DNA of 44,328 nucleotides from Lentisphaeria bacterium (GTDB lineage Bacteria; Verrucomicrobiota; Lentisphaeria; JABSQK01; JAWLHB01), in the NCBI GenBank assembly GCA_041690595.1, contig JAWLHB010000058.1, positions 1 through 44,328 of the forward strand, written 5' to 3'. Position numbers and translations under genes: made by a program. Below the pieces are notes generated by a model. That model had not been told where the DNA came from. It was given only the letters and a program-made list of their open reading frames with translations, and did no database searches. Every line of letters begins with the position of its first letter. Position 1 is the first letter of the stretch. Positions 1-44,328 of the stretch are shown piece after piece.

Positions 1-48
1 GATCCGACGCTTAAACGCCTCGCTGTAGTTCACTAATCGGTAACTCAT
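1..48 (-). CDS. IS3-family transposase OrfA, N-terminus only (partial)
   Basis: Reads MSYRLVNYSEAFKRRI. YSxxFK is the typical start of the IS3 OrfA HTH. Strong RBS. Not in the ORF track because it is truncated by the window edge. Confidence 0.65.
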   Translation of the reverse strand, partial: MSYRLVNYSEAFKRRI

Positions 49-99
49 ATGTCCTCTCCTTGGTCAAGTTGCTCTGTCAACCTATACCCGGACAAGACA
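1..99 (-). mobile_element. Left end of an IS3-family insertion sequence, running off the window edge
   Basis: The minus strand from 99 reads TGTCTTGTCCGGGTATAGGTTGACA, a TG-started IS3-like terminal inverted repeat containing TTGACA. It is followed by an AGGAGAGG RBS and an ATG at 48. Confidence 0.7.
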
Positions 100-143
100 C
101 CTCGCCTCGCCCTCGCCCTTCCCCTCACTGCTCACCCTCCAGT

Positions 144-352
144 CCATTCTTCCCCTTATTCCCATTCTTCCCCTCCACTGCCGCCAATCCCATCACCGCG
201 TCAATGCGGTCAATGCGGTCAATAAGGTCCTCTGTGTCCGCTCCGCCATCCTTCCCCTTCTTCCCCTTACTCCCATTCTTTCCACCCATCACCGCGTCAA
301 TGCGCTCAATGCGGTCAATAAGGTCCTGTGCGTCCGTTCCGCCTCCCCTTCC
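144..352. repeat. Composite intergenic repeat: 9-bp tandem units within a 96-bp-period direct repeat
   Basis: CCCATCACCGCGTCAATGCG(G/C)TCAATGCGGTCAATAAGGTCCT occurs at 189 and 285. Each copy is preceded by cccattctt/ccccttatt-type 9-mers. Confidence 0.85.
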
Positions 353-433
353 TTCGCCGCCCAATCTTCAGAATATTCAGCCTGAAAAGGCTTGCAAGGG
401 GGGCTGTCCTATAGTATATCTATGGTCATGATA

Positions 434-1573
434 ATGAACGCTATAGAAAATAGCTTCGCAACGACGGTCGCGCACTTGCGTGCGACCGTCGACGGCAACT
501 CCTGCGTCCCTCTCTATCATCAGATCGCCACGGAGCTGGAGACCTTGATTCAGGAGGCAGTGCTGCAGCCCGGGGATGCGCTGCCGAGTGACGCTGAACT
601 CAGTCGCGAGTTGGGCGTCAATCCTCCGACCGTCCGTCGCGCCATGGCCGGCCTCGTCGACAAGGGGCTGGTTGTCCGCAAGCGGCAGGCCGGCGCTTTC
701 GTTGCGCGACCCGACCATGTTCGCTCCAGAAACATCGGCTTCTTCTACATCCGCGAAGACCAGTGCGCCAAGCTGCAGGTGGCCGAAACCGTCCAGAAGG
801 AACTGGCCGACTCCGGCTACGATCTGAAGCTGATTGGCATTGACGCGACCTTCTATGAACGGGAGTCGTTGCCGGCGCAGATTGCCCGCATGGATCTGGT
901 CGGCGCCATTCTTGTCGCCCTTCCCGGCGAGGCCTGCCGCAAAGCCCTGCAGGAGCTGGATGCCGCCCACTTCCCCTATCTTCGCCTGGGCAACCGCATG
1001 TGGTCGGAATGCCTGCGCTCCCCACTCGTCTGCTCCGATGTGAATGGCGCCGCGTCGGCTGCCCTGCGCCTGCTCGCCGACCGGGGACATCAGGAGATCG
1101 GTGCCCTGATTTCACCCGATCACGATCAGGTTGCCGTCGCCTTTCGTGAAGCCTTCATCTCTGACGATGAAAAGCGCGAGGCGCGCCTCTTCCCGATTCG
1201 CTTCACGGGCCCCCATGCGCAGTGGCACACCTTCCGCGAAGGCCCGCTCCTTGTGCGTGGCTATCTCGAAACCCATCGCGAGGTGACCGCCCTCGTCGTC
1301 GAGCACGCCAGCTGCGCGGTCGAAGTCGTACGGCAATGCCGTGCCATGGGCCGCCGCATCCCCGACGATCTCTCCCTGGTATGCCTCTTCGACCATCCCA
1401 TTCTCGAGGCTACCGATCCCACCATCTCCGCGTTTCATGTTCCGCCTTCCCGCGTCGGCCTGCGGGCCGCCCGGCGCCTGCTTCACCTGTTGCGCCATGA
1501 CGAAAGCCCCGACCCCGCCCTCGATGCCATTCAACATGACCTGATCGATCGCCAGTCGATCGCTCCACGTTAA
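434..1573 (+). CDS. GntR-family regulator with LacI-type periplasmic-binding-protein effector domain (AraR-like)
   Basis: GntR wHTH PLYHQIA...LPSDAELSRELGVNPPTVRRAMAGLVDKGLV. LacI-type C-terminal IPDDLSLVCLFD...PTISA. Start may be 422, 428 or 434. Confidence 0.9.
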   Translation: MNAIENSFATTVAHLRATVDGNSCVPLYHQIATELETLIQEAVLQPGDALPSDAELSRELGVNPPTVRRAMAGLVDKGLVVRKRQAGAFVARPDHVRSRNIGFFYIREDQCAKLQVAETVQKELADSGYDLKLIGIDATFYERESLPAQIARMDLVGAILVALPGEACRKALQELDAAHFPYLRLGNRMWSECLRSPLVCSDVNGAASAALRLLADRGHQEIGALISPDHDQVAVAFREAFISDDEKREARLFPIRFTGPHAQWHTFREGPLLVRGYLETHREVTALVVEHASCAVEVVRQCRAMGRRIPDDLSLVCLFDHPILEATDPTISAFHVPPSRVGLRAARRLLHLLRHDESPDPALDAIQHDLIDRQSIAPR

Positions 1574-1592
1574 CCTGCCGAGGTACACCCCC

Positions 1593-4508
1593 GTGACCAG
1601 CTTTCTGCATTCTCTCCGCATCACCTATCCGCGGAGCCTCATCGCTTGCCTCTCGCTCTGCGCCCTCCTCTACATGAGCGGCTGCCGCACCGCTGACGAT
1701 TTGCCCCTGCGTCAGCCAGCCGCGGGACGCACCCACATCTTTGCCCGCGGTCAGATGAAGTACGGCCTGGGCGATGAGTACCTGCGCCGCTGGACCGATC
1801 GCCCACTCTTTCAGGATACCGCCCTCCGCAATGACTCACCCCTGACGAGCAGCGCCTCCTTCAGCCGAATGATCGACATCGCCCGCGGTTACCGCCTCGA
1901 TGGCTTCGCCTTCCTCGGGGAAACCACCGGCCGCCTCGCCGTCTTTCCCTTCACCGCGGACGCCGCCCCCGACGACTTCTATCTCCTGCCGGAATTTGTT
2001 GCCGGGGAGAAAGCCGAGCCCAAGCGCCAGATGCTCGAAGCCGCCATCGCCAGCCCTTACACCTTCCGCATCGACGAACGCATCCCCATCACCGGCTACA
2101 ACCTGGACACCATGCCCCTCGATAAGTGGCGCCCCCTCATCGAAGCATTCCGCCGCGACTATGGCCAGGAGACCTTCCTCTTCCTTCCCGACTTCGTCCG
2201 CCCGTGGGGCGCCATGCGCCAGAAGCACCAGAACGACGAGCCCATCACCGACGCCGATATCGAGGCCACCAAGTCCATCCTCCGCGAATGGCTCGACCTC
2301 TTCGACGGACTCCACTTCGCCGGCGCCTCCGGCTGCAAGCGCGATCACCGCTTCGACGAAGATTACTACCGCGATGTCGTCATTCGCACCTACCGCGAAG
2401 TGCTGGCCGAGCCCGCCTACGCTGTCAAGCTACTCAGCCTCAGCGCCACCATCGGCCACGAAAACTGCACCCGCATCGGCTACTCCCTCAGCCACGACGG
2501 CACCAAGACCCTGCGCCACGGCATGGACGCCGCTCTCGCCGCCCGACCCGACATCATGGTCCTCCCCGAATGGGACGAGCAGAACGAGAACACCAGCCTC
2601 CGACCCACCGTCTACAACGGCACCAGCACCGGCCGCATCCTCCGCTACTACATGCAGACCCTGCACAACGAGCCACTCTCCCCGCTTACCGGTGACGACT
2701 TCGGAAGCCCCAATCTCGTCATCTCCTATCGCAAGATCGTCGTCCTCGGCGAACCGCTCGAGATCGAAGTCCTCAACGTGCCCGATGGCTCGCGAAAGGG
2801 CAGCATCCAGGCGCGCCTCGAACTCCGCACCCCCACCGGCGACTCCGTCTGGCAAAGCGAATCCTTCACCCTGAAGGCCGATCGCCTCGCGGATCGCACC
2901 CTCATCGTCCCCAGTGAAGAGCTGGCCGACCATCCGGTCCTGCTGCCCGTCCTCCACGTCAGCGGCGGCAACGGCTGGCAGACCTTCCGTGATGGACTCC
3001 ATCATCTGCAGCTGCGTGCCACCTGGAACTGGGACTACAAGTGGGTCAAACATCCCCTCCGCGACCTCGCCCCCATGCGCACCTTCTCCTTCACCATGGT
3101 GCAGCCCCCAGATGCCAACGGTATCTGCACCATCCAGGCCGAGGTGGATTGCGGCGAGCCCCTGATGTCGGTGGAAATCCTCGATGACGATGCCGTCGTC
3201 CATGCCGTCAGCGCCGACGGGCAATCACTGCGCGAGCGCCACGATCTCGACCTCTACGCCGTCCACCTGCGCTCCTTTCATCGCAAGCAGATGCTGGGCA
3301 CCCTGCGGGTCACCGGCGCCGACGCCCAGTGGCAGGAGCCGCAGCCACCCCCATTGGCCAAGGCCCCCCTCAGGGATGGCGCCCTGCACCTCGCCGGCAA
3401 TCTCGACTGGTATCCCCGCACCGCCTGGTTCGCCCTCCCCATTGGCGATCCCGGCACGGCGACCCTCGATGTCGACCTGAAAGTCCTGAAGGCCTCCATC
3501 CCCCTCGCCGAAGTGCGCCGCCTGGGCATCTGGTCGCAGAACTATCAGGGGGCTACCCTCACCGTCTCCCACGCCTTCCAGCAACCGGATCATCCCCTCC
3601 ATCTGGGCAAGACCAGCGCCTCCTTTACCGCGCGCATTCAGCCTGCCATGCCGACCTCCGTCCTCCATCTCCGGGCCATCACCGCCTCCGGCCGCCAGTA
3701 CCAGAGCGCCCCGATCATGCCCTACGCCGCAACCGGCGAAACGCTGCCCATCCGCGTCTGGTCCGGCACCGCCAAAGCCCCGGTCGACCTCGACGTCGAT
3801 GCCATCCGGGTGCCCGCCATCGACTATCGCTTCGATGCGGATCGCCAGGCCCTCATGGTCAGCAACGCCGGACGCCTCCTCTTCGGCCACCTCGGCGGCT
3901 TCACCGATCCAGTCACCTGGCGCGGCGGCAACGGCGGCCGCGATGGTTCCGCTTTCGTCCGCTACACTACCTATCCAGCCGACGCCACCGAGATGGCCCC
4001 GACATGGCGCCGCGACGGCGACCGCGACCTTCTCGAATTCGACGGCAAGGGCACCTACATCAACATGCCGCAGGGCGTGCTGCCGCGTCAGAGCAGCTTT
4101 ACCCTCACCTTCGAGATCCTCCCCGCCGAGGTGAGCGCCCCCCAGATCCTCTTCATCAACTATGGCAGCTATATCGGCTCGATCACCGTGCGCCTCATGG
4201 ATGGCAGGCTGCACCTGGGCTATGTTAACGACAAGCTCGACAATGTTCAGGTCGACACCGGGCTGGAGATCGTCCCAGGACGCTGGCAGCGTATCGCCGT
4301 CAGCTACGATCTGGAGGCGCTGCAAGCCCGGGTCGATGGACAGTCGGCCGGCCCATGGCCCTGTCGCGGGCCAGGCGCCTACGACGTACCCTCGGCTTTC
4401 GGTGGCTTCGGCCCCGGAGGCGACGACACCTTCACCGGCCCCCAGGGCTGGTTCAAAGGCACCCTTCGCAGCCTGCGCATCGTTCATCGCCCCTACATCT
4501 GGGAATAG
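1593..4508 (+). CDS. Large lipoprotein with putative GH71/GH99-like TIM barrel and C-terminal LamG/ConA-like domain
   Basis: GTG start with GAGG RBS and lipobox LLYMSG-C. Motifs MIDIARGYRLDGFAF and LPEWDEQNENT resemble GH71/99. The C-terminus LEFDGKGTYI...SFTLTFEI...GRWQRIAVSYD...FKGTLRSLRI is LamG-like. Confidence 0.7.
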   Translation: MTSFLHSLRITYPRSLIACLSLCALLYMSGCRTADDLPLRQPAAGRTHIFARGQMKYGLGDEYLRRWTDRPLFQDTALRNDSPLTSSASFSRMIDIARGYRLDGFAFLGETTGRLAVFPFTADAAPDDFYLLPEFVAGEKAEPKRQMLEAAIASPYTFRIDERIPITGYNLDTMPLDKWRPLIEAFRRDYGQETFLFLPDFVRPWGAMRQKHQNDEPITDADIEATKSILREWLDLFDGLHFAGASGCKRDHRFDEDYYRDVVIRTYREVLAEPAYAVKLLSLSATIGHENCTRIGYSLSHDGTKTLRHGMDAALAARPDIMVLPEWDEQNENTSLRPTVYNGTSTGRILRYYMQTLHNEPLSPLTGDDFGSPNLVISYRKIVVLGEPLEIEVLNVPDGSRKGSIQARLELRTPTGDSVWQSESFTLKADRLADRTLIVPSEELADHPVLLPVLHVSGGNGWQTFRDGLHHLQLRATWNWDYKWVKHPLRDLAPMRTFSFTMVQPPDANGICTIQAEVDCGEPLMSVEILDDDAVVHAVSADGQSLRERHDLDLYAVHLRSFHRKQMLGTLRVTGADAQWQEPQPPPLAKAPLRDGALHLAGNLDWYPRTAWFALPIGDPGTATLDVDLKVLKASIPLAEVRRLGIWSQNYQGATLTVSHAFQQPDHPLHLGKTSASFTARIQPAMPTSVLHLRAITASGRQYQSAPIMPYAATGETLPIRVWSGTAKAPVDLDVDAIRVPAIDYRFDADRQALMVSNAGRLLFGHLGGFTDPVTWRGGNGGRDGSAFVRYTTYPADATEMAPTWRRDGDRDLLEFDGKGTYINMPQGVLPRQSSFTLTFEILPAEVSAPQILFINYGSYIGSITVRLMDGRLHLGYVNDKLDNVQVDTGLEIVPGRWQRIAVSYDLEALQARVDGQSAGPWPCRGPGAYDVPSAFGGFGPGGDDTFTGPQGWFKGTLRSLRIVHRPYIWE

Positions 4509-4511
4509 CCA

Positions 4512-6881
4512 ATGAGCAACCTGACCCTTCGCCGTTCCGATACCGCGCTCCACCTCCAGAATGACCTCTTCTTCCTGGAAATCGGTCCGGGTGGTCTGCC
4601 GTCCGCCCTTGGCTATTCCGGCACCGCCACCCCCGTCTGGCAGGCCGCCCAGCCATGCCTGAGCGCTCGCTTCGATGGGCGAACCATCCGCCCCGTCGTC
4701 GAGGGACCCCTCTCCGCCAGGATCGACCACGAGGACGACCATGTCGCCATCTCCATCGACAGCATCGCCTGGCAGGACGATGATGGCGCCACCATCCCCG
4801 GTTTCCGACTCGATATCCACTACCAGATCTTTGACGACGGCGCCGCCTTCGCCACCCCCTTCTTCTATACCCACAGCCTTGAAACCGGCGCCATCGACCA
4901 CTTCAGGCTCCAGCCATCCCTGCAACTGGCCGGTGACCAGCAGGCCGAATGGTCGCACTGGCGCCTGCCCAGCCGCACCGACGCCACCCTCATCCAGGCC
5001 CTCGGCGATTTCTACCGCGACCTGCCCGCCACCGGCACCACTCGCGAGGACGGCACCATCTGGCCCTTTGTCGCCGTCGACTTCGGCGCCGGCCTTCAGC
5101 GCGATCATCACCTCGAGTTCTTTGTCGAATCCTGGAACAGCCTCGGCATGCAGCCCAGCGAGACCGCCTCCGAGCTGACCTGGAAGGATGGACGTGCCGA
5201 CCTTACCTGGGATTTCCAGACCACCCCCTGTCGCCGCGATGGGCGGACCTTCCAGTGGCGCAATACCTGGGGATGGTGCATCCGCCGCTGGCCCGTCGAA
5301 CGGCGTCCGCCATGGCGCATCATCCACTACCTCGACAACTTCCAGCGCTATCCCACCGATTCCCAGATCGCCGACTGTGCCGCCGAGGGCGCCAACCTGC
5401 TGATCCTCCACGAGAGCTGGCGGCTCGACATGAAGCAAGGCGAGTTTGCCTGGGATCCCGATGAGCTGCGCCGCACCGTCGAAAGCGCCCATCGTCATGG
5501 CCTGCGCGTGGCGCTCTATGGGCGCGGCAACGAAGATGGCATGCGCTTTGATGATGGCCGCCACATCATGCGTTGGCTCAAGCCCGACTGGGACGGACTC
5601 TACCTCGACTATGCCAGCCCCGCTGCCTATGCCATGCAGGAAGAGAACTCCCCCGGCGGCCGCATCCCCTTTCGCCAGTGGGATCTCCTCATGCGCCGCG
5701 CCCGCCGAACCGTCGGCGACGGCGGGGTGATCATCGGCCACAGCGGCTCCTGGTTCTCCGCCCTCGGCTTCACCAGCATGGACGGCTACCTCGGCGGCGA
5801 ACAGGAGAAAGGGCGCCTCCTCGAAGACTCCCGCACCCACGCCTACTTCTGCGGCCTCTCCATCTGCTCCAGCTACCTCTGGACCGCTGCCTTCCCACCC
5901 TACCGCGGCCCGGGCAGCCTTCCCTTCCTCGCCACCGCCGCCCAGGCCCCCTTTGTCCATATTGGCAGCCAGTTTCCGAGCAGCTCCCTCGCGCATCCCG
6001 ACTTCCCCGCCGCAACCACCTTCGCCCGCCCCCTCTGGCGGCTCTGGGAGTTCCTCCCCGCCGATCGCTCCGTTCGCGTTCTCTCCTCCCTCGCCGGCAC
6101 CCCGTGGGCCAGCAATGCCCCCGATGGTATCGGCCTCTGTGCCATGTGTGCCGAAGGTGACGCGACCCTCCTCATCGCGGCCAACCATACGGATGCGCCC
6201 GTCGATCTCGACCTCACCCCCGACTGGGATGCCATCGGCGTCACCGCCGCCGCCCAACTGGTCCTGCTCCTGCCGGGAGAGGAAAGCACCGAAGCTTCAC
6301 CCGCGGACGCGTGTCGCGCTCGCCTCGAGCCGAACGGCATCGCCGGCTGGCTTCACCTCGCCGATGACGGCGAACGCCGCCACCGTGTCGACCATTTCCT
6401 CCGCCCATATCCCCCCGCCACCGAGGCGCGCGCTGCCCGCCGGGAACGGCTCGCGGCCCAGCGGCGCACCCGCTTCGAACCGGAGCCTTGGCGTCACGCC
6501 TGGCTGCGCGTCGGCATCCACAACTTCCCCAATACCTACGAGGACTCCATCTGGGAGGATCTCTTTGCCAACCGCATCGAACTCCATCGCCTCACCGATG
6601 GCGGCAGCGAGTGCCTGGGGCTCATCGGACCCACGGGCCTGGGCGACGATCAGCGCCTCATGCCCGGCATCTACAGCGCCTGGATCCCCCTCCACGATCT
6701 GCTCAGCCCCGGCGAGCACCGCCTCGCCCTCGTCACCAGGAGAGGAAACGATGAGTTCTACTCCTGGGTCGACGTCTTGATCTCCCGCGATCCCGTCGGC
6801 GAAACCGCTCGCACCCTCGTTTTCGACAACGACATCGATCCCGACTGGTCCACCCTCCCCTTCATCGTCCGCCTCGAATAG
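4512..6881 (+). CDS. Hypothetical protein, putative glycoside hydrolase-like (beta/alpha)8 barrel
   Basis: 789-aa ORF starting 3 nt after the upstream stop. Contains GANLLILHESW, HRHGLRVALYG and WDGLYLDY, which resemble GH36/clan-D barrel strands. No signal peptide. Confidence 0.6.
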   Translation: MSNLTLRRSDTALHLQNDLFFLEIGPGGLPSALGYSGTATPVWQAAQPCLSARFDGRTIRPVVEGPLSARIDHEDDHVAISIDSIAWQDDDGATIPGFRLDIHYQIFDDGAAFATPFFYTHSLETGAIDHFRLQPSLQLAGDQQAEWSHWRLPSRTDATLIQALGDFYRDLPATGTTREDGTIWPFVAVDFGAGLQRDHHLEFFVESWNSLGMQPSETASELTWKDGRADLTWDFQTTPCRRDGRTFQWRNTWGWCIRRWPVERRPPWRIIHYLDNFQRYPTDSQIADCAAEGANLLILHESWRLDMKQGEFAWDPDELRRTVESAHRHGLRVALYGRGNEDGMRFDDGRHIMRWLKPDWDGLYLDYASPAAYAMQEENSPGGRIPFRQWDLLMRRARRTVGDGGVIIGHSGSWFSALGFTSMDGYLGGEQEKGRLLEDSRTHAYFCGLSICSSYLWTAAFPPYRGPGSLPFLATAAQAPFVHIGSQFPSSSLAHPDFPAATTFARPLWRLWEFLPADRSVRVLSSLAGTPWASNAPDGIGLCAMCAEGDATLLIAANHTDAPVDLDLTPDWDAIGVTAAAQLVLLLPGEESTEASPADACRARLEPNGIAGWLHLADDGERRHRVDHFLRPYPPATEARAARRERLAAQRRTRFEPEPWRHAWLRVGIHNFPNTYEDSIWEDLFANRIELHRLTDGGSECLGLIGPTGLGDDQRLMPGIYSAWIPLHDLLSPGEHRLALVTRRGNDEFYSWVDVLISRDPVGETARTLVFDNDIDPDWSTLPFIVRLE

Positions 6882-6884
6882 CCG

Positions 6885-7646
6885 TCAGCGTGCTTCGGCA
6901 AGGGCCCGATGCGGCTCGCTATCGCGCCAGATGATCGCGATCTCGGCCGCCGTCAGGGGGCGGTCGAGGATCATGAAATCGTCCAGCAGAAAGTGCCCCC
7001 CATCAGCCTGCTTGCGGCCGATGTTGAACCAGACCTGTGGCGTCAGTTCTCCGACTTCACCGGCTCGGGGCCGGCTGCCGTCCACGGAAATGCCGATGCG
7101 TCCAAGCTGCCAGGTGACGACGATCAGGTGCCAGCTCCCGTTGGGCCAGTCGCGCCAGCCGCCGCCACCGATATGCTCGCCGCCGGCTTTGCGGCCGGCC
7201 GTCGTCGCATGATAATAAACCGTGGCCCGGCGCTTCCCCACGATCTCTCCCTGCCTGCCGATCAGCAGGCCCGAACCTTCCCCGCTGCTCTGAAACCACC
7301 ACTGATACCCCTCGTTCTCGCCCTCCCGCCAATCCACGGGACTGATCCAGAAAAGCAGGGTCCCCGTCGAGCCGAATCGGAAGTTGCCGTCGCCGCTGAA
7401 GCTGAGCGTGCCCCCCGCGAGCGCCTGGCCGAATATCCCGGGCGCCAGCTGCAGCTCCTCCTGAACGGAGCGCGGTGCATGGCTGCCGGCTGCCATCTCT
7501 GCGGCGGCCAGGCCATCGTCGAAGCTCGCCAGAAAGGTGATGCGGTCGCTGAAGCGCGCCAGCGCCGGATTCGTCACCGTTCCCGGAAACTCCTCCGCGA
7601 CCGCGGTCACGATCAGCAACAGGCATGGAAGCAGCAGGCGCGTCAT
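6885..7646 (-). CDS. Secreted LamG-like jellyroll (ConA-like) domain protein
   Basis: Signal peptide MTRLLLPCLLLIVTAVA. Motifs LASFDDG, GTLLFWISP, GSWHLIVVTW, ISVDG and LLDDFMILDRPLTAAEI. 4-nt overlap with the upstream gene. Confidence 0.8.
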   Translation of the reverse strand: MTRLLLPCLLLIVTAVAEEFPGTVTNPALARFSDRITFLASFDDGLAAAEMAAGSHAPRSVQEELQLAPGIFGQALAGGTLSFSGDGNFRFGSTGTLLFWISPVDWREGENEGYQWWFQSSGEGSGLLIGRQGEIVGKRRATVYYHATTAGRKAGGEHIGGGGWRDWPNGSWHLIVVTWQLGRIGISVDGSRPRAGEVGELTPQVWFNIGRKQADGGHFLLDDFMILDRPLTAAEIAIIWRDSEPHRALAEAR

Positions 7647-10600
7647 GGCGCCGCCGCCAGGTGAATGAGGCGAAAGTCATGGCGAGGAATGGAGATGGAC
7701 AGCCGGTTTCCCTGCACAATCAAGCTTTCTCCGCTCTCCAGGTCGGTGGCCTCCACCTTCTCCGGCAGCTGCAGCGCCAGCATGTCCAGTTCCACGCTGC
7801 CATCGCCGCCGCCCCCGTAGTCCGTAAGTACCAGAAGCGCTTCACCCGGCTTGCTCAGCGCCAGCGTCGCCAGATCCAGACCGTGCACCGTCAGTGGATG
7901 CGACTCGTCCCAATAGGTGCTGACCGCCACCTCGGATTTGCCGTAGCCGAAGCGCCAAAGGCGGGTGAAGGCTTCCCAGTAGATGGGGCTGACCGTCGTC
8001 GGTCGCAACTCATGCACCAGAATGCAGCCGGTCCCCGTGCGCGCCTGCCACTCCTGCTCTTCCGCGGTGCCGCTCACGAGCATCATGATGAGCGGAAAGT
8101 TGCCCGACTGGCGGCCGATGCTCTCCGCCCGGATGTAGTCTCGCGGGAACCGATCCTGATAGTCGCCGCTGTTGCGGTCTTCCCACGAATAGTTCATCTG
8201 GGCGAAGGAGAGGATCGGGACAATCTGCGTGTTGGTCATGTGAGGTACATTGACGGGCTGCATGCCCCGTTCGTGCTGCAGGATTGCCGTTCGGCGAATC
8301 AGCTGGCGCATGTTCCACAGCCCCGACGACGGCTGGATCGTCCCGTCCGGTCGAAGATAGGCCTCCGTGCCGACGACGTCGAAGTTGCTCTGCATGAAGG
8401 TGTCGTCCCAGTAGATGTTGTCACAGGCCCGCGTTTCAAAAGCCTGGTTGTACCACCACAGCGCATAGTCGCGATAACTCTCGACCGGATCCAGATCATA
8501 GGCGGGGCCGCTGGCGTAACCATGGCTGCCGCGCTCACTGACCGCTTCCCGATGCCATTCATCCAGAAAGGTCTGCCCCTCGGCCGAGTCGAGCCGAACT
8601 CCCCGTGCATTGAAGTAGAAGAGATTGCGATTGTGCGGGTGATCCAGCCGGCTGCCCACCATGCGCCGGAAGCCGCTGTTGATGTTGACCCGCCATTTCG
8701 CATACGCCGCCTCGCGCGCCTCGGGATCCAGCGTGTCGACACGATACCCTGCCAGCCAGTTCTCGATAAACGCATAGTCGATCCGCCCCGTGCGGCGAGT
8801 TTCTCCGAACTTCTCCCAGATGCGCACGTCCCCGTCGCGCGGGCGTGTTTCCAGGCAGTAGCCATGCGCCCCCCAGGTAATGGTCGAACCCAGAAAGCCC
8901 TGGCTGAGCACCCAGTCGTCGATCTCCGGAGCGCGCCAGACTCCCCAGCCCGCCCAGCGCCGCCAGTTCTCGGGCATCGGCTTCGCCGGCGTCGCCATGA
9001 AGCCGATCACCAGCTCACGCGGCTCCGTCAGCATCGTCGGAGCATCGATCAGGTTCAGGATGAAGTTGAGCGTCTCCCCCTCGCGAACCAGCTCCTGGCA
9101 GGGTCCTTCCCCACTGGTGATCCACCCCGCATCGTTCTCCCCGAAGACACTGAAGCCGCGCTCCTCCGCTCCTGCCCAGATGTACGGCACATAGTCGCCG
9201 ATGATCGAGTTGCGCGCCGCGCGCCCGCTCTCCCAGATGCGCCCTTCGCCGGACGGCATGCTCCCCGCATAGTTGAAGCGGATGCCGTCCGTGCAGACGT
9301 GCAGGAGGGTGCACAGCTCGTTCTTCAATGGAATGACCAGGCGCAGATGTTCGATCTCCCGGTCCCCCGGCAGCAGTGTCAGCCGCCAGCGCATGGCGCC
9401 ATCGTAATCCCACTCCCCCGCGGCACTCCCGGGAAGCACCCCCTCCCACTGTGAGCGTGTCTCCGCGCGATGGGGCGCCCCTTCGGCGCTGAAGGTGGCA
9501 TCGCTGAGAACCGTCGTCTGCCCGCCCACCGTCACTTCCAGTCGCATGGGACCCTGCAACAGCTCACGGTCGAGGCTCTTTACCTGATCGAGCAGCCCCA
9601 GCGGACTGAGGGAATGCTCTCGAAGCACGGTCCGCAGCGTCGTCCCATCCAGTTCGATTGGCGTAAAGGGAGGAATGACAGCGTCGGCCTGACCAAGCGA
9701 ATTTCCCTCCCACTCGAACGCATGGCGGCTGAAGACCTTGCGCAGGGGATCCGCCTTGATCCCGGCAAAGATCACCTCGATCGTGTAGTCGTTGCTGTTG
9801 CCGATATCCACATACTGGCCCAACTCCGGCAACTCCCACCATAGCTCGCTGATCCCGTCCACCACCTCCGGCATCGTGGTCTTGGGCATGCTCTCCCGCA
9901 GTGGATTGCCGAAGGCCGGATGCAGCGCCACGCGAATCGCCGTCACCTTCTCCTTCTCCGGCATCGCGTTGATGTCCACCTTCAGCCGCAGGATGTTGTG
10001 CGAGGGATAGTAGCTGAAGTTGAAGCCGGCCTGCTGCGATTGCTCGGTCTCGATCTCGAACATCGGCTCCGGCCGTTTGATCACCCACGGGAAGTCCCGG
10101 AAGTAATAGTCCGTGGCGCCATCCGGAGAGCTGACGTGGATCGTCGTTTCCAGCCGCTCATTCACATCGTAGTTGCGCTGCAGGCGTACCGTCTCCACCG
10201 TCCCCGGCGCGATGATGAGCTGCCGCTCCTCCCGCGACGGAGCGGAATTGGCTGGCGCGATGGCGAGCAACGCCTTCACGCTCACCGGCTCCGCGTGCGG
10301 ATTGCGGATCTGTACCTCCAGATCCACCTCTTTGCCGTTTTCGCTGCGCAGCCTCGTCATCTGCACGACCGGCGCCGACTCGCTCCAGCTTACCCGGGGC
10401 ATCGTCGCGGCGATCTTGTAGGCGCCGCCCAATGGCGACCACTCGCCACCCCGGGCCACCAGGCAACGCTGCCAGTTCCGACAGATGCGCACGCCCATCG
10501 GCAGGTGAAGCTCCTCCGCGGTCACCCCCATATCTGCCAGGGGCAGGGCAATCTCAAAGTGCCATTGCTCCCCATGTACTGCGCTGCCGATACGCCAGTT

Positions 10601-11077
10601 GCCGCGCCAGTTGGCGCCGCCACCTTCATGCAGGTAGGCCGTATCCCAGATCGCCCCTTGCGCGTTGAAGGCGCCCTGATAGATGCGTTCGCGATCACCG
10701 CCAACCCCGGGAAGCGGGTCGAGCAGAAGCTCGATCGTGTCGTCCACCCAGACTCGCGCATTGCCCCCCTCCGGCGCGGGTCTGACCCGATTCAACAGCA
10801 GCCCCTGTGGCGGCGTCTGGCTCACCACCGCGATGAAAAGATCCTTGCCGTCGCTGCCCACCAGGAACTCCGCGTCCGGCGGCTGCAGCAGCGTCTGCTG
10901 GTGATCGGAGAAGCCGATCATCCGCGCCGCTCCCGCCCATTCGTCCGCCTCGACCTTGCCATCCAGAGCCGGCGGTGACGCCATGAATGGCAGCGTCACC
11001 CTTGGGACATGATACTCACCCGCGAAGAGTCGCAGGCCCAACAGAATACCCAGCATAATCGCGCCGCGATGCACCAT
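7643..11077 (-). CDS. Secreted CBM9-like sugar-binding + DUF6067/GH123-like glycoside hydrolase-domain protein
   Basis: Signal peptide. CBM9-like PPALDGKVEADEW...DDTIELLLDP...WHFEIALP. C-terminal barrel with SYRDYALWW...DNIYWDDTF. GGAGG RBS. Confidence 0.7.
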   Translation of the reverse strand: MVHRGAIMLGILLGLRLFAGEYHVPRVTLPFMASPPALDGKVEADEWAGAARMIGFSDHQQTLLQPPDAEFLVGSDGKDLFIAVVSQTPPQGLLLNRVRPAPEGGNARVWVDDTIELLLDPLPGVGGDRERIYQGAFNAQGAIWDTAYLHEGGGANWRGNWRIGSAVHGEQWHFEIALPLADMGVTAEELHLPMGVRICRNWQRCLVARGGEWSPLGGAYKIAATMPRVSWSESAPVVQMTRLRSENGKEVDLEVQIRNPHAEPVSVKALLAIAPANSAPSREERQLIIAPGTVETVRLQRNYDVNERLETTIHVSSPDGATDYYFRDFPWVIKRPEPMFEIETEQSQQAGFNFSYYPSHNILRLKVDINAMPEKEKVTAIRVALHPAFGNPLRESMPKTTMPEVVDGISELWWELPELGQYVDIGNSNDYTIEVIFAGIKADPLRKVFSRHAFEWEGNSLGQADAVIPPFTPIELDGTTLRTVLREHSLSPLGLLDQVKSLDRELLQGPMRLEVTVGGQTTVLSDATFSAEGAPHRAETRSQWEGVLPGSAAGEWDYDGAMRWRLTLLPGDREIEHLRLVIPLKNELCTLLHVCTDGIRFNYAGSMPSGEGRIWESGRAARNSIIGDYVPYIWAGAEERGFSVFGENDAGWITSGEGPCQELVREGETLNFILNLIDAPTMLTEPRELVIGFMATPAKPMPENWRRWAGWGVWRAPEIDDWVLSQGFLGSTITWGAHGYCLETRPRDGDVRIWEKFGETRRTGRIDYAFIENWLAGYRVDTLDPEAREAAYAKWRVNINSGFRRMVGSRLDHPHNRNLFYFNARGVRLDSAEGQTFLDEWHREAVSERGSHGYASGPAYDLDPVESYRDYALWWYNQAFETRACDNIYWDDTFMQSNFDVVGTEAYLRPDGTIQPSSGLWNMRQLIRRTAILQHERGMQPVNVPHMTNTQIVPILSFAQMNYSWEDRNSGDYQDRFPRDYIRAESIGRQSGNFPLIMMLVSGTAEEQEWQARTGTGCILVHELRPTTVSPIYWEAFTRLWRFGYGKSEVAVSTYWDESHPLTVHGLDLATLALSKPGEALLVLTDYGGGGDGSVELDMLALQLPEKVEATDLESGESLIVQGNRLSISIPRHDFRLIHLAAAP

Positions 11078-11111
11078 GTCCCTGCCTCCCCATGCCTCGG
11101 TCGTTTTGATT

Positions 11112-11867
11112 TCAGCGATTCTTTCGCATGTAGCCCCAGAAGCGCTGCATGGCGTTGCCCTGTGTCACGTTGCCGTTGACAAAGAACTCCGCCGTCGTCC
11201 CGTTGCGCCCAACCGGAACCCAGGCCGCACCGCCGTCCAGATAGCCCACATTCAGCCCTTCTTCCCGGTGCTCCATGATCGGCTTCGTCGTCGACAGGTT
11301 GATCCAGGCATCCGCGATAAGTGGATAGTCCGCCGGGAGCCCATCCTGAACATAGAAGATGCCGGGCGCAGAACGCTGATCGGGATTGAAGTAATTGTAG
11401 TAGGCGCCACCGACCATCCAGACAATGTTGAAGGTGTAGGAGCACGCCAGCCAGTAGTCCGCCGGATACGCCCTCAACGGCAGCGACCGCTTCCACGACT
11501 CCGGTCGGTAGAGCGCATTGCCATAATACGTGGGCGCGATGAACTCGGTCGACGGACAGTAGTAGACATCCGCCTCCGTGCCATACCCTTCGAGCAGCAT
11601 GCCGATGCCCACCGGATAATAGGCAAAGGTCAGATAGTGCCCATACTTGAAGGAGACCGGATTGTAGATGTGGTTGTCGAAATCGGCGGTGTAAAGCAGC
11701 GAACTGGTCGTGATCTGGCGCACTTTGCTCAAGCAGGAGGTCCGTCGCGCCTGTTCGCGTGCCTTGCTCAACGCAGGCAGCAACAGGCTGGACAGAATCG
11801 CGATAATGGCAACCACAACCAAAAGCTCGATCAGCGTGAAACCGCGACTGGTGCGTTCGGTATCCAT
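11112..11867 (-). CDS. Prepilin-type N-terminal cleavage/methylation protein (DUF1559 / H-X9-DG class)
   Basis: [39 protein letters not shown]-terminal [21 protein letters not shown] before the ATG at 11867; the ORF-track start at 11978 is too far upstream. Confidence 0.92.
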
Positions 11868-11980
11868 GGCAAATCCTCCCGCTCTGTTGATGTTGTCCAG
11901 TGTGTAGCTTCCTGGTATCAACATAGAAACGGAACGCCTCGACTGCAAGTTCATCCGCAAGAGGCTGCCTGGATCCAAAC

Positions 11981-12012
11981 AAAAAAGCGCCTGGGGAAAC
12001 CCATGGCGCCTT
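11981..12012 (-). terminator. Rho-independent terminator downstream of tRNA-Asp
   Basis: The minus strand reads GGCGCCATGGG-TTTC-CCCAGGCGC followed by TTTTTT. Confidence 0.75.
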
Positions 12013-12029
12013 GGCGGACAAAAAAAGAT

Positions 12030-12106
<77 letters not shown>

Positions 12107-12246
12107 GCTTCGGGCGATGTCCGCTCAACTTTCACAAGGCCTTTAAGCTACTTCAGGATTTCTCCGATGCAAACGACTTCGGGCCCTTTTTTTGGGCAAT
12201 TTTCCAAGATTCGCGCCGCGTCATGCGAGCCGGGGCGGGCACGGCT

Positions 12247-12684
12247 CTACCGGAAGGTGGTGTCGTTGAAGGGCTCGATGCGGAAATTGAAATCGATCTT
12301 GCGATCGCCGACATCCAGGCTGATCAGGGTGTTCAACCGCGTGAGCAGGAGCTGATACGGGATCTTGACCTCTCCCGCCGGCGTCGTGATGGCCACGTTG
12401 CAGTTGCCCAGAATGTCCTCCGCATCCTTCACCGCCTGCACCATTGTCCGCAGCTTCTCCAACTTACCCAGGAAGGCGCGATCGAACTCATAGGGGCGGT
12501 GACAATGCGGGCAGGTCACGACGCCCTTGTTCTTCTTCAAGCCCATCAGGTTGAACTGGATCGTCTGGCCGCAATCGGCTTCCAGGCAGTCGAAATCGAT
12601 CTTGGCAATAAACTCGGTCGGGGGTGTGGGCGGCATGGGCTCTCCGTCTGGCATGGCAGGAAGTAGTGATGGTTCCGGCTTCAC
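12247..12684 (-). CDS. Conserved hypothetical protein with putative zinc ribbon
   Basis: C-x4-C (CLEADC) and CxxC (CPHC) pairs. Coding-like codon usage. Co-directional between mscS and tRNA-Asp. Start uncertain. Confidence 0.75.
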   Translation of the reverse strand: MKPEPSLLPAMPDGEPMPPTPPTEFIAKIDFDCLEADCGQTIQFNLMGLKKNKGVVTCPHCHRPYEFDRAFLGKLEKLRTMVQAVKDAEDILGNCNVAITTPAGEVKIPYQLLLTRLNTLISLDVGDRKIDFNFRIEPFNDTTFR

Positions 12685-12721
12685 TGTACACCCGCTTCAC
12701 CTTGCCGGAAACCCGCATTCC

Positions 12722-13594
12722 TCACTCTTTGTTGCGGGTCGCATCGCTGCGTATGTGCAGGTCGCGCTGCGGAAAGGGTATCTCCACCTTGTTCGCGCGG
12801 AAGAGCCTGTCGATCGCCCGATTCATCTCATCGATGGCGATCGGCTTCACCTTCGAATCCGGCAACCAGCAGACAATCTCGAAATTGAGCGATGAATCCC
12901 CAAACTCCGTGAACCAGACCTGGCTCTTTGGCTCCACAAGGACATGATTACACCCTTTCGCCGCCTCGAGCAGCAGCCGCGTCACCAGATCCACGTTCGA
13001 ACCGTAGGCCACCCCGACCGGCACATGGATGCGTATGCGAAGATCCCCGTAGCTCCAGTTCACCAGATTGTCTTCCAGCAGCTTCGAATTGGGGATGATG
13101 ATCGAGACATTGTCGACCGTGTTCACGACGGTCGTCCGAAGGTTGATCTTCTCCACGTCCCCCCAGACGTCCTGCACGGTGATCCGGTCGCCGATCTTCA
13201 CTGGACGCTCGAACAGCAGGATGATACCACTGATGAAGTTCGACGTGAGATTCTGCAGACCGAAGCCGATACCCACGCCCAGCAGGGCAAGAAAGCCTGC
13301 CAGCGCTCCCAGGTTGAGCCCGATTGACGTAAGCGCCACATAGATGCCGAAGCCCAGGATGGTGTAGTGCAGCATCCGCAGCAGCGCATATTCCAGCCCG
13401 GCATCCAGTCGAAAGCGAGCCAGCAGCCGCCCCTTCACAACGCGTTGCAGCAGCTTCGAGAAGACGAGCGTCAGGACGATGATCAGCACCGAAATGAAGA
13501 GGGTGCTGATGGTGATGCTGCGATCCTCGATCGTGAAGAGCGGATTGATCGCCCACCAGTTGTAGAGGAGGCTCATTATCTCATCGATGGTCAT
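12722..13594 (-). CDS. mscS: Small-conductance mechanosensitive channel (MscS family)
   Basis: GVGIGFGLQNLTSNFISGIILLFERPVKIGD, IIIPNS, VGVAYGS, FGDSSLNF and IPFPQRDLH motifs. Confidence 0.93.
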   Translation of the reverse strand: MTIDEIMSLLYNWWAINPLFTIEDRSITISTLFISVLIIVLTLVFSKLLQRVVKGRLLARFRLDAGLEYALLRMLHYTILGFGIYVALTSIGLNLGALAGFLALLGVGIGFGLQNLTSNFISGIILLFERPVKIGDRITVQDVWGDVEKINLRTTVVNTVDNVSIIIPNSKLLEDNLVNWSYGDLRIRIHVPVGVAYGSNVDLVTRLLLEAAKGCNHVLVEPKSQVWFTEFGDSSLNFEIVCWLPDSKVKPIAIDEMNRAIDRLFRANKVEIPFPQRDLHIRSDATRNKE

Positions 13595-14003
13595 GGCGCT
13601 CTTTGTCCTTATAAATCACTGGGGGAAGGGCACGCACCTACTATGCGGTCTCCGGCGTCATGCTGCAACTCGCGTGCCGCGAGCAGGCGCCTCGCCATAG
13701 CGGCGCTTCTCCGTTCACGGGCGGAAATTTGCCGCGAGGGGCTTTCAGGGGAGAAGGAGAATCCTTCAACCACCCTGCGATTTTCTCCCCAGTCCTCCCT
13801 TTCTTTCCCTGATGTGACCGCTCATAAATGGCGACGAGATCACGCAAGTGGCTGTAAATCAACGACTTAAGGTTTTTTCCATAAAACAGGTGCGCGCCAT
13901 GCCATTTCACCAGTTGGATTTGACTTCCGCGGCCCGACCCGACACCTTATAGGTAGGTTTTGGGACGATTAGTGGTGATTTGGTGGATTTAGGGAAGGTT
14001 TCG

Positions 14004-14453
14004 ATGGATCCGATCTTTGTTGGCACCTGCAAATATGCGATTGATTCGCAGCGCCGCGTACCGCTCTACAAGGAGTGGCGCGTGGGTGATGAGTCTCCGT
14101 CGTTTGTCTTGTTGCCCGGCCGCGGCGGCACGATCCATGCCATGCCCGAGAGCCTCTTCCGTGAGGTCATCGTGAGCAGGGCCAAGCAGGTTTCCATTGC
14201 GAATGGCAACCAGGCTGATGCCCTCGCTCTCATGGGATCGCGGGCGCACTTTACCTCGGTTGACAAGCAGGGGCGCATCAAACTCACCCCCGAGCTAATG
14301 GAGCACGCCGGCATCGAGGATCAAGTCGTCATGGTCGGAGGAATCACCACCATCCAGCTCATGTCGCCGGAGAAATGGGCAGCCAAGGATCAGAATATGG
14401 AAGCGGTCCTCGACACTTACGACAGTGTTCACCACCTGGGACGGATCGAATGA
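14004..14453 (+). CDS. mraZ: Division/cell wall cluster transcriptional repressor MraZ
   Basis: Two DxxxR repeats (IDSQRRV, VDKQGRI). Lies immediately upstream of rsmH. Confidence 0.9.
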   Translation: MDPIFVGTCKYAIDSQRRVPLYKEWRVGDESPSFVLLPGRGGTIHAMPESLFREVIVSRAKQVSIANGNQADALALMGSRAHFTSVDKQGRIKLTPELMEHAGIEDQVVMVGGITTIQLMSPEKWAAKDQNMEAVLDTYDSVHHLGRIE

Positions 14454-15424
14454 TGACAAAGCAACAGCCAACTTACGGGCACGTGCCGATCATGGTCGAG
14501 GAGATCCTCGCCCTGCTGGCGCCACGCCCTGGCCGCTTCATCGACGCCACCCTGGGCGCAGGCGGCCACGCGGAGGCTTTGCTGCAGGCCAACTCCCTCG
14601 TTGAACTGCTCGGCATCGATCGTGACGAACAGGCACTCAAGCTGGCAGAACGGCGCCTCCAGCCCTACTCGCGGCGCGTCCGCCTCCTCCATGGCACCTT
14701 CGCCGATCTCGAACAACTCGCCGCCGAAGTCGGTTGGCGGGAAGTCGATGGCATCCTTCTGGATATCGGCCTCTCTTCCATGCAGATCGACAATCCCGCC
14801 CGCGGCTTCAGCTATCGCCAGGATGGGCCCCTCGACATGCGCATGGATCGCCGCTCCCCCATCACCGCCAGCACCATCATCAACTCCGCCGACGAGACAG
14901 AGCTGGCACGCATCTTCTATGAGTACGGCGAAGAGCGCCGCTCGCGTCAGCTCGCCAAGGCCATCGTCAACCGCCGTGCGCAGACTCCCTATGAGCGTAC
15001 AGGCGAACTCGCCGAGACGATTCGCGCCTCCCTCGGGCAGAGCCGCCGCAGTCTGCCCCCGGAAGCCCGAATCTTTCAGGCCTTGCGCATAGCCGTCAAT
15101 GGTGAACTGGAGCAGTTGGAGAGCGCACTGGCGCAGGCACACGATCTCCTCGGCGAAGGAGGTCGCCTCGCGGTGATTACCTTCCATTCTCTCGAGGATC
15201 GCATCGTCAAACAACGCTTTCGTCATTGGGCAGCCGACTGCATCTGCCCACCAGGGCTGCCTATCTGCGTCTGCGGAAAGAAGTCGACGGTACGTGAGTT
15301 GACGCGCAAACCGACGACCGCCTCCGAAGCCGAAATTGCCAGAAATCGCCGCGCGGCCTCCGCCAAATTGAGAGCCTGTGAGAAGTTGACCCCGAGTGGT
15401 TCCGCCACCCGTGACGAGGAGTAG
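14450..15424 (+). CDS. rsmH: 16S rRNA m4C1402 methyltransferase RsmH (MraW)
   Basis: HVPIM, DATLGAGGHA, DIGLSSMQID, RGFSY, GPLDMRMD, FQALRIAVNGEL and ITFHSLEDRIVK motifs. ATGA overlap with mraZ. Confidence 0.97.
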   Translation: MMTKQQPTYGHVPIMVEEILALLAPRPGRFIDATLGAGGHAEALLQANSLVELLGIDRDEQALKLAERRLQPYSRRVRLLHGTFADLEQLAAEVGWREVDGILLDIGLSSMQIDNPARGFSYRQDGPLDMRMDRRSPITASTIINSADETELARIFYEYGEERRSRQLAKAIVNRRAQTPYERTGELAETIRASLGQSRRSLPPEARIFQALRIAVNGELEQLESALAQAHDLLGEGGRLAVITFHSLEDRIVKQRFRHWAADCICPPGLPICVCGKKSTVRELTRKPTTASEAEIARNRRAASAKLRACEKLTPSGSATRDEE

Positions 15425-15427
15425 ATC

Positions 15428-15811
15428 ATGAGCAACCGTAGTATGAATCTGTATGTGCGTACGCCCAAGCGGCGGACGCGTGGAGAGACGCACCGCCCCT
15501 CCGTCGCCACCACCCTGCTCCTGCTCATGTTGATGGGTGGCGTTCTGCTCATTGCCCTTGCCAAGGTCTACCTGGAGCAGCGCACGCTGACGGCCGGGCA
15601 GCAATGGGAGGCCAGCAACAAGGAACTGAACGAGACGCTCAAGGAGCGCGACAACCTCCTCATGAAGCGCGAGCATCTCACCTCGGGCGACTACATTCTG
15701 CCGCAGGCCCGCCGCATGGGGCTGCGCCCGCCTCTGCCCGGTCAGATTCGACGCGTCTGGCCGACTGGAGACGCAGTCGATGACGCCTTCGTCGCCACCC
15801 ACGGCCAGTGA
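15428..15811 (+). CDS. ftsL: FtsL-like cell division protein
   Basis: Single TM segment plus a heptad coiled coil, ending ARRMGL. Canonical position between rsmH and ftsI. Confidence 0.7.
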   Translation: MSNRSMNLYVRTPKRRTRGETHRPSVATTLLLLMLMGGVLLIALAKVYLEQRTLTAGQQWEASNKELNETLKERDNLLMKREHLTSGDYILPQARRMGLRPPLPGQIRRVWPTGDAVDDAFVATHGQ

Positions 15812-15859
15812 TCTGCCACCCACGTTGAACCGCCACTACTTGTTCCCTTTCTTCTTCTC

Positions 15860-17623
15860 ATGAGCAGGCATGTCTATGTCATCCGGATCCTGACCGTCTT
15901 CATGCTCTTCGTCGCCGGCTTCGGGCTGTTGGCGAAGCATCTCTATGCACTGCAGGTCGAGCGCCACGATGAGCTGGTCGTGAAGGCGCGGCACAAGTAC
16001 ACCGCCAGCCGCACCAGCGCCGGCAACCGCGGGCGCATCTTCGACATGAACGGCAATCTCCTGGTCGGCAATATCGCCTGCCAGGACATCCGCGCCCTCC
16101 CCGAAAACATCAAGGAGGAACGGCGCGCCTACCTCATTGACTGCCTCGTCCGCGAGCTGGACGTCCAGGCCTCCGTGCTCCGCCAGCGCCTCGCCTCCGG
16201 ACTCAAGGAGATTGTCATCAAGAACGAGGTCGATCTGCAGACCGCCAACCGCCTGAAGGCGCTCGAACTGCCCGGCCTGCGCTTTGTCGACACGCAGCGG
16301 CGCCAGTATCCCAAGGGGCGCATGCTGGCGAATGTGCTCGGCTTCACCCAGCGCGCCAATGTCGAAGGCCACAGCATCAACCAGGGTGTCATGGGTATCG
16401 AGGCAATCTGCAACAACGAGTTGGCGCCCCGTTTCGGCAGGGTGACTTACGAGCGCGATCGCAAGGGACGGCAGTTGCACCGCGAAACCCCCAAGGCGCC
16501 GGAATCCCTCGACGGCAAGAACGTCTATCTCACCATTCATGAGCCTATTCAGCACATCGTCGAGACTGAGCTGGCCGAACTGGTCAGGGAGTTCGCCCCC
16601 AAGACCGCTTACGCCATCATGTCGGATCCGCGCACAGGCGCCATCCTGGCCGTGGCCCAGATCCCTTCCTTCGACCCCAACGACCGCCGTGACGATGAAC
16701 GCGCCCACTGGACCAGCCGCTTTGTCAGCGACATCTATGAGCCCGGCTCGGCCATGAAGGGCATCAGCATTGCCGCGGCCATCGATTGCGGCGTCGTCAA
16801 CCTGAATACGGTCTACGATTGCGAGAAGGGCTACTGGTTCTATGCCGGCCGCATGCTCCGCGACGCCGGTCACAAGTACGAGGATATGAGTGTGGCCGAT
16901 ATCGTCAAGCACTCCAGCAATATCGGCACCGCCAAAATCGCCATCGACATGGGGGAGCCGCGCCTCTACCAGGCGCTTCGCCGCTTCGGGTTCGGCCAAC
17001 CGACCGGTATCGAGCTGCCGGCGGAGACTGCCGGTATCTTCCGCCCCCTCTCCCGCTGGGACAGCCTCAGCATCACCCGTTTTCCCATCGGCCAGGGGCT
17101 TGGCGTCACGCCCTTGCAGATGGTTCAGGCCTACGGCTCCCTCGCCAATAATGGCGACATGATGAAGCTTCACCTGATCGACCGCATCGAGGATCCGATC
17201 ACCGGCGAGGTGATCCGCCGACCAGCCGTCTTCAAGAACGCGACGGTGCGTCCTTCCACCGTCAAGCAGATCACCGCGGCGTTGACGCTGGTGACCCAGG
17301 AAGGGGGCACCGCCACTCGCGCTGCCGTACCCGGATACGATGTCGCCGGCAAGACGGGGACCGCCCAGAAGTTCGTCAACGGCACGTACAACAGCGGCAA
17401 GTACACCGCCTCCTTCATCGGCTATGTCCCGGCGGACAATCCCGAGCTGGTCCTGCTCATCGTCGCCGACGAGCCCGCCAAGCGCAGCTACTATGGCGGC
17501 ACCGTCTGTGGCCCCGCCTTCAGCCGCATTGCCGAAGAGACTTTGCGCTACCTGAACACTCCCCCCAGCGTCCCCGTCACCGCCGAGACCTTCGAGCGCA
17601 ACGATCGCGTGCGCCACAACTGA
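15860..17623 (+). CDS. ftsI: Class B penicillin-binding protein (FtsI/PBP3)
   Basis: RGRIFD, RQYPKG, GIE, EPGSAMK (SxxK), HSSNIG (SxN) and GKTGTAQK motifs. Confidence 0.95.
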   Translation: MSRHVYVIRILTVFMLFVAGFGLLAKHLYALQVERHDELVVKARHKYTASRTSAGNRGRIFDMNGNLLVGNIACQDIRALPENIKEERRAYLIDCLVRELDVQASVLRQRLASGLKEIVIKNEVDLQTANRLKALELPGLRFVDTQRRQYPKGRMLANVLGFTQRANVEGHSINQGVMGIEAICNNELAPRFGRVTYERDRKGRQLHRETPKAPESLDGKNVYLTIHEPIQHIVETELAELVREFAPKTAYAIMSDPRTGAILAVAQIPSFDPNDRRDDERAHWTSRFVSDIYEPGSAMKGISIAAAIDCGVVNLNTVYDCEKGYWFYAGRMLRDAGHKYEDMSVADIVKHSSNIGTAKIAIDMGEPRLYQALRRFGFGQPTGIELPAETAGIFRPLSRWDSLSITRFPIGQGLGVTPLQMVQAYGSLANNGDMMKLHLIDRIEDPITGEVIRRPAVFKNATVRPSTVKQITAALTLVTQEGGTATRAAVPGYDVAGKTGTAQKFVNGTYNSGKYTASFIGYVPADNPELVLLIVADEPAKRSYYGGTVCGPAFSRIAEETLRYLNTPPSVPVTAETFERNDRVRHN

Positions 17624-17645
17624 TCTTCACCATTGTCCACCCTGC

Positions 17646-17702
17646 AGAAGGGAGCGGATGCGAGGCCTGAGCCCCCTCGTGACCGCTCTCTTCTCGCTTT
17701 TT
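17646..17702 (+). terminator. Imperfect hairpin followed by a T-run after ftsI (possible terminator)
   Basis: AGAAGGGAGCGG...CCGCTCTCTTCT followed by CGCTTTTT. Confidence 0.45.
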
Positions 17703-17742
17703 CACCCCATGCCCCGATAGCGGCTCGGCCTGATCCGGGCAC

Positions 17743-17780
17743 AAAAAAGGCATGGCTATCGGATGAAGATAGTCATGCCT
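17743..17780 (-). terminator. Rho-independent terminator of rpsT
   Basis: AGGCATGGCTATC/GATAGTCATGCCT stem. The A-run on the + strand gives a U-tract on the minus strand. Confidence 0.8.
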
Positions 17781-17804
17781 GGAAAGCAAAAATCAGCGGA
17801 CGTC

Positions 17805-18071
17805 TCAGCCGGCGAGCGACTTCATGGCAACGTCAAACTGGTGCTTCTTGCGGCTCACCTTGTTCTTGTGAACCAGGCCGGCCTTGGCTGCCTTGTCATA
17901 GGCGGAGAGGGCAGACTTCAAGGCAGTTTCGGCTACGCTCTTGTCACCGGTGGTGATGGCGGCGTGAAACTTCTTTTCGAGTGTCCGTACTTTCGACTTC
18001 ACGGCGGAATTCCGAACCCGTGCTTTCTCATTCTGGCGGACACGTTTTTCAGCGGATCGACTATTCGGCAT
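17805..18071 (-). CDS. rpsT: 30S ribosomal protein S20
   Basis: MPNSRSAEKRVRQNEKARVRN...DKAAKAGLVHKNKVSRKK. AAGGA RBS. Confidence 0.97.
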   Translation of the reverse strand: MPNSRSAEKRVRQNEKARVRNSAVKSKVRTLEKKFHAAITTGDKSVAETALKSALSAYDKAAKAGLVHKNKVSRKKHQFDVAMKSLAG

Positions 18072-18249
18072 AAGGTCTTCGTTCCTTGCGTTTGCTCGAG
18101 TGACTCTATGGATGATTGGCGGAGGCGGCGTATATCTTTCTGGCTGGGCAGGTCGCCATGCGCAGTTTCCGAGCTAAATTCGAGAGAACGTGTAATATGC
18201 CTTGTTTGCACACAACGTCAAGACCAAGATTGCAAAGACGAGCTTTTTT

Positions 18250-19572
18250 ATGGAGAAGATCAACGGCGCGTTGCCGTGGCGCCAGGTACACTTTGTGGGA
18301 ATGGGGGGGGTGGGCATGGCCGGCCTCGCCCTGATTGTCAGCGATATGGGGCTTGCCATCAGCGGTTCCGATACCGATGATTCCGCCAATCTCAGGCTGC
18401 TGCGCAAGCGCAGCGACCGGATCACCATCGGCCATCGGGCCGAGAATCTCCCGCCTGAGGCGGAACTGCTCGTCTACTCCTCCGCGGTGCCGGCGGAAAA
18501 CCCCGAGCGCCGGGCTGCGCGGGAACGGGGACTTGGCGAGATGCGCCGGGGAGAGTTTCTGGCCGCGATCGCCCCATCGTTCGAGACGGTGATCGCGGTC
18601 GCCGGCTCCCATGGCAAGACCACGGTGACCGCCATGCTCGCCTGGTGCCTGCAGCGGGCCGGTCTCGAGCCAGGCTACCTCATCGGCGGGCAACCCGTCG
18701 ACCTGCGCCTTCCTGCCCGCGCCGGCGCCACACGCCTCCTGGTGACCGAAGTCGACGAAAGCGATACCACGCAGCAGCTCATGCATGCCGCCATCGGCAT
18801 CGTCACCAATATCGATGACGATCATTGCTGGAGTGTCGGGGGCGAAGCGGCGCTCCATGCCTGCTTCCGCCAATTCGGCCACCAGTCACGGCAGTTGATC
18901 GCGGGCGATTCGCCGCTCGTACGCGACCTCCTTGGCGATCATCCCCGGCTCACGCTCATCGACGAGGCGTCAACGGCCGACCTGCGCCTGGCGCTCTCCG
19001 GCGCGCACAATCGGCTTAACGCGGCTCTGGCCATCGCCGCGGCGGGTCTGGTGGGAGTCGACCCCACCGTGGCGCGTGAGGCGATGCTGGAGTTTCATGG
19101 TGTCGAGCGCCGGCAATCGGTGCGGTACACGGGCGGGGGCGTGCGGGTGATCGAGGATTACGCGCATCATCCGGCGGAAGTGGCGGCGACGGTGCAGGCA
19201 CTGCGCGAGAGCGATCCCACGGCGCGCCTGCGGGTCGTCTTTCAGCCGCATCGTTATGAGCGGGTGGCGCGGTATGCGGCAGCCTTCGGCCGCGAGCTGG
19301 CCGCCGCGGATGAGGTGATCGTCGTCGAGCCGTTCAGCGCCTGGCTGCAGGATGCCTCGCTGGCCGATCCGCGCCGGATTGTCGAACACGTGAGCGGGGT
19401 GCCGGCCCGTTACGCGACCGAAGCCTACACGGATCTGGCGGCGGCACTTGCGCGCGAGAGCCAGGCCGGGGATATTATAGCGGTACTCGGCGCCGGCACC
19501 ATCACACATCTGGTGCCCCTGCTCGTCGACGCGCTGCACCGGGATCACGATCAAAAGGGTGGATCTTCATGA
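18250..19572 (+). CDS. murC: UDP-N-acetylmuramate--L-alanine ligase (MurC)
   Basis: HFVGMGGVGMAGLA, SGSD, YSSAV, AGSHGKTT, EVDESD, TNIDDDH, GVERR, EDYAHHP and FQPHRY motifs. Confidence 0.92.
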   Translation: MEKINGALPWRQVHFVGMGGVGMAGLALIVSDMGLAISGSDTDDSANLRLLRKRSDRITIGHRAENLPPEAELLVYSSAVPAENPERRAARERGLGEMRRGEFLAAIAPSFETVIAVAGSHGKTTVTAMLAWCLQRAGLEPGYLIGGQPVDLRLPARAGATRLLVTEVDESDTTQQLMHAAIGIVTNIDDDHCWSVGGEAALHACFRQFGHQSRQLIAGDSPLVRDLLGDHPRLTLIDEASTADLRLALSGAHNRLNAALAIAAAGLVGVDPTVAREAMLEFHGVERRQSVRYTGGGVRVIEDYAHHPAEVAATVQALRESDPTARLRVVFQPHRYERVARYAAAFGRELAAADEVIVVEPFSAWLQDASLADPRRIVEHVSGVPARYATEAYTDLAAALARESQAGDIIAVLGAGTITHLVPLLVDALHRDHDQKGGSS

Positions 19573-20789
19573 CCGAGAAGAATCGCAATGTTCTGCTCGC
19601 CATCGGTGGCGGGATCGCCGCCTACAAGGCGGTCCACGTTGCCAGCCGCCTGCATCAGGCCGGCCATGCCACCTATGTGGCGATGACCCGCGCCGCGCAG
19701 CAGTTCGTCACCCCCCTCACTTTTGCGGGCGTAACCGGGCGCCGGGTCGTCAGCGACATGTTCGTTCCGCCCGCGTCGGATGACCGCGAGAGCGTCTATC
19801 CGCATCTCTACCCGGCAACCGAGGCGGATCTCTTTGCGGTGCTGCCCGCCACCGCCAACCTGATCGGCAAGCTTGCCCATGGCATCGGCGATGATGTGGT
19901 CACCACCGCGGCTCTCTCTCTGCCCGCCCACTGCCTGCGCTTCTACTGCCCCGCGATGAACGTGGAGATGTGGAACCAGCCCGTTGTCCAGGAGAACGCC
20001 CGCCAGCTCGATGAGCGCGGCTGGCAACGGATCGGACCGGCAGCCGGAAGGCTCGCCTGCGGCACCGAAGGCTACGGGCGCATGAGCGAACCTGACGAAA
20101 TCCTGCGGCGCCTGCTCGACGCCCTGCAAGGCGATCGCCCCCTGACGGGGAAGCGCCTCCTCATTCTCTCCGGACCGACGGTGGAGCAGATCGACCCCGT
20201 CCGCTTCATCAGTAATCACAGCAGCGGCCGCATGGGAAAAGCGCTGGCCGAAGCCGCCTTTCAGGCCGGCGCCATGGTCGAGTTCGTGACCGGGCCGGTC
20301 AGCGAGGCCAACCTGCCGCGCGGAGGTGGGATCACCCTTCACCAAGTCCAGGGCGCGCGCGACATGCTGGCCGCCGCTCAGCACCACTTCAGCGAAGTTG
20401 ATGGCGCCATCTTCGCGGCCGCGGTGGCGGACTATACCGTCGAGAACCCTCTCGACCAGAAGTTACCCAAACAGGCGGAATCCTTTGACCTGCGGCTCTG
20501 CCCCACCCCCGACATCGCCGCCACCCTCGCCGCCAGCAGGCAACCGGGACAGCGCTGCATCGGCTTTGCCCTGGAGACGGACGATGGTCTCCACAAGGCC
20601 CACGACAAGTGCCGGCGAAAGCACCTGGACGCGATCATTCTCAATGGCGCCGACAGCCTGGGCGCCGCCGACGGCAACTTCACCCTCATCCACGCCGATG
20701 GCAGCGAAGAGCCTTGGGGACGACTGGACAAAGCCACCTGCGCCCGGCGCCTGATCGCCGCCCTGGCGGAGCTGCTGGCCGCGCGTTAG
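19569..20789 (+). CDS. coaBC: Bifunctional phosphopantothenoylcysteine decarboxylase/ligase CoaBC
   Basis: GGIAAYK, PATAN, PAMN, GRLACGTEGYGRM, IDPVRFISNHSSGRMG, AAAVADY and GFALET motifs. Confidence 0.96.
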   Translation: MTEKNRNVLLAIGGGIAAYKAVHVASRLHQAGHATYVAMTRAAQQFVTPLTFAGVTGRRVVSDMFVPPASDDRESVYPHLYPATEADLFAVLPATANLIGKLAHGIGDDVVTTAALSLPAHCLRFYCPAMNVEMWNQPVVQENARQLDERGWQRIGPAAGRLACGTEGYGRMSEPDEILRRLLDALQGDRPLTGKRLLILSGPTVEQIDPVRFISNHSSGRMGKALAEAAFQAGAMVEFVTGPVSEANLPRGGGITLHQVQGARDMLAAAQHHFSEVDGAIFAAAVADYTVENPLDQKLPKQAESFDLRLCPTPDIAATLAASRQPGQRCIGFALETDDGLHKAHDKCRRKHLDAIILNGADSLGAADGNFTLIHADGSEEPWGRLDKATCARRLIAALAELLAAR

Positions 20790-22957
20790 TTCGGAATCGC
20801 CTGCTCCAGCGCGTCCAGAACGATGCCCTCGGTGAGAAGCTGGGGAAGAATGATCGGAGCACTGGTGATGTCGGCCGGATAGAGAACGTAGAGCGGTACG
20901 CCATTGCGGCCATGCTCGGCGAGGGCGGCGGCAATGGTTTCGTCACGCCGCGTCCAGTCCGCCTTCATGGGCACAACATCGAGCGCCTCCATTCTCTCAC
21001 CTACCGCACGGGTGAAGGCAACCTTCTCATTCGCCTGGCAGGTGAGGCACCAGCGGGCCGTGAAGTCCACAAAGACAGCTTTCCCGCCGCGACGCAGAGC
21101 GGGAATCGCCTCTGGATCGAAGGAGACCCACGCGATCTTCTGGTCTTCGTCAGCGACGGCACCGGCTTCCAGCGGCGGGGAGTTGCCAATGCGGTCAAAG
21201 CCATACCAGAGACCGCCCACCAGCAGAATCGCGGCTGCCAACCGCGCCAGGTTGCGTACGCGTCCCTCTCGCGCGGGCGTCGCCCACCGTCCGAGTATCC
21301 AGGCTGCCAGAGCCAGCACGATCAGTGAACCGAGCACCGCCGTGAGGCCGTCTGGATTGACCTGCCACGCCAGTACCCACAACAGCCAGACCACGGCGCC
21401 CATCAGCATGAAGCCGAGAAACTGCTTCAACGTCTCCATCCAGGCGCCAGGCCTGGGCACGAAGCGAAGCAGCGAAGGGAAAGCGGACAGGAGCATGTAC
21501 GGCAGCGCCATGCCGACGCCGAGCGCGGTGAAGATCAGGACGGTGACAATCGCCGGCTGAGCCATCCCGAAGGCGACGGCCGGAGCCATGGCCGGCGCCA
21601 TGCAGGGGGTGGCCACCACCGTCGCCAGCAGGCCGCTGAAGAAGGAGCCGGTCAGCCCCGAGCGGTGCGTCACCTCGCCGCCGACGGTCGTCAGGGCCAG
21701 TCCCACCTCGAAGATGCCGAAGAGACTGAGGCCGAAGACAAAGAGCACGGCGACCAACGCATAGACAAAGCCGGGATACTGGAACTGAAAGGCCCAGCCG
21801 ACGCTCATGCCCGCCACCTTGAGGCCGATCACCACCGCGGCGATCGCCCAAAAGGAAACCAAAACGCCCGCCAGGAAGACCACCCCGTGGCGCCAGGCGT
21901 GGCCCGCTTCGTCGCCCGCCTGCTTGACGAAATCCATGACCTTGATTGACAGCACCGGCAGGACGCACGGCATGAGGTTGAGGAGAATGCCGCCGCCGAA
22001 GGCCATAAGGAGATAGAGGAGGATGGTACCAAGGCTGGCAGGCGCGGCCAGATCCACAGCCGCTGACGCGCTGGAGGCGCTGCCGATGCCAATGTCCACC
22101 AGCAAGGCGTGAGGGCCTTCGTCGCCCCAGGAATTGGCGGCGGTGAGCACGCCGCCGATCCGCTCCGGCAAGCTCTCGATCTCCTCCACGTACGGCAACG
22201 TGATGACGATCCGCTCTGCCTCCTCGGAGATGCTGAAACCGCGCTGTGCGTCGAAAACGCCGTCGACCTCGGGAAAGAAGGTGATCTCGCCGAACTCACT
22301 GCCGCGGGCGGCTTCCGGAATAGGGACGATCAGCGTCGCGTCGGTGCTGGTTCGCGTGGCCGAGAACTCCCATGCCTCGTGGGTGACCGGCAGCTTGGCA
22401 CGCATGGCGACAAAGAGGTCGCGGTGGGACGCGTTGACCTCAGCCACATCGGCCACAACCGGCAGCGTCAGCGCGGGGTTGGCGCTACCGGGTATGCAGC
22501 TCTCCTTGCAGGCGAGCCACGAAACGGTGGCCTTGAGTTCGACGCTGCTGCCGGCTTCAAGGGTTGTCGGTGGGGTGATCACAGCCATCAGCATCACCTC
22601 GTCGTGATAGCCGTAGCTGATCAGATCCTCGTCACCGGCTGGGGTGATGAAGCGATCGGGGGCGGGCCACTGCAGCGGCCCCGCGGTGAATCCCTCCGGC
22701 AGCTCCCACTCCACCTCGGTCGGCAAGCCCACGCCCGGTCCCATATTGTACCAGTAGATGTGCCAATCGGGTTCCAGCTCAAAGCGGACGCCGACCGTGA
22801 AGGGGCTGCCGGGCTGGATGCCGCTTTGCTCCGCAAGCAGCTCCACTTTCACATTCTGGCTGGCCTTGGCGCCAAAGCCCAACTGGGCATCCGCGGCATG
22901 AATGAAGAGCAGCGCGACAATCGAGAGCAGCGCCGTGCGTGTCATGAGATTCGGCAT
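20786..22957 (-). CDS. dsbD: Protein-disulfide reductase DsbD family (alpha, membrane and thioredoxin domains)
   Basis: Signal peptide, WHIYW, CKESC, LNLMPCVLP, ATPCMAP and DFTARWCLTC motifs. AAGGAG RBS supports the ATG at 22957. Confidence 0.92.
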   Translation of the reverse strand: MPNLMTRTALLSIVALLFIHAADAQLGFGAKASQNVKVELLAEQSGIQPGSPFTVGVRFELEPDWHIYWYNMGPGVGLPTEVEWELPEGFTAGPLQWPAPDRFITPAGDEDLISYGYHDEVMLMAVITPPTTLEAGSSVELKATVSWLACKESCIPGSANPALTLPVVADVAEVNASHRDLFVAMRAKLPVTHEAWEFSATRTSTDATLIVPIPEAARGSEFGEITFFPEVDGVFDAQRGFSISEEAERIVITLPYVEEIESLPERIGGVLTAANSWGDEGPHALLVDIGIGSASSASAAVDLAAPASLGTILLYLLMAFGGGILLNLMPCVLPVLSIKVMDFVKQAGDEAGHAWRHGVVFLAGVLVSFWAIAAVVIGLKVAGMSVGWAFQFQYPGFVYALVAVLFVFGLSLFGIFEVGLALTTVGGEVTHRSGLTGSFFSGLLATVVATPCMAPAMAPAVAFGMAQPAIVTVLIFTALGVGMALPYMLLSAFPSLLRFVPRPGAWMETLKQFLGFMLMGAVVWLLWVLAWQVNPDGLTAVLGSLIVLALAAWILGRWATPAREGRVRNLARLAAAILLVGGLWYGFDRIGNSPPLEAGAVADEDQKIAWVSFDPEAIPALRRGGKAVFVDFTARWCLTCQANEKVAFTRAVGERMEALDVVPMKADWTRRDETIAAALAEHGRNGVPLYVLYPADITSAPIILPQLLTEGIVLDALEQAIPN

Positions 22958-23114
22958 GAAGACTCCTTGCATGAAATTAAGTCAGATTGCACGGGGTTTG
23001 ATCCACGTTCCTGAGAATGGTTACATTACCATAGTCTACAGGTTGTTTTGCGAGTGTAGTCACGAGAGATTCTTTTTCAGTTCATCAGCCTTACAATTTC
23101 TACTGGAGCATGGC

Positions 23115-23588
23115 ATGAAGCGGATCATTATCGCCGCCGTCAGCGAGAATGGTGTAATCGGTAACGGCAATGCCCTGCCGTGGGAGATCCCCGAAGAGTA
23201 CAAGCATTACCTCAACACGGTGACGGGGCAGGTGATGATCATGGGCCGCAAGAGCTGGGAGATCTTCGGCGCCGACCTCAAGAGTTGTCACAACATCGTC
23301 ATTACCCGTACGCCGCGGCTTGACGGCGTCGAGACTGCCGACAGTCTCGAGCATGCGCTCGATCTGGCCGAGCGCCTGGACCGCCCCATCTTCATCGGCG
23401 GCGGCGAGAGCGTCTATGCCGAAGCTCTCCACAAGAACTATATCGACGAAATGCACCTTTCCATCATCAAGGGGACCTACGAGGGAGACACCTGGTTTCC
23501 CAAGTTCGATGAAAGTCGCTGGGAGATCGCCGAGGAGCGGGACGAGCCCCAGTTCACCTTCCGCATCTTCCGCCGCAAGCGGTTTTAG
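23115..23588 (+). CDS. folA: Dihydrofolate reductase
   Basis: IIAAVSENGVIG, LPW, IMGRKSW, IGGGESVY and GDTWFP motifs. GGAG RBS. Confidence 0.93.
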   Translation: MKRIIIAAVSENGVIGNGNALPWEIPEEYKHYLNTVTGQVMIMGRKSWEIFGADLKSCHNIVITRTPRLDGVETADSLEHALDLAERLDRPIFIGGGESVYAEALHKNYIDEMHLSIIKGTYEGDTWFPKFDESRWEIAEERDEPQFTFRIFRRKRF

Positions 23589-23624
23589 GACCGCTGACGG
23601 TTCCTCCCACCGTCGACGCCTCAC

Positions 23625-23910
23625 CCCGGGGACAGGTACTTCCCTCAGCCCGGGGACAGGTACTTCCTCTCACTTCCCTCAGCCTGGGGACAGCCTGGGA
23701 CAGCCCGTAGGTCGGACAAGTCGGACGTGGGTCGGACGAGCCGGACATGCTGCGTGGACCGCAGGTGCCCGTCGGGGGACCTGCGGTGCCTGGCAACGCA
23801 GCAGTCAGCGGTAACTTCCATTGCCCATAGTCGGTGCCCTGGTCGGGTGTTGCCAGCGATGCCAATCTTGCGCCTGTACCCGAGTTGAGGCGAGAAGCAC
23901 CTGTACCGGC
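23625..23910. repeat. Mosaic REP-like intergenic repeat cluster
   Basis: CCCGGGGACAGGTACTTCC twice (23625 and 23649), GGGACAGCC twice, GTCGGAC-type four times, GGTGCC three times, CCTGTACC twice. Confidence 0.75.
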
Positions 23911-23934
23911 GCGCAGTGCCAAGTGCTGACGGGG

Positions 23935-24882
23935 TCAGCCCTGCAGGTATTTCCGGAAATAGTGGCGGAATTGATCGTAGGTCATCCGCAGACGGCGGGC
24001 GGCTTCCCGCTGGTTCTGGTCGCAGGCGTTGAAGGCCTCGATGATGAGATGGCGGCGGAAGGCCTCGACCTGCTCGTGAAAGCTGCCTTCCCCCGGTACG
24101 CCTGTTCCGCGAGCGGTACCGGCAATTTCCGGCGGCAGGGCGGAGGGCTCGATAGTCTCGGCACTCCCGAAGACATAGAGGCGCTCCACGACATTGCGCA
24201 GCTCACGGATGTTGCCCGGCCAGTAGTAGTCGAGCATGGCCTCCACCGTCTCCCGCGCGAAGCTCCTGGGCGTCAGGTTCGGCAGCTCTTCATGCAACTG
24301 CTTGACGAAGTGGACGATCAGGTGCGGGATGTCCGCCTTGCGCTGGCGCAGGGGCGGCACCGCCAGAACCGCGAAGCTGAGCCGGTCGTAGAGATCCGCC
24401 CGAAAGACGCCGGCCCGGATCAGCTCTTCCATGTCGGCATTGGTCGCCGACAGCATGCGTACGTTGACGCGGATTGTCTTCGTACCGCGCACCCGCTGGA
24501 ATTCCTGATACTCCACGACGCGCAGGATGCTCTCCTGGAAGGCCGTCGACATGTTGCCGATTTCGTCCATGAAAAGGGTACCGCCATGCGCCTGTTCCAG
24601 CTTGCCGATCCGCGCCTCGGTCGCTCCGGTGAAGGCCCCTTTCTCATGGCCGAACATTTCGGCGTTGAGCAGCTCGTCGGTGAATGCGGCGCAATTGATC
24701 GCCACAAAAGGCTGGTCATGCCGCATACTGAGTTCGTGAAGGTAGCGAGCGAGAAGCTCCTTGCCCGTGCCACGCTCCCCACGGATCAAGACCGGCCGCG
24801 GAATGGCAGCCAAACTTCCGGCCTGCTCCAGAAGGTCGCGCATCGACTGGCTGTGTGCTATTCCGGCGAAAGAGGGTTTCAT
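23935..24882 (-). CDS. pspF: Phage shock protein transcriptional activator PspF (receiver-less sigma54 bEBP)
   Basis: No N-terminal sensor domain. GERGTGKE, GAFTGA, RADLYDRLSF and WPGNIREL motifs. The C-terminal HTH NQREAARRLRMTYDQFR matches the PspF signature NQKRAAELLGLTYHQFR. Confidence 0.9.
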   Translation of the reverse strand: MKPSFAGIAHSQSMRDLLEQAGSLAAIPRPVLIRGERGTGKELLARYLHELSMRHDQPFVAINCAAFTDELLNAEMFGHEKGAFTGATEARIGKLEQAHGGTLFMDEIGNMSTAFQESILRVVEYQEFQRVRGTKTIRVNVRMLSATNADMEELIRAGVFRADLYDRLSFAVLAVPPLRQRKADIPHLIVHFVKQLHEELPNLTPRSFARETVEAMLDYYWPGNIRELRNVVERLYVFGSAETIEPSALPPEIAGTARGTGVPGEGSFHEQVEAFRRHLIIEAFNACDQNQREAARRLRMTYDQFRHYFRKYLQG

Positions 24883-24887
24883 GCGGC

Positions 24888-24916
24888 AACGTACGCGATG
24901 GCAGGACGGCTGTCAA
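24888..24916 (-). promoter_or_regulatory. sigma70 promoter of pspF (probably leaderless)
   Basis: The minus strand has TTGACA (24916-24911), a 17-bp spacer and TACGTT (24893-24888), 5 nt before the ATG. No SD sequence. Confidence 0.65.
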
Positions 24917-24921
24917 GTGAC

Positions 24922-24957
24922 TGGTGAATAACGCCATGAAGATGGTGTAAAACACCA
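24922..24957. promoter_or_regulatory. Two PspF-type upstream activator sequences
   Basis: TGGTGAATAACGCCA (24922-24936) and the perfect palindrome TGGTG-TAAAA-CACCA (24943-24957), 21 bp apart. Confidence 0.75.
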
Positions 24958-24999
24958 CCAGCCGCGTCTCCTGCCGGCTCGACACGCTCGCTGCTGCCT

Positions 25000-25015
25000 T
25001 GGCATGTTCCATGCT
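25000..25015 (+). promoter_or_regulatory. sigma54 (-24/-12) promoter of the yqiJ-like/flotillin/ATPase operon
   Basis: TGGCATGTTCCATGCT, an exact GG-N10-GC, downstream of the UAS pair and divergent from pspF. Confidence 0.8.
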
Positions 25016-25213
25016 TTGACGGATATATGACAAGAAGCAGTCATGATTTGCGTTTGCATTGAAAGGGCCAAAGGCTATGTTCGGATTCAAGCTCGAAACA
25101 GTGAGCGGTGTCGCCAAGGATCATAGCGGATACCGGGTGATCAGGGTGACACTGCTACGGGTAATCGCCAACTTGCAACGGCCGGCGACCACAATGCGGA
25201 GTCTGCAGCACCG

Positions 25214-25861
25214 ATGAAAGAATTTCTGACCATCACCTTTTCGCCAGCGATGCTGCCCTTCACGATTCTGCTCATTCTGGTCATCCTCTACTGGATCTTC
25301 ACGATGATCGGCGCGGTCGGCGTCGACTTTCTGAGCTTTGACTTCATGGATGAAACCGCTGACGGCGCCGCCGAGGGGATGATGGAGGGGGGCGGGGGTA
25401 TTCTGCAGGGCCTGCTCTCCTTCCTGAATGTCGGGGCGGTTCCGGTGACGGTGGTCGGCAGCCTGACGATTCTCCAGATGTGGTTTCTCGCCTTCCTCTA
25501 CTTTGCCTACGTGGTACCTGCCCTGAGCGGCTTCGCGCCCTTTCTCCTCCTGGCTGCCGTAGGCATTGGCATCGCCCTCGTCTGCGGCCTGCTCCTCACG
25601 GGGCTGACCAGCCGGCCTTTCCGCAACATGTTCAAGGTCGAGACGCAGCATGGCCAGCATCATCTGATCGGCCAGGTCTGCATCATCAAGACGAGCTGCG
25701 TCACCGAGTCATTCGGCCAGGCGGAGGTGACCACCCCCGGCGCACCGCTCCTCCTTTCGGTTTTCTGTGACGAAGAGAACAACCTTGCCAAGGGCGACGA
25801 AGCGGTGATCGTCGGCTACAACGAAGCCCGTGGCATCTATCATGTCAAACCAATGATGTAA
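25214..25861 (+). CDS. YqiJ/DUF1449-like (NfeD-type) membrane protein with C-terminal OB fold
   Basis: Three to four TM segments, LSFLNVGAVP motif, C-terminal LIGQVCII...FGQAEV...LAKGDEAVIVGY. Lies directly upstream of a flotillin. Confidence 0.85.
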   Translation: MKEFLTITFSPAMLPFTILLILVILYWIFTMIGAVGVDFLSFDFMDETADGAAEGMMEGGGGILQGLLSFLNVGAVPVTVVGSLTILQMWFLAFLYFAYVVPALSGFAPFLLLAAVGIGIALVCGLLLTGLTSRPFRNMFKVETQHGQHHLIGQVCIIKTSCVTESFGQAEVTTPGAPLLLSVFCDEENNLAKGDEAVIVGYNEARGIYHVKPMM

Positions 25862-25909
25862 TGCCGGCACGAGTCGGTCGAACGGATTGTAATACGCGAG
25901 GGTAAGCAA

Positions 25910-27982
25910 ATGAAGGCAGTGTTCGCTGTGATTGTGGTAATTGGCGTCGTCGTCCTCATCCTGCTGGGTGTTCTGGCGCTCATCTGGTTGTTCTACCGCA
26001 AGGTGGCCATGGGTCATGCGCTGATCGTCAATCGCTATGGCAAGAAGATCGATGTCTTTTTCACGGGTGGCACGGTCTGGCCAGTCGTGAACAAAGCAGA
26101 AATCATGGACATATCCGTCAAAGCCATGGAGATCGACCGCCGCGGCAAGGATGGCCTCATCTGTTCGGACAACATCCGAGCAGATATCACCGTCACCTTC
26201 TTCGTTCGCGTGAGTCCGTCGCAGGAAGACGTCCTCAAGGTCGCCCAGAGCGTGGGTTGCGAGCGGGCCTCGACCAAGGAAACGCTCCATGAACTCTTCG
26301 GCGCCAAGTTCTCGGAAGCTCTCAAGACGGTCGGTAAGCAGATGGATTTCATCGACCTGTATACCGAGCGCGACAGCTTCAAGGAGCGCATCATCGGGGT
26401 TATCGGCGAGAACTTGAACGGCTACAGCCTCGAAGATGTGGCCATCGACTACCTCGAGCAGACCCCCCTCGGCAGTCTCGATGCCGACAACATCCTCGAC
26501 GCGCAGGGCATCCGCAAGATCGTTGAGCTCACCGCCAAGGAGGCGATCTCCACCAACGAGTTTCAGCGAAACAAAGAGCGCACCATCAAGCAGCAGGATG
26601 TCGAGACCCGCGAGAAGGTGCTCGAACTGGAACGCCAGGAGGCGGACGCTACCGCCCGCCAGCGTCGTGAAGTCGAGACCCTCCAGGCGCGTGAAACCGC
26701 CGAGACGGAGAAGGTCCGCGCCGAGCAGGCCCTGATCTCGGAGAAGGCGCGCATCGCGACGGACGAACAGATCGCCGTTGCCAATCAGAACAAAGAGCGC
26801 CAGGTCATCATCGCCCGCAAGAACAAGGAACGCACCGACGCCATCGAAAGCGAGCGTGTCACCCGCGATCGCGACCTCGAAGCGACCGAACGCGAACGGC
26901 TCGTCGCCCTCAAGCAGATCGAGAAGGAGAAGGATGTCGAAGTCGAGAAGAAGAACATCCAGGAAGTGATCCGCGAGCGGGTGAGCGTCGAGCGCACGGT
27001 GGCCGAGGAAGAAGAGAAGATCAAGGATACGCGCGAGATAGCCGGGGCGGAACGTATCCGCAAGACGGAAGTCATTGCGGCCGAGCGGGAAGCGCAGAAA
27101 GGCAAGATCGAGATCACGGTGCAGGCCGAGGCGAAAGAAGAGGCGGCCAGGCACCTCTTCGAAGAGATGTCGATCACGGCCGAAGCCGAGCGCGTCGCCG
27201 CCGAAAAGCAGTCGGAAGCCAAGAAGGTGCTGGCCGCGGGTATTGTCGAAGAACGCGCCGCGGAAGGGCTTGCCGAGGTGAAGGTGCGGGAGGCAAACGC
27301 GCATGCCACCGAGGTGACCGGCAAGGCCGAAGCGTCCGCCTCGACAGAGCGTCACCGCGCCGATGCCTTCGGGATTGAAGCGTCGGGCGATGCCGAAGCC
27401 AAATCGATGCGCGCCAAGTACAGCGCCGAGGCGGAAGGCGTCTCTGCCAAGGCCGAAGCCATGAAGAAGCTCGACGAAGTCGGGCGCGAGCATGAAGAGT
27501 TCAAGCTTCGTCTGGCTAAGGCGGAACGTGTCGAGATCGCCCAGATCGATGTGCAGCGTAAGATTGCCGAGTACCAGTCGCAAGTCATGGGTGAAGCCAT
27601 GAAGACGGCCAAGATCGAGCTGATCGGGGGTGGCCAGGAGTTCCTCGACACCTTCTTCAAGTCGATCGCTCTCGGCAAGGCCGTGGATGGCTTTGTCAAT
27701 CACAGCGAAGTCATTCAGGGGCTCAGCGACGGCGGGGATGGCAAAGCGCTGGTCGAGCAGCTCAAGGGGCTCATCGGCAAGGAAGGACTGAGCGCGGAGA
27801 GTATCAAGGATCTCTCCATCGCGGCCCTGCTGACCCGTCTGGCTGCCGGCGGCAAAGACAAGAGTACGCGCGACAAGGCCCTTCAGCTCAAGCGCCAGAT
27901 TGAAGACCAGGGGCTCGGCACCGTCGGCCTCGATAACGTCATCGGCGAATGGCTTGCCAGCGGCCAGGGCTACAAGGGCTGA
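25910..27982 (+). CDS. Flotillin / SPFH (band 7) domain protein, YqiK-like
   Basis: N-terminal TM. SPFH core GLICSDNIRADITVTFFVRV...LNGYSLEDVAIDYLEQT...NILDAQGIRKI. Long AE/EA-rich coiled coil. Confidence 0.93.
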   Translation: MKAVFAVIVVIGVVVLILLGVLALIWLFYRKVAMGHALIVNRYGKKIDVFFTGGTVWPVVNKAEIMDISVKAMEIDRRGKDGLICSDNIRADITVTFFVRVSPSQEDVLKVAQSVGCERASTKETLHELFGAKFSEALKTVGKQMDFIDLYTERDSFKERIIGVIGENLNGYSLEDVAIDYLEQTPLGSLDADNILDAQGIRKIVELTAKEAISTNEFQRNKERTIKQQDVETREKVLELERQEADATARQRREVETLQARETAETEKVRAEQALISEKARIATDEQIAVANQNKERQVIIARKNKERTDAIESERVTRDRDLEATERERLVALKQIEKEKDVEVEKKNIQEVIRERVSVERTVAEEEEKIKDTREIAGAERIRKTEVIAAEREAQKGKIEITVQAEAKEEAARHLFEEMSITAEAERVAAEKQSEAKKVLAAGIVEERAAEGLAEVKVREANAHATEVTGKAEASASTERHRADAFGIEASGDAEAKSMRAKYSAEAEGVSAKAEAMKKLDEVGREHEEFKLRLAKAERVEIAQIDVQRKIAEYQSQVMGEAMKTAKIELIGGGQEFLDTFFKSIALGKAVDGFVNHSEVIQGLSDGGDGKALVEQLKGLIGKEGLSAESIKDLSIAALLTRLAAGGKDKSTRDKALQLKRQIEDQGLGTVGLDNVIGEWLASGQGYKG

Positions 27983-28000
27983 CCTGACGAATCTCGGTTC

Positions 28001-28032
28001 GCGGCCGCCTGGGCAACCGCTCGGGCGGCCGC
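28001..28032 (+). other. GC-rich intercistronic hairpin without a U-tract
   Basis: GCGGCCGCCTGGG-CAACCG-CTCGGGCGGCCGC between the flotillin and ATPase genes. Confidence 0.7.
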
Positions 28033-28063
28033 ATCCCATCCACCTTCAATCCTTGCATGAGCC

Positions 28064-31000
28064 ATGGCTGACGATACAACCAACACCGAGACAACCGAAG
28101 AAGCCGGCCCGCGAGACACCGCTCTGGAAGGTGGAGCCTACGATGTGCTGCGCAAGCGGCTGCAAGGGCTGGAGCGCGAACTCCTGGGACGGGTCGACAA
28201 GCTGAACGCGGAGCGCAAGGAGGTCTTCGGCGGGACCGAGAGCGCCATTATCGGTACGGCCCGGATCAAGACGGAGCACAACTGCCTGGCGCGGGACGTC
28301 GTCAGCATCGGCACGCACCTGATCGTCGGCTTTGAAGTCGTCATCGGCATGAAGAGTGAGGTGAAAGTCACCGACATGTTCGGTGTCTATGAAGTGGCGG
28401 GTGAGGAGTTGAAGCAGGTGGAGCCGGCGCTGCTGGCAGATGCCACCTTTCAGCGCGACTTCAGCGAGATCTTCCGCTACTACCAGAAGGCCCGCTTCCT
28501 GCAGTTCATCAAGCAGTTGGACAAGCTCCTCTTCATCTTCCAGGTTGGCGCGACCGAGAAGGACGTCAAGGTCGTGCGCTGGCGCATCGGCAACGACCAG
28601 ACGCTGCACTACATCGACGATCGCGGCGATCAGGATTACAAGCTGCCGGCGCAGCAGGATTTCGGCTGGACCAAGACAACGCGCGATGACCAGGTCTTCG
28701 GCGAGCATCCCCACGTGTCGATCGAAGATCGCGTCTTCGTGGAGTGCGTCGGCGGCGATCTGACCATCAAGATCGAAAACAATACCGCCAGCGGCGAAGG
28801 CATTTACGCGGAGCCGGTCGAGAATGCGGATCAGACGCTCGACGACGCCCACATCTGGTATGCCAGGATCGGCAGCCTGATCCTCCTTCGCGTGCAGCCG
28901 TACATGGAAGATGCGAACCGCTACTTCATCTTCAATCCAAAGACCGAGACGGCGGTGCGTCAGGATTCGATCGAGCAGGCGTGCGTGCAGTTGCCGGAAG
29001 GTCACGGCATCATCTTCCCGAAGGGCTGCTATCTGGAGAGCGGCGATTACCGGGAGTTTCAGGAACGGGTGGAAGGCATGGGCTACCACAGCCTCGTGCG
29101 TTCGCCCAATGGCGAAGATTTCCTCTACATCTTCTATCAGCGCGAGAGTGGCGCCTATGTCCTGCTCCAGTACAACCTGATCGCCAAGCGCCTGGAGAAC
29201 CCCATCTTCTGCATCGGCTATTCTCTGTACGACGATGGACGCATGCTCCTCTGCACCTCGCCCGATCGCGACCCCAAGCGCATTCACACCGTCCAGATCT
29301 GGCAGACTCCTTTTTACAGCGACACCCATCAGGTTGTCCAGCAGAGCGACTCCTACCTCGACAAGATCGGCAATCGCGATCTGGTGAGGGCCATCGCCGA
29401 CTGCACCAGCATCAGCCGCCTCGTCAATCGTGATGTCGTCAACATCCTCGTCTATCAGGAGTTGGTCGACGAAGCGAACGGCTTGCTGGATGGTTATCAC
29501 TGGCTGGGCCACGACTCCGTCTTCAACCTGCGCGAGATCGTCGTCCAGATCAAGACCGCCGCGCTCGCCGCGGTGGACGAATTCGACAAGGTCGAGCGCA
29601 TCCGCCGCACCACCCGCGAGCAGATCGACGCCAATGCCAAGGCCGCCGAAGCGCTGATCAAGGAAGCCCGCTTCGGCAGCTTCCGTACAGTCGACGATTT
29701 CGTGACGATGCTCAATCAGCTCCGCTCCCGCCGCGGGCAGGTCATCTCCCTGCGCGAGCTGCGCTTTGCCGACCAGGAACGCATCGCCCGGCTGGAGGAA
29801 CAGCTCGAAAAGGCTACGCACGAACTTTCCCTGGCCTGCATCGACTTCCTCTTGCGGCCCAGCTCCTTCGACAGCTACTTCGAACGCGTCGCGGATGTCG
29901 AAAAGAAGACCGAGGCCGCCGGCAAGGTCGCCGATATCCTGCCGCTCGAAGCGACCCTCGAAGAGCTGAGTCAGCGCCTCGACCTGCTGACCGACGTCGT
30001 CAACAACCTCCAGATTGATGATACCACCAAGACGACGCGCATCGTCGACGCGATCACCGATGTCTTCGCGGCCGTCAACCGCGGCAAGGCCATGGCGCGC
30101 AATCGCCGGCAGGATCTGGGGCGGCGGGAGTCATCGGCCGAATTCGCCGCACAGTTCAAGCTCCTCTCCCAATCGATCAACAACTACATCGGCCTCTGCG
30201 ACACCCCCGCGAAATGTGACGACTATCTGACCAAGCTGATGGTCCAGGTCGAGGAACTCGAGGGGCGCTTCGTCGATTTCGAAGAGTTCGTCGAGCAGCT
30301 CTCGGAGAAGCGGGAGGAAGCCTACGCGGCTTTCGTCAATCGCAAGCAGCTCCTCGAGGAAGAGCGCAAGCGCCGTGTCAACAGCCTGCTTTCCAGCGCC
30401 GAACGCATCCTGAAGGGAATTCGCAACCGCGCCGAGAGCTTCAAGACGGTCGACGACGTCAACGCCTACTATGCTGCCGACCTGATGGTGGCCAAGCTTC
30501 GTGACATCATCGACAAGCTGCAGGAGTATGGCGACAGCGTCAAGGCCGATGACCTGCTGGGCCAGCTCAAGTCGAGCAAGGACGCCACCATCCGCAAGCT
30601 GCGCGACAAGATCGACCTCTTCGACGAGGGCGAGAACCTCATCAAATTCGGCGAGTACCGCTTCACCGTCAATACCCAGCCCCTCGAACTGACGACCATC
30701 TATCGCGACGATGCGACCTTCTTCCACCTGACCGGCACCGACTTCTACGAGCGCATCACGGATCCCGATTTCCTGCTGACCCGCGACCTGTGGGAGCAAA
30801 GCCTGGTCAGCGAGAACAGAGAGGTCTACCGCGCGGAATACCTGGCCTACATCATTCTCAAGGCGGCGGTGAGCAAGGAAGCGGGGCTGAACCTGGAAGA
30901 ACTGATCGCGGCCGCCAATGACGAGGAGGCGAAGCCACTGGCGGAGTTGGTCCACCGTTTCGCCTCCGACCGGTACAACGAGGGCTACGACAAGGGGATA

Positions 31001-33346
31001 CACGATCACGACGCCACCCTCATCCTTCGTGCCCTCGTCAATGTCTACAATGAATGCGAGCTGTTGCGCTACGACTCCACCTCGCGCGCCCATGCCATCA
31101 TCTTCTGGTGCTACTACGCCGACGATGCGCACAAGCAGCGTCTGCGCAACAAGCTCCGCAGCTATGGCCAGATGGGGGACACCTTTGACTATCGCGAGCC
31201 GGACCCGCGTTACATCGGCGAGATCCATACCGCCATGCATCACTTCTTTGGCGGTGTCCTCGGCGAAGTCGACCCAACGACGCTGCGCATTGCCGCCGAG
31301 TACCTCTTCTATGAGCTGCAGGATCAGGCCGAGCTGCTCTTCACCGTCAACGCCCTGGCCCATCAGCTCTACAAGCGTTTTGACGCCTATCTGCACAAGC
31401 GCCGGGTCAAGGACGCCTTTCTGGCGGACGTGGCGCACCAGCAGGACGACCTTGCCAACCTGCTCAGCCTGACCCACCACTGGGTCGCCACCTATGTCCG
31501 CACGCAGGAAGGCGAAGAGCATGTGCCGCTGGTCTGGGAGGTGGTGGCGCTGATTGCGGCGGGCGACGTGATCGAGAAGGAAGAGATCGCGATCTCCACC
31601 TACCGGGTGGTCAAAGGGTGCCTGGGGCAACATCCGCTGATCAAGGAGAAGCAGCTGCCCATTCATCTGGACCGCTGGCTGCTCAAGATGAATCAGTTCG
31701 CCAACGAACGAGTCCCTCGATTTCAGCAGTACCTGCAGCTGCGGACGGAGCTTACGGCGCGCCGCCGACACGAGATGCGCCTGCACGAATTCCAGTCGAA
31801 GGTGCTCGGCTCCTTTGTGCGCAACAAGCTGATCAACGACCTCTACCTCGGCCTGGTGGGCGCCAACTTTGCCAAGCAGATGGGGGCGGCCGGCGAAGGA
31901 AAACGGACGGACCTGATGGGCATGCTGCTGCTCATTTCGCCACCGGGCTATGGCAAGACCACGCTGATGGAATACATCGCCAATCGCCTCGGCCTGACCT
32001 TCATGAAGATCAATGGCCCCGCCATCGGCCACGGCGTGACGTCCCTCGATCCGGTGGAAGCGCCCAATGCCACCGCACGCGAAGAGCTGGGCAAGCTGAA
32101 CCTGGCGCTCGAGATGGGCAACAACATCATGCTCTATGTCGATGACATCCAGCACTGCAACCCCGAGTTTCTGCAGAAGTTCATCTCGTTGTGCGACGCG
32201 CAACGGCGCATCGAAGGCGTCTACCGGGGGCAGCCGAAGAGCTACGATCTGCGGGGCAAGAAGGTGGCCGTGGTCATGGCCGGGAATCCATACACGGAGT
32301 CGGGAGACAAGTTCAAGATCCCGGACATGCTCGCCAATCGCGCCGATACCTACAATCTGGGCGATATCTCCGCCTCCGCCCGCGACCTCTTCGAGCTTTC
32401 CTTCATCGAGAACGCGATGACGTCGAACCAGGTGCTGACTACCATCGCCTCCCGCAGCCACGAAGATCTCTATCGCTTCATGCAGATCCTCGCGACCAAT
32501 TCGCGCGAAGGCATTCAGTTCGACCATGACTATTCCGCCGCCGAGGTCACGGAGATCCTCGGTACGCTGAAGAAGCTGCGCCGGGTGCAGCAGATCCTTC
32601 TGCGCGTGAACGAGCAGTACATTTATTCGGCCGCCCAGCAGGACGATTATCGCAAGGAGCCCCCCTTCAAGCTCCAGGGTTCGTACCGCAATATGAACAG
32701 GTTGGCGGAAAAGGTCTTCCCGGTGATGACCGACCAGGAAGTGGATCAGTTGATCATCGACCACTATTACAACGAATCACAGACGCTGACGACCGGCGCG
32801 GAGGCCAACCTCCTCAAGTTCAAAGAGCTGATGGATGTCATGAGCGAGGACGAACGTCGGCGCTGGGAGGACATCAAGAGTGAGTTCAACCGCCGGCAGA
32901 TGCTCTCCGGGATGGACGATTCAGACCAGATGGGGCAGGTGCTGGGGCAGCTCTCCGCCTTCAATGCCGGACTCGGCAACATCCGTACCTCCATCGATCG
33001 CAGCCTCGAAAGCGGTCTGCGGCAGCTTGCCGGGCGGCTGGTCGAGGGACAGCAGCTCGATCTTTCCCCTTTGGTGGACGCGGTGACCCGTATTGGCGAG
33101 CGCCAGCCACAGCTCAACCTGACGCCGCTGATCGAAGCGATGCGTCAGCCTCCCGCCCTGCAGGCAAACTTCCCCAAGGAGTACGCCAAGGCATGGGAGC
33201 GCCAGATCACCGCCGTTGAATGCCTCGTCCCCATTCTCGAGTCGATCAAGTTGCAGAACGACACCTTCCTGCAACTGAAGGTCGTCATGCAGGAAATTCT
33301 GGAAGGCCGCGTCCACGTACGGCGAACCGCCCCCCCGGACCAGTAG
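28064..33346 (+). CDS. Giant coiled-coil AAA+ ATPase (DUF3686, commonly auto-annotated as 'DNA repair ATPase')
   Basis: 1760 aa. N-terminal GGAYDVLRKRL and HPHVSIEDRVFVECVGGDLTIKIENNT. Central coiled coil. Walker A SPPGYGKT, Walker B MLYVDD, AGNPY and MLANRAD. Confidence 0.88.
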   Translation: MADDTTNTETTEEAGPRDTALEGGAYDVLRKRLQGLERELLGRVDKLNAERKEVFGGTESAIIGTARIKTEHNCLARDVVSIGTHLIVGFEVVIGMKSEVKVTDMFGVYEVAGEELKQVEPALLADATFQRDFSEIFRYYQKARFLQFIKQLDKLLFIFQVGATEKDVKVVRWRIGNDQTLHYIDDRGDQDYKLPAQQDFGWTKTTRDDQVFGEHPHVSIEDRVFVECVGGDLTIKIENNTASGEGIYAEPVENADQTLDDAHIWYARIGSLILLRVQPYMEDANRYFIFNPKTETAVRQDSIEQACVQLPEGHGIIFPKGCYLESGDYREFQERVEGMGYHSLVRSPNGEDFLYIFYQRESGAYVLLQYNLIAKRLENPIFCIGYSLYDDGRMLLCTSPDRDPKRIHTVQIWQTPFYSDTHQVVQQSDSYLDKIGNRDLVRAIADCTSISRLVNRDVVNILVYQELVDEANGLLDGYHWLGHDSVFNLREIVVQIKTAALAAVDEFDKVERIRRTTREQIDANAKAAEALIKEARFGSFRTVDDFVTMLNQLRSRRGQVISLRELRFADQERIARLEEQLEKATHELSLACIDFLLRPSSFDSYFERVADVEKKTEAAGKVADILPLEATLEELSQRLDLLTDVVNNLQIDDTTKTTRIVDAITDVFAAVNRGKAMARNRRQDLGRRESSAEFAAQFKLLSQSINNYIGLCDTPAKCDDYLTKLMVQVEELEGRFVDFEEFVEQLSEKREEAYAAFVNRKQLLEEERKRRVNSLLSSAERILKGIRNRAESFKTVDDVNAYYAADLMVAKLRDIIDKLQEYGDSVKADDLLGQLKSSKDATIRKLRDKIDLFDEGENLIKFGEYRFTVNTQPLELTTIYRDDATFFHLTGTDFYERITDPDFLLTRDLWEQSLVSENREVYRAEYLAYIILKAAVSKEAGLNLEELIAAANDEEAKPLAELVHRFASDRYNEGYDKGIHDHDATLILRALVNVYNECELLRYDSTSRAHAIIFWCYYADDAHKQRLRNKLRSYGQMGDTFDYREPDPRYIGEIHTAMHHFFGGVLGEVDPTTLRIAAEYLFYELQDQAELLFTVNALAHQLYKRFDAYLHKRRVKDAFLADVAHQQDDLANLLSLTHHWVATYVRTQEGEEHVPLVWEVVALIAAGDVIEKEEIAISTYRVVKGCLGQHPLIKEKQLPIHLDRWLLKMNQFANERVPRFQQYLQLRTELTARRRHEMRLHEFQSKVLGSFVRNKLINDLYLGLVGANFAKQMGAAGEGKRTDLMGMLLLISPPGYGKTTLMEYIANRLGLTFMKINGPAIGHGVTSLDPVEAPNATAREELGKLNLALEMGNNIMLYVDDIQHCNPEFLQKFISLCDAQRRIEGVYRGQPKSYDLRGKKVAVVMAGNPYTESGDKFKIPDMLANRADTYNLGDISASARDLFELSFIENAMTSNQVLTTIASRSHEDLYRFMQILATNSREGIQFDHDYSAAEVTEILGTLKKLRRVQQILLRVNEQYIYSAAQQDDYRKEPPFKLQGSYRNMNRLAEKVFPVMTDQEVDQLIIDHYYNESQTLTTGAEANLLKFKELMDVMSEDERRRWEDIKSEFNRRQMLSGMDDSDQMGQVLGQLSAFNAGLGNIRTSIDRSLESGLRQLAGRLVEGQQLDLSPLVDAVTRIGERQPQLNLTPLIEAMRQPPALQANFPKEYAKAWERQITAVECLVPILESIKLQNDTFLQLKVVMQEILEGRVHVRRTAPPDQ

Positions 33347-33440
33347 CCTCCCTGCCTGCCTGCGTTTTACCGGTGGATGGTAACGGATGACGGAAAAAGG
33401 TCATCTGCACCCTTTATTCCGCTATTCAGGAACAACGTGC

Positions 33441-33469
33441 TTGACTGATGTAGTCATGGTGTGTAATGT
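33441..33469 (+). promoter_or_regulatory. Putative sigma70 promoter of the rhomboid gene
   Basis: TTGACT, 17-bp spacer, TAATGT. Confidence 0.5.
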
Positions 33470-33557
33470 TCGGGATAATGGGCATTCGCGTGAACCTTGA
33501 TGAACTTTCATGCAGGTTCATGCCTGTAAATGTACACTCAACCACGGGAGGTGAATC

Positions 33558-34310
33558 ATGCTGGTAGTCGCACCTTATCGCACGGATGTTTTGTTCCCAC
33601 GTTTTCCGCTGATGAACATCATCTTCATGGTCATCACCATCGCGATGTTCTTTGGGCTTCTCTTCGAGGTGATAGAAGATGTCGAGAAGCTGATACTCTT
33701 CGATTGGGGGCTCAGCGGGATGATTGGGCACATGTTCGTGCACTTCAGTTTCTGGCACCTCTTCGGCAACATGGCCTTTCTGTGGGTGTTCGGGAATGCG
33801 ATATGCACGAAGATGAGCGGCCTTGGTTATGGGCTCCTGTACATCGGTGGTGGACTGGTGGCCGCTGCCACCCACCTGATCTTCAGCGGTGAACCGGCCA
33901 TAGGCGCCAGTGGTGCCATCAACTGCATTGTCGGCTTCTATCTGGTCGTCTATCCGCTGAATGCGATCAGCTTCTTCTATCTCATCCTCTGGTTCCTGCC
34001 GCCGATCGGCAAGTGCGGGCAGTTTGCGATACCCGGCTTCCTGGTGATCATCCTCTTCTTCGTCTTCGATATCGTGGGCGTGGCCAGGGGCGGAGGCGGC
34101 GTTGCTTACTGGGCGCACATCGGCGGCTTCCTCTTTGGCGTCGTCTCCGGCCTCATCGTGGTGGCTGCCGGCAAGATCACCCTCACCCAGCACGATCATC
34201 GCACCCTCTGCGACATTCTCACCGGCAAGAACGAATCGACCGCCAAGCGCAAGAAGCTGGATCGCATGCGGCAGAGCAAGCCGAAGGTCTACGTCATCGA
34301 CGGGGAATGA
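33558..34310 (+). CDS. Rhomboid family intramembrane serine protease
   Basis: HMFVHFSFWHLFGNM, catalytic GASGA and AHIGG motifs. GGAGGT RBS. Confidence 0.93.
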   Translation: MLVVAPYRTDVLFPRFPLMNIIFMVITIAMFFGLLFEVIEDVEKLILFDWGLSGMIGHMFVHFSFWHLFGNMAFLWVFGNAICTKMSGLGYGLLYIGGGLVAAATHLIFSGEPAIGASGAINCIVGFYLVVYPLNAISFFYLILWFLPPIGKCGQFAIPGFLVIILFFVFDIVGVARGGGGVAYWAHIGGFLFGVVSGLIVVAAGKITLTQHDHRTLCDILTGKNESTAKRKKLDRMRQSKPKVYVIDGE

Positions 34311-34334
34311 CAGACTCGCGCGGTACGCCGCAAC

Positions 34335-34368
34335 AAAAAAGCCCGCTGCCGGTGGTGCGGCAGCGGGC
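34335..34368 (-). terminator. Rho-independent terminator of the 34391-34910 minus-strand operon (possibly bidirectional)
   Basis: Perfect 11-bp stem GCCCGCTGCCG/CGGCAGCGGGC with A6 on the + strand. Confidence 0.85.
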
Positions 34369-34390
34369 GGGTATCATCAACCGAGCGTGC

Positions 34391-34753
34391 TTATTCGGCT
34401 ACGGGCTCGGGCAGTACCTCGGCCTTGACCGGAACGATGACGGAGGCGACAACGGTCAGCCATTTGGCCTCTTCCACCACGGAAACAATGCCGGTGACCT
34501 TGGCGTCACGGCCTTCGGCGAGGGCAAGCGCCTTGCCCTTCTCGTCGAGCTTGACGTTGTAGGTGACGGCGGGGTCGCCCGCAACAACGAGCTTGACGGC
34601 GGTGACGATGCCTTCTTCGTTTTCAACGACGACGACTTTACCGGTGACGGCAATGGTCGCCGGCTTGATCTCGACCGCGGCGTCCTGTGCATGGATACTG
34701 GTGCAGAAGGTGGCGGCCATCAGGATAACAATCGACATGAGTAGTTTGCGCAT
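34391..34753 (-). CDS. Small secreted beta-rich (OB-fold-like) protein
   Basis: Signal peptide MRKLLMSIVILMAATFCTSIHA|QD. VTGKV...GRDAKVTGIV pattern. The ORF-track extension to 35014 is out of context. Confidence 0.75.
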   Translation of the reverse strand: MRKLLMSIVILMAATFCTSIHAQDAAVEIKPATIAVTGKVVVVENEEGIVTAVKLVVAGDPAVTYNVKLDEKGKALALAEGRDAKVTGIVSVVEEAKWLTVVASVIVPVKAEVLPEPVAE

Positions 34754-34784
34754 AGTTGAGCCCTTTATTCTCGTTTTGTAATGA

Positions 34785-34910
34785 TCAGCGTTTGGGACGG
34801 GGAGCGTCTTTCTTGTCGGTGGGCTTGCTCGTGTCGCAGGGCTTGCCCGGCTTGCAGCAGCCGCCTTGTTTCGGGGGTTGCTGTTTGGCTGGTTCCTTCT
34901 TGTCTGCCAT
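34785..34910 (-). CDS. Unannotated 41-aa Lys/Pro-rich small protein with a GGCC-x5-C cluster
   Basis: AAGGAG RBS 7 nt before the ATG. Reads MADKKEPAKQQPPKQGGCCKPGKPCDTSKPTDKKDAPRPKR*. First ORF after a sigma54 promoter. Confidence 0.7.
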   Translation of the reverse strand: MADKKEPAKQQPPKQGGCCKPGKPCDTSKPTDKKDAPRPKR

Positions 34911-34975
34911 GGGAATGCTCCTTTTGTTGTTGCATCTCTAAGCCAATCAGGGTTGGCGTTGGCGGTATAGGATAT

Positions 34976-34991
34976 AGCATTCGTGATGCCA
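34976..34991 (-). promoter_or_regulatory. sigma54 (-24/-12) promoter
   Basis: The minus strand reads TGGCATCACGAATGCT (GG-N10-GC), divergent from a sigma54 activator gene. Confidence 0.75.
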
Positions 34992-35020
34992 GATGAAGAA
35001 GAAGCCGCGTTCATGCACCG

Positions 35021-35033
35021 TAAGTGGCTGATA
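35021..35033 (-). promoter_or_regulatory. IHF-like binding site
   Basis: The minus strand TATCAGCCACTTA fits WATCAR-N4-TTR and sits between the sigma54 site and the putative UAS. Confidence 0.5.
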
Positions 35034-35084
35034 ATCAGGCAGATGCGGCTAGATCAGGCAATTTTATTGGAGACGGTGATAAAC

Positions 35085-35151
35085 ACAGAATGGCATCTTG
35101 ACTTCCGACAAAACGGAATCCATAGTTCTTATTTACAGAAACAGGAATTCT
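35085..35151. promoter_or_regulatory. Candidate enhancer (UAS) repeats overlapping the activator's own sigma70 promoter
   Basis: AC(A/G)GAA-N7-TT(C/G) at 35085, 35113 and 35135. TTGACT-17-CATAGT at 35098-35126. Confidence 0.5.
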
Positions 35152-35159
35152 ACCTACCG

Positions 35160-36590
35160 ATGCTAGTCCGAATTGTCATGTTGCTGGACGATGAGGTGTT
35201 GGAGAAGCGGCTGCGGCGCTTGCTCAAACGAGACGATGTCTTGCTGACTTCCCTGGCCGGCAGCGAATTGGAGGTTGCCCGTCTGGAACGGGAATCGCCG
35301 GATCTGCTGATCATCACCCGTCATCTGCTCAAGGAGCCCCTGCTGCCGACCATGATCGCATTGCGCCGACTTCCGGAAGAGCCGGAGGTGCTGGTGATGC
35401 GGGAGTTGGAGAACGCGGCGGAGCGGGCTCACCTGCTGGCGGCAGGCGTCTGCGCGGTGGCCTGCACCGAAGTGGCCGACGCGGCGCTGGCGGAGTTGCT
35501 GGCGCGACAGATCGAGCGTCGCGTGCAGGCCATGCTGAGCCTCCTGGATGCCGCCCATGGTGCGCGACAGGTGCGGCTGATGGACTTTGTCTCGGCGAGT
35601 TCGGCGATGCATGCCTTTGTGCAGACGGTCTACCAGGTGACGGATGCGGATACCACCTTGCTAATTCTCGGGGAGACCGGGGTCGGCAAGGAGCACCTGG
35701 CACGCGGCATTCATGCGGAAAGCCGCCGTGCGAGCGGGCCGTTCATCGCCGTGAACTGCGGCGCGCTGCCGGAGCACCTGCTCGAGAGCGAACTCTTCGG
35801 CCATGAGGAGGGCGCCTTCACCGGGGCGAGTCGAGCGGTTCGCGGTCAGTTTGAGCTGGCCCATCGCGGCACGCTCTTTCTGGACGAGATCGGCGACATG
35901 CCGGTCCACCTGCAGGTCAAGCTGCTGCATGTTCTGGAGCGCCGGCAGATTCGCCGGGTTGGCGGTGAACGCGTGATCGACATCGACGTGCGGATACTGG
36001 CGGCGACCAATCGCAATCTGGGGGTCGAAATCGCGGCGAATCGCTTTCGGCAGGACCTCTTCTATCGCTTGAGCGCCGTAGCGCTGACGATCCCGCCCTT
36101 GCGGGAACGACGCGAGGATGTGCCGGAGCTGATCGCCAACTATCTGCGCCATTTCCGCGTCGCCATGGGGCGGGATGTGCGGGAGGTCGCCCCGTCGGCG
36201 GTGGCGGCGTTGCAGCGTTACGACTGGCCGGGGAATGTGCGCGAGTTGATCAATGTGGTCGAGAGGGCGGTCCTGCTCAGCAGCGGACCTGTTGTCGGTC
36301 TTGCCGACTTGCCGCCGGCCATCGCGGGAACGGTTGCCGGAAGCCCCTTCACGCCGACCGCGATGGCGGCGAGCGACACGGTGGCGGTACCGGTGCTGAG
36401 CGATCAGCCCCTGTCCACGGCGCGCACCACCGCGGTAGCCGTCTTCGAACATGCCTACGTAAGCCAGGTGCTGCGGAAGACTGGCGGCAGAGTCGGCGAG
36501 GCTGCCAGACTGGCGGGAATCACGCCGCGCGCCCTCTACGATCGCATGCGTCATCTCGGGCTGCGAAAGGAAGATTTTCGCGATCGCTGA
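35160..36590 (+). CDS. sigma54-dependent Fis-family activator (NtrC-like) with degenerate receiver domain
   Basis: [38 protein letters not shown] and WPGNVREL motifs plus a Fis HTH. The receiver-like N-terminus has PDLLIIT where the phospho-acceptor Asp is expected. Confidence 0.92.
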
Positions 36591-36616
36591 GGAGCCGTTT
36601 CGGTTGCTCTGCCGAC

Positions 36617-37357
36617 ATGAAGTTGCGTAGCGAGAAATCCGTGCTTCATTACCCGGCAACGAAGGGGGCGACTGTGGCGCTTTGGGACCGGCATCTGGAT
36701 GATATGGAATATTGTGTCTGCGACTTGGAAACGACGGGTATGTCACCCGATTATGACGCTATCGTGGAGGTCGCCATGATCCGCATGCGCGCGGATGGCA
36801 GCATCGTCGAATCGCTGGACACCCTGGTCAATCCGCGGCAGCGGGTGCGGGCGACGGAGATTCATGGCATCACCGATGCGGATGTGCGCCATGCACCAAC
36901 GATCGATGATCTGAGCAGCGAGATCTGCCGAATGCTGCACGGCGCGGTGCTGGTCACCTACAACGTCTACTTCGACCTCCCCTTCATGGAGGCGCAGGTG
37001 CTGCGTCCGTCGGCGTGCGCGGGAGCGGTGCCGGCACTCTGCGCCATGTACATGCGCGGCCTGCTCGGGCTGAATCCGTCGCGGATGAAGCTGCCGGAGG
37101 CGTGTCGCTCGGCTGGTGTAGCCTTCCAGGAATGTCATCAAGCCTTTGCGGATGCCGAGGCGACGCAGCGACTCTTCAGGTGTTACCTCACGGAAGCGCG
37201 CGCTCAGGAGATCCACACCTTCGCCGACTTTCGCCGTTCAGGGAAGAGCTACAAGTTCATGAACGATTGGCGTCGCGATCCGCTCTCCTTCTCCGCGGCC
37301 CCCACCCCCGTGAAGCTCCGCCCCCGCACCCCCCAGGCATTTGCCGCACGCTCATAG
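36617..37357 (+). CDS. DEDDh 3'-5' exonuclease (DnaQ-like)
   Basis: ExoI DLETTG, IHGIT, ExoII YNVYFD and ExoIII HQAFADA motifs. The true start may be the GTG at 36674. Confidence 0.9.
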   Translation: MKLRSEKSVLHYPATKGATVALWDRHLDDMEYCVCDLETTGMSPDYDAIVEVAMIRMRADGSIVESLDTLVNPRQRVRATEIHGITDADVRHAPTIDDLSSEICRMLHGAVLVTYNVYFDLPFMEAQVLRPSACAGAVPALCAMYMRGLLGLNPSRMKLPEACRSAGVAFQECHQAFADAEATQRLFRCYLTEARAQEIHTFADFRRSGKSYKFMNDWRRDPLSFSAAPTPVKLRPRTPQAFAARS

Positions 37358-37414
37358 GAAGCGTCGGTACGCACGAGGTGGACTTGTGCTGGTACCTTCA
37401 TGCGTTCAGGTGGC

Positions 37415-38905
37415 TCAATACCAGCGCCAGCCCATGCCGGTGACGGGCTTGTTGGCGTGGGAGGAGCGGTCGTGGGGGGTGGCGGCAAGCTTGTCGCCGT
37501 CAAAGACCTGGAGGTCGCCAAGGTCGCGGGCGAGCTGCTCGAGTCGCTGCCGGAGAGCGGCTTTCTGGTCGGCGAAGGCGGGATCGGCGGCGCAATTGAC
37601 GAGTTCGTAGGGATCATCGTGCTGGTTGTAGAGTTCCTCGGTGCCGTTGGCCTCATTGAAGATGTACTTCCAGGCGCCGTCGGTGACCATGGTGCTCTGC
37701 ATGGGGGGCATACCGGTCTGGGCGTAGTAGCAGTCGCGCACCGGCTTGGCGGGGTCGGCAAGATGGGGCAGCAGGTCGAGGCCATGTACGGGCTGGGGAA
37801 TCTCGGCTCCGGCCAGACCCGCGAAGGTGGGCAGGATGTCCTGGAGACCGACGAGGGCGTCGCTGATGCGGCCCTTGGCGATACCGGGGCCCATGGCCAG
37901 GAAGGGTACCCGCACGGAGGCGTTGTGGTGGTTGGACTTGAAGGCGGTGCCGAAATCGCCGATGAGATCGCCGTGGTCGGCGGTGAAGAGGATGACGGTG
38001 GAGTTCAGGATGCCGCGGGCTTCGAGGTGGTCGAGAACGCGGCCGATCATGGCATCGAGGAAGGTGATGTTGCCGTAGTAGCTGGCGCGGGCGACCTGCC
38101 AGGCCTGGGGGCTCATGGTGGTGAGGCCGTGGGTGTAGCGAATGCTGTCCATGGTGGGCTGGCGCAGATGGAGGTCGTCGGGGGAGCCGACGGGCGGGGG
38201 CATATCGCGCGGATCGTACATGGCGTCGTAGGGACGCGGGGGATCGTAAGGGGAATGGGGCTTGGGTGAACTCATCCACATGAAGAAGGGCTGCCCGGCG
38301 CGCTCGTCGAGGTGGTGGTCGATCTGGCGAATGGTGCAGTCAGCGATCCAGTGGTCGACATAGTGTTCGGCGGGCATGGGGGCGGGGGCTGGGCGCACAT
38401 CGTTGTTGCCGATGCCGTGGGCGCGGGTGAAGCCGTGCCAGCCGACCTGGGTGAGGTAGTCGAAATAGTCCTCGATTCCGCTCTTTTCGCCATGGGGATC
38501 GAAGAGGGAGAGAATGCGGCCGCTTTCGTGTAGGTCGACATGTTCGAAGCCGTGCACCAGTCGCGGTTCGCCTGGTGGCGCGTAGGGAACGAAGTGCAGC
38601 TTGCCGAGGGCATAGGTGCGGTAGCCGGCGCCCTTGAGCAGTTCGGTGAGGAGGGGCTGATCGTCGCGGATTCTGCCGCCATTGCTCTTGAGGCCGGTGG
38701 CGCGATGGGGATAGTTGCCGGTCATGATGGTGGCGCGCGCCGGCACGCAGATGGGATTGGTGGTGAAGGCGTTTCGAAAGGCGACGCCCCCTTCGGCCAG
38801 GCGATCGAGGTTGGGCGTCCGGATGACGGCGTTGCCGAGGCAGTGGAGGCAATCCCAACGGAATTGATCGGCGGTTATGAGAAGCAGGTGCGGGTGGTCG
38901 GCCAT
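37415..38905 (-). CDS. Cys-type sulfatase
   Basis: ITADQ, TPNLDRLA, CVPAR (CxPxR), GKLH, KPHSPY, TADHG and ELYN...DPYELVN motifs. Confidence 0.95.
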   Translation of the reverse strand: MADHPHLLLITADQFRWDCLHCLGNAVIRTPNLDRLAEGGVAFRNAFTTNPICVPARATIMTGNYPHRATGLKSNGGRIRDDQPLLTELLKGAGYRTYALGKLHFVPYAPPGEPRLVHGFEHVDLHESGRILSLFDPHGEKSGIEDYFDYLTQVGWHGFTRAHGIGNNDVRPAPAPMPAEHYVDHWIADCTIRQIDHHLDERAGQPFFMWMSSPKPHSPYDPPRPYDAMYDPRDMPPPVGSPDDLHLRQPTMDSIRYTHGLTTMSPQAWQVARASYYGNITFLDAMIGRVLDHLEARGILNSTVILFTADHGDLIGDFGTAFKSNHHNASVRVPFLAMGPGIAKGRISDALVGLQDILPTFAGLAGAEIPQPVHGLDLLPHLADPAKPVRDCYYAQTGMPPMQSTMVTDGAWKYIFNEANGTEELYNQHDDPYELVNCAADPAFADQKAALRQRLEQLARDLGDLQVFDGDKLAATPHDRSSHANKPVTGMGWRWY

Positions 38906-39102
38906 GGGGGGGATTCCTTCGACTGGAAGATGGAGGCAGGTGGCTCACGTAATCATGCCACGCTCTGGAGAGTTGGCAAGCAGGCGCAAGGGAGTGGTGG
39001 GCGGAATGTGGCCGAAAAATGGGCAATCGGCATTGCCAGGCGGTATGGAAGCCGTATCTTGTGAGATCGACAGGTTGCACCAAAACACTGCGGGAGGGGT
39101 CC

Positions 39103-39846
39103 ATGAAGTACGGCATCGCGGATTACGGCATGAATGTCTGGTACGGCGGCTGCTTCGATATCGAAGCGCGTCTGGACGATCTGAAGGGTATCGGCTACGA
39201 AGGGCTGGAGCGCCTTTCGGCGGCATCGGCGGAGGATGCTCTGTACAAGGCGGCGCTCTTCCACCGGCTCGGCATGGACTTCGCGACGGTGCGGGGACCG
39301 GACATGGAGTCTTCCATTCGGTGGACGGCGGCGCTGGGCAAGGGCTATGTCTGGACCGCGGTGACGGGCAAGGATTTCGACACCTTCTGCCGGCAGGTGA
39401 ATCACCAGGTGGAGATGTGCGCGCGCTGGGGCATCCGCGCCGCGCTGCACAATCACCTTGGCACGCTGGTGGAGACACAGGATCAGCTCGAACGCTTTCT
39501 CGAGCGCTGCCCGGGTTGCACCCTGATTCTGGATACGGCCCATCTGGCGGCGGCCAATGGGGATCCGATCGACATCGTGCGCCGGTATGGCGAGCGGCTC
39601 GAAGTGGTGCACCTGAAGGATTGGCTGCTGCAGGACGAGAGCATCGGCTATGACAAGTGGTGGGAGAGGGGCCGCTTCTGTGAGCTGGGCGCCGGCAACA
39701 TCGGCCTGGACAATCTGGCGGTGATGAAGGCGGTGGTGGAGGTCGGCTATGACGGGTGGATCTTTGTCGAACACGACACGCACCTGCAGGATCCCCTGAA
39801 GGATCTCACGATCAGCCGCAACTATCTGCGAAGCGGCGGTTTCTAA
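39103..39846 (+). CDS. Sugar phosphate isomerase/epimerase, xylose-isomerase-like TIM barrel (IolE-like)
   Basis: GYEGLE, LHNHLGT, LDTAH, VHLKD, FCELGAG and GYDGWIFVEHD motifs. GGAGG RBS. Confidence 0.9.
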   Translation: MKYGIADYGMNVWYGGCFDIEARLDDLKGIGYEGLERLSAASAEDALYKAALFHRLGMDFATVRGPDMESSIRWTAALGKGYVWTAVTGKDFDTFCRQVNHQVEMCARWGIRAALHNHLGTLVETQDQLERFLERCPGCTLILDTAHLAAANGDPIDIVRRYGERLEVVHLKDWLLQDESIGYDKWWERGRFCELGAGNIGLDNLAVMKAVVEVGYDGWIFVEHDTHLQDPLKDLTISRNYLRSGGF

Positions 39847-39932
39847 CACCGCGAGGATGGGCGCTTGAAGGCGCGGCGGGGGGAGTACCATAGTAAGAGG
39901 ATTCCCTGAACGCTCAACCGGAGGAGATGGTC

Positions 39933-40526
39933 ATGAGAGAACTGCTTGTCGGCAGTCTGCTTTGCGGTTTGATGGTGATGGTGGGCTGCAACTATCTGGA
40001 TCAGAATCCGAAGGCGGTGAAGAGCGCTGTCGCGGAGCTTGAGCGTGACCTGAACGGCACGGCGAGCAAAGACGTGGCAAAGCATCTGGCCAGCGATTTT
40101 GCCTGGGAAGATGCGTCGAACAGGAAGCACGGGGCGTCCTCCTGGGCGAGGCGCATGCTCCAGCTGAAGGGCAGCGGGAATGTGACTTTTGCCGTCGACA
40201 CTGTCCGCAAGATCGGCGCGGACTCGTATCTGGCGCTTATCGACGTCACCTCGACTGGCGGTAGTTGGAGGCTGAGCCAGACGTGGGAGAAGCAGGATGA
40301 GAGCTGGAAGCTGGCCAACGTGCATGATCTGAGTGCCCCCTCGGGAGGGACGCCGCCGGCCGCGCCGCCCAAGTCCATCCCGGAACAGATCGTGGAAGAT
40401 ACCGGGCGCACGGTCGATTATGCGACGGGCTCCACGCCTCTCACCCAGAAGCGGCAGCTGAAGGATCGGATCAAAGCGGCGGAGACCAAGCAGAACGAGC
40501 GTACCCGCCGGACATTGAACGAGTAG
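39933..40526 (+). CDS. Lipoprotein with NTF2/SnoaL-like domain
   Basis: Lipobox MVG-C and GAGGAG RBS. HLASDF...QTWEKQDESWKLANVH resembles DUF4440/SnoaL C-termini. Confidence 0.65.
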   Translation: MRELLVGSLLCGLMVMVGCNYLDQNPKAVKSAVAELERDLNGTASKDVAKHLASDFAWEDASNRKHGASSWARRMLQLKGSGNVTFAVDTVRKIGADSYLALIDVTSTGGSWRLSQTWEKQDESWKLANVHDLSAPSGGTPPAAPPKSIPEQIVEDTGRTVDYATGSTPLTQKRQLKDRIKAAETKQNERTRRTLNE

Positions 40527-40530
40527 TCGC

Positions 40531-42117
40531 TCATTGCTGGACGAGCGCAGCCCAGTCGATGCCGCGCCGGACCTCTTCGGGCGCTGGAACCAGCTTGCGA
40601 CGCAGGCATTCGGCGAAGGCAGTCATCTGCTGGTCCCGGTTGATGGCGGCGGCGGCTATGATGCGATTCTCCCGGACGTAATAGACGCTGAAGTCGTACT
40701 CCGCGAGGGTGCCGTCGATGATGGTGTCGTCCCACTTCACCGCATGACCGACGTACCGCAGCTGCTTGCCGAACTGGCCGCTCCAGAAGAAGGGGATTTC
40801 GCTGTAGGGGGTGCTTTCGCCCATCATGCTTCGGGCTGTCAGGCGGCCATGCTGCTGCGCCACGCGCCAATGCTCGATGCGAACGTCTTTTCCTGAGACA
40901 GGATCGGGGAAGGTGGCGATATCGCCGGCGGCAAAGAGGCTCTCCTCACTGCCGATGACGGCAAGATTACCGGCGACACGCAGGCTGCCGTCGTCTTCAC
41001 GGGGAACGCCGCGAATGAAGCCGGTGATCGGGTCGATGCCGACGCCGAGGACGATGAAGTCGGCAGGCAGCGTGCTGCCATCGTTGAGGACCACGGAGGA
41101 GACGCCATCGTCACCAAGCAGGCGCTCGGCCTGGGTGCCGAGTCGGAAGGTGACGCCGTTCTCTTCGTGCAGCTTGCGGTAGAGATTCCCCAAAGGTTCG
41201 CCGAGCACGCTGGCAAAGGGGACCATTTCGGGAGCGACGACGGTGATTTCGACGCCGCGCTTCGTGAGGCTGGAGGCGCACTCCATGCCGATGAAGCTGG
41301 CGCCCATGATGACGGCGCGCTTTGCCTGCCTGGCGGCGGCGATGATGCGGTTGGCATCGTCGGGCGTGCGCAGGGTGAAGATATTCTGGAGGTCGGCGCC
41401 GGGGATATCGAGGCGGCGGGGGGAGCCGCCGGTGGCGATAAGCGCCTTGTCGTAGGTGATCGACTGGTTGTTGTCGAGGAGGATGGTGCGGGTATCGACA
41501 TCGAGGTGGTTGACGCTGCGCTCGAGAATGAGCTCGATGTCGAGGTCGCGATAGAATGCGTCGCTACGCAGGGGCATGTAATCCTTGTCTTCGCCTTCGG
41601 CCATGTAGGCTTTGCTGAGGAGAGTGCGGTCGTAGGGAAGATTCTGCTCGCGTGAGATGAGCAGTACGCGGCCCTGGAATCCTGCTTCGCGCAATGCTTC
41701 CACGGCGGTGCTGCCCGCGGCGCCCCCACCAACGATGGCAAAGAGGCGGCTGTCGCGAGTGGGATCATGACGGGTCATCCCGGGCAGGCGCTTGCGGGCG
41801 GGCTCCTCGGGCAGATGGACATAGATGGTGTCGTTCTCGATCTCGACCGGGTACTCCGGCAGAGCGTCGAGTGCGGGAGGATTCCGGAGATTGCCGGAGC
41901 GGGCGCAGAATCCGGCATGGTGCCATGGACAGACGATGCGGCCGGCGGAGAGGCAGCCTTTGGCGAGTGGCGCGCCGTAATGGGTGCAGTAGGCGGTATA
42001 GGCGTGATAGTCGCCATCTATTCGCACGAGCAGGAAGTGATCGTCGCCGATCTCCACCTGTTTCATTTCGCCTTCCTTAAGATCGGTGATCCTGCCTGCC
42101 TCTACGCGCCGCTTCAT
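40531..42117 (-). CDS. Rieske [2Fe-2S]-fused FAD-dependent pyridine nucleotide oxidoreductase (AIFM3-like)
   Basis: Rieske CTHYGAPL...CPWH. IVGGGAAG, PYDRTLLSK, ATGG, GASFIGME, AAGDIA, RIEHW and PFFWS motifs. Start at 42117 (ATG) or 42129 (GTG). Confidence 0.93.
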   Translation of the reverse strand: MKRRVEAGRITDLKEGEMKQVEIGDDHFLLVRIDGDYHAYTAYCTHYGAPLAKGCLSAGRIVCPWHHAGFCARSGNLRNPPALDALPEYPVEIENDTIYVHLPEEPARKRLPGMTRHDPTRDSRLFAIVGGGAAGSTAVEALREAGFQGRVLLISREQNLPYDRTLLSKAYMAEGEDKDYMPLRSDAFYRDLDIELILERSVNHLDVDTRTILLDNNQSITYDKALIATGGSPRRLDIPGADLQNIFTLRTPDDANRIIAAARQAKRAVIMGASFIGMECASSLTKRGVEITVVAPEMVPFASVLGEPLGNLYRKLHEENGVTFRLGTQAERLLGDDGVSSVVLNDGSTLPADFIVLGVGIDPITGFIRGVPREDDGSLRVAGNLAVIGSEESLFAAGDIATFPDPVSGKDVRIEHWRVAQQHGRLTARSMMGESTPYSEIPFFWSGQFGKQLRYVGHAVKWDDTIIDGTLAEYDFSVYYVRENRIIAAAAINRDQQMTAFAECLRRKLVPAPEEVRRGIDWAALVQQ

Positions 42118-42166
42118 GTTAATACTCACTATGGTTGGGGGTTATGGTTGATCAGCTTGTGATACG

Positions 42167-42182
42167 TGCAGTATCGATGCCA
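42167..42182 (-). promoter_or_regulatory. sigma54 (-24/-12) promoter upstream of the Rieske reductase
   Basis: The minus strand reads TGGCATCGATACTGCA (GG-N10-GC), about 50 nt before the start. Confidence 0.65.
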
Positions 42183-42341
42183 TTCCCTGGAGAGGGGGCG
42201 GGGAGGCTGGGAACCGGTCCCGCCATGTTTTGGAGAGTTTACAGGTGTAAATGAGGCTGCTGCCTTGGCAAGCGCGGCGGGGAGGCAGTAGACTATGGGG
42301 AATGCCGTTTTTTTTTCACACCGACTTAACTGAGGAATAGG

Positions 42342-43154
42342 ATGAAGGTCTACATACACACGGATATCGAGGGCGTGGCGGGCTGGGTCTTTTATGGGAG
42401 CAACTCGAAGTCGCTGCAGAACGCGGAGCATCTTCGCCGGATGAATGCGCTGCTGACGGCGGAGGTGAAGAGCGCGGCCGAAGGTGCCTTGGCGGCCGGC
42501 GCCGATGAAGTCTGGATCAACGACCTGCATGGTTGCTGCTACAATATTCAGTTCGAGTCGCTGCCGCGGCGCTGCCAGATCATCAACGGTCGCGGCGGCT
42601 ATTTCGACGCGTGGCTCCCATGCTTCGACGGGACGGTGGATGCGCTGGTCTGCATCGGGCAGCACGCGATGGCGGGAACGCCGAAGGCCGTCTGCCCCCA
42701 CTCGATGTGGCATGTGAACGACGACCTGAAGTTGAGCGAGACGACGATGGCGGCGGCGCTGGCCGGCACCCATGACGTGCCTCTGGTCTGCGTCAGTGGC
42801 GATGACAAGATCTGCGCGGAGGTGGCGGAGAAGGTGCGGGGGGTGCGTACGGCGGTGGTCAAGTACGGTATCGCGGCGCAGAATGCCCGCAGCTTGAGCC
42901 CGATCGACTCATGCGAGCTGATCTTCAAAGTGGTCGAGGAGGCGGTGAAGCAGCGTAAGGAGATTGCGCCCTACAAGATCCCCGGCCCCTATCGCCTGAA
43001 CATCTCGGATCGCGATCCGGCTGTGCGCATCTTCGAGGAATCTGTCCGCGGTGATGAGCTGTGGGAGACGGTTCATCGCGCGCTGAACTCGACGACCTAC
43101 TGCAATTTTGGCAAGGATTCGATCGACGATCGCAGCTTCCGCTGGCCCGATTGA
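42342..43154 (+). CDS. M55-family (DppA-like) D-aminopeptidase
   Basis: MKVYIHTDIEG (DxE), NDLH, IGQHAMAG, SE and VSGDD metal-ligand pattern. GAGGA RBS. Confidence 0.9.
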   Translation: MKVYIHTDIEGVAGWVFYGSNSKSLQNAEHLRRMNALLTAEVKSAAEGALAAGADEVWINDLHGCCYNIQFESLPRRCQIINGRGGYFDAWLPCFDGTVDALVCIGQHAMAGTPKAVCPHSMWHVNDDLKLSETTMAAALAGTHDVPLVCVSGDDKICAEVAEKVRGVRTAVVKYGIAAQNARSLSPIDSCELIFKVVEEAVKQRKEIAPYKIPGPYRLNISDRDPAVRIFEESVRGDELWETVHRALNSTTYCNFGKDSIDDRSFRWPD

Positions 43155-43197
43155 GTCGAGAGTTCGCGACCCTATACCCCCCAAATGGAGAATGAGG

Positions 43198-44181
43198 ATG
43201 CGTATTTGTCTTGTCGGTGGCACGGGAAATATCAGCCGGAGCTTGACGGTGTTGCTGCTGGAGATGGGGCACGAGGTGACGTGCTTCAATCGTGGTACCA
43301 GCGGGGCGCCTCCAGAAGGGGCGCGGCTGCTGACGGGCGACCGCAAGGATCGTGACGTCTTCGAGCGGCTGATGCAGCAGGAGCGCTTCGATGCCGCCAT
43401 CGACATGATCTGCTACACTCGCGAGGACGCGCTGAGCGATCTGCGCGCCTTCAGTGGCGTCGCGCATTTCATCCAGGTCTCGACGGTCTGCACCTACGGG
43501 GTCGACTATGACTGGCTGCCGGTGAGCGAGGAGCATCCGCTGCGGCCCATCTCGGACTATGGGCGCAACAAGGTGGCGGCGGATGCGGTCTTCATGGCGG
43601 CCTATCATGGGGAGGGTTTTCCAGTGACGATCGTGAAGCCGTCGACGACGTACGGGCCGAAGATGGGGCTGCTGCGGCAGATCGCCTGGGAATTCAGCTG
43701 GATCGATCGGGTGCGGCAGGGCAAGCCGATCCTCATCTGCGGGGATGGACACGCGATTCACCAGTTCCTGCATGTGGACGACGCGGCGATCGGCTTTGCG
43801 CACATGTTCGGCCGGGAATGCTGCATCGGCCGGAGCTACAATCTGGTGCGGCGCGGTTTCACCACGTGGGAGGGCTGGCATAAGACAGCGATGGAGGTGA
43901 TCGGCCAGGAGGTGGAGTTGGTCGGCATCAGCACTCGCGATCTGGAGCTGCTGAAGGTGCCGGCGCACGATATCTGCACCTCGATCTTCTCGCACAACTG
44001 CTACTACAGTTGCGAACGTCTCTACCGCGATGTGCCGGAGTTCCAGCCGCGCCTCTCCCTGGCGGAAGGCATGCGCCGCGTCCTCGCGGCGATGGACGCG
44101 ACGGGCCGCGTCCCCACCGCCGAGGATGGCAACTGGGAAGACCAGATCATCGCGCGCGTGAAGACGATGCGCAGCGAGTGA
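43198..44181 (+). CDS. NAD-dependent epimerase/dehydratase (extended SDR)
   Basis: GGTGNIS, FNRG, GDRKD, YGRNK (YxxxK) and QFLHVDD motifs. Confidence 0.9.
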   Translation: MRICLVGGTGNISRSLTVLLLEMGHEVTCFNRGTSGAPPEGARLLTGDRKDRDVFERLMQQERFDAAIDMICYTREDALSDLRAFSGVAHFIQVSTVCTYGVDYDWLPVSEEHPLRPISDYGRNKVAADAVFMAAYHGEGFPVTIVKPSTTYGPKMGLLRQIAWEFSWIDRVRQGKPILICGDGHAIHQFLHVDDAAIGFAHMFGRECCIGRSYNLVRRGFTTWEGWHKTAMEVIGQEVELVGISTRDLELLKVPAHDICTSIFSHNCYYSCERLYRDVPEFQPRLSLAEGMRRVLAAMDATGRVPTAEDGNWEDQIIARVKTMRSE

Positions 44182-44203
44182 GACGCGGAGACGCGGGGAC
44201 GCG
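44180..44203. repeat. 8-bp tandem repeat (GAGACGCG-type, three copies)
   Basis: gagacgcg gagacgcg gggacgcg immediately after the epimerase stop. Confidence 0.6.
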
Positions 44204-44328
44204 CCAGTGGCATCAAGTCCCACTACTAGCCCAACTTCAGCACTTTTCGATGATTTTGAGGCTGAGTGTTTCATTTTTCGTCACTACTGGCTCTCTGGGG
44301 TATGCCAGGATCGTTGAGGCTTCATGAT

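Follow-up and report, generated by a model that had tools for sequence, protein, structure and literature searches.

The ESCRT-III superfamily includes PspA. In E. coli, the Psp regulon is controlled by PspF, an activator without a regulatory domain, whose gene lies divergent from the enhancer sites and sigma-54 promoter of pspABCDE; a second, unlinked promoter, that of pspG, is under the same activator, as described in PMC9239133. An association of PspA with band-7/flotillin, AAA+ and YqiJ/YuaF proteins was reported on the basis of gene neighbourhood in PMC11237479, where the PspA-free versions of the cassette were proposed to work with a PspA encoded elsewhere. In B. subtilis, the SPFH protein YdjI, encoded in pspA-ydjGHI (samGHI), links PspA to the membrane (PMC8581546; cited in PMC10936438). 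SPFH and NfeD-like proteins also occur as pairs, such as E. coli QmcA–YbbJ (8z5g) and YqiK–YqiJ, and B. subtilis FloT–YuaF. A Vps4-like ATPase is apparently absent in bacteria, according to a 2025 review (PMC7619361). We found no description of PspF/sigma-54 control of the cassette in the open literature searched, nor the name DUF3686; the supplements or web application of PMC11237479 may list such regulatory contexts.

Organization of the locus

An initial annotation of the window, i.e., the whole 44,328-nucleotide stretch that was analysed, described a divergent layout of an activator gene, two UAS palindromes and a sigma-54 promoter, followed by genes for an NfeD/YqiJ-like protein, a flotillin-like protein, a DUF3686 AAA+ protein and a rhomboid protease. 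This layout was confirmed at positions 23935–25015, with one of the two UAS sites being imperfect, and the gene identities held as well, those of the NfeD-like and SPFH proteins by fold only. The features are as follows:

23935–24882, minus strand: pspF-like sigma-54 activator gene (315 aa), AAA+ domain and putative C-terminal HTH, no regulatory domain
24922–24936, no strand: predicted UAS site 1, TGGTGAATAACGCCA, differing from the TGGTG-N5-CACCA palindrome at one position
24943–24957, no strand: predicted UAS site 2, TGGTGTAAAACACCA, perfect palindrome arms
25000–25015, plus strand: sigma-54 promoter-like element (GG-N10-GC), TGGCATGTTCCATGCT, facing the cassette
25016–25213, plus strand: leader of about 190 nt from the promoter to the first start codon (25214, the most upstream start in frame)
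25214–25861, plus strand: NfeD/YqiJ/YuaF-like membrane protein (215 aa), modelled with TM helices and a C-terminal OB-like beta-barrel
25910–27982, plus strand: SPFH/flotillin-like protein (690 aa), modelled with an N-terminal TM helix, an SPFH domain and very long helices
28064–33346, plus strand: DUF3686/DUF7902/AAA+ protein (1760 aa), from Pfam
33558–34310, plus strand: rhomboid-family intramembrane protease gene
34341–34368, no strand: GC-rich hairpin of 11 pairs, in the gap that separates the rhomboid gene from a convergent 207-aa ORF, with a T-run on the minus strand

The activator matched Sigma54_activat in Pfam (PF00158; 4.8e-62, residues 9–171) and an AAA lid domain. With the AAA+ domain beginning at residue 9 of 315, there is no N-terminal regulatory domain. 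The protein carries the GAFTGA motif at residues 82–87, a Walker A motif (GERGTGKE) and a Walker B motif (DE, residues 106–107). E. coli PspF was the best match in the PDB, at 240 bits, and the PspF models scored best in NCBIfam, yet the protein fell under both equivalog cut-offs, with 337 bits for TIGR02974 (pspF; cut-off 443.55) and 281.3 bits for NF008622 (cut-off 529). The "clear PspF orthologue" of the initial annotation is thus too strong for the sequence evidence. Residues 11–311 aligned to positions 12–322 of the 329 in NF008622, and the C-terminus is conserved among the orthologues; Pfam HTH_8 was not reported at E ≤ 0.01. Residue W56, through which E. coli PspF contacts PspA, corresponds to H55 in this protein and to A, V, A, D and A in five aligned orthologues, so that inhibition by PspA of the E. 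coli type is unsupported by the sequence. A complex prediction for residues 1–245 of the activator with PspA2, one of two PspA proteins described below, scored 0.02 against a mark of 0.32, a result that counts neither way. The genome has two copies of rpoN.

The 215-aa protein had no Pfam match by sequence, and when its family profile was compared with the PDB, YuaF (2k14) came out on top with an E-value of 0.033. The predicted structure (pLDDT 88) has five strands at residues 155–213, and its top fold matches were YbbJ (8z5g_AA), YuaF (2k14, TMt 0.67), 3cp0 (0.81) and 3wwv (0.73). As modelled, the protein is NfeD-like, at the level of fold only. Likewise, the 690-aa protein had no match to Pfam Band_7 even at E ≤ 10, and its match to the NCBIfam FloT model was weak (1.3e-4, 21 bits compared to a cut-off of 700). 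Searches of the PDB sequences with the single sequence and with its family profile gave only a weak match to QmcA, for the profile in the helical region (4.7e-4), and a comparison of folds was therefore needed. The model, in which residues 1–250 have pLDDT values of 84–97 per 10-residue block, matched prohibitin (8rrh), flotillin (9bq2/9l3g), erlin, HflK/C and QmcA with E-values from 1e-9 to 1e-7, the first four being the top matches at about 1e-9; with stomatin included, the range extends to 1e-4. The predicted structure thus has an SPFH domain, again at the fold level only.

The 1760-aa protein matched DUF3686 (PF12458) with an E-value of 1.9e-181 and 603.9 bits, compared to a cut-off of 25, as well as DUF7902 (PF25472), and has an AAA/AAA_5 P-loop module near its C-terminus, at residues 1288–1411. 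The Walker A motif (GYGKTT) and residues D1360–D1361 are invariant across nine sequences. A beta-propeller fold is stated for DUF3686 proteins in PMC11237479. Comparison of the family profile with the PDB returned only P-loop matches (RuvB, p97 and NVL), with no solved relative beyond the P-loop, and an Atlas look-up returned only DUF3686 clusters, none with a structure.

The rhomboid gene (PF01694; 86.5 bits, 2.6e-24) starts 211 bp past the ATPase gene, with a weak sigma-70-like site ahead of it at 33451–33479. Whether it belongs to the cassette operon is uncertain, and read-through is possible. Further downstream, a bEBP gene at 34983–36590 comes with a separate, divergent sigma-54-like site (34976–34991, minus strand), and this bEBP is therefore not needed to account for the cassette promoter. 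The genes flanking the cassette are housekeeping genes (DHFR, DsbD and CoaBC).

We surveyed the neighbourhoods of 60 DUF3686 loci, from the best 80 of at least 566. Within this set, YqiJ and Flot were found upstream of DUF3686 at 47 loci and Flot was present at 53, the order of the cassette being conserved across many phyla, and PspA was directly upstream of the cassette at 11. Together with three sister genomes described below, the latter bear out the statement in the initial annotation that the three-gene cassette is seen beside pspA in other bacteria, as has been published in PMC11237479. No rhomboid gene was found near DUF3686 at any of the 60 loci, nor at the 12 loci of relatives, and the rhomboid gene is not a conserved member of the cassette.

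Both UAS sites and the promoter fall in the intergenic region between the activator gene and the cassette (24883–25213). The promoter element has TGGCA and TGC cores and is positioned 43–78 bp downstream of the enhancer sites. Within the window alone, the promoter pattern occurred three times, compared to 0.98 expected, and 10 of 100 shuffled sequences also reached three; the UAS pattern, with up to one mismatch, likewise occurred three times (1.25 expected; 13 of 100 shuffles). These counts are not above chance, and the significance of the sites rests on their co-location and on their recurrence at pspA. The leader matched no Rfam family and had a fold z-score of −1.7. The separation of about 190 nt that it puts between the promoter and the first gene was counted against the reading of the locus as part of a split regulon, presented below.

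Enhancer sites and pspA genes on another contig

The locus had been described as PspA-less, and indeed there is no pspA, pspB or pspC in the window. Across the genome, which has a completeness of 97%, neither PF04024 nor PF06667, used to look for PspB and PspC, had a match. The matches to PF04012 were all on other contigs, including the following:

contig C32, 84581–85954: tandem pspA genes for PspA1 and PspA2 (98.2 and 106.4 bits; PF04012 cut-off 33.9)

Directly upstream of these genes, a pair of perfect TGGTG-N5-CACCA sites with a spacing of 32 bp is followed by TGGCGCGTAATGGGCT, a GG-N10-GC promoter-like element about 60 nt before the ATG. The search of the genome for PF04012 and for the motif that was proposed in the initial annotation thus yielded two pspA genes behind the same sites, and the absence of PspA was upheld for the window only. 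A split regulon with pspA elsewhere in the genome, which the same annotation had named as the finding that would speak against it, is what the data point to, as far as sequence can test. Plus-strand ORFs seen downstream of the tandem pspA genes are spurious, the region being occupied by a convergent minus-strand gene (Lnb_N/DUF7840). A Schlafen-type helicase gene is located several kilobases beyond the pspA genes.

Perfect sites are found 24 times in the 8.1-Mb genome, UAS site 2 being one of them. When one mismatch was allowed, there were 605 sites, and only two pairs of these were spaced 10–60 bp apart: the pair at the window locus and the pair upstream of pspA on C32. About 2.3 such pairs would be expected if 605 sites were placed uniformly; it is only the location of the pairs, not their number, that is telling. 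From the genome-wide site count, the occurrence of two perfect sites within one 214-bp region is by arithmetic an event of about 2e-7. A scan for sites with up to one mismatch that had a GG-N10-GC element no more than 250 bp away gave 215 candidates in this 62% GC genome, which was too noisy to name further members of the regulon, and the criterion of paired sites was therefore used instead.

Relatives and alternative explanations

At a threshold of E ≤ 1e-95, 6 out of 200 further genomes from the class Lentisphaeria were found to have an orthologue of the activator. The activator gene is not next to pspA in the window, whereas its orthologues adjoin pspA in five of the six relatives (loci L024–L026, L129 and L130), with 59–64% identity. 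In three of these (L024–L026), the whole set forms a single unit, with pspF divergent from pspA-...-yqiJ-flot-DUF3686. Two others, G040 and G031, have pspF divergent from pspA with one perfect and one one-mismatch site between them. In G040, the yqiJ-flot-DUF3686 cassette is separate from pspF and has a perfect site about 140 bp upstream; this site and the one between pspF and pspA are two of only eight perfect sites in that genome. No canonical GG-N10-GC promoter was found between the sites and pspA in G040 and G031, nor upstream of the G040 cassette; for G040, there was only TGGCAAACAATTTCCA. This was counted against the split-regulon reading. In the sixth relative, G002, TGGCACGTCATTTGCT lies about 80 bp past a perfect site that is away from pspF, and pspA-like, yqiJ and flot ORFs come next. 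The genomes thus form a series with the fused arrangement at one end and the split one at the other. The g18 genomes have an inverted repeat of another kind, GAGGTTTTTCA...TGAAAAACCTC, which was also counted against the split-regulon reading.

The activator and PspA were both found in this genome (G000), in G002, G040 and G031, and in three g18 genomes, and neither was found in G012 and G003. One genome, G009, is a mismatch, with a PspA match of 58.9 bits, over the cut-off, and no orthologue of the activator. Neither PspA nor PspF was found in two genomes that have the cassette, G012 (91% complete) and G003 (93% complete), so the cassette is not PspA-dependent everywhere. At the same time, "PspA-free" cassettes need a check of the whole genome before being called PspA-independent.

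One alternative is that the TGGTG-N5-CACCA sites are bound by another factor or are coincidental, with the activator controlling the cassette only and pspA being regulated independently. Sigma-54 activators are numerous in the genome, the relatives having 5–22 matches at E ≤ 1e-40, and the number of site pairs in the genome is near the uniform expectation, as this explanation would have it. However, it does not account for the same type of site recurring in G040, G031 and G002, between pspF and pspA or else upstream of the cassette or of pspA, nor for both pairs in this genome falling exactly at the two psp-related promoters, one of them made up of two perfect sites in 214 bp, and we consider it unlikely. 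A system that is PspA-less in the true sense, with the flotillin/NfeD/AAA+ cassette replacing PspA as the sole PspF-controlled effector, would fit the lack of pspA, pspB and pspC in the window, and G012 and G003 indicate that the cassette can exist without PspA; it is nevertheless very improbable, given the two pspA genes in the genome, which are preceded by an enhancer pair of the same kind and by a GG-N10-GC promoter, and given that pspA adjoins the orthologous activator gene directly in five of six relatives. That the cassette serves in anti-phage defence, or in another kind of conflict, under a stress regulator, a speculation of the initial annotation that recalls the discovery of PspA through phage secretin stress and might draw on the Schlafen-type helicase gene past the pspA genes on C32, found no support and can hardly be the case, since PADLOC gave only P-loop-level matches for the ATPase (IetA, 3e-4, 29 residues) and none for the NfeD-like and SPFH proteins, the neighbours are housekeeping genes, and the wide conservation of the cassette across phyla is unlike typical defence islands.

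Proposed regulon and comparison with known systems

In light of the genes and folds, the enhancer sites and promoters that the two loci have in common, and the synteny series, the locus is probably one half of a lineage-specific phage-shock (Psp) regulon of this Lentisphaeria genome, comprising PspA and the SPFH cassette, that was split by rearrangement. The PspF-type enhancer-binding protein would bind the TGGTG-N5-CACCA sites and, together with sigma-54 RNA polymerase, activate two or more promoters. Of these, one, next to its own gene, would serve the nfeD/yqiJ-like, SPFH/flotillin-like and DUF3686 AAA+ genes and possibly the rhomboid gene, and another, on contig C32, the two tandem pspA genes. 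Through rearrangement of the single unit seen in the sister genera, pspF would have stayed next to the cassette here and next to pspA in other genomes. By analogy with E. coli, PspA may feed back on PspF, and a membrane-anchored SPFH/NfeD assembly might recruit or organize PspA at damaged membrane, as suggested by B. subtilis YdjI. The DUF3686 AAA+ protein could remodel or disassemble PspA or SPFH polymers.

In a joint reading that goes further, the SPFH/NfeD/DUF3686 module would, in this lineage, be built into the Psp response as one of its arms instead of being a neighbour of it, with SPFH–NfeD replacing PspB/PspC as the platform on which damage is sensed and PspA recruited, DUF3686 acting as the long-sought bacterial counterpart of Vps4 on PspA (ESCRT-III-like) or SPFH polymers, and PspF, since W56 is absent, perhaps being restrained by a contact that differs from that in E. 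coli, possibly with a cassette protein. We offer this joint reading tentatively, as a possible but rather doubtful one. With five or six genes under two promoters and a single activator, the regulon is compact and testable, and it raises the questions of whether an SPFH scaffold works with PspA and whether a dedicated AAA+ protein remodels a bacterial ESCRT-III-like polymer.

As in the ESCRT-III/Vps4 system, there is a dedicated AAA+ protein, which would here be co-regulated with PspA, judging from the enhancer sites; between DUF3686 and Vps4, no relation is detectable beyond the P-loop, and a Vps4-like role is purely conjectural. Like the SPFH–NfeD pairs, the locus has adjacent genes for an NfeD-like and an SPFH protein, and the models match YbbJ, YuaF and QmcA, but both proteins are too divergent for the Pfam Band_7 or NfeD models, and the SPFH protein, with 690 residues and very long helices, is followed by the gene for the 1760-aa AAA+ protein. 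The B. subtilis ydj system similarly couples an SPFH protein to PspA, a coupling that co-regulation alone would suggest here, but it differs in SPFH architecture and has neither an AAA+ partner nor sigma-54/PspF control. The E. coli Psp regulon shares with this one the divergent activator gene and its enhancer sites and sigma-54 promoter, PspA genes among the presumed members, and a second unlinked promoter, here a putative one, under the same activator; it differs in that the neighbour of pspF is here an NfeD/SPFH/DUF3686 operon instead of pspA, neither PspB nor PspC was found in the genome, W56 is not conserved and the activator scores under the PspF equivalog cut-offs. Finally, the cassette described in PMC11237479 consists of the same three genes in the same order, and its link to PspA by gene neighbourhood is already published there. 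What is new is the common PspF/sigma-54 enhancer wiring: the divergent PspF-like gene, and the same enhancer sites in front of the cassette and of physically separate pspA genes, add a regulatory link that goes beyond gene neighbourhood.

The PspF-like activator and the adjoining cassette

The host genome G000 comprises 8.1 Mb in 99 contigs and is 97% complete; the window is its contig C58. The layout described in the initial annotation was recovered in full: the activator, the intergenic elements, the genes for NfeD/YqiJ-like, SPFH and DUF3686 AAA+ proteins, and the rhomboid gene are all present in the window.

Features of the activator–cassette region (window positions)
23935–24882, −: sigma-54 activator, 315 aa; AAA+ domain from residue 9, without an N-terminal regulatory domain
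24922: putative enhancer site 1, TGGTGAATAACGCCA, one mismatch against the palindrome TGGTG-N5-CACCA
24943: putative enhancer site 2, TGGTGTAAAACACCA, perfect
25000–25015, +: sigma-54 promoter-like element, TGGCATGTTCCATGCT
25214–25861, +: membrane protein, NfeD/YqiJ-like (yqiJ), 215 aa
25910–27982, +: SPFH/flotillin-like protein (flot), 690 aa
28064–33346, +: DUF3686/DUF7902/AAA+ protein, 1760 aa
33558–34310, +: rhomboid

The gaps within the cassette are 48 and 81 bp, and 211 bp separate the DUF3686 gene from the rhomboid gene. The leader between the promoter-like element and the first start codon (25016–25213, ≈190 nt) had no Rfam match and no significant fold (z −1.7); by eye, it contains a candidate 29-codon ORF from 25077. 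The sole Rfam match in the window was a tRNA gene at 12033–12106 (−).

The top NCBIfam matches of the activator were PspF models, with scores under both equivalog cut-offs (337 against 443.55 bits and 281 against 529 bits). Its closest solved relative was E. coli PspF at 240 bits, nearly equaled by ZraR at 237 bits. The 215-aa and 690-aa proteins matched nothing in Pfam, even at E ≤ 10; family alignments made from homologues adjoining DUF3686 genes held 44 (A4) and 52 (A3) sequences. The model of the 215-aa protein (pLDDT 88) shows helices and, after them, a C-terminal barrel of five strands; its best fold matches were the NfeD proteins YbbJ (from the QmcA–YbbJ complex), YuaF, 3cp0 and 3wwv. 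In the 690-aa model, very long helices come after an N-terminal helix and an SPFH domain predicted with confidence, with fold matches to prohibitin, flotillin, erlin, HflK/C, QmcA and stomatin (E 1e-9 to 1e-4). Because Pfam matches were lacking but the models matched known folds, the predicted NfeD/YqiJ-like and SPFH/flotillin-like assignments are supported at the level of fold, not of sequence. In the DUF3686 ATPase, GYGKTT and D1360–D1361 were invariant across nine sequences, and no solved relative was found beyond the P-loop.

A second sigma-54-like element, TGGCATCACGAATGCT (34976–34991, −), lies between a 207-aa ORF without a family match (34391–35014, −), toward which it is directed, and a divergent 535-aa sigma-54 activator (34983–36590, +) whose N-terminal 200 residues have no family. 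These two genes look like a separate activator–target pair. The true start of the 207-aa ORF is probably further in than annotated, because the annotated start overlaps the promoter-like element.

pspA genes and enhancer sites elsewhere in the genome

The initial description of the system as PspA-less was not supported: a PF04012 search of the genome identified tandem pspA genes on contig C32 (84581–85336 and 85340–85954; 98 and 106 bits) behind the same type of site. A third, weak match on contig C36 (27 bits) fell under the cut-off. The genes beyond the tandem pair are convergent, and the pspA unit therefore consists of those two genes only.

Elements upstream of the pspA pair (contig C32)
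84294–84369 (8295–8370 in locus L006): tRNA-Arg(CCT) gene, just upstream of the enhancer pair
84381: putative enhancer site, TGGTGAATTACACCA, perfect
84413: putative enhancer site, TGGTGCCTTTCACCA, perfect
84507: sigma-54 promoter-like element, TGGCGCGTAATGGGCT, ≈60 nt ahead of the pspA ATG

Downstream of the pspA genes, at a distance of a few kb, is a gene for a Schlafen-type helicase, and this tRNA/helicase setting may mark a rearrangement that parted pspA from pspF.

Perfect TGGTG-N5-CACCA sites numbered 24 in the genome. Two of them fall within a ≈260-bp direct repeat in apparent coding sequence (C44:53850–54400) and are probably chance matches inside a repeated protein domain. Among the 605 sites with at most one mismatch, only two pairs were spaced 10–60 bp apart, one in the window and one upstream of pspA, compared with ≈2.3 expected under uniform placement; the weight of these pairs is in their location, not their number. 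Two full-length rpoN genes were present (C5:202912–203385 and C14:25882–26358; open frames of 500 and 474 aa), and neither PspB nor PspC was found in this 97% complete genome.

Fused and split arrangements in relatives

Among 200 further genomes from the class, six had an activator orthologue (59–64% identity, E ≤ 1e-95); DUF3686 was present in 12 of 40 relatives. In L024–L026, three genomes from a single genus, the genes form one unit, with pspF divergent from pspA-...-yqiJ-flot-DUF3686; these genomes have a different inverted repeat from TGGTG-N5-CACCA, plus a TGGCAC-N5-TCGTT element. In L024, pspA and yqiJ are separated by an inserted PD-(D/E)XK nuclease family gene (4193–4636, +; PF13366, 3.7e-37). 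In genomes G040 and G031, pspF is divergent from pspA across a region with one perfect and one one-mismatch TGGTG-N5-CACCA site; no canonical sigma-54 promoter was found in these AT-rich regions. The G040 cassette is on a separate contig, where a perfect site precedes yqiJ by ≈140 bp; of the eight perfect sites in that genome, one lies between pspF and pspA and one ahead of yqiJ. In G002, pspF is solitary; a perfect site and then a canonical sigma-54 element, TGGCACGTCATTTGCT, are followed by fragmented pspA-like, yqiJ and flot ORFs, and DUF3686 is located away from these. The pspA-like and SPFH genes (locus L131, G002:C15:15000–23000; 391–4544, −) are divided among several ORFs, and one in-frame TGA was reported; they are either pseudogenes or MAG assembly errors. 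Among seven genomes, only G000 has pspF adjoining the cassette with pspA elsewhere.

Genomes G012 (L023, 91% complete) and G003 (L027/L034, 93% complete) have the Flot–DUF3686 cassette, with YqiJ detected in G012 only; neither a PF04012 match nor an activator orthologue was found in them at that completeness, which suggests that the cassette can occur in genomes lacking PspA. In G009, DUF3686 is at a contig end, a PspA match scored above the cut-off (58.9 bits), and no activator orthologue was found. DUF3686 without an adjoining SPFH or YqiJ gene was seen in L029–L031 (one genus, g15) and L028 (G002); its neighbors include a flagellin-like gene in L029, and HlyD-like and receiver-Ser/Thr kinase genes in L028.

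The wider survey took the best 80 of at least 566 DUF3686 loci (genome_contigs), from which five without an N-terminal DUF3686 ORF and 15 with less than 4 kb upstream were excluded. In the remaining 60, drawn from those best 80, an SPFH gene lay upstream of DUF3686 in 53, a YqiJ-like gene in 48 and both in 47; PspA occurred anywhere in the locus in 12, and directly upstream on the same strand in 11. A sigma-54 activator was near DUF3686 in one locus (downstream, opposite strand) and a rhomboid in none. Within the sampled loci, PspF wiring beside the cassette therefore looks restricted to this Lentisphaeria lineage, and the rhomboid is not a conserved cassette member.

A proposed split PspF regulon and known systems

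The simplest account of the sequence data is that PspA and the SPFH cassette would form one PspF regulon, which is an unbroken unit in certain genera and lies in separate parts in others, including here; such a split regulon was the outcome that the initial annotation had named as refuting its own reading. PspF would presumably bind at the shared sites, and the co-regulated PspA and cassette products may cooperate physically. PspA feedback on PspF is not supported by the W56 marker, because this PspA-contact residue of E. coli corresponds to H55 in the window activator and to A, V, A, D and A in five aligned orthologues; it is missing even where pspF adjoins pspA. The suggested anti-phage role found no backing, as no anti-phage model matches the cassette.

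An association by gene neighborhood of PspA with band-7/flotillin, AAA+ and YqiJ/YuaF proteins has been published, along with the proposal that versions free of PspA act with PspA encoded at another place (PMC11237479). The term "DUF3686" did not occur in the papers of the open literature library searched. In B. subtilis, the SPFH protein YdjI is described as tying PspA to the membrane (PMC8581546; cited in PMC10936438), and according to a 2025 review (PMC7619361), bacterial PspA has no known ATPase partner resembling Vps4. Judged from its sequence, the locus would belong to a Psp regulon in which PspF controls an SPFH/NfeD/AAA+ operon through the type of enhancer that also precedes pspA. It offers a small system in which the link among PspA, SPFH and AAA+ proteins could be examined.
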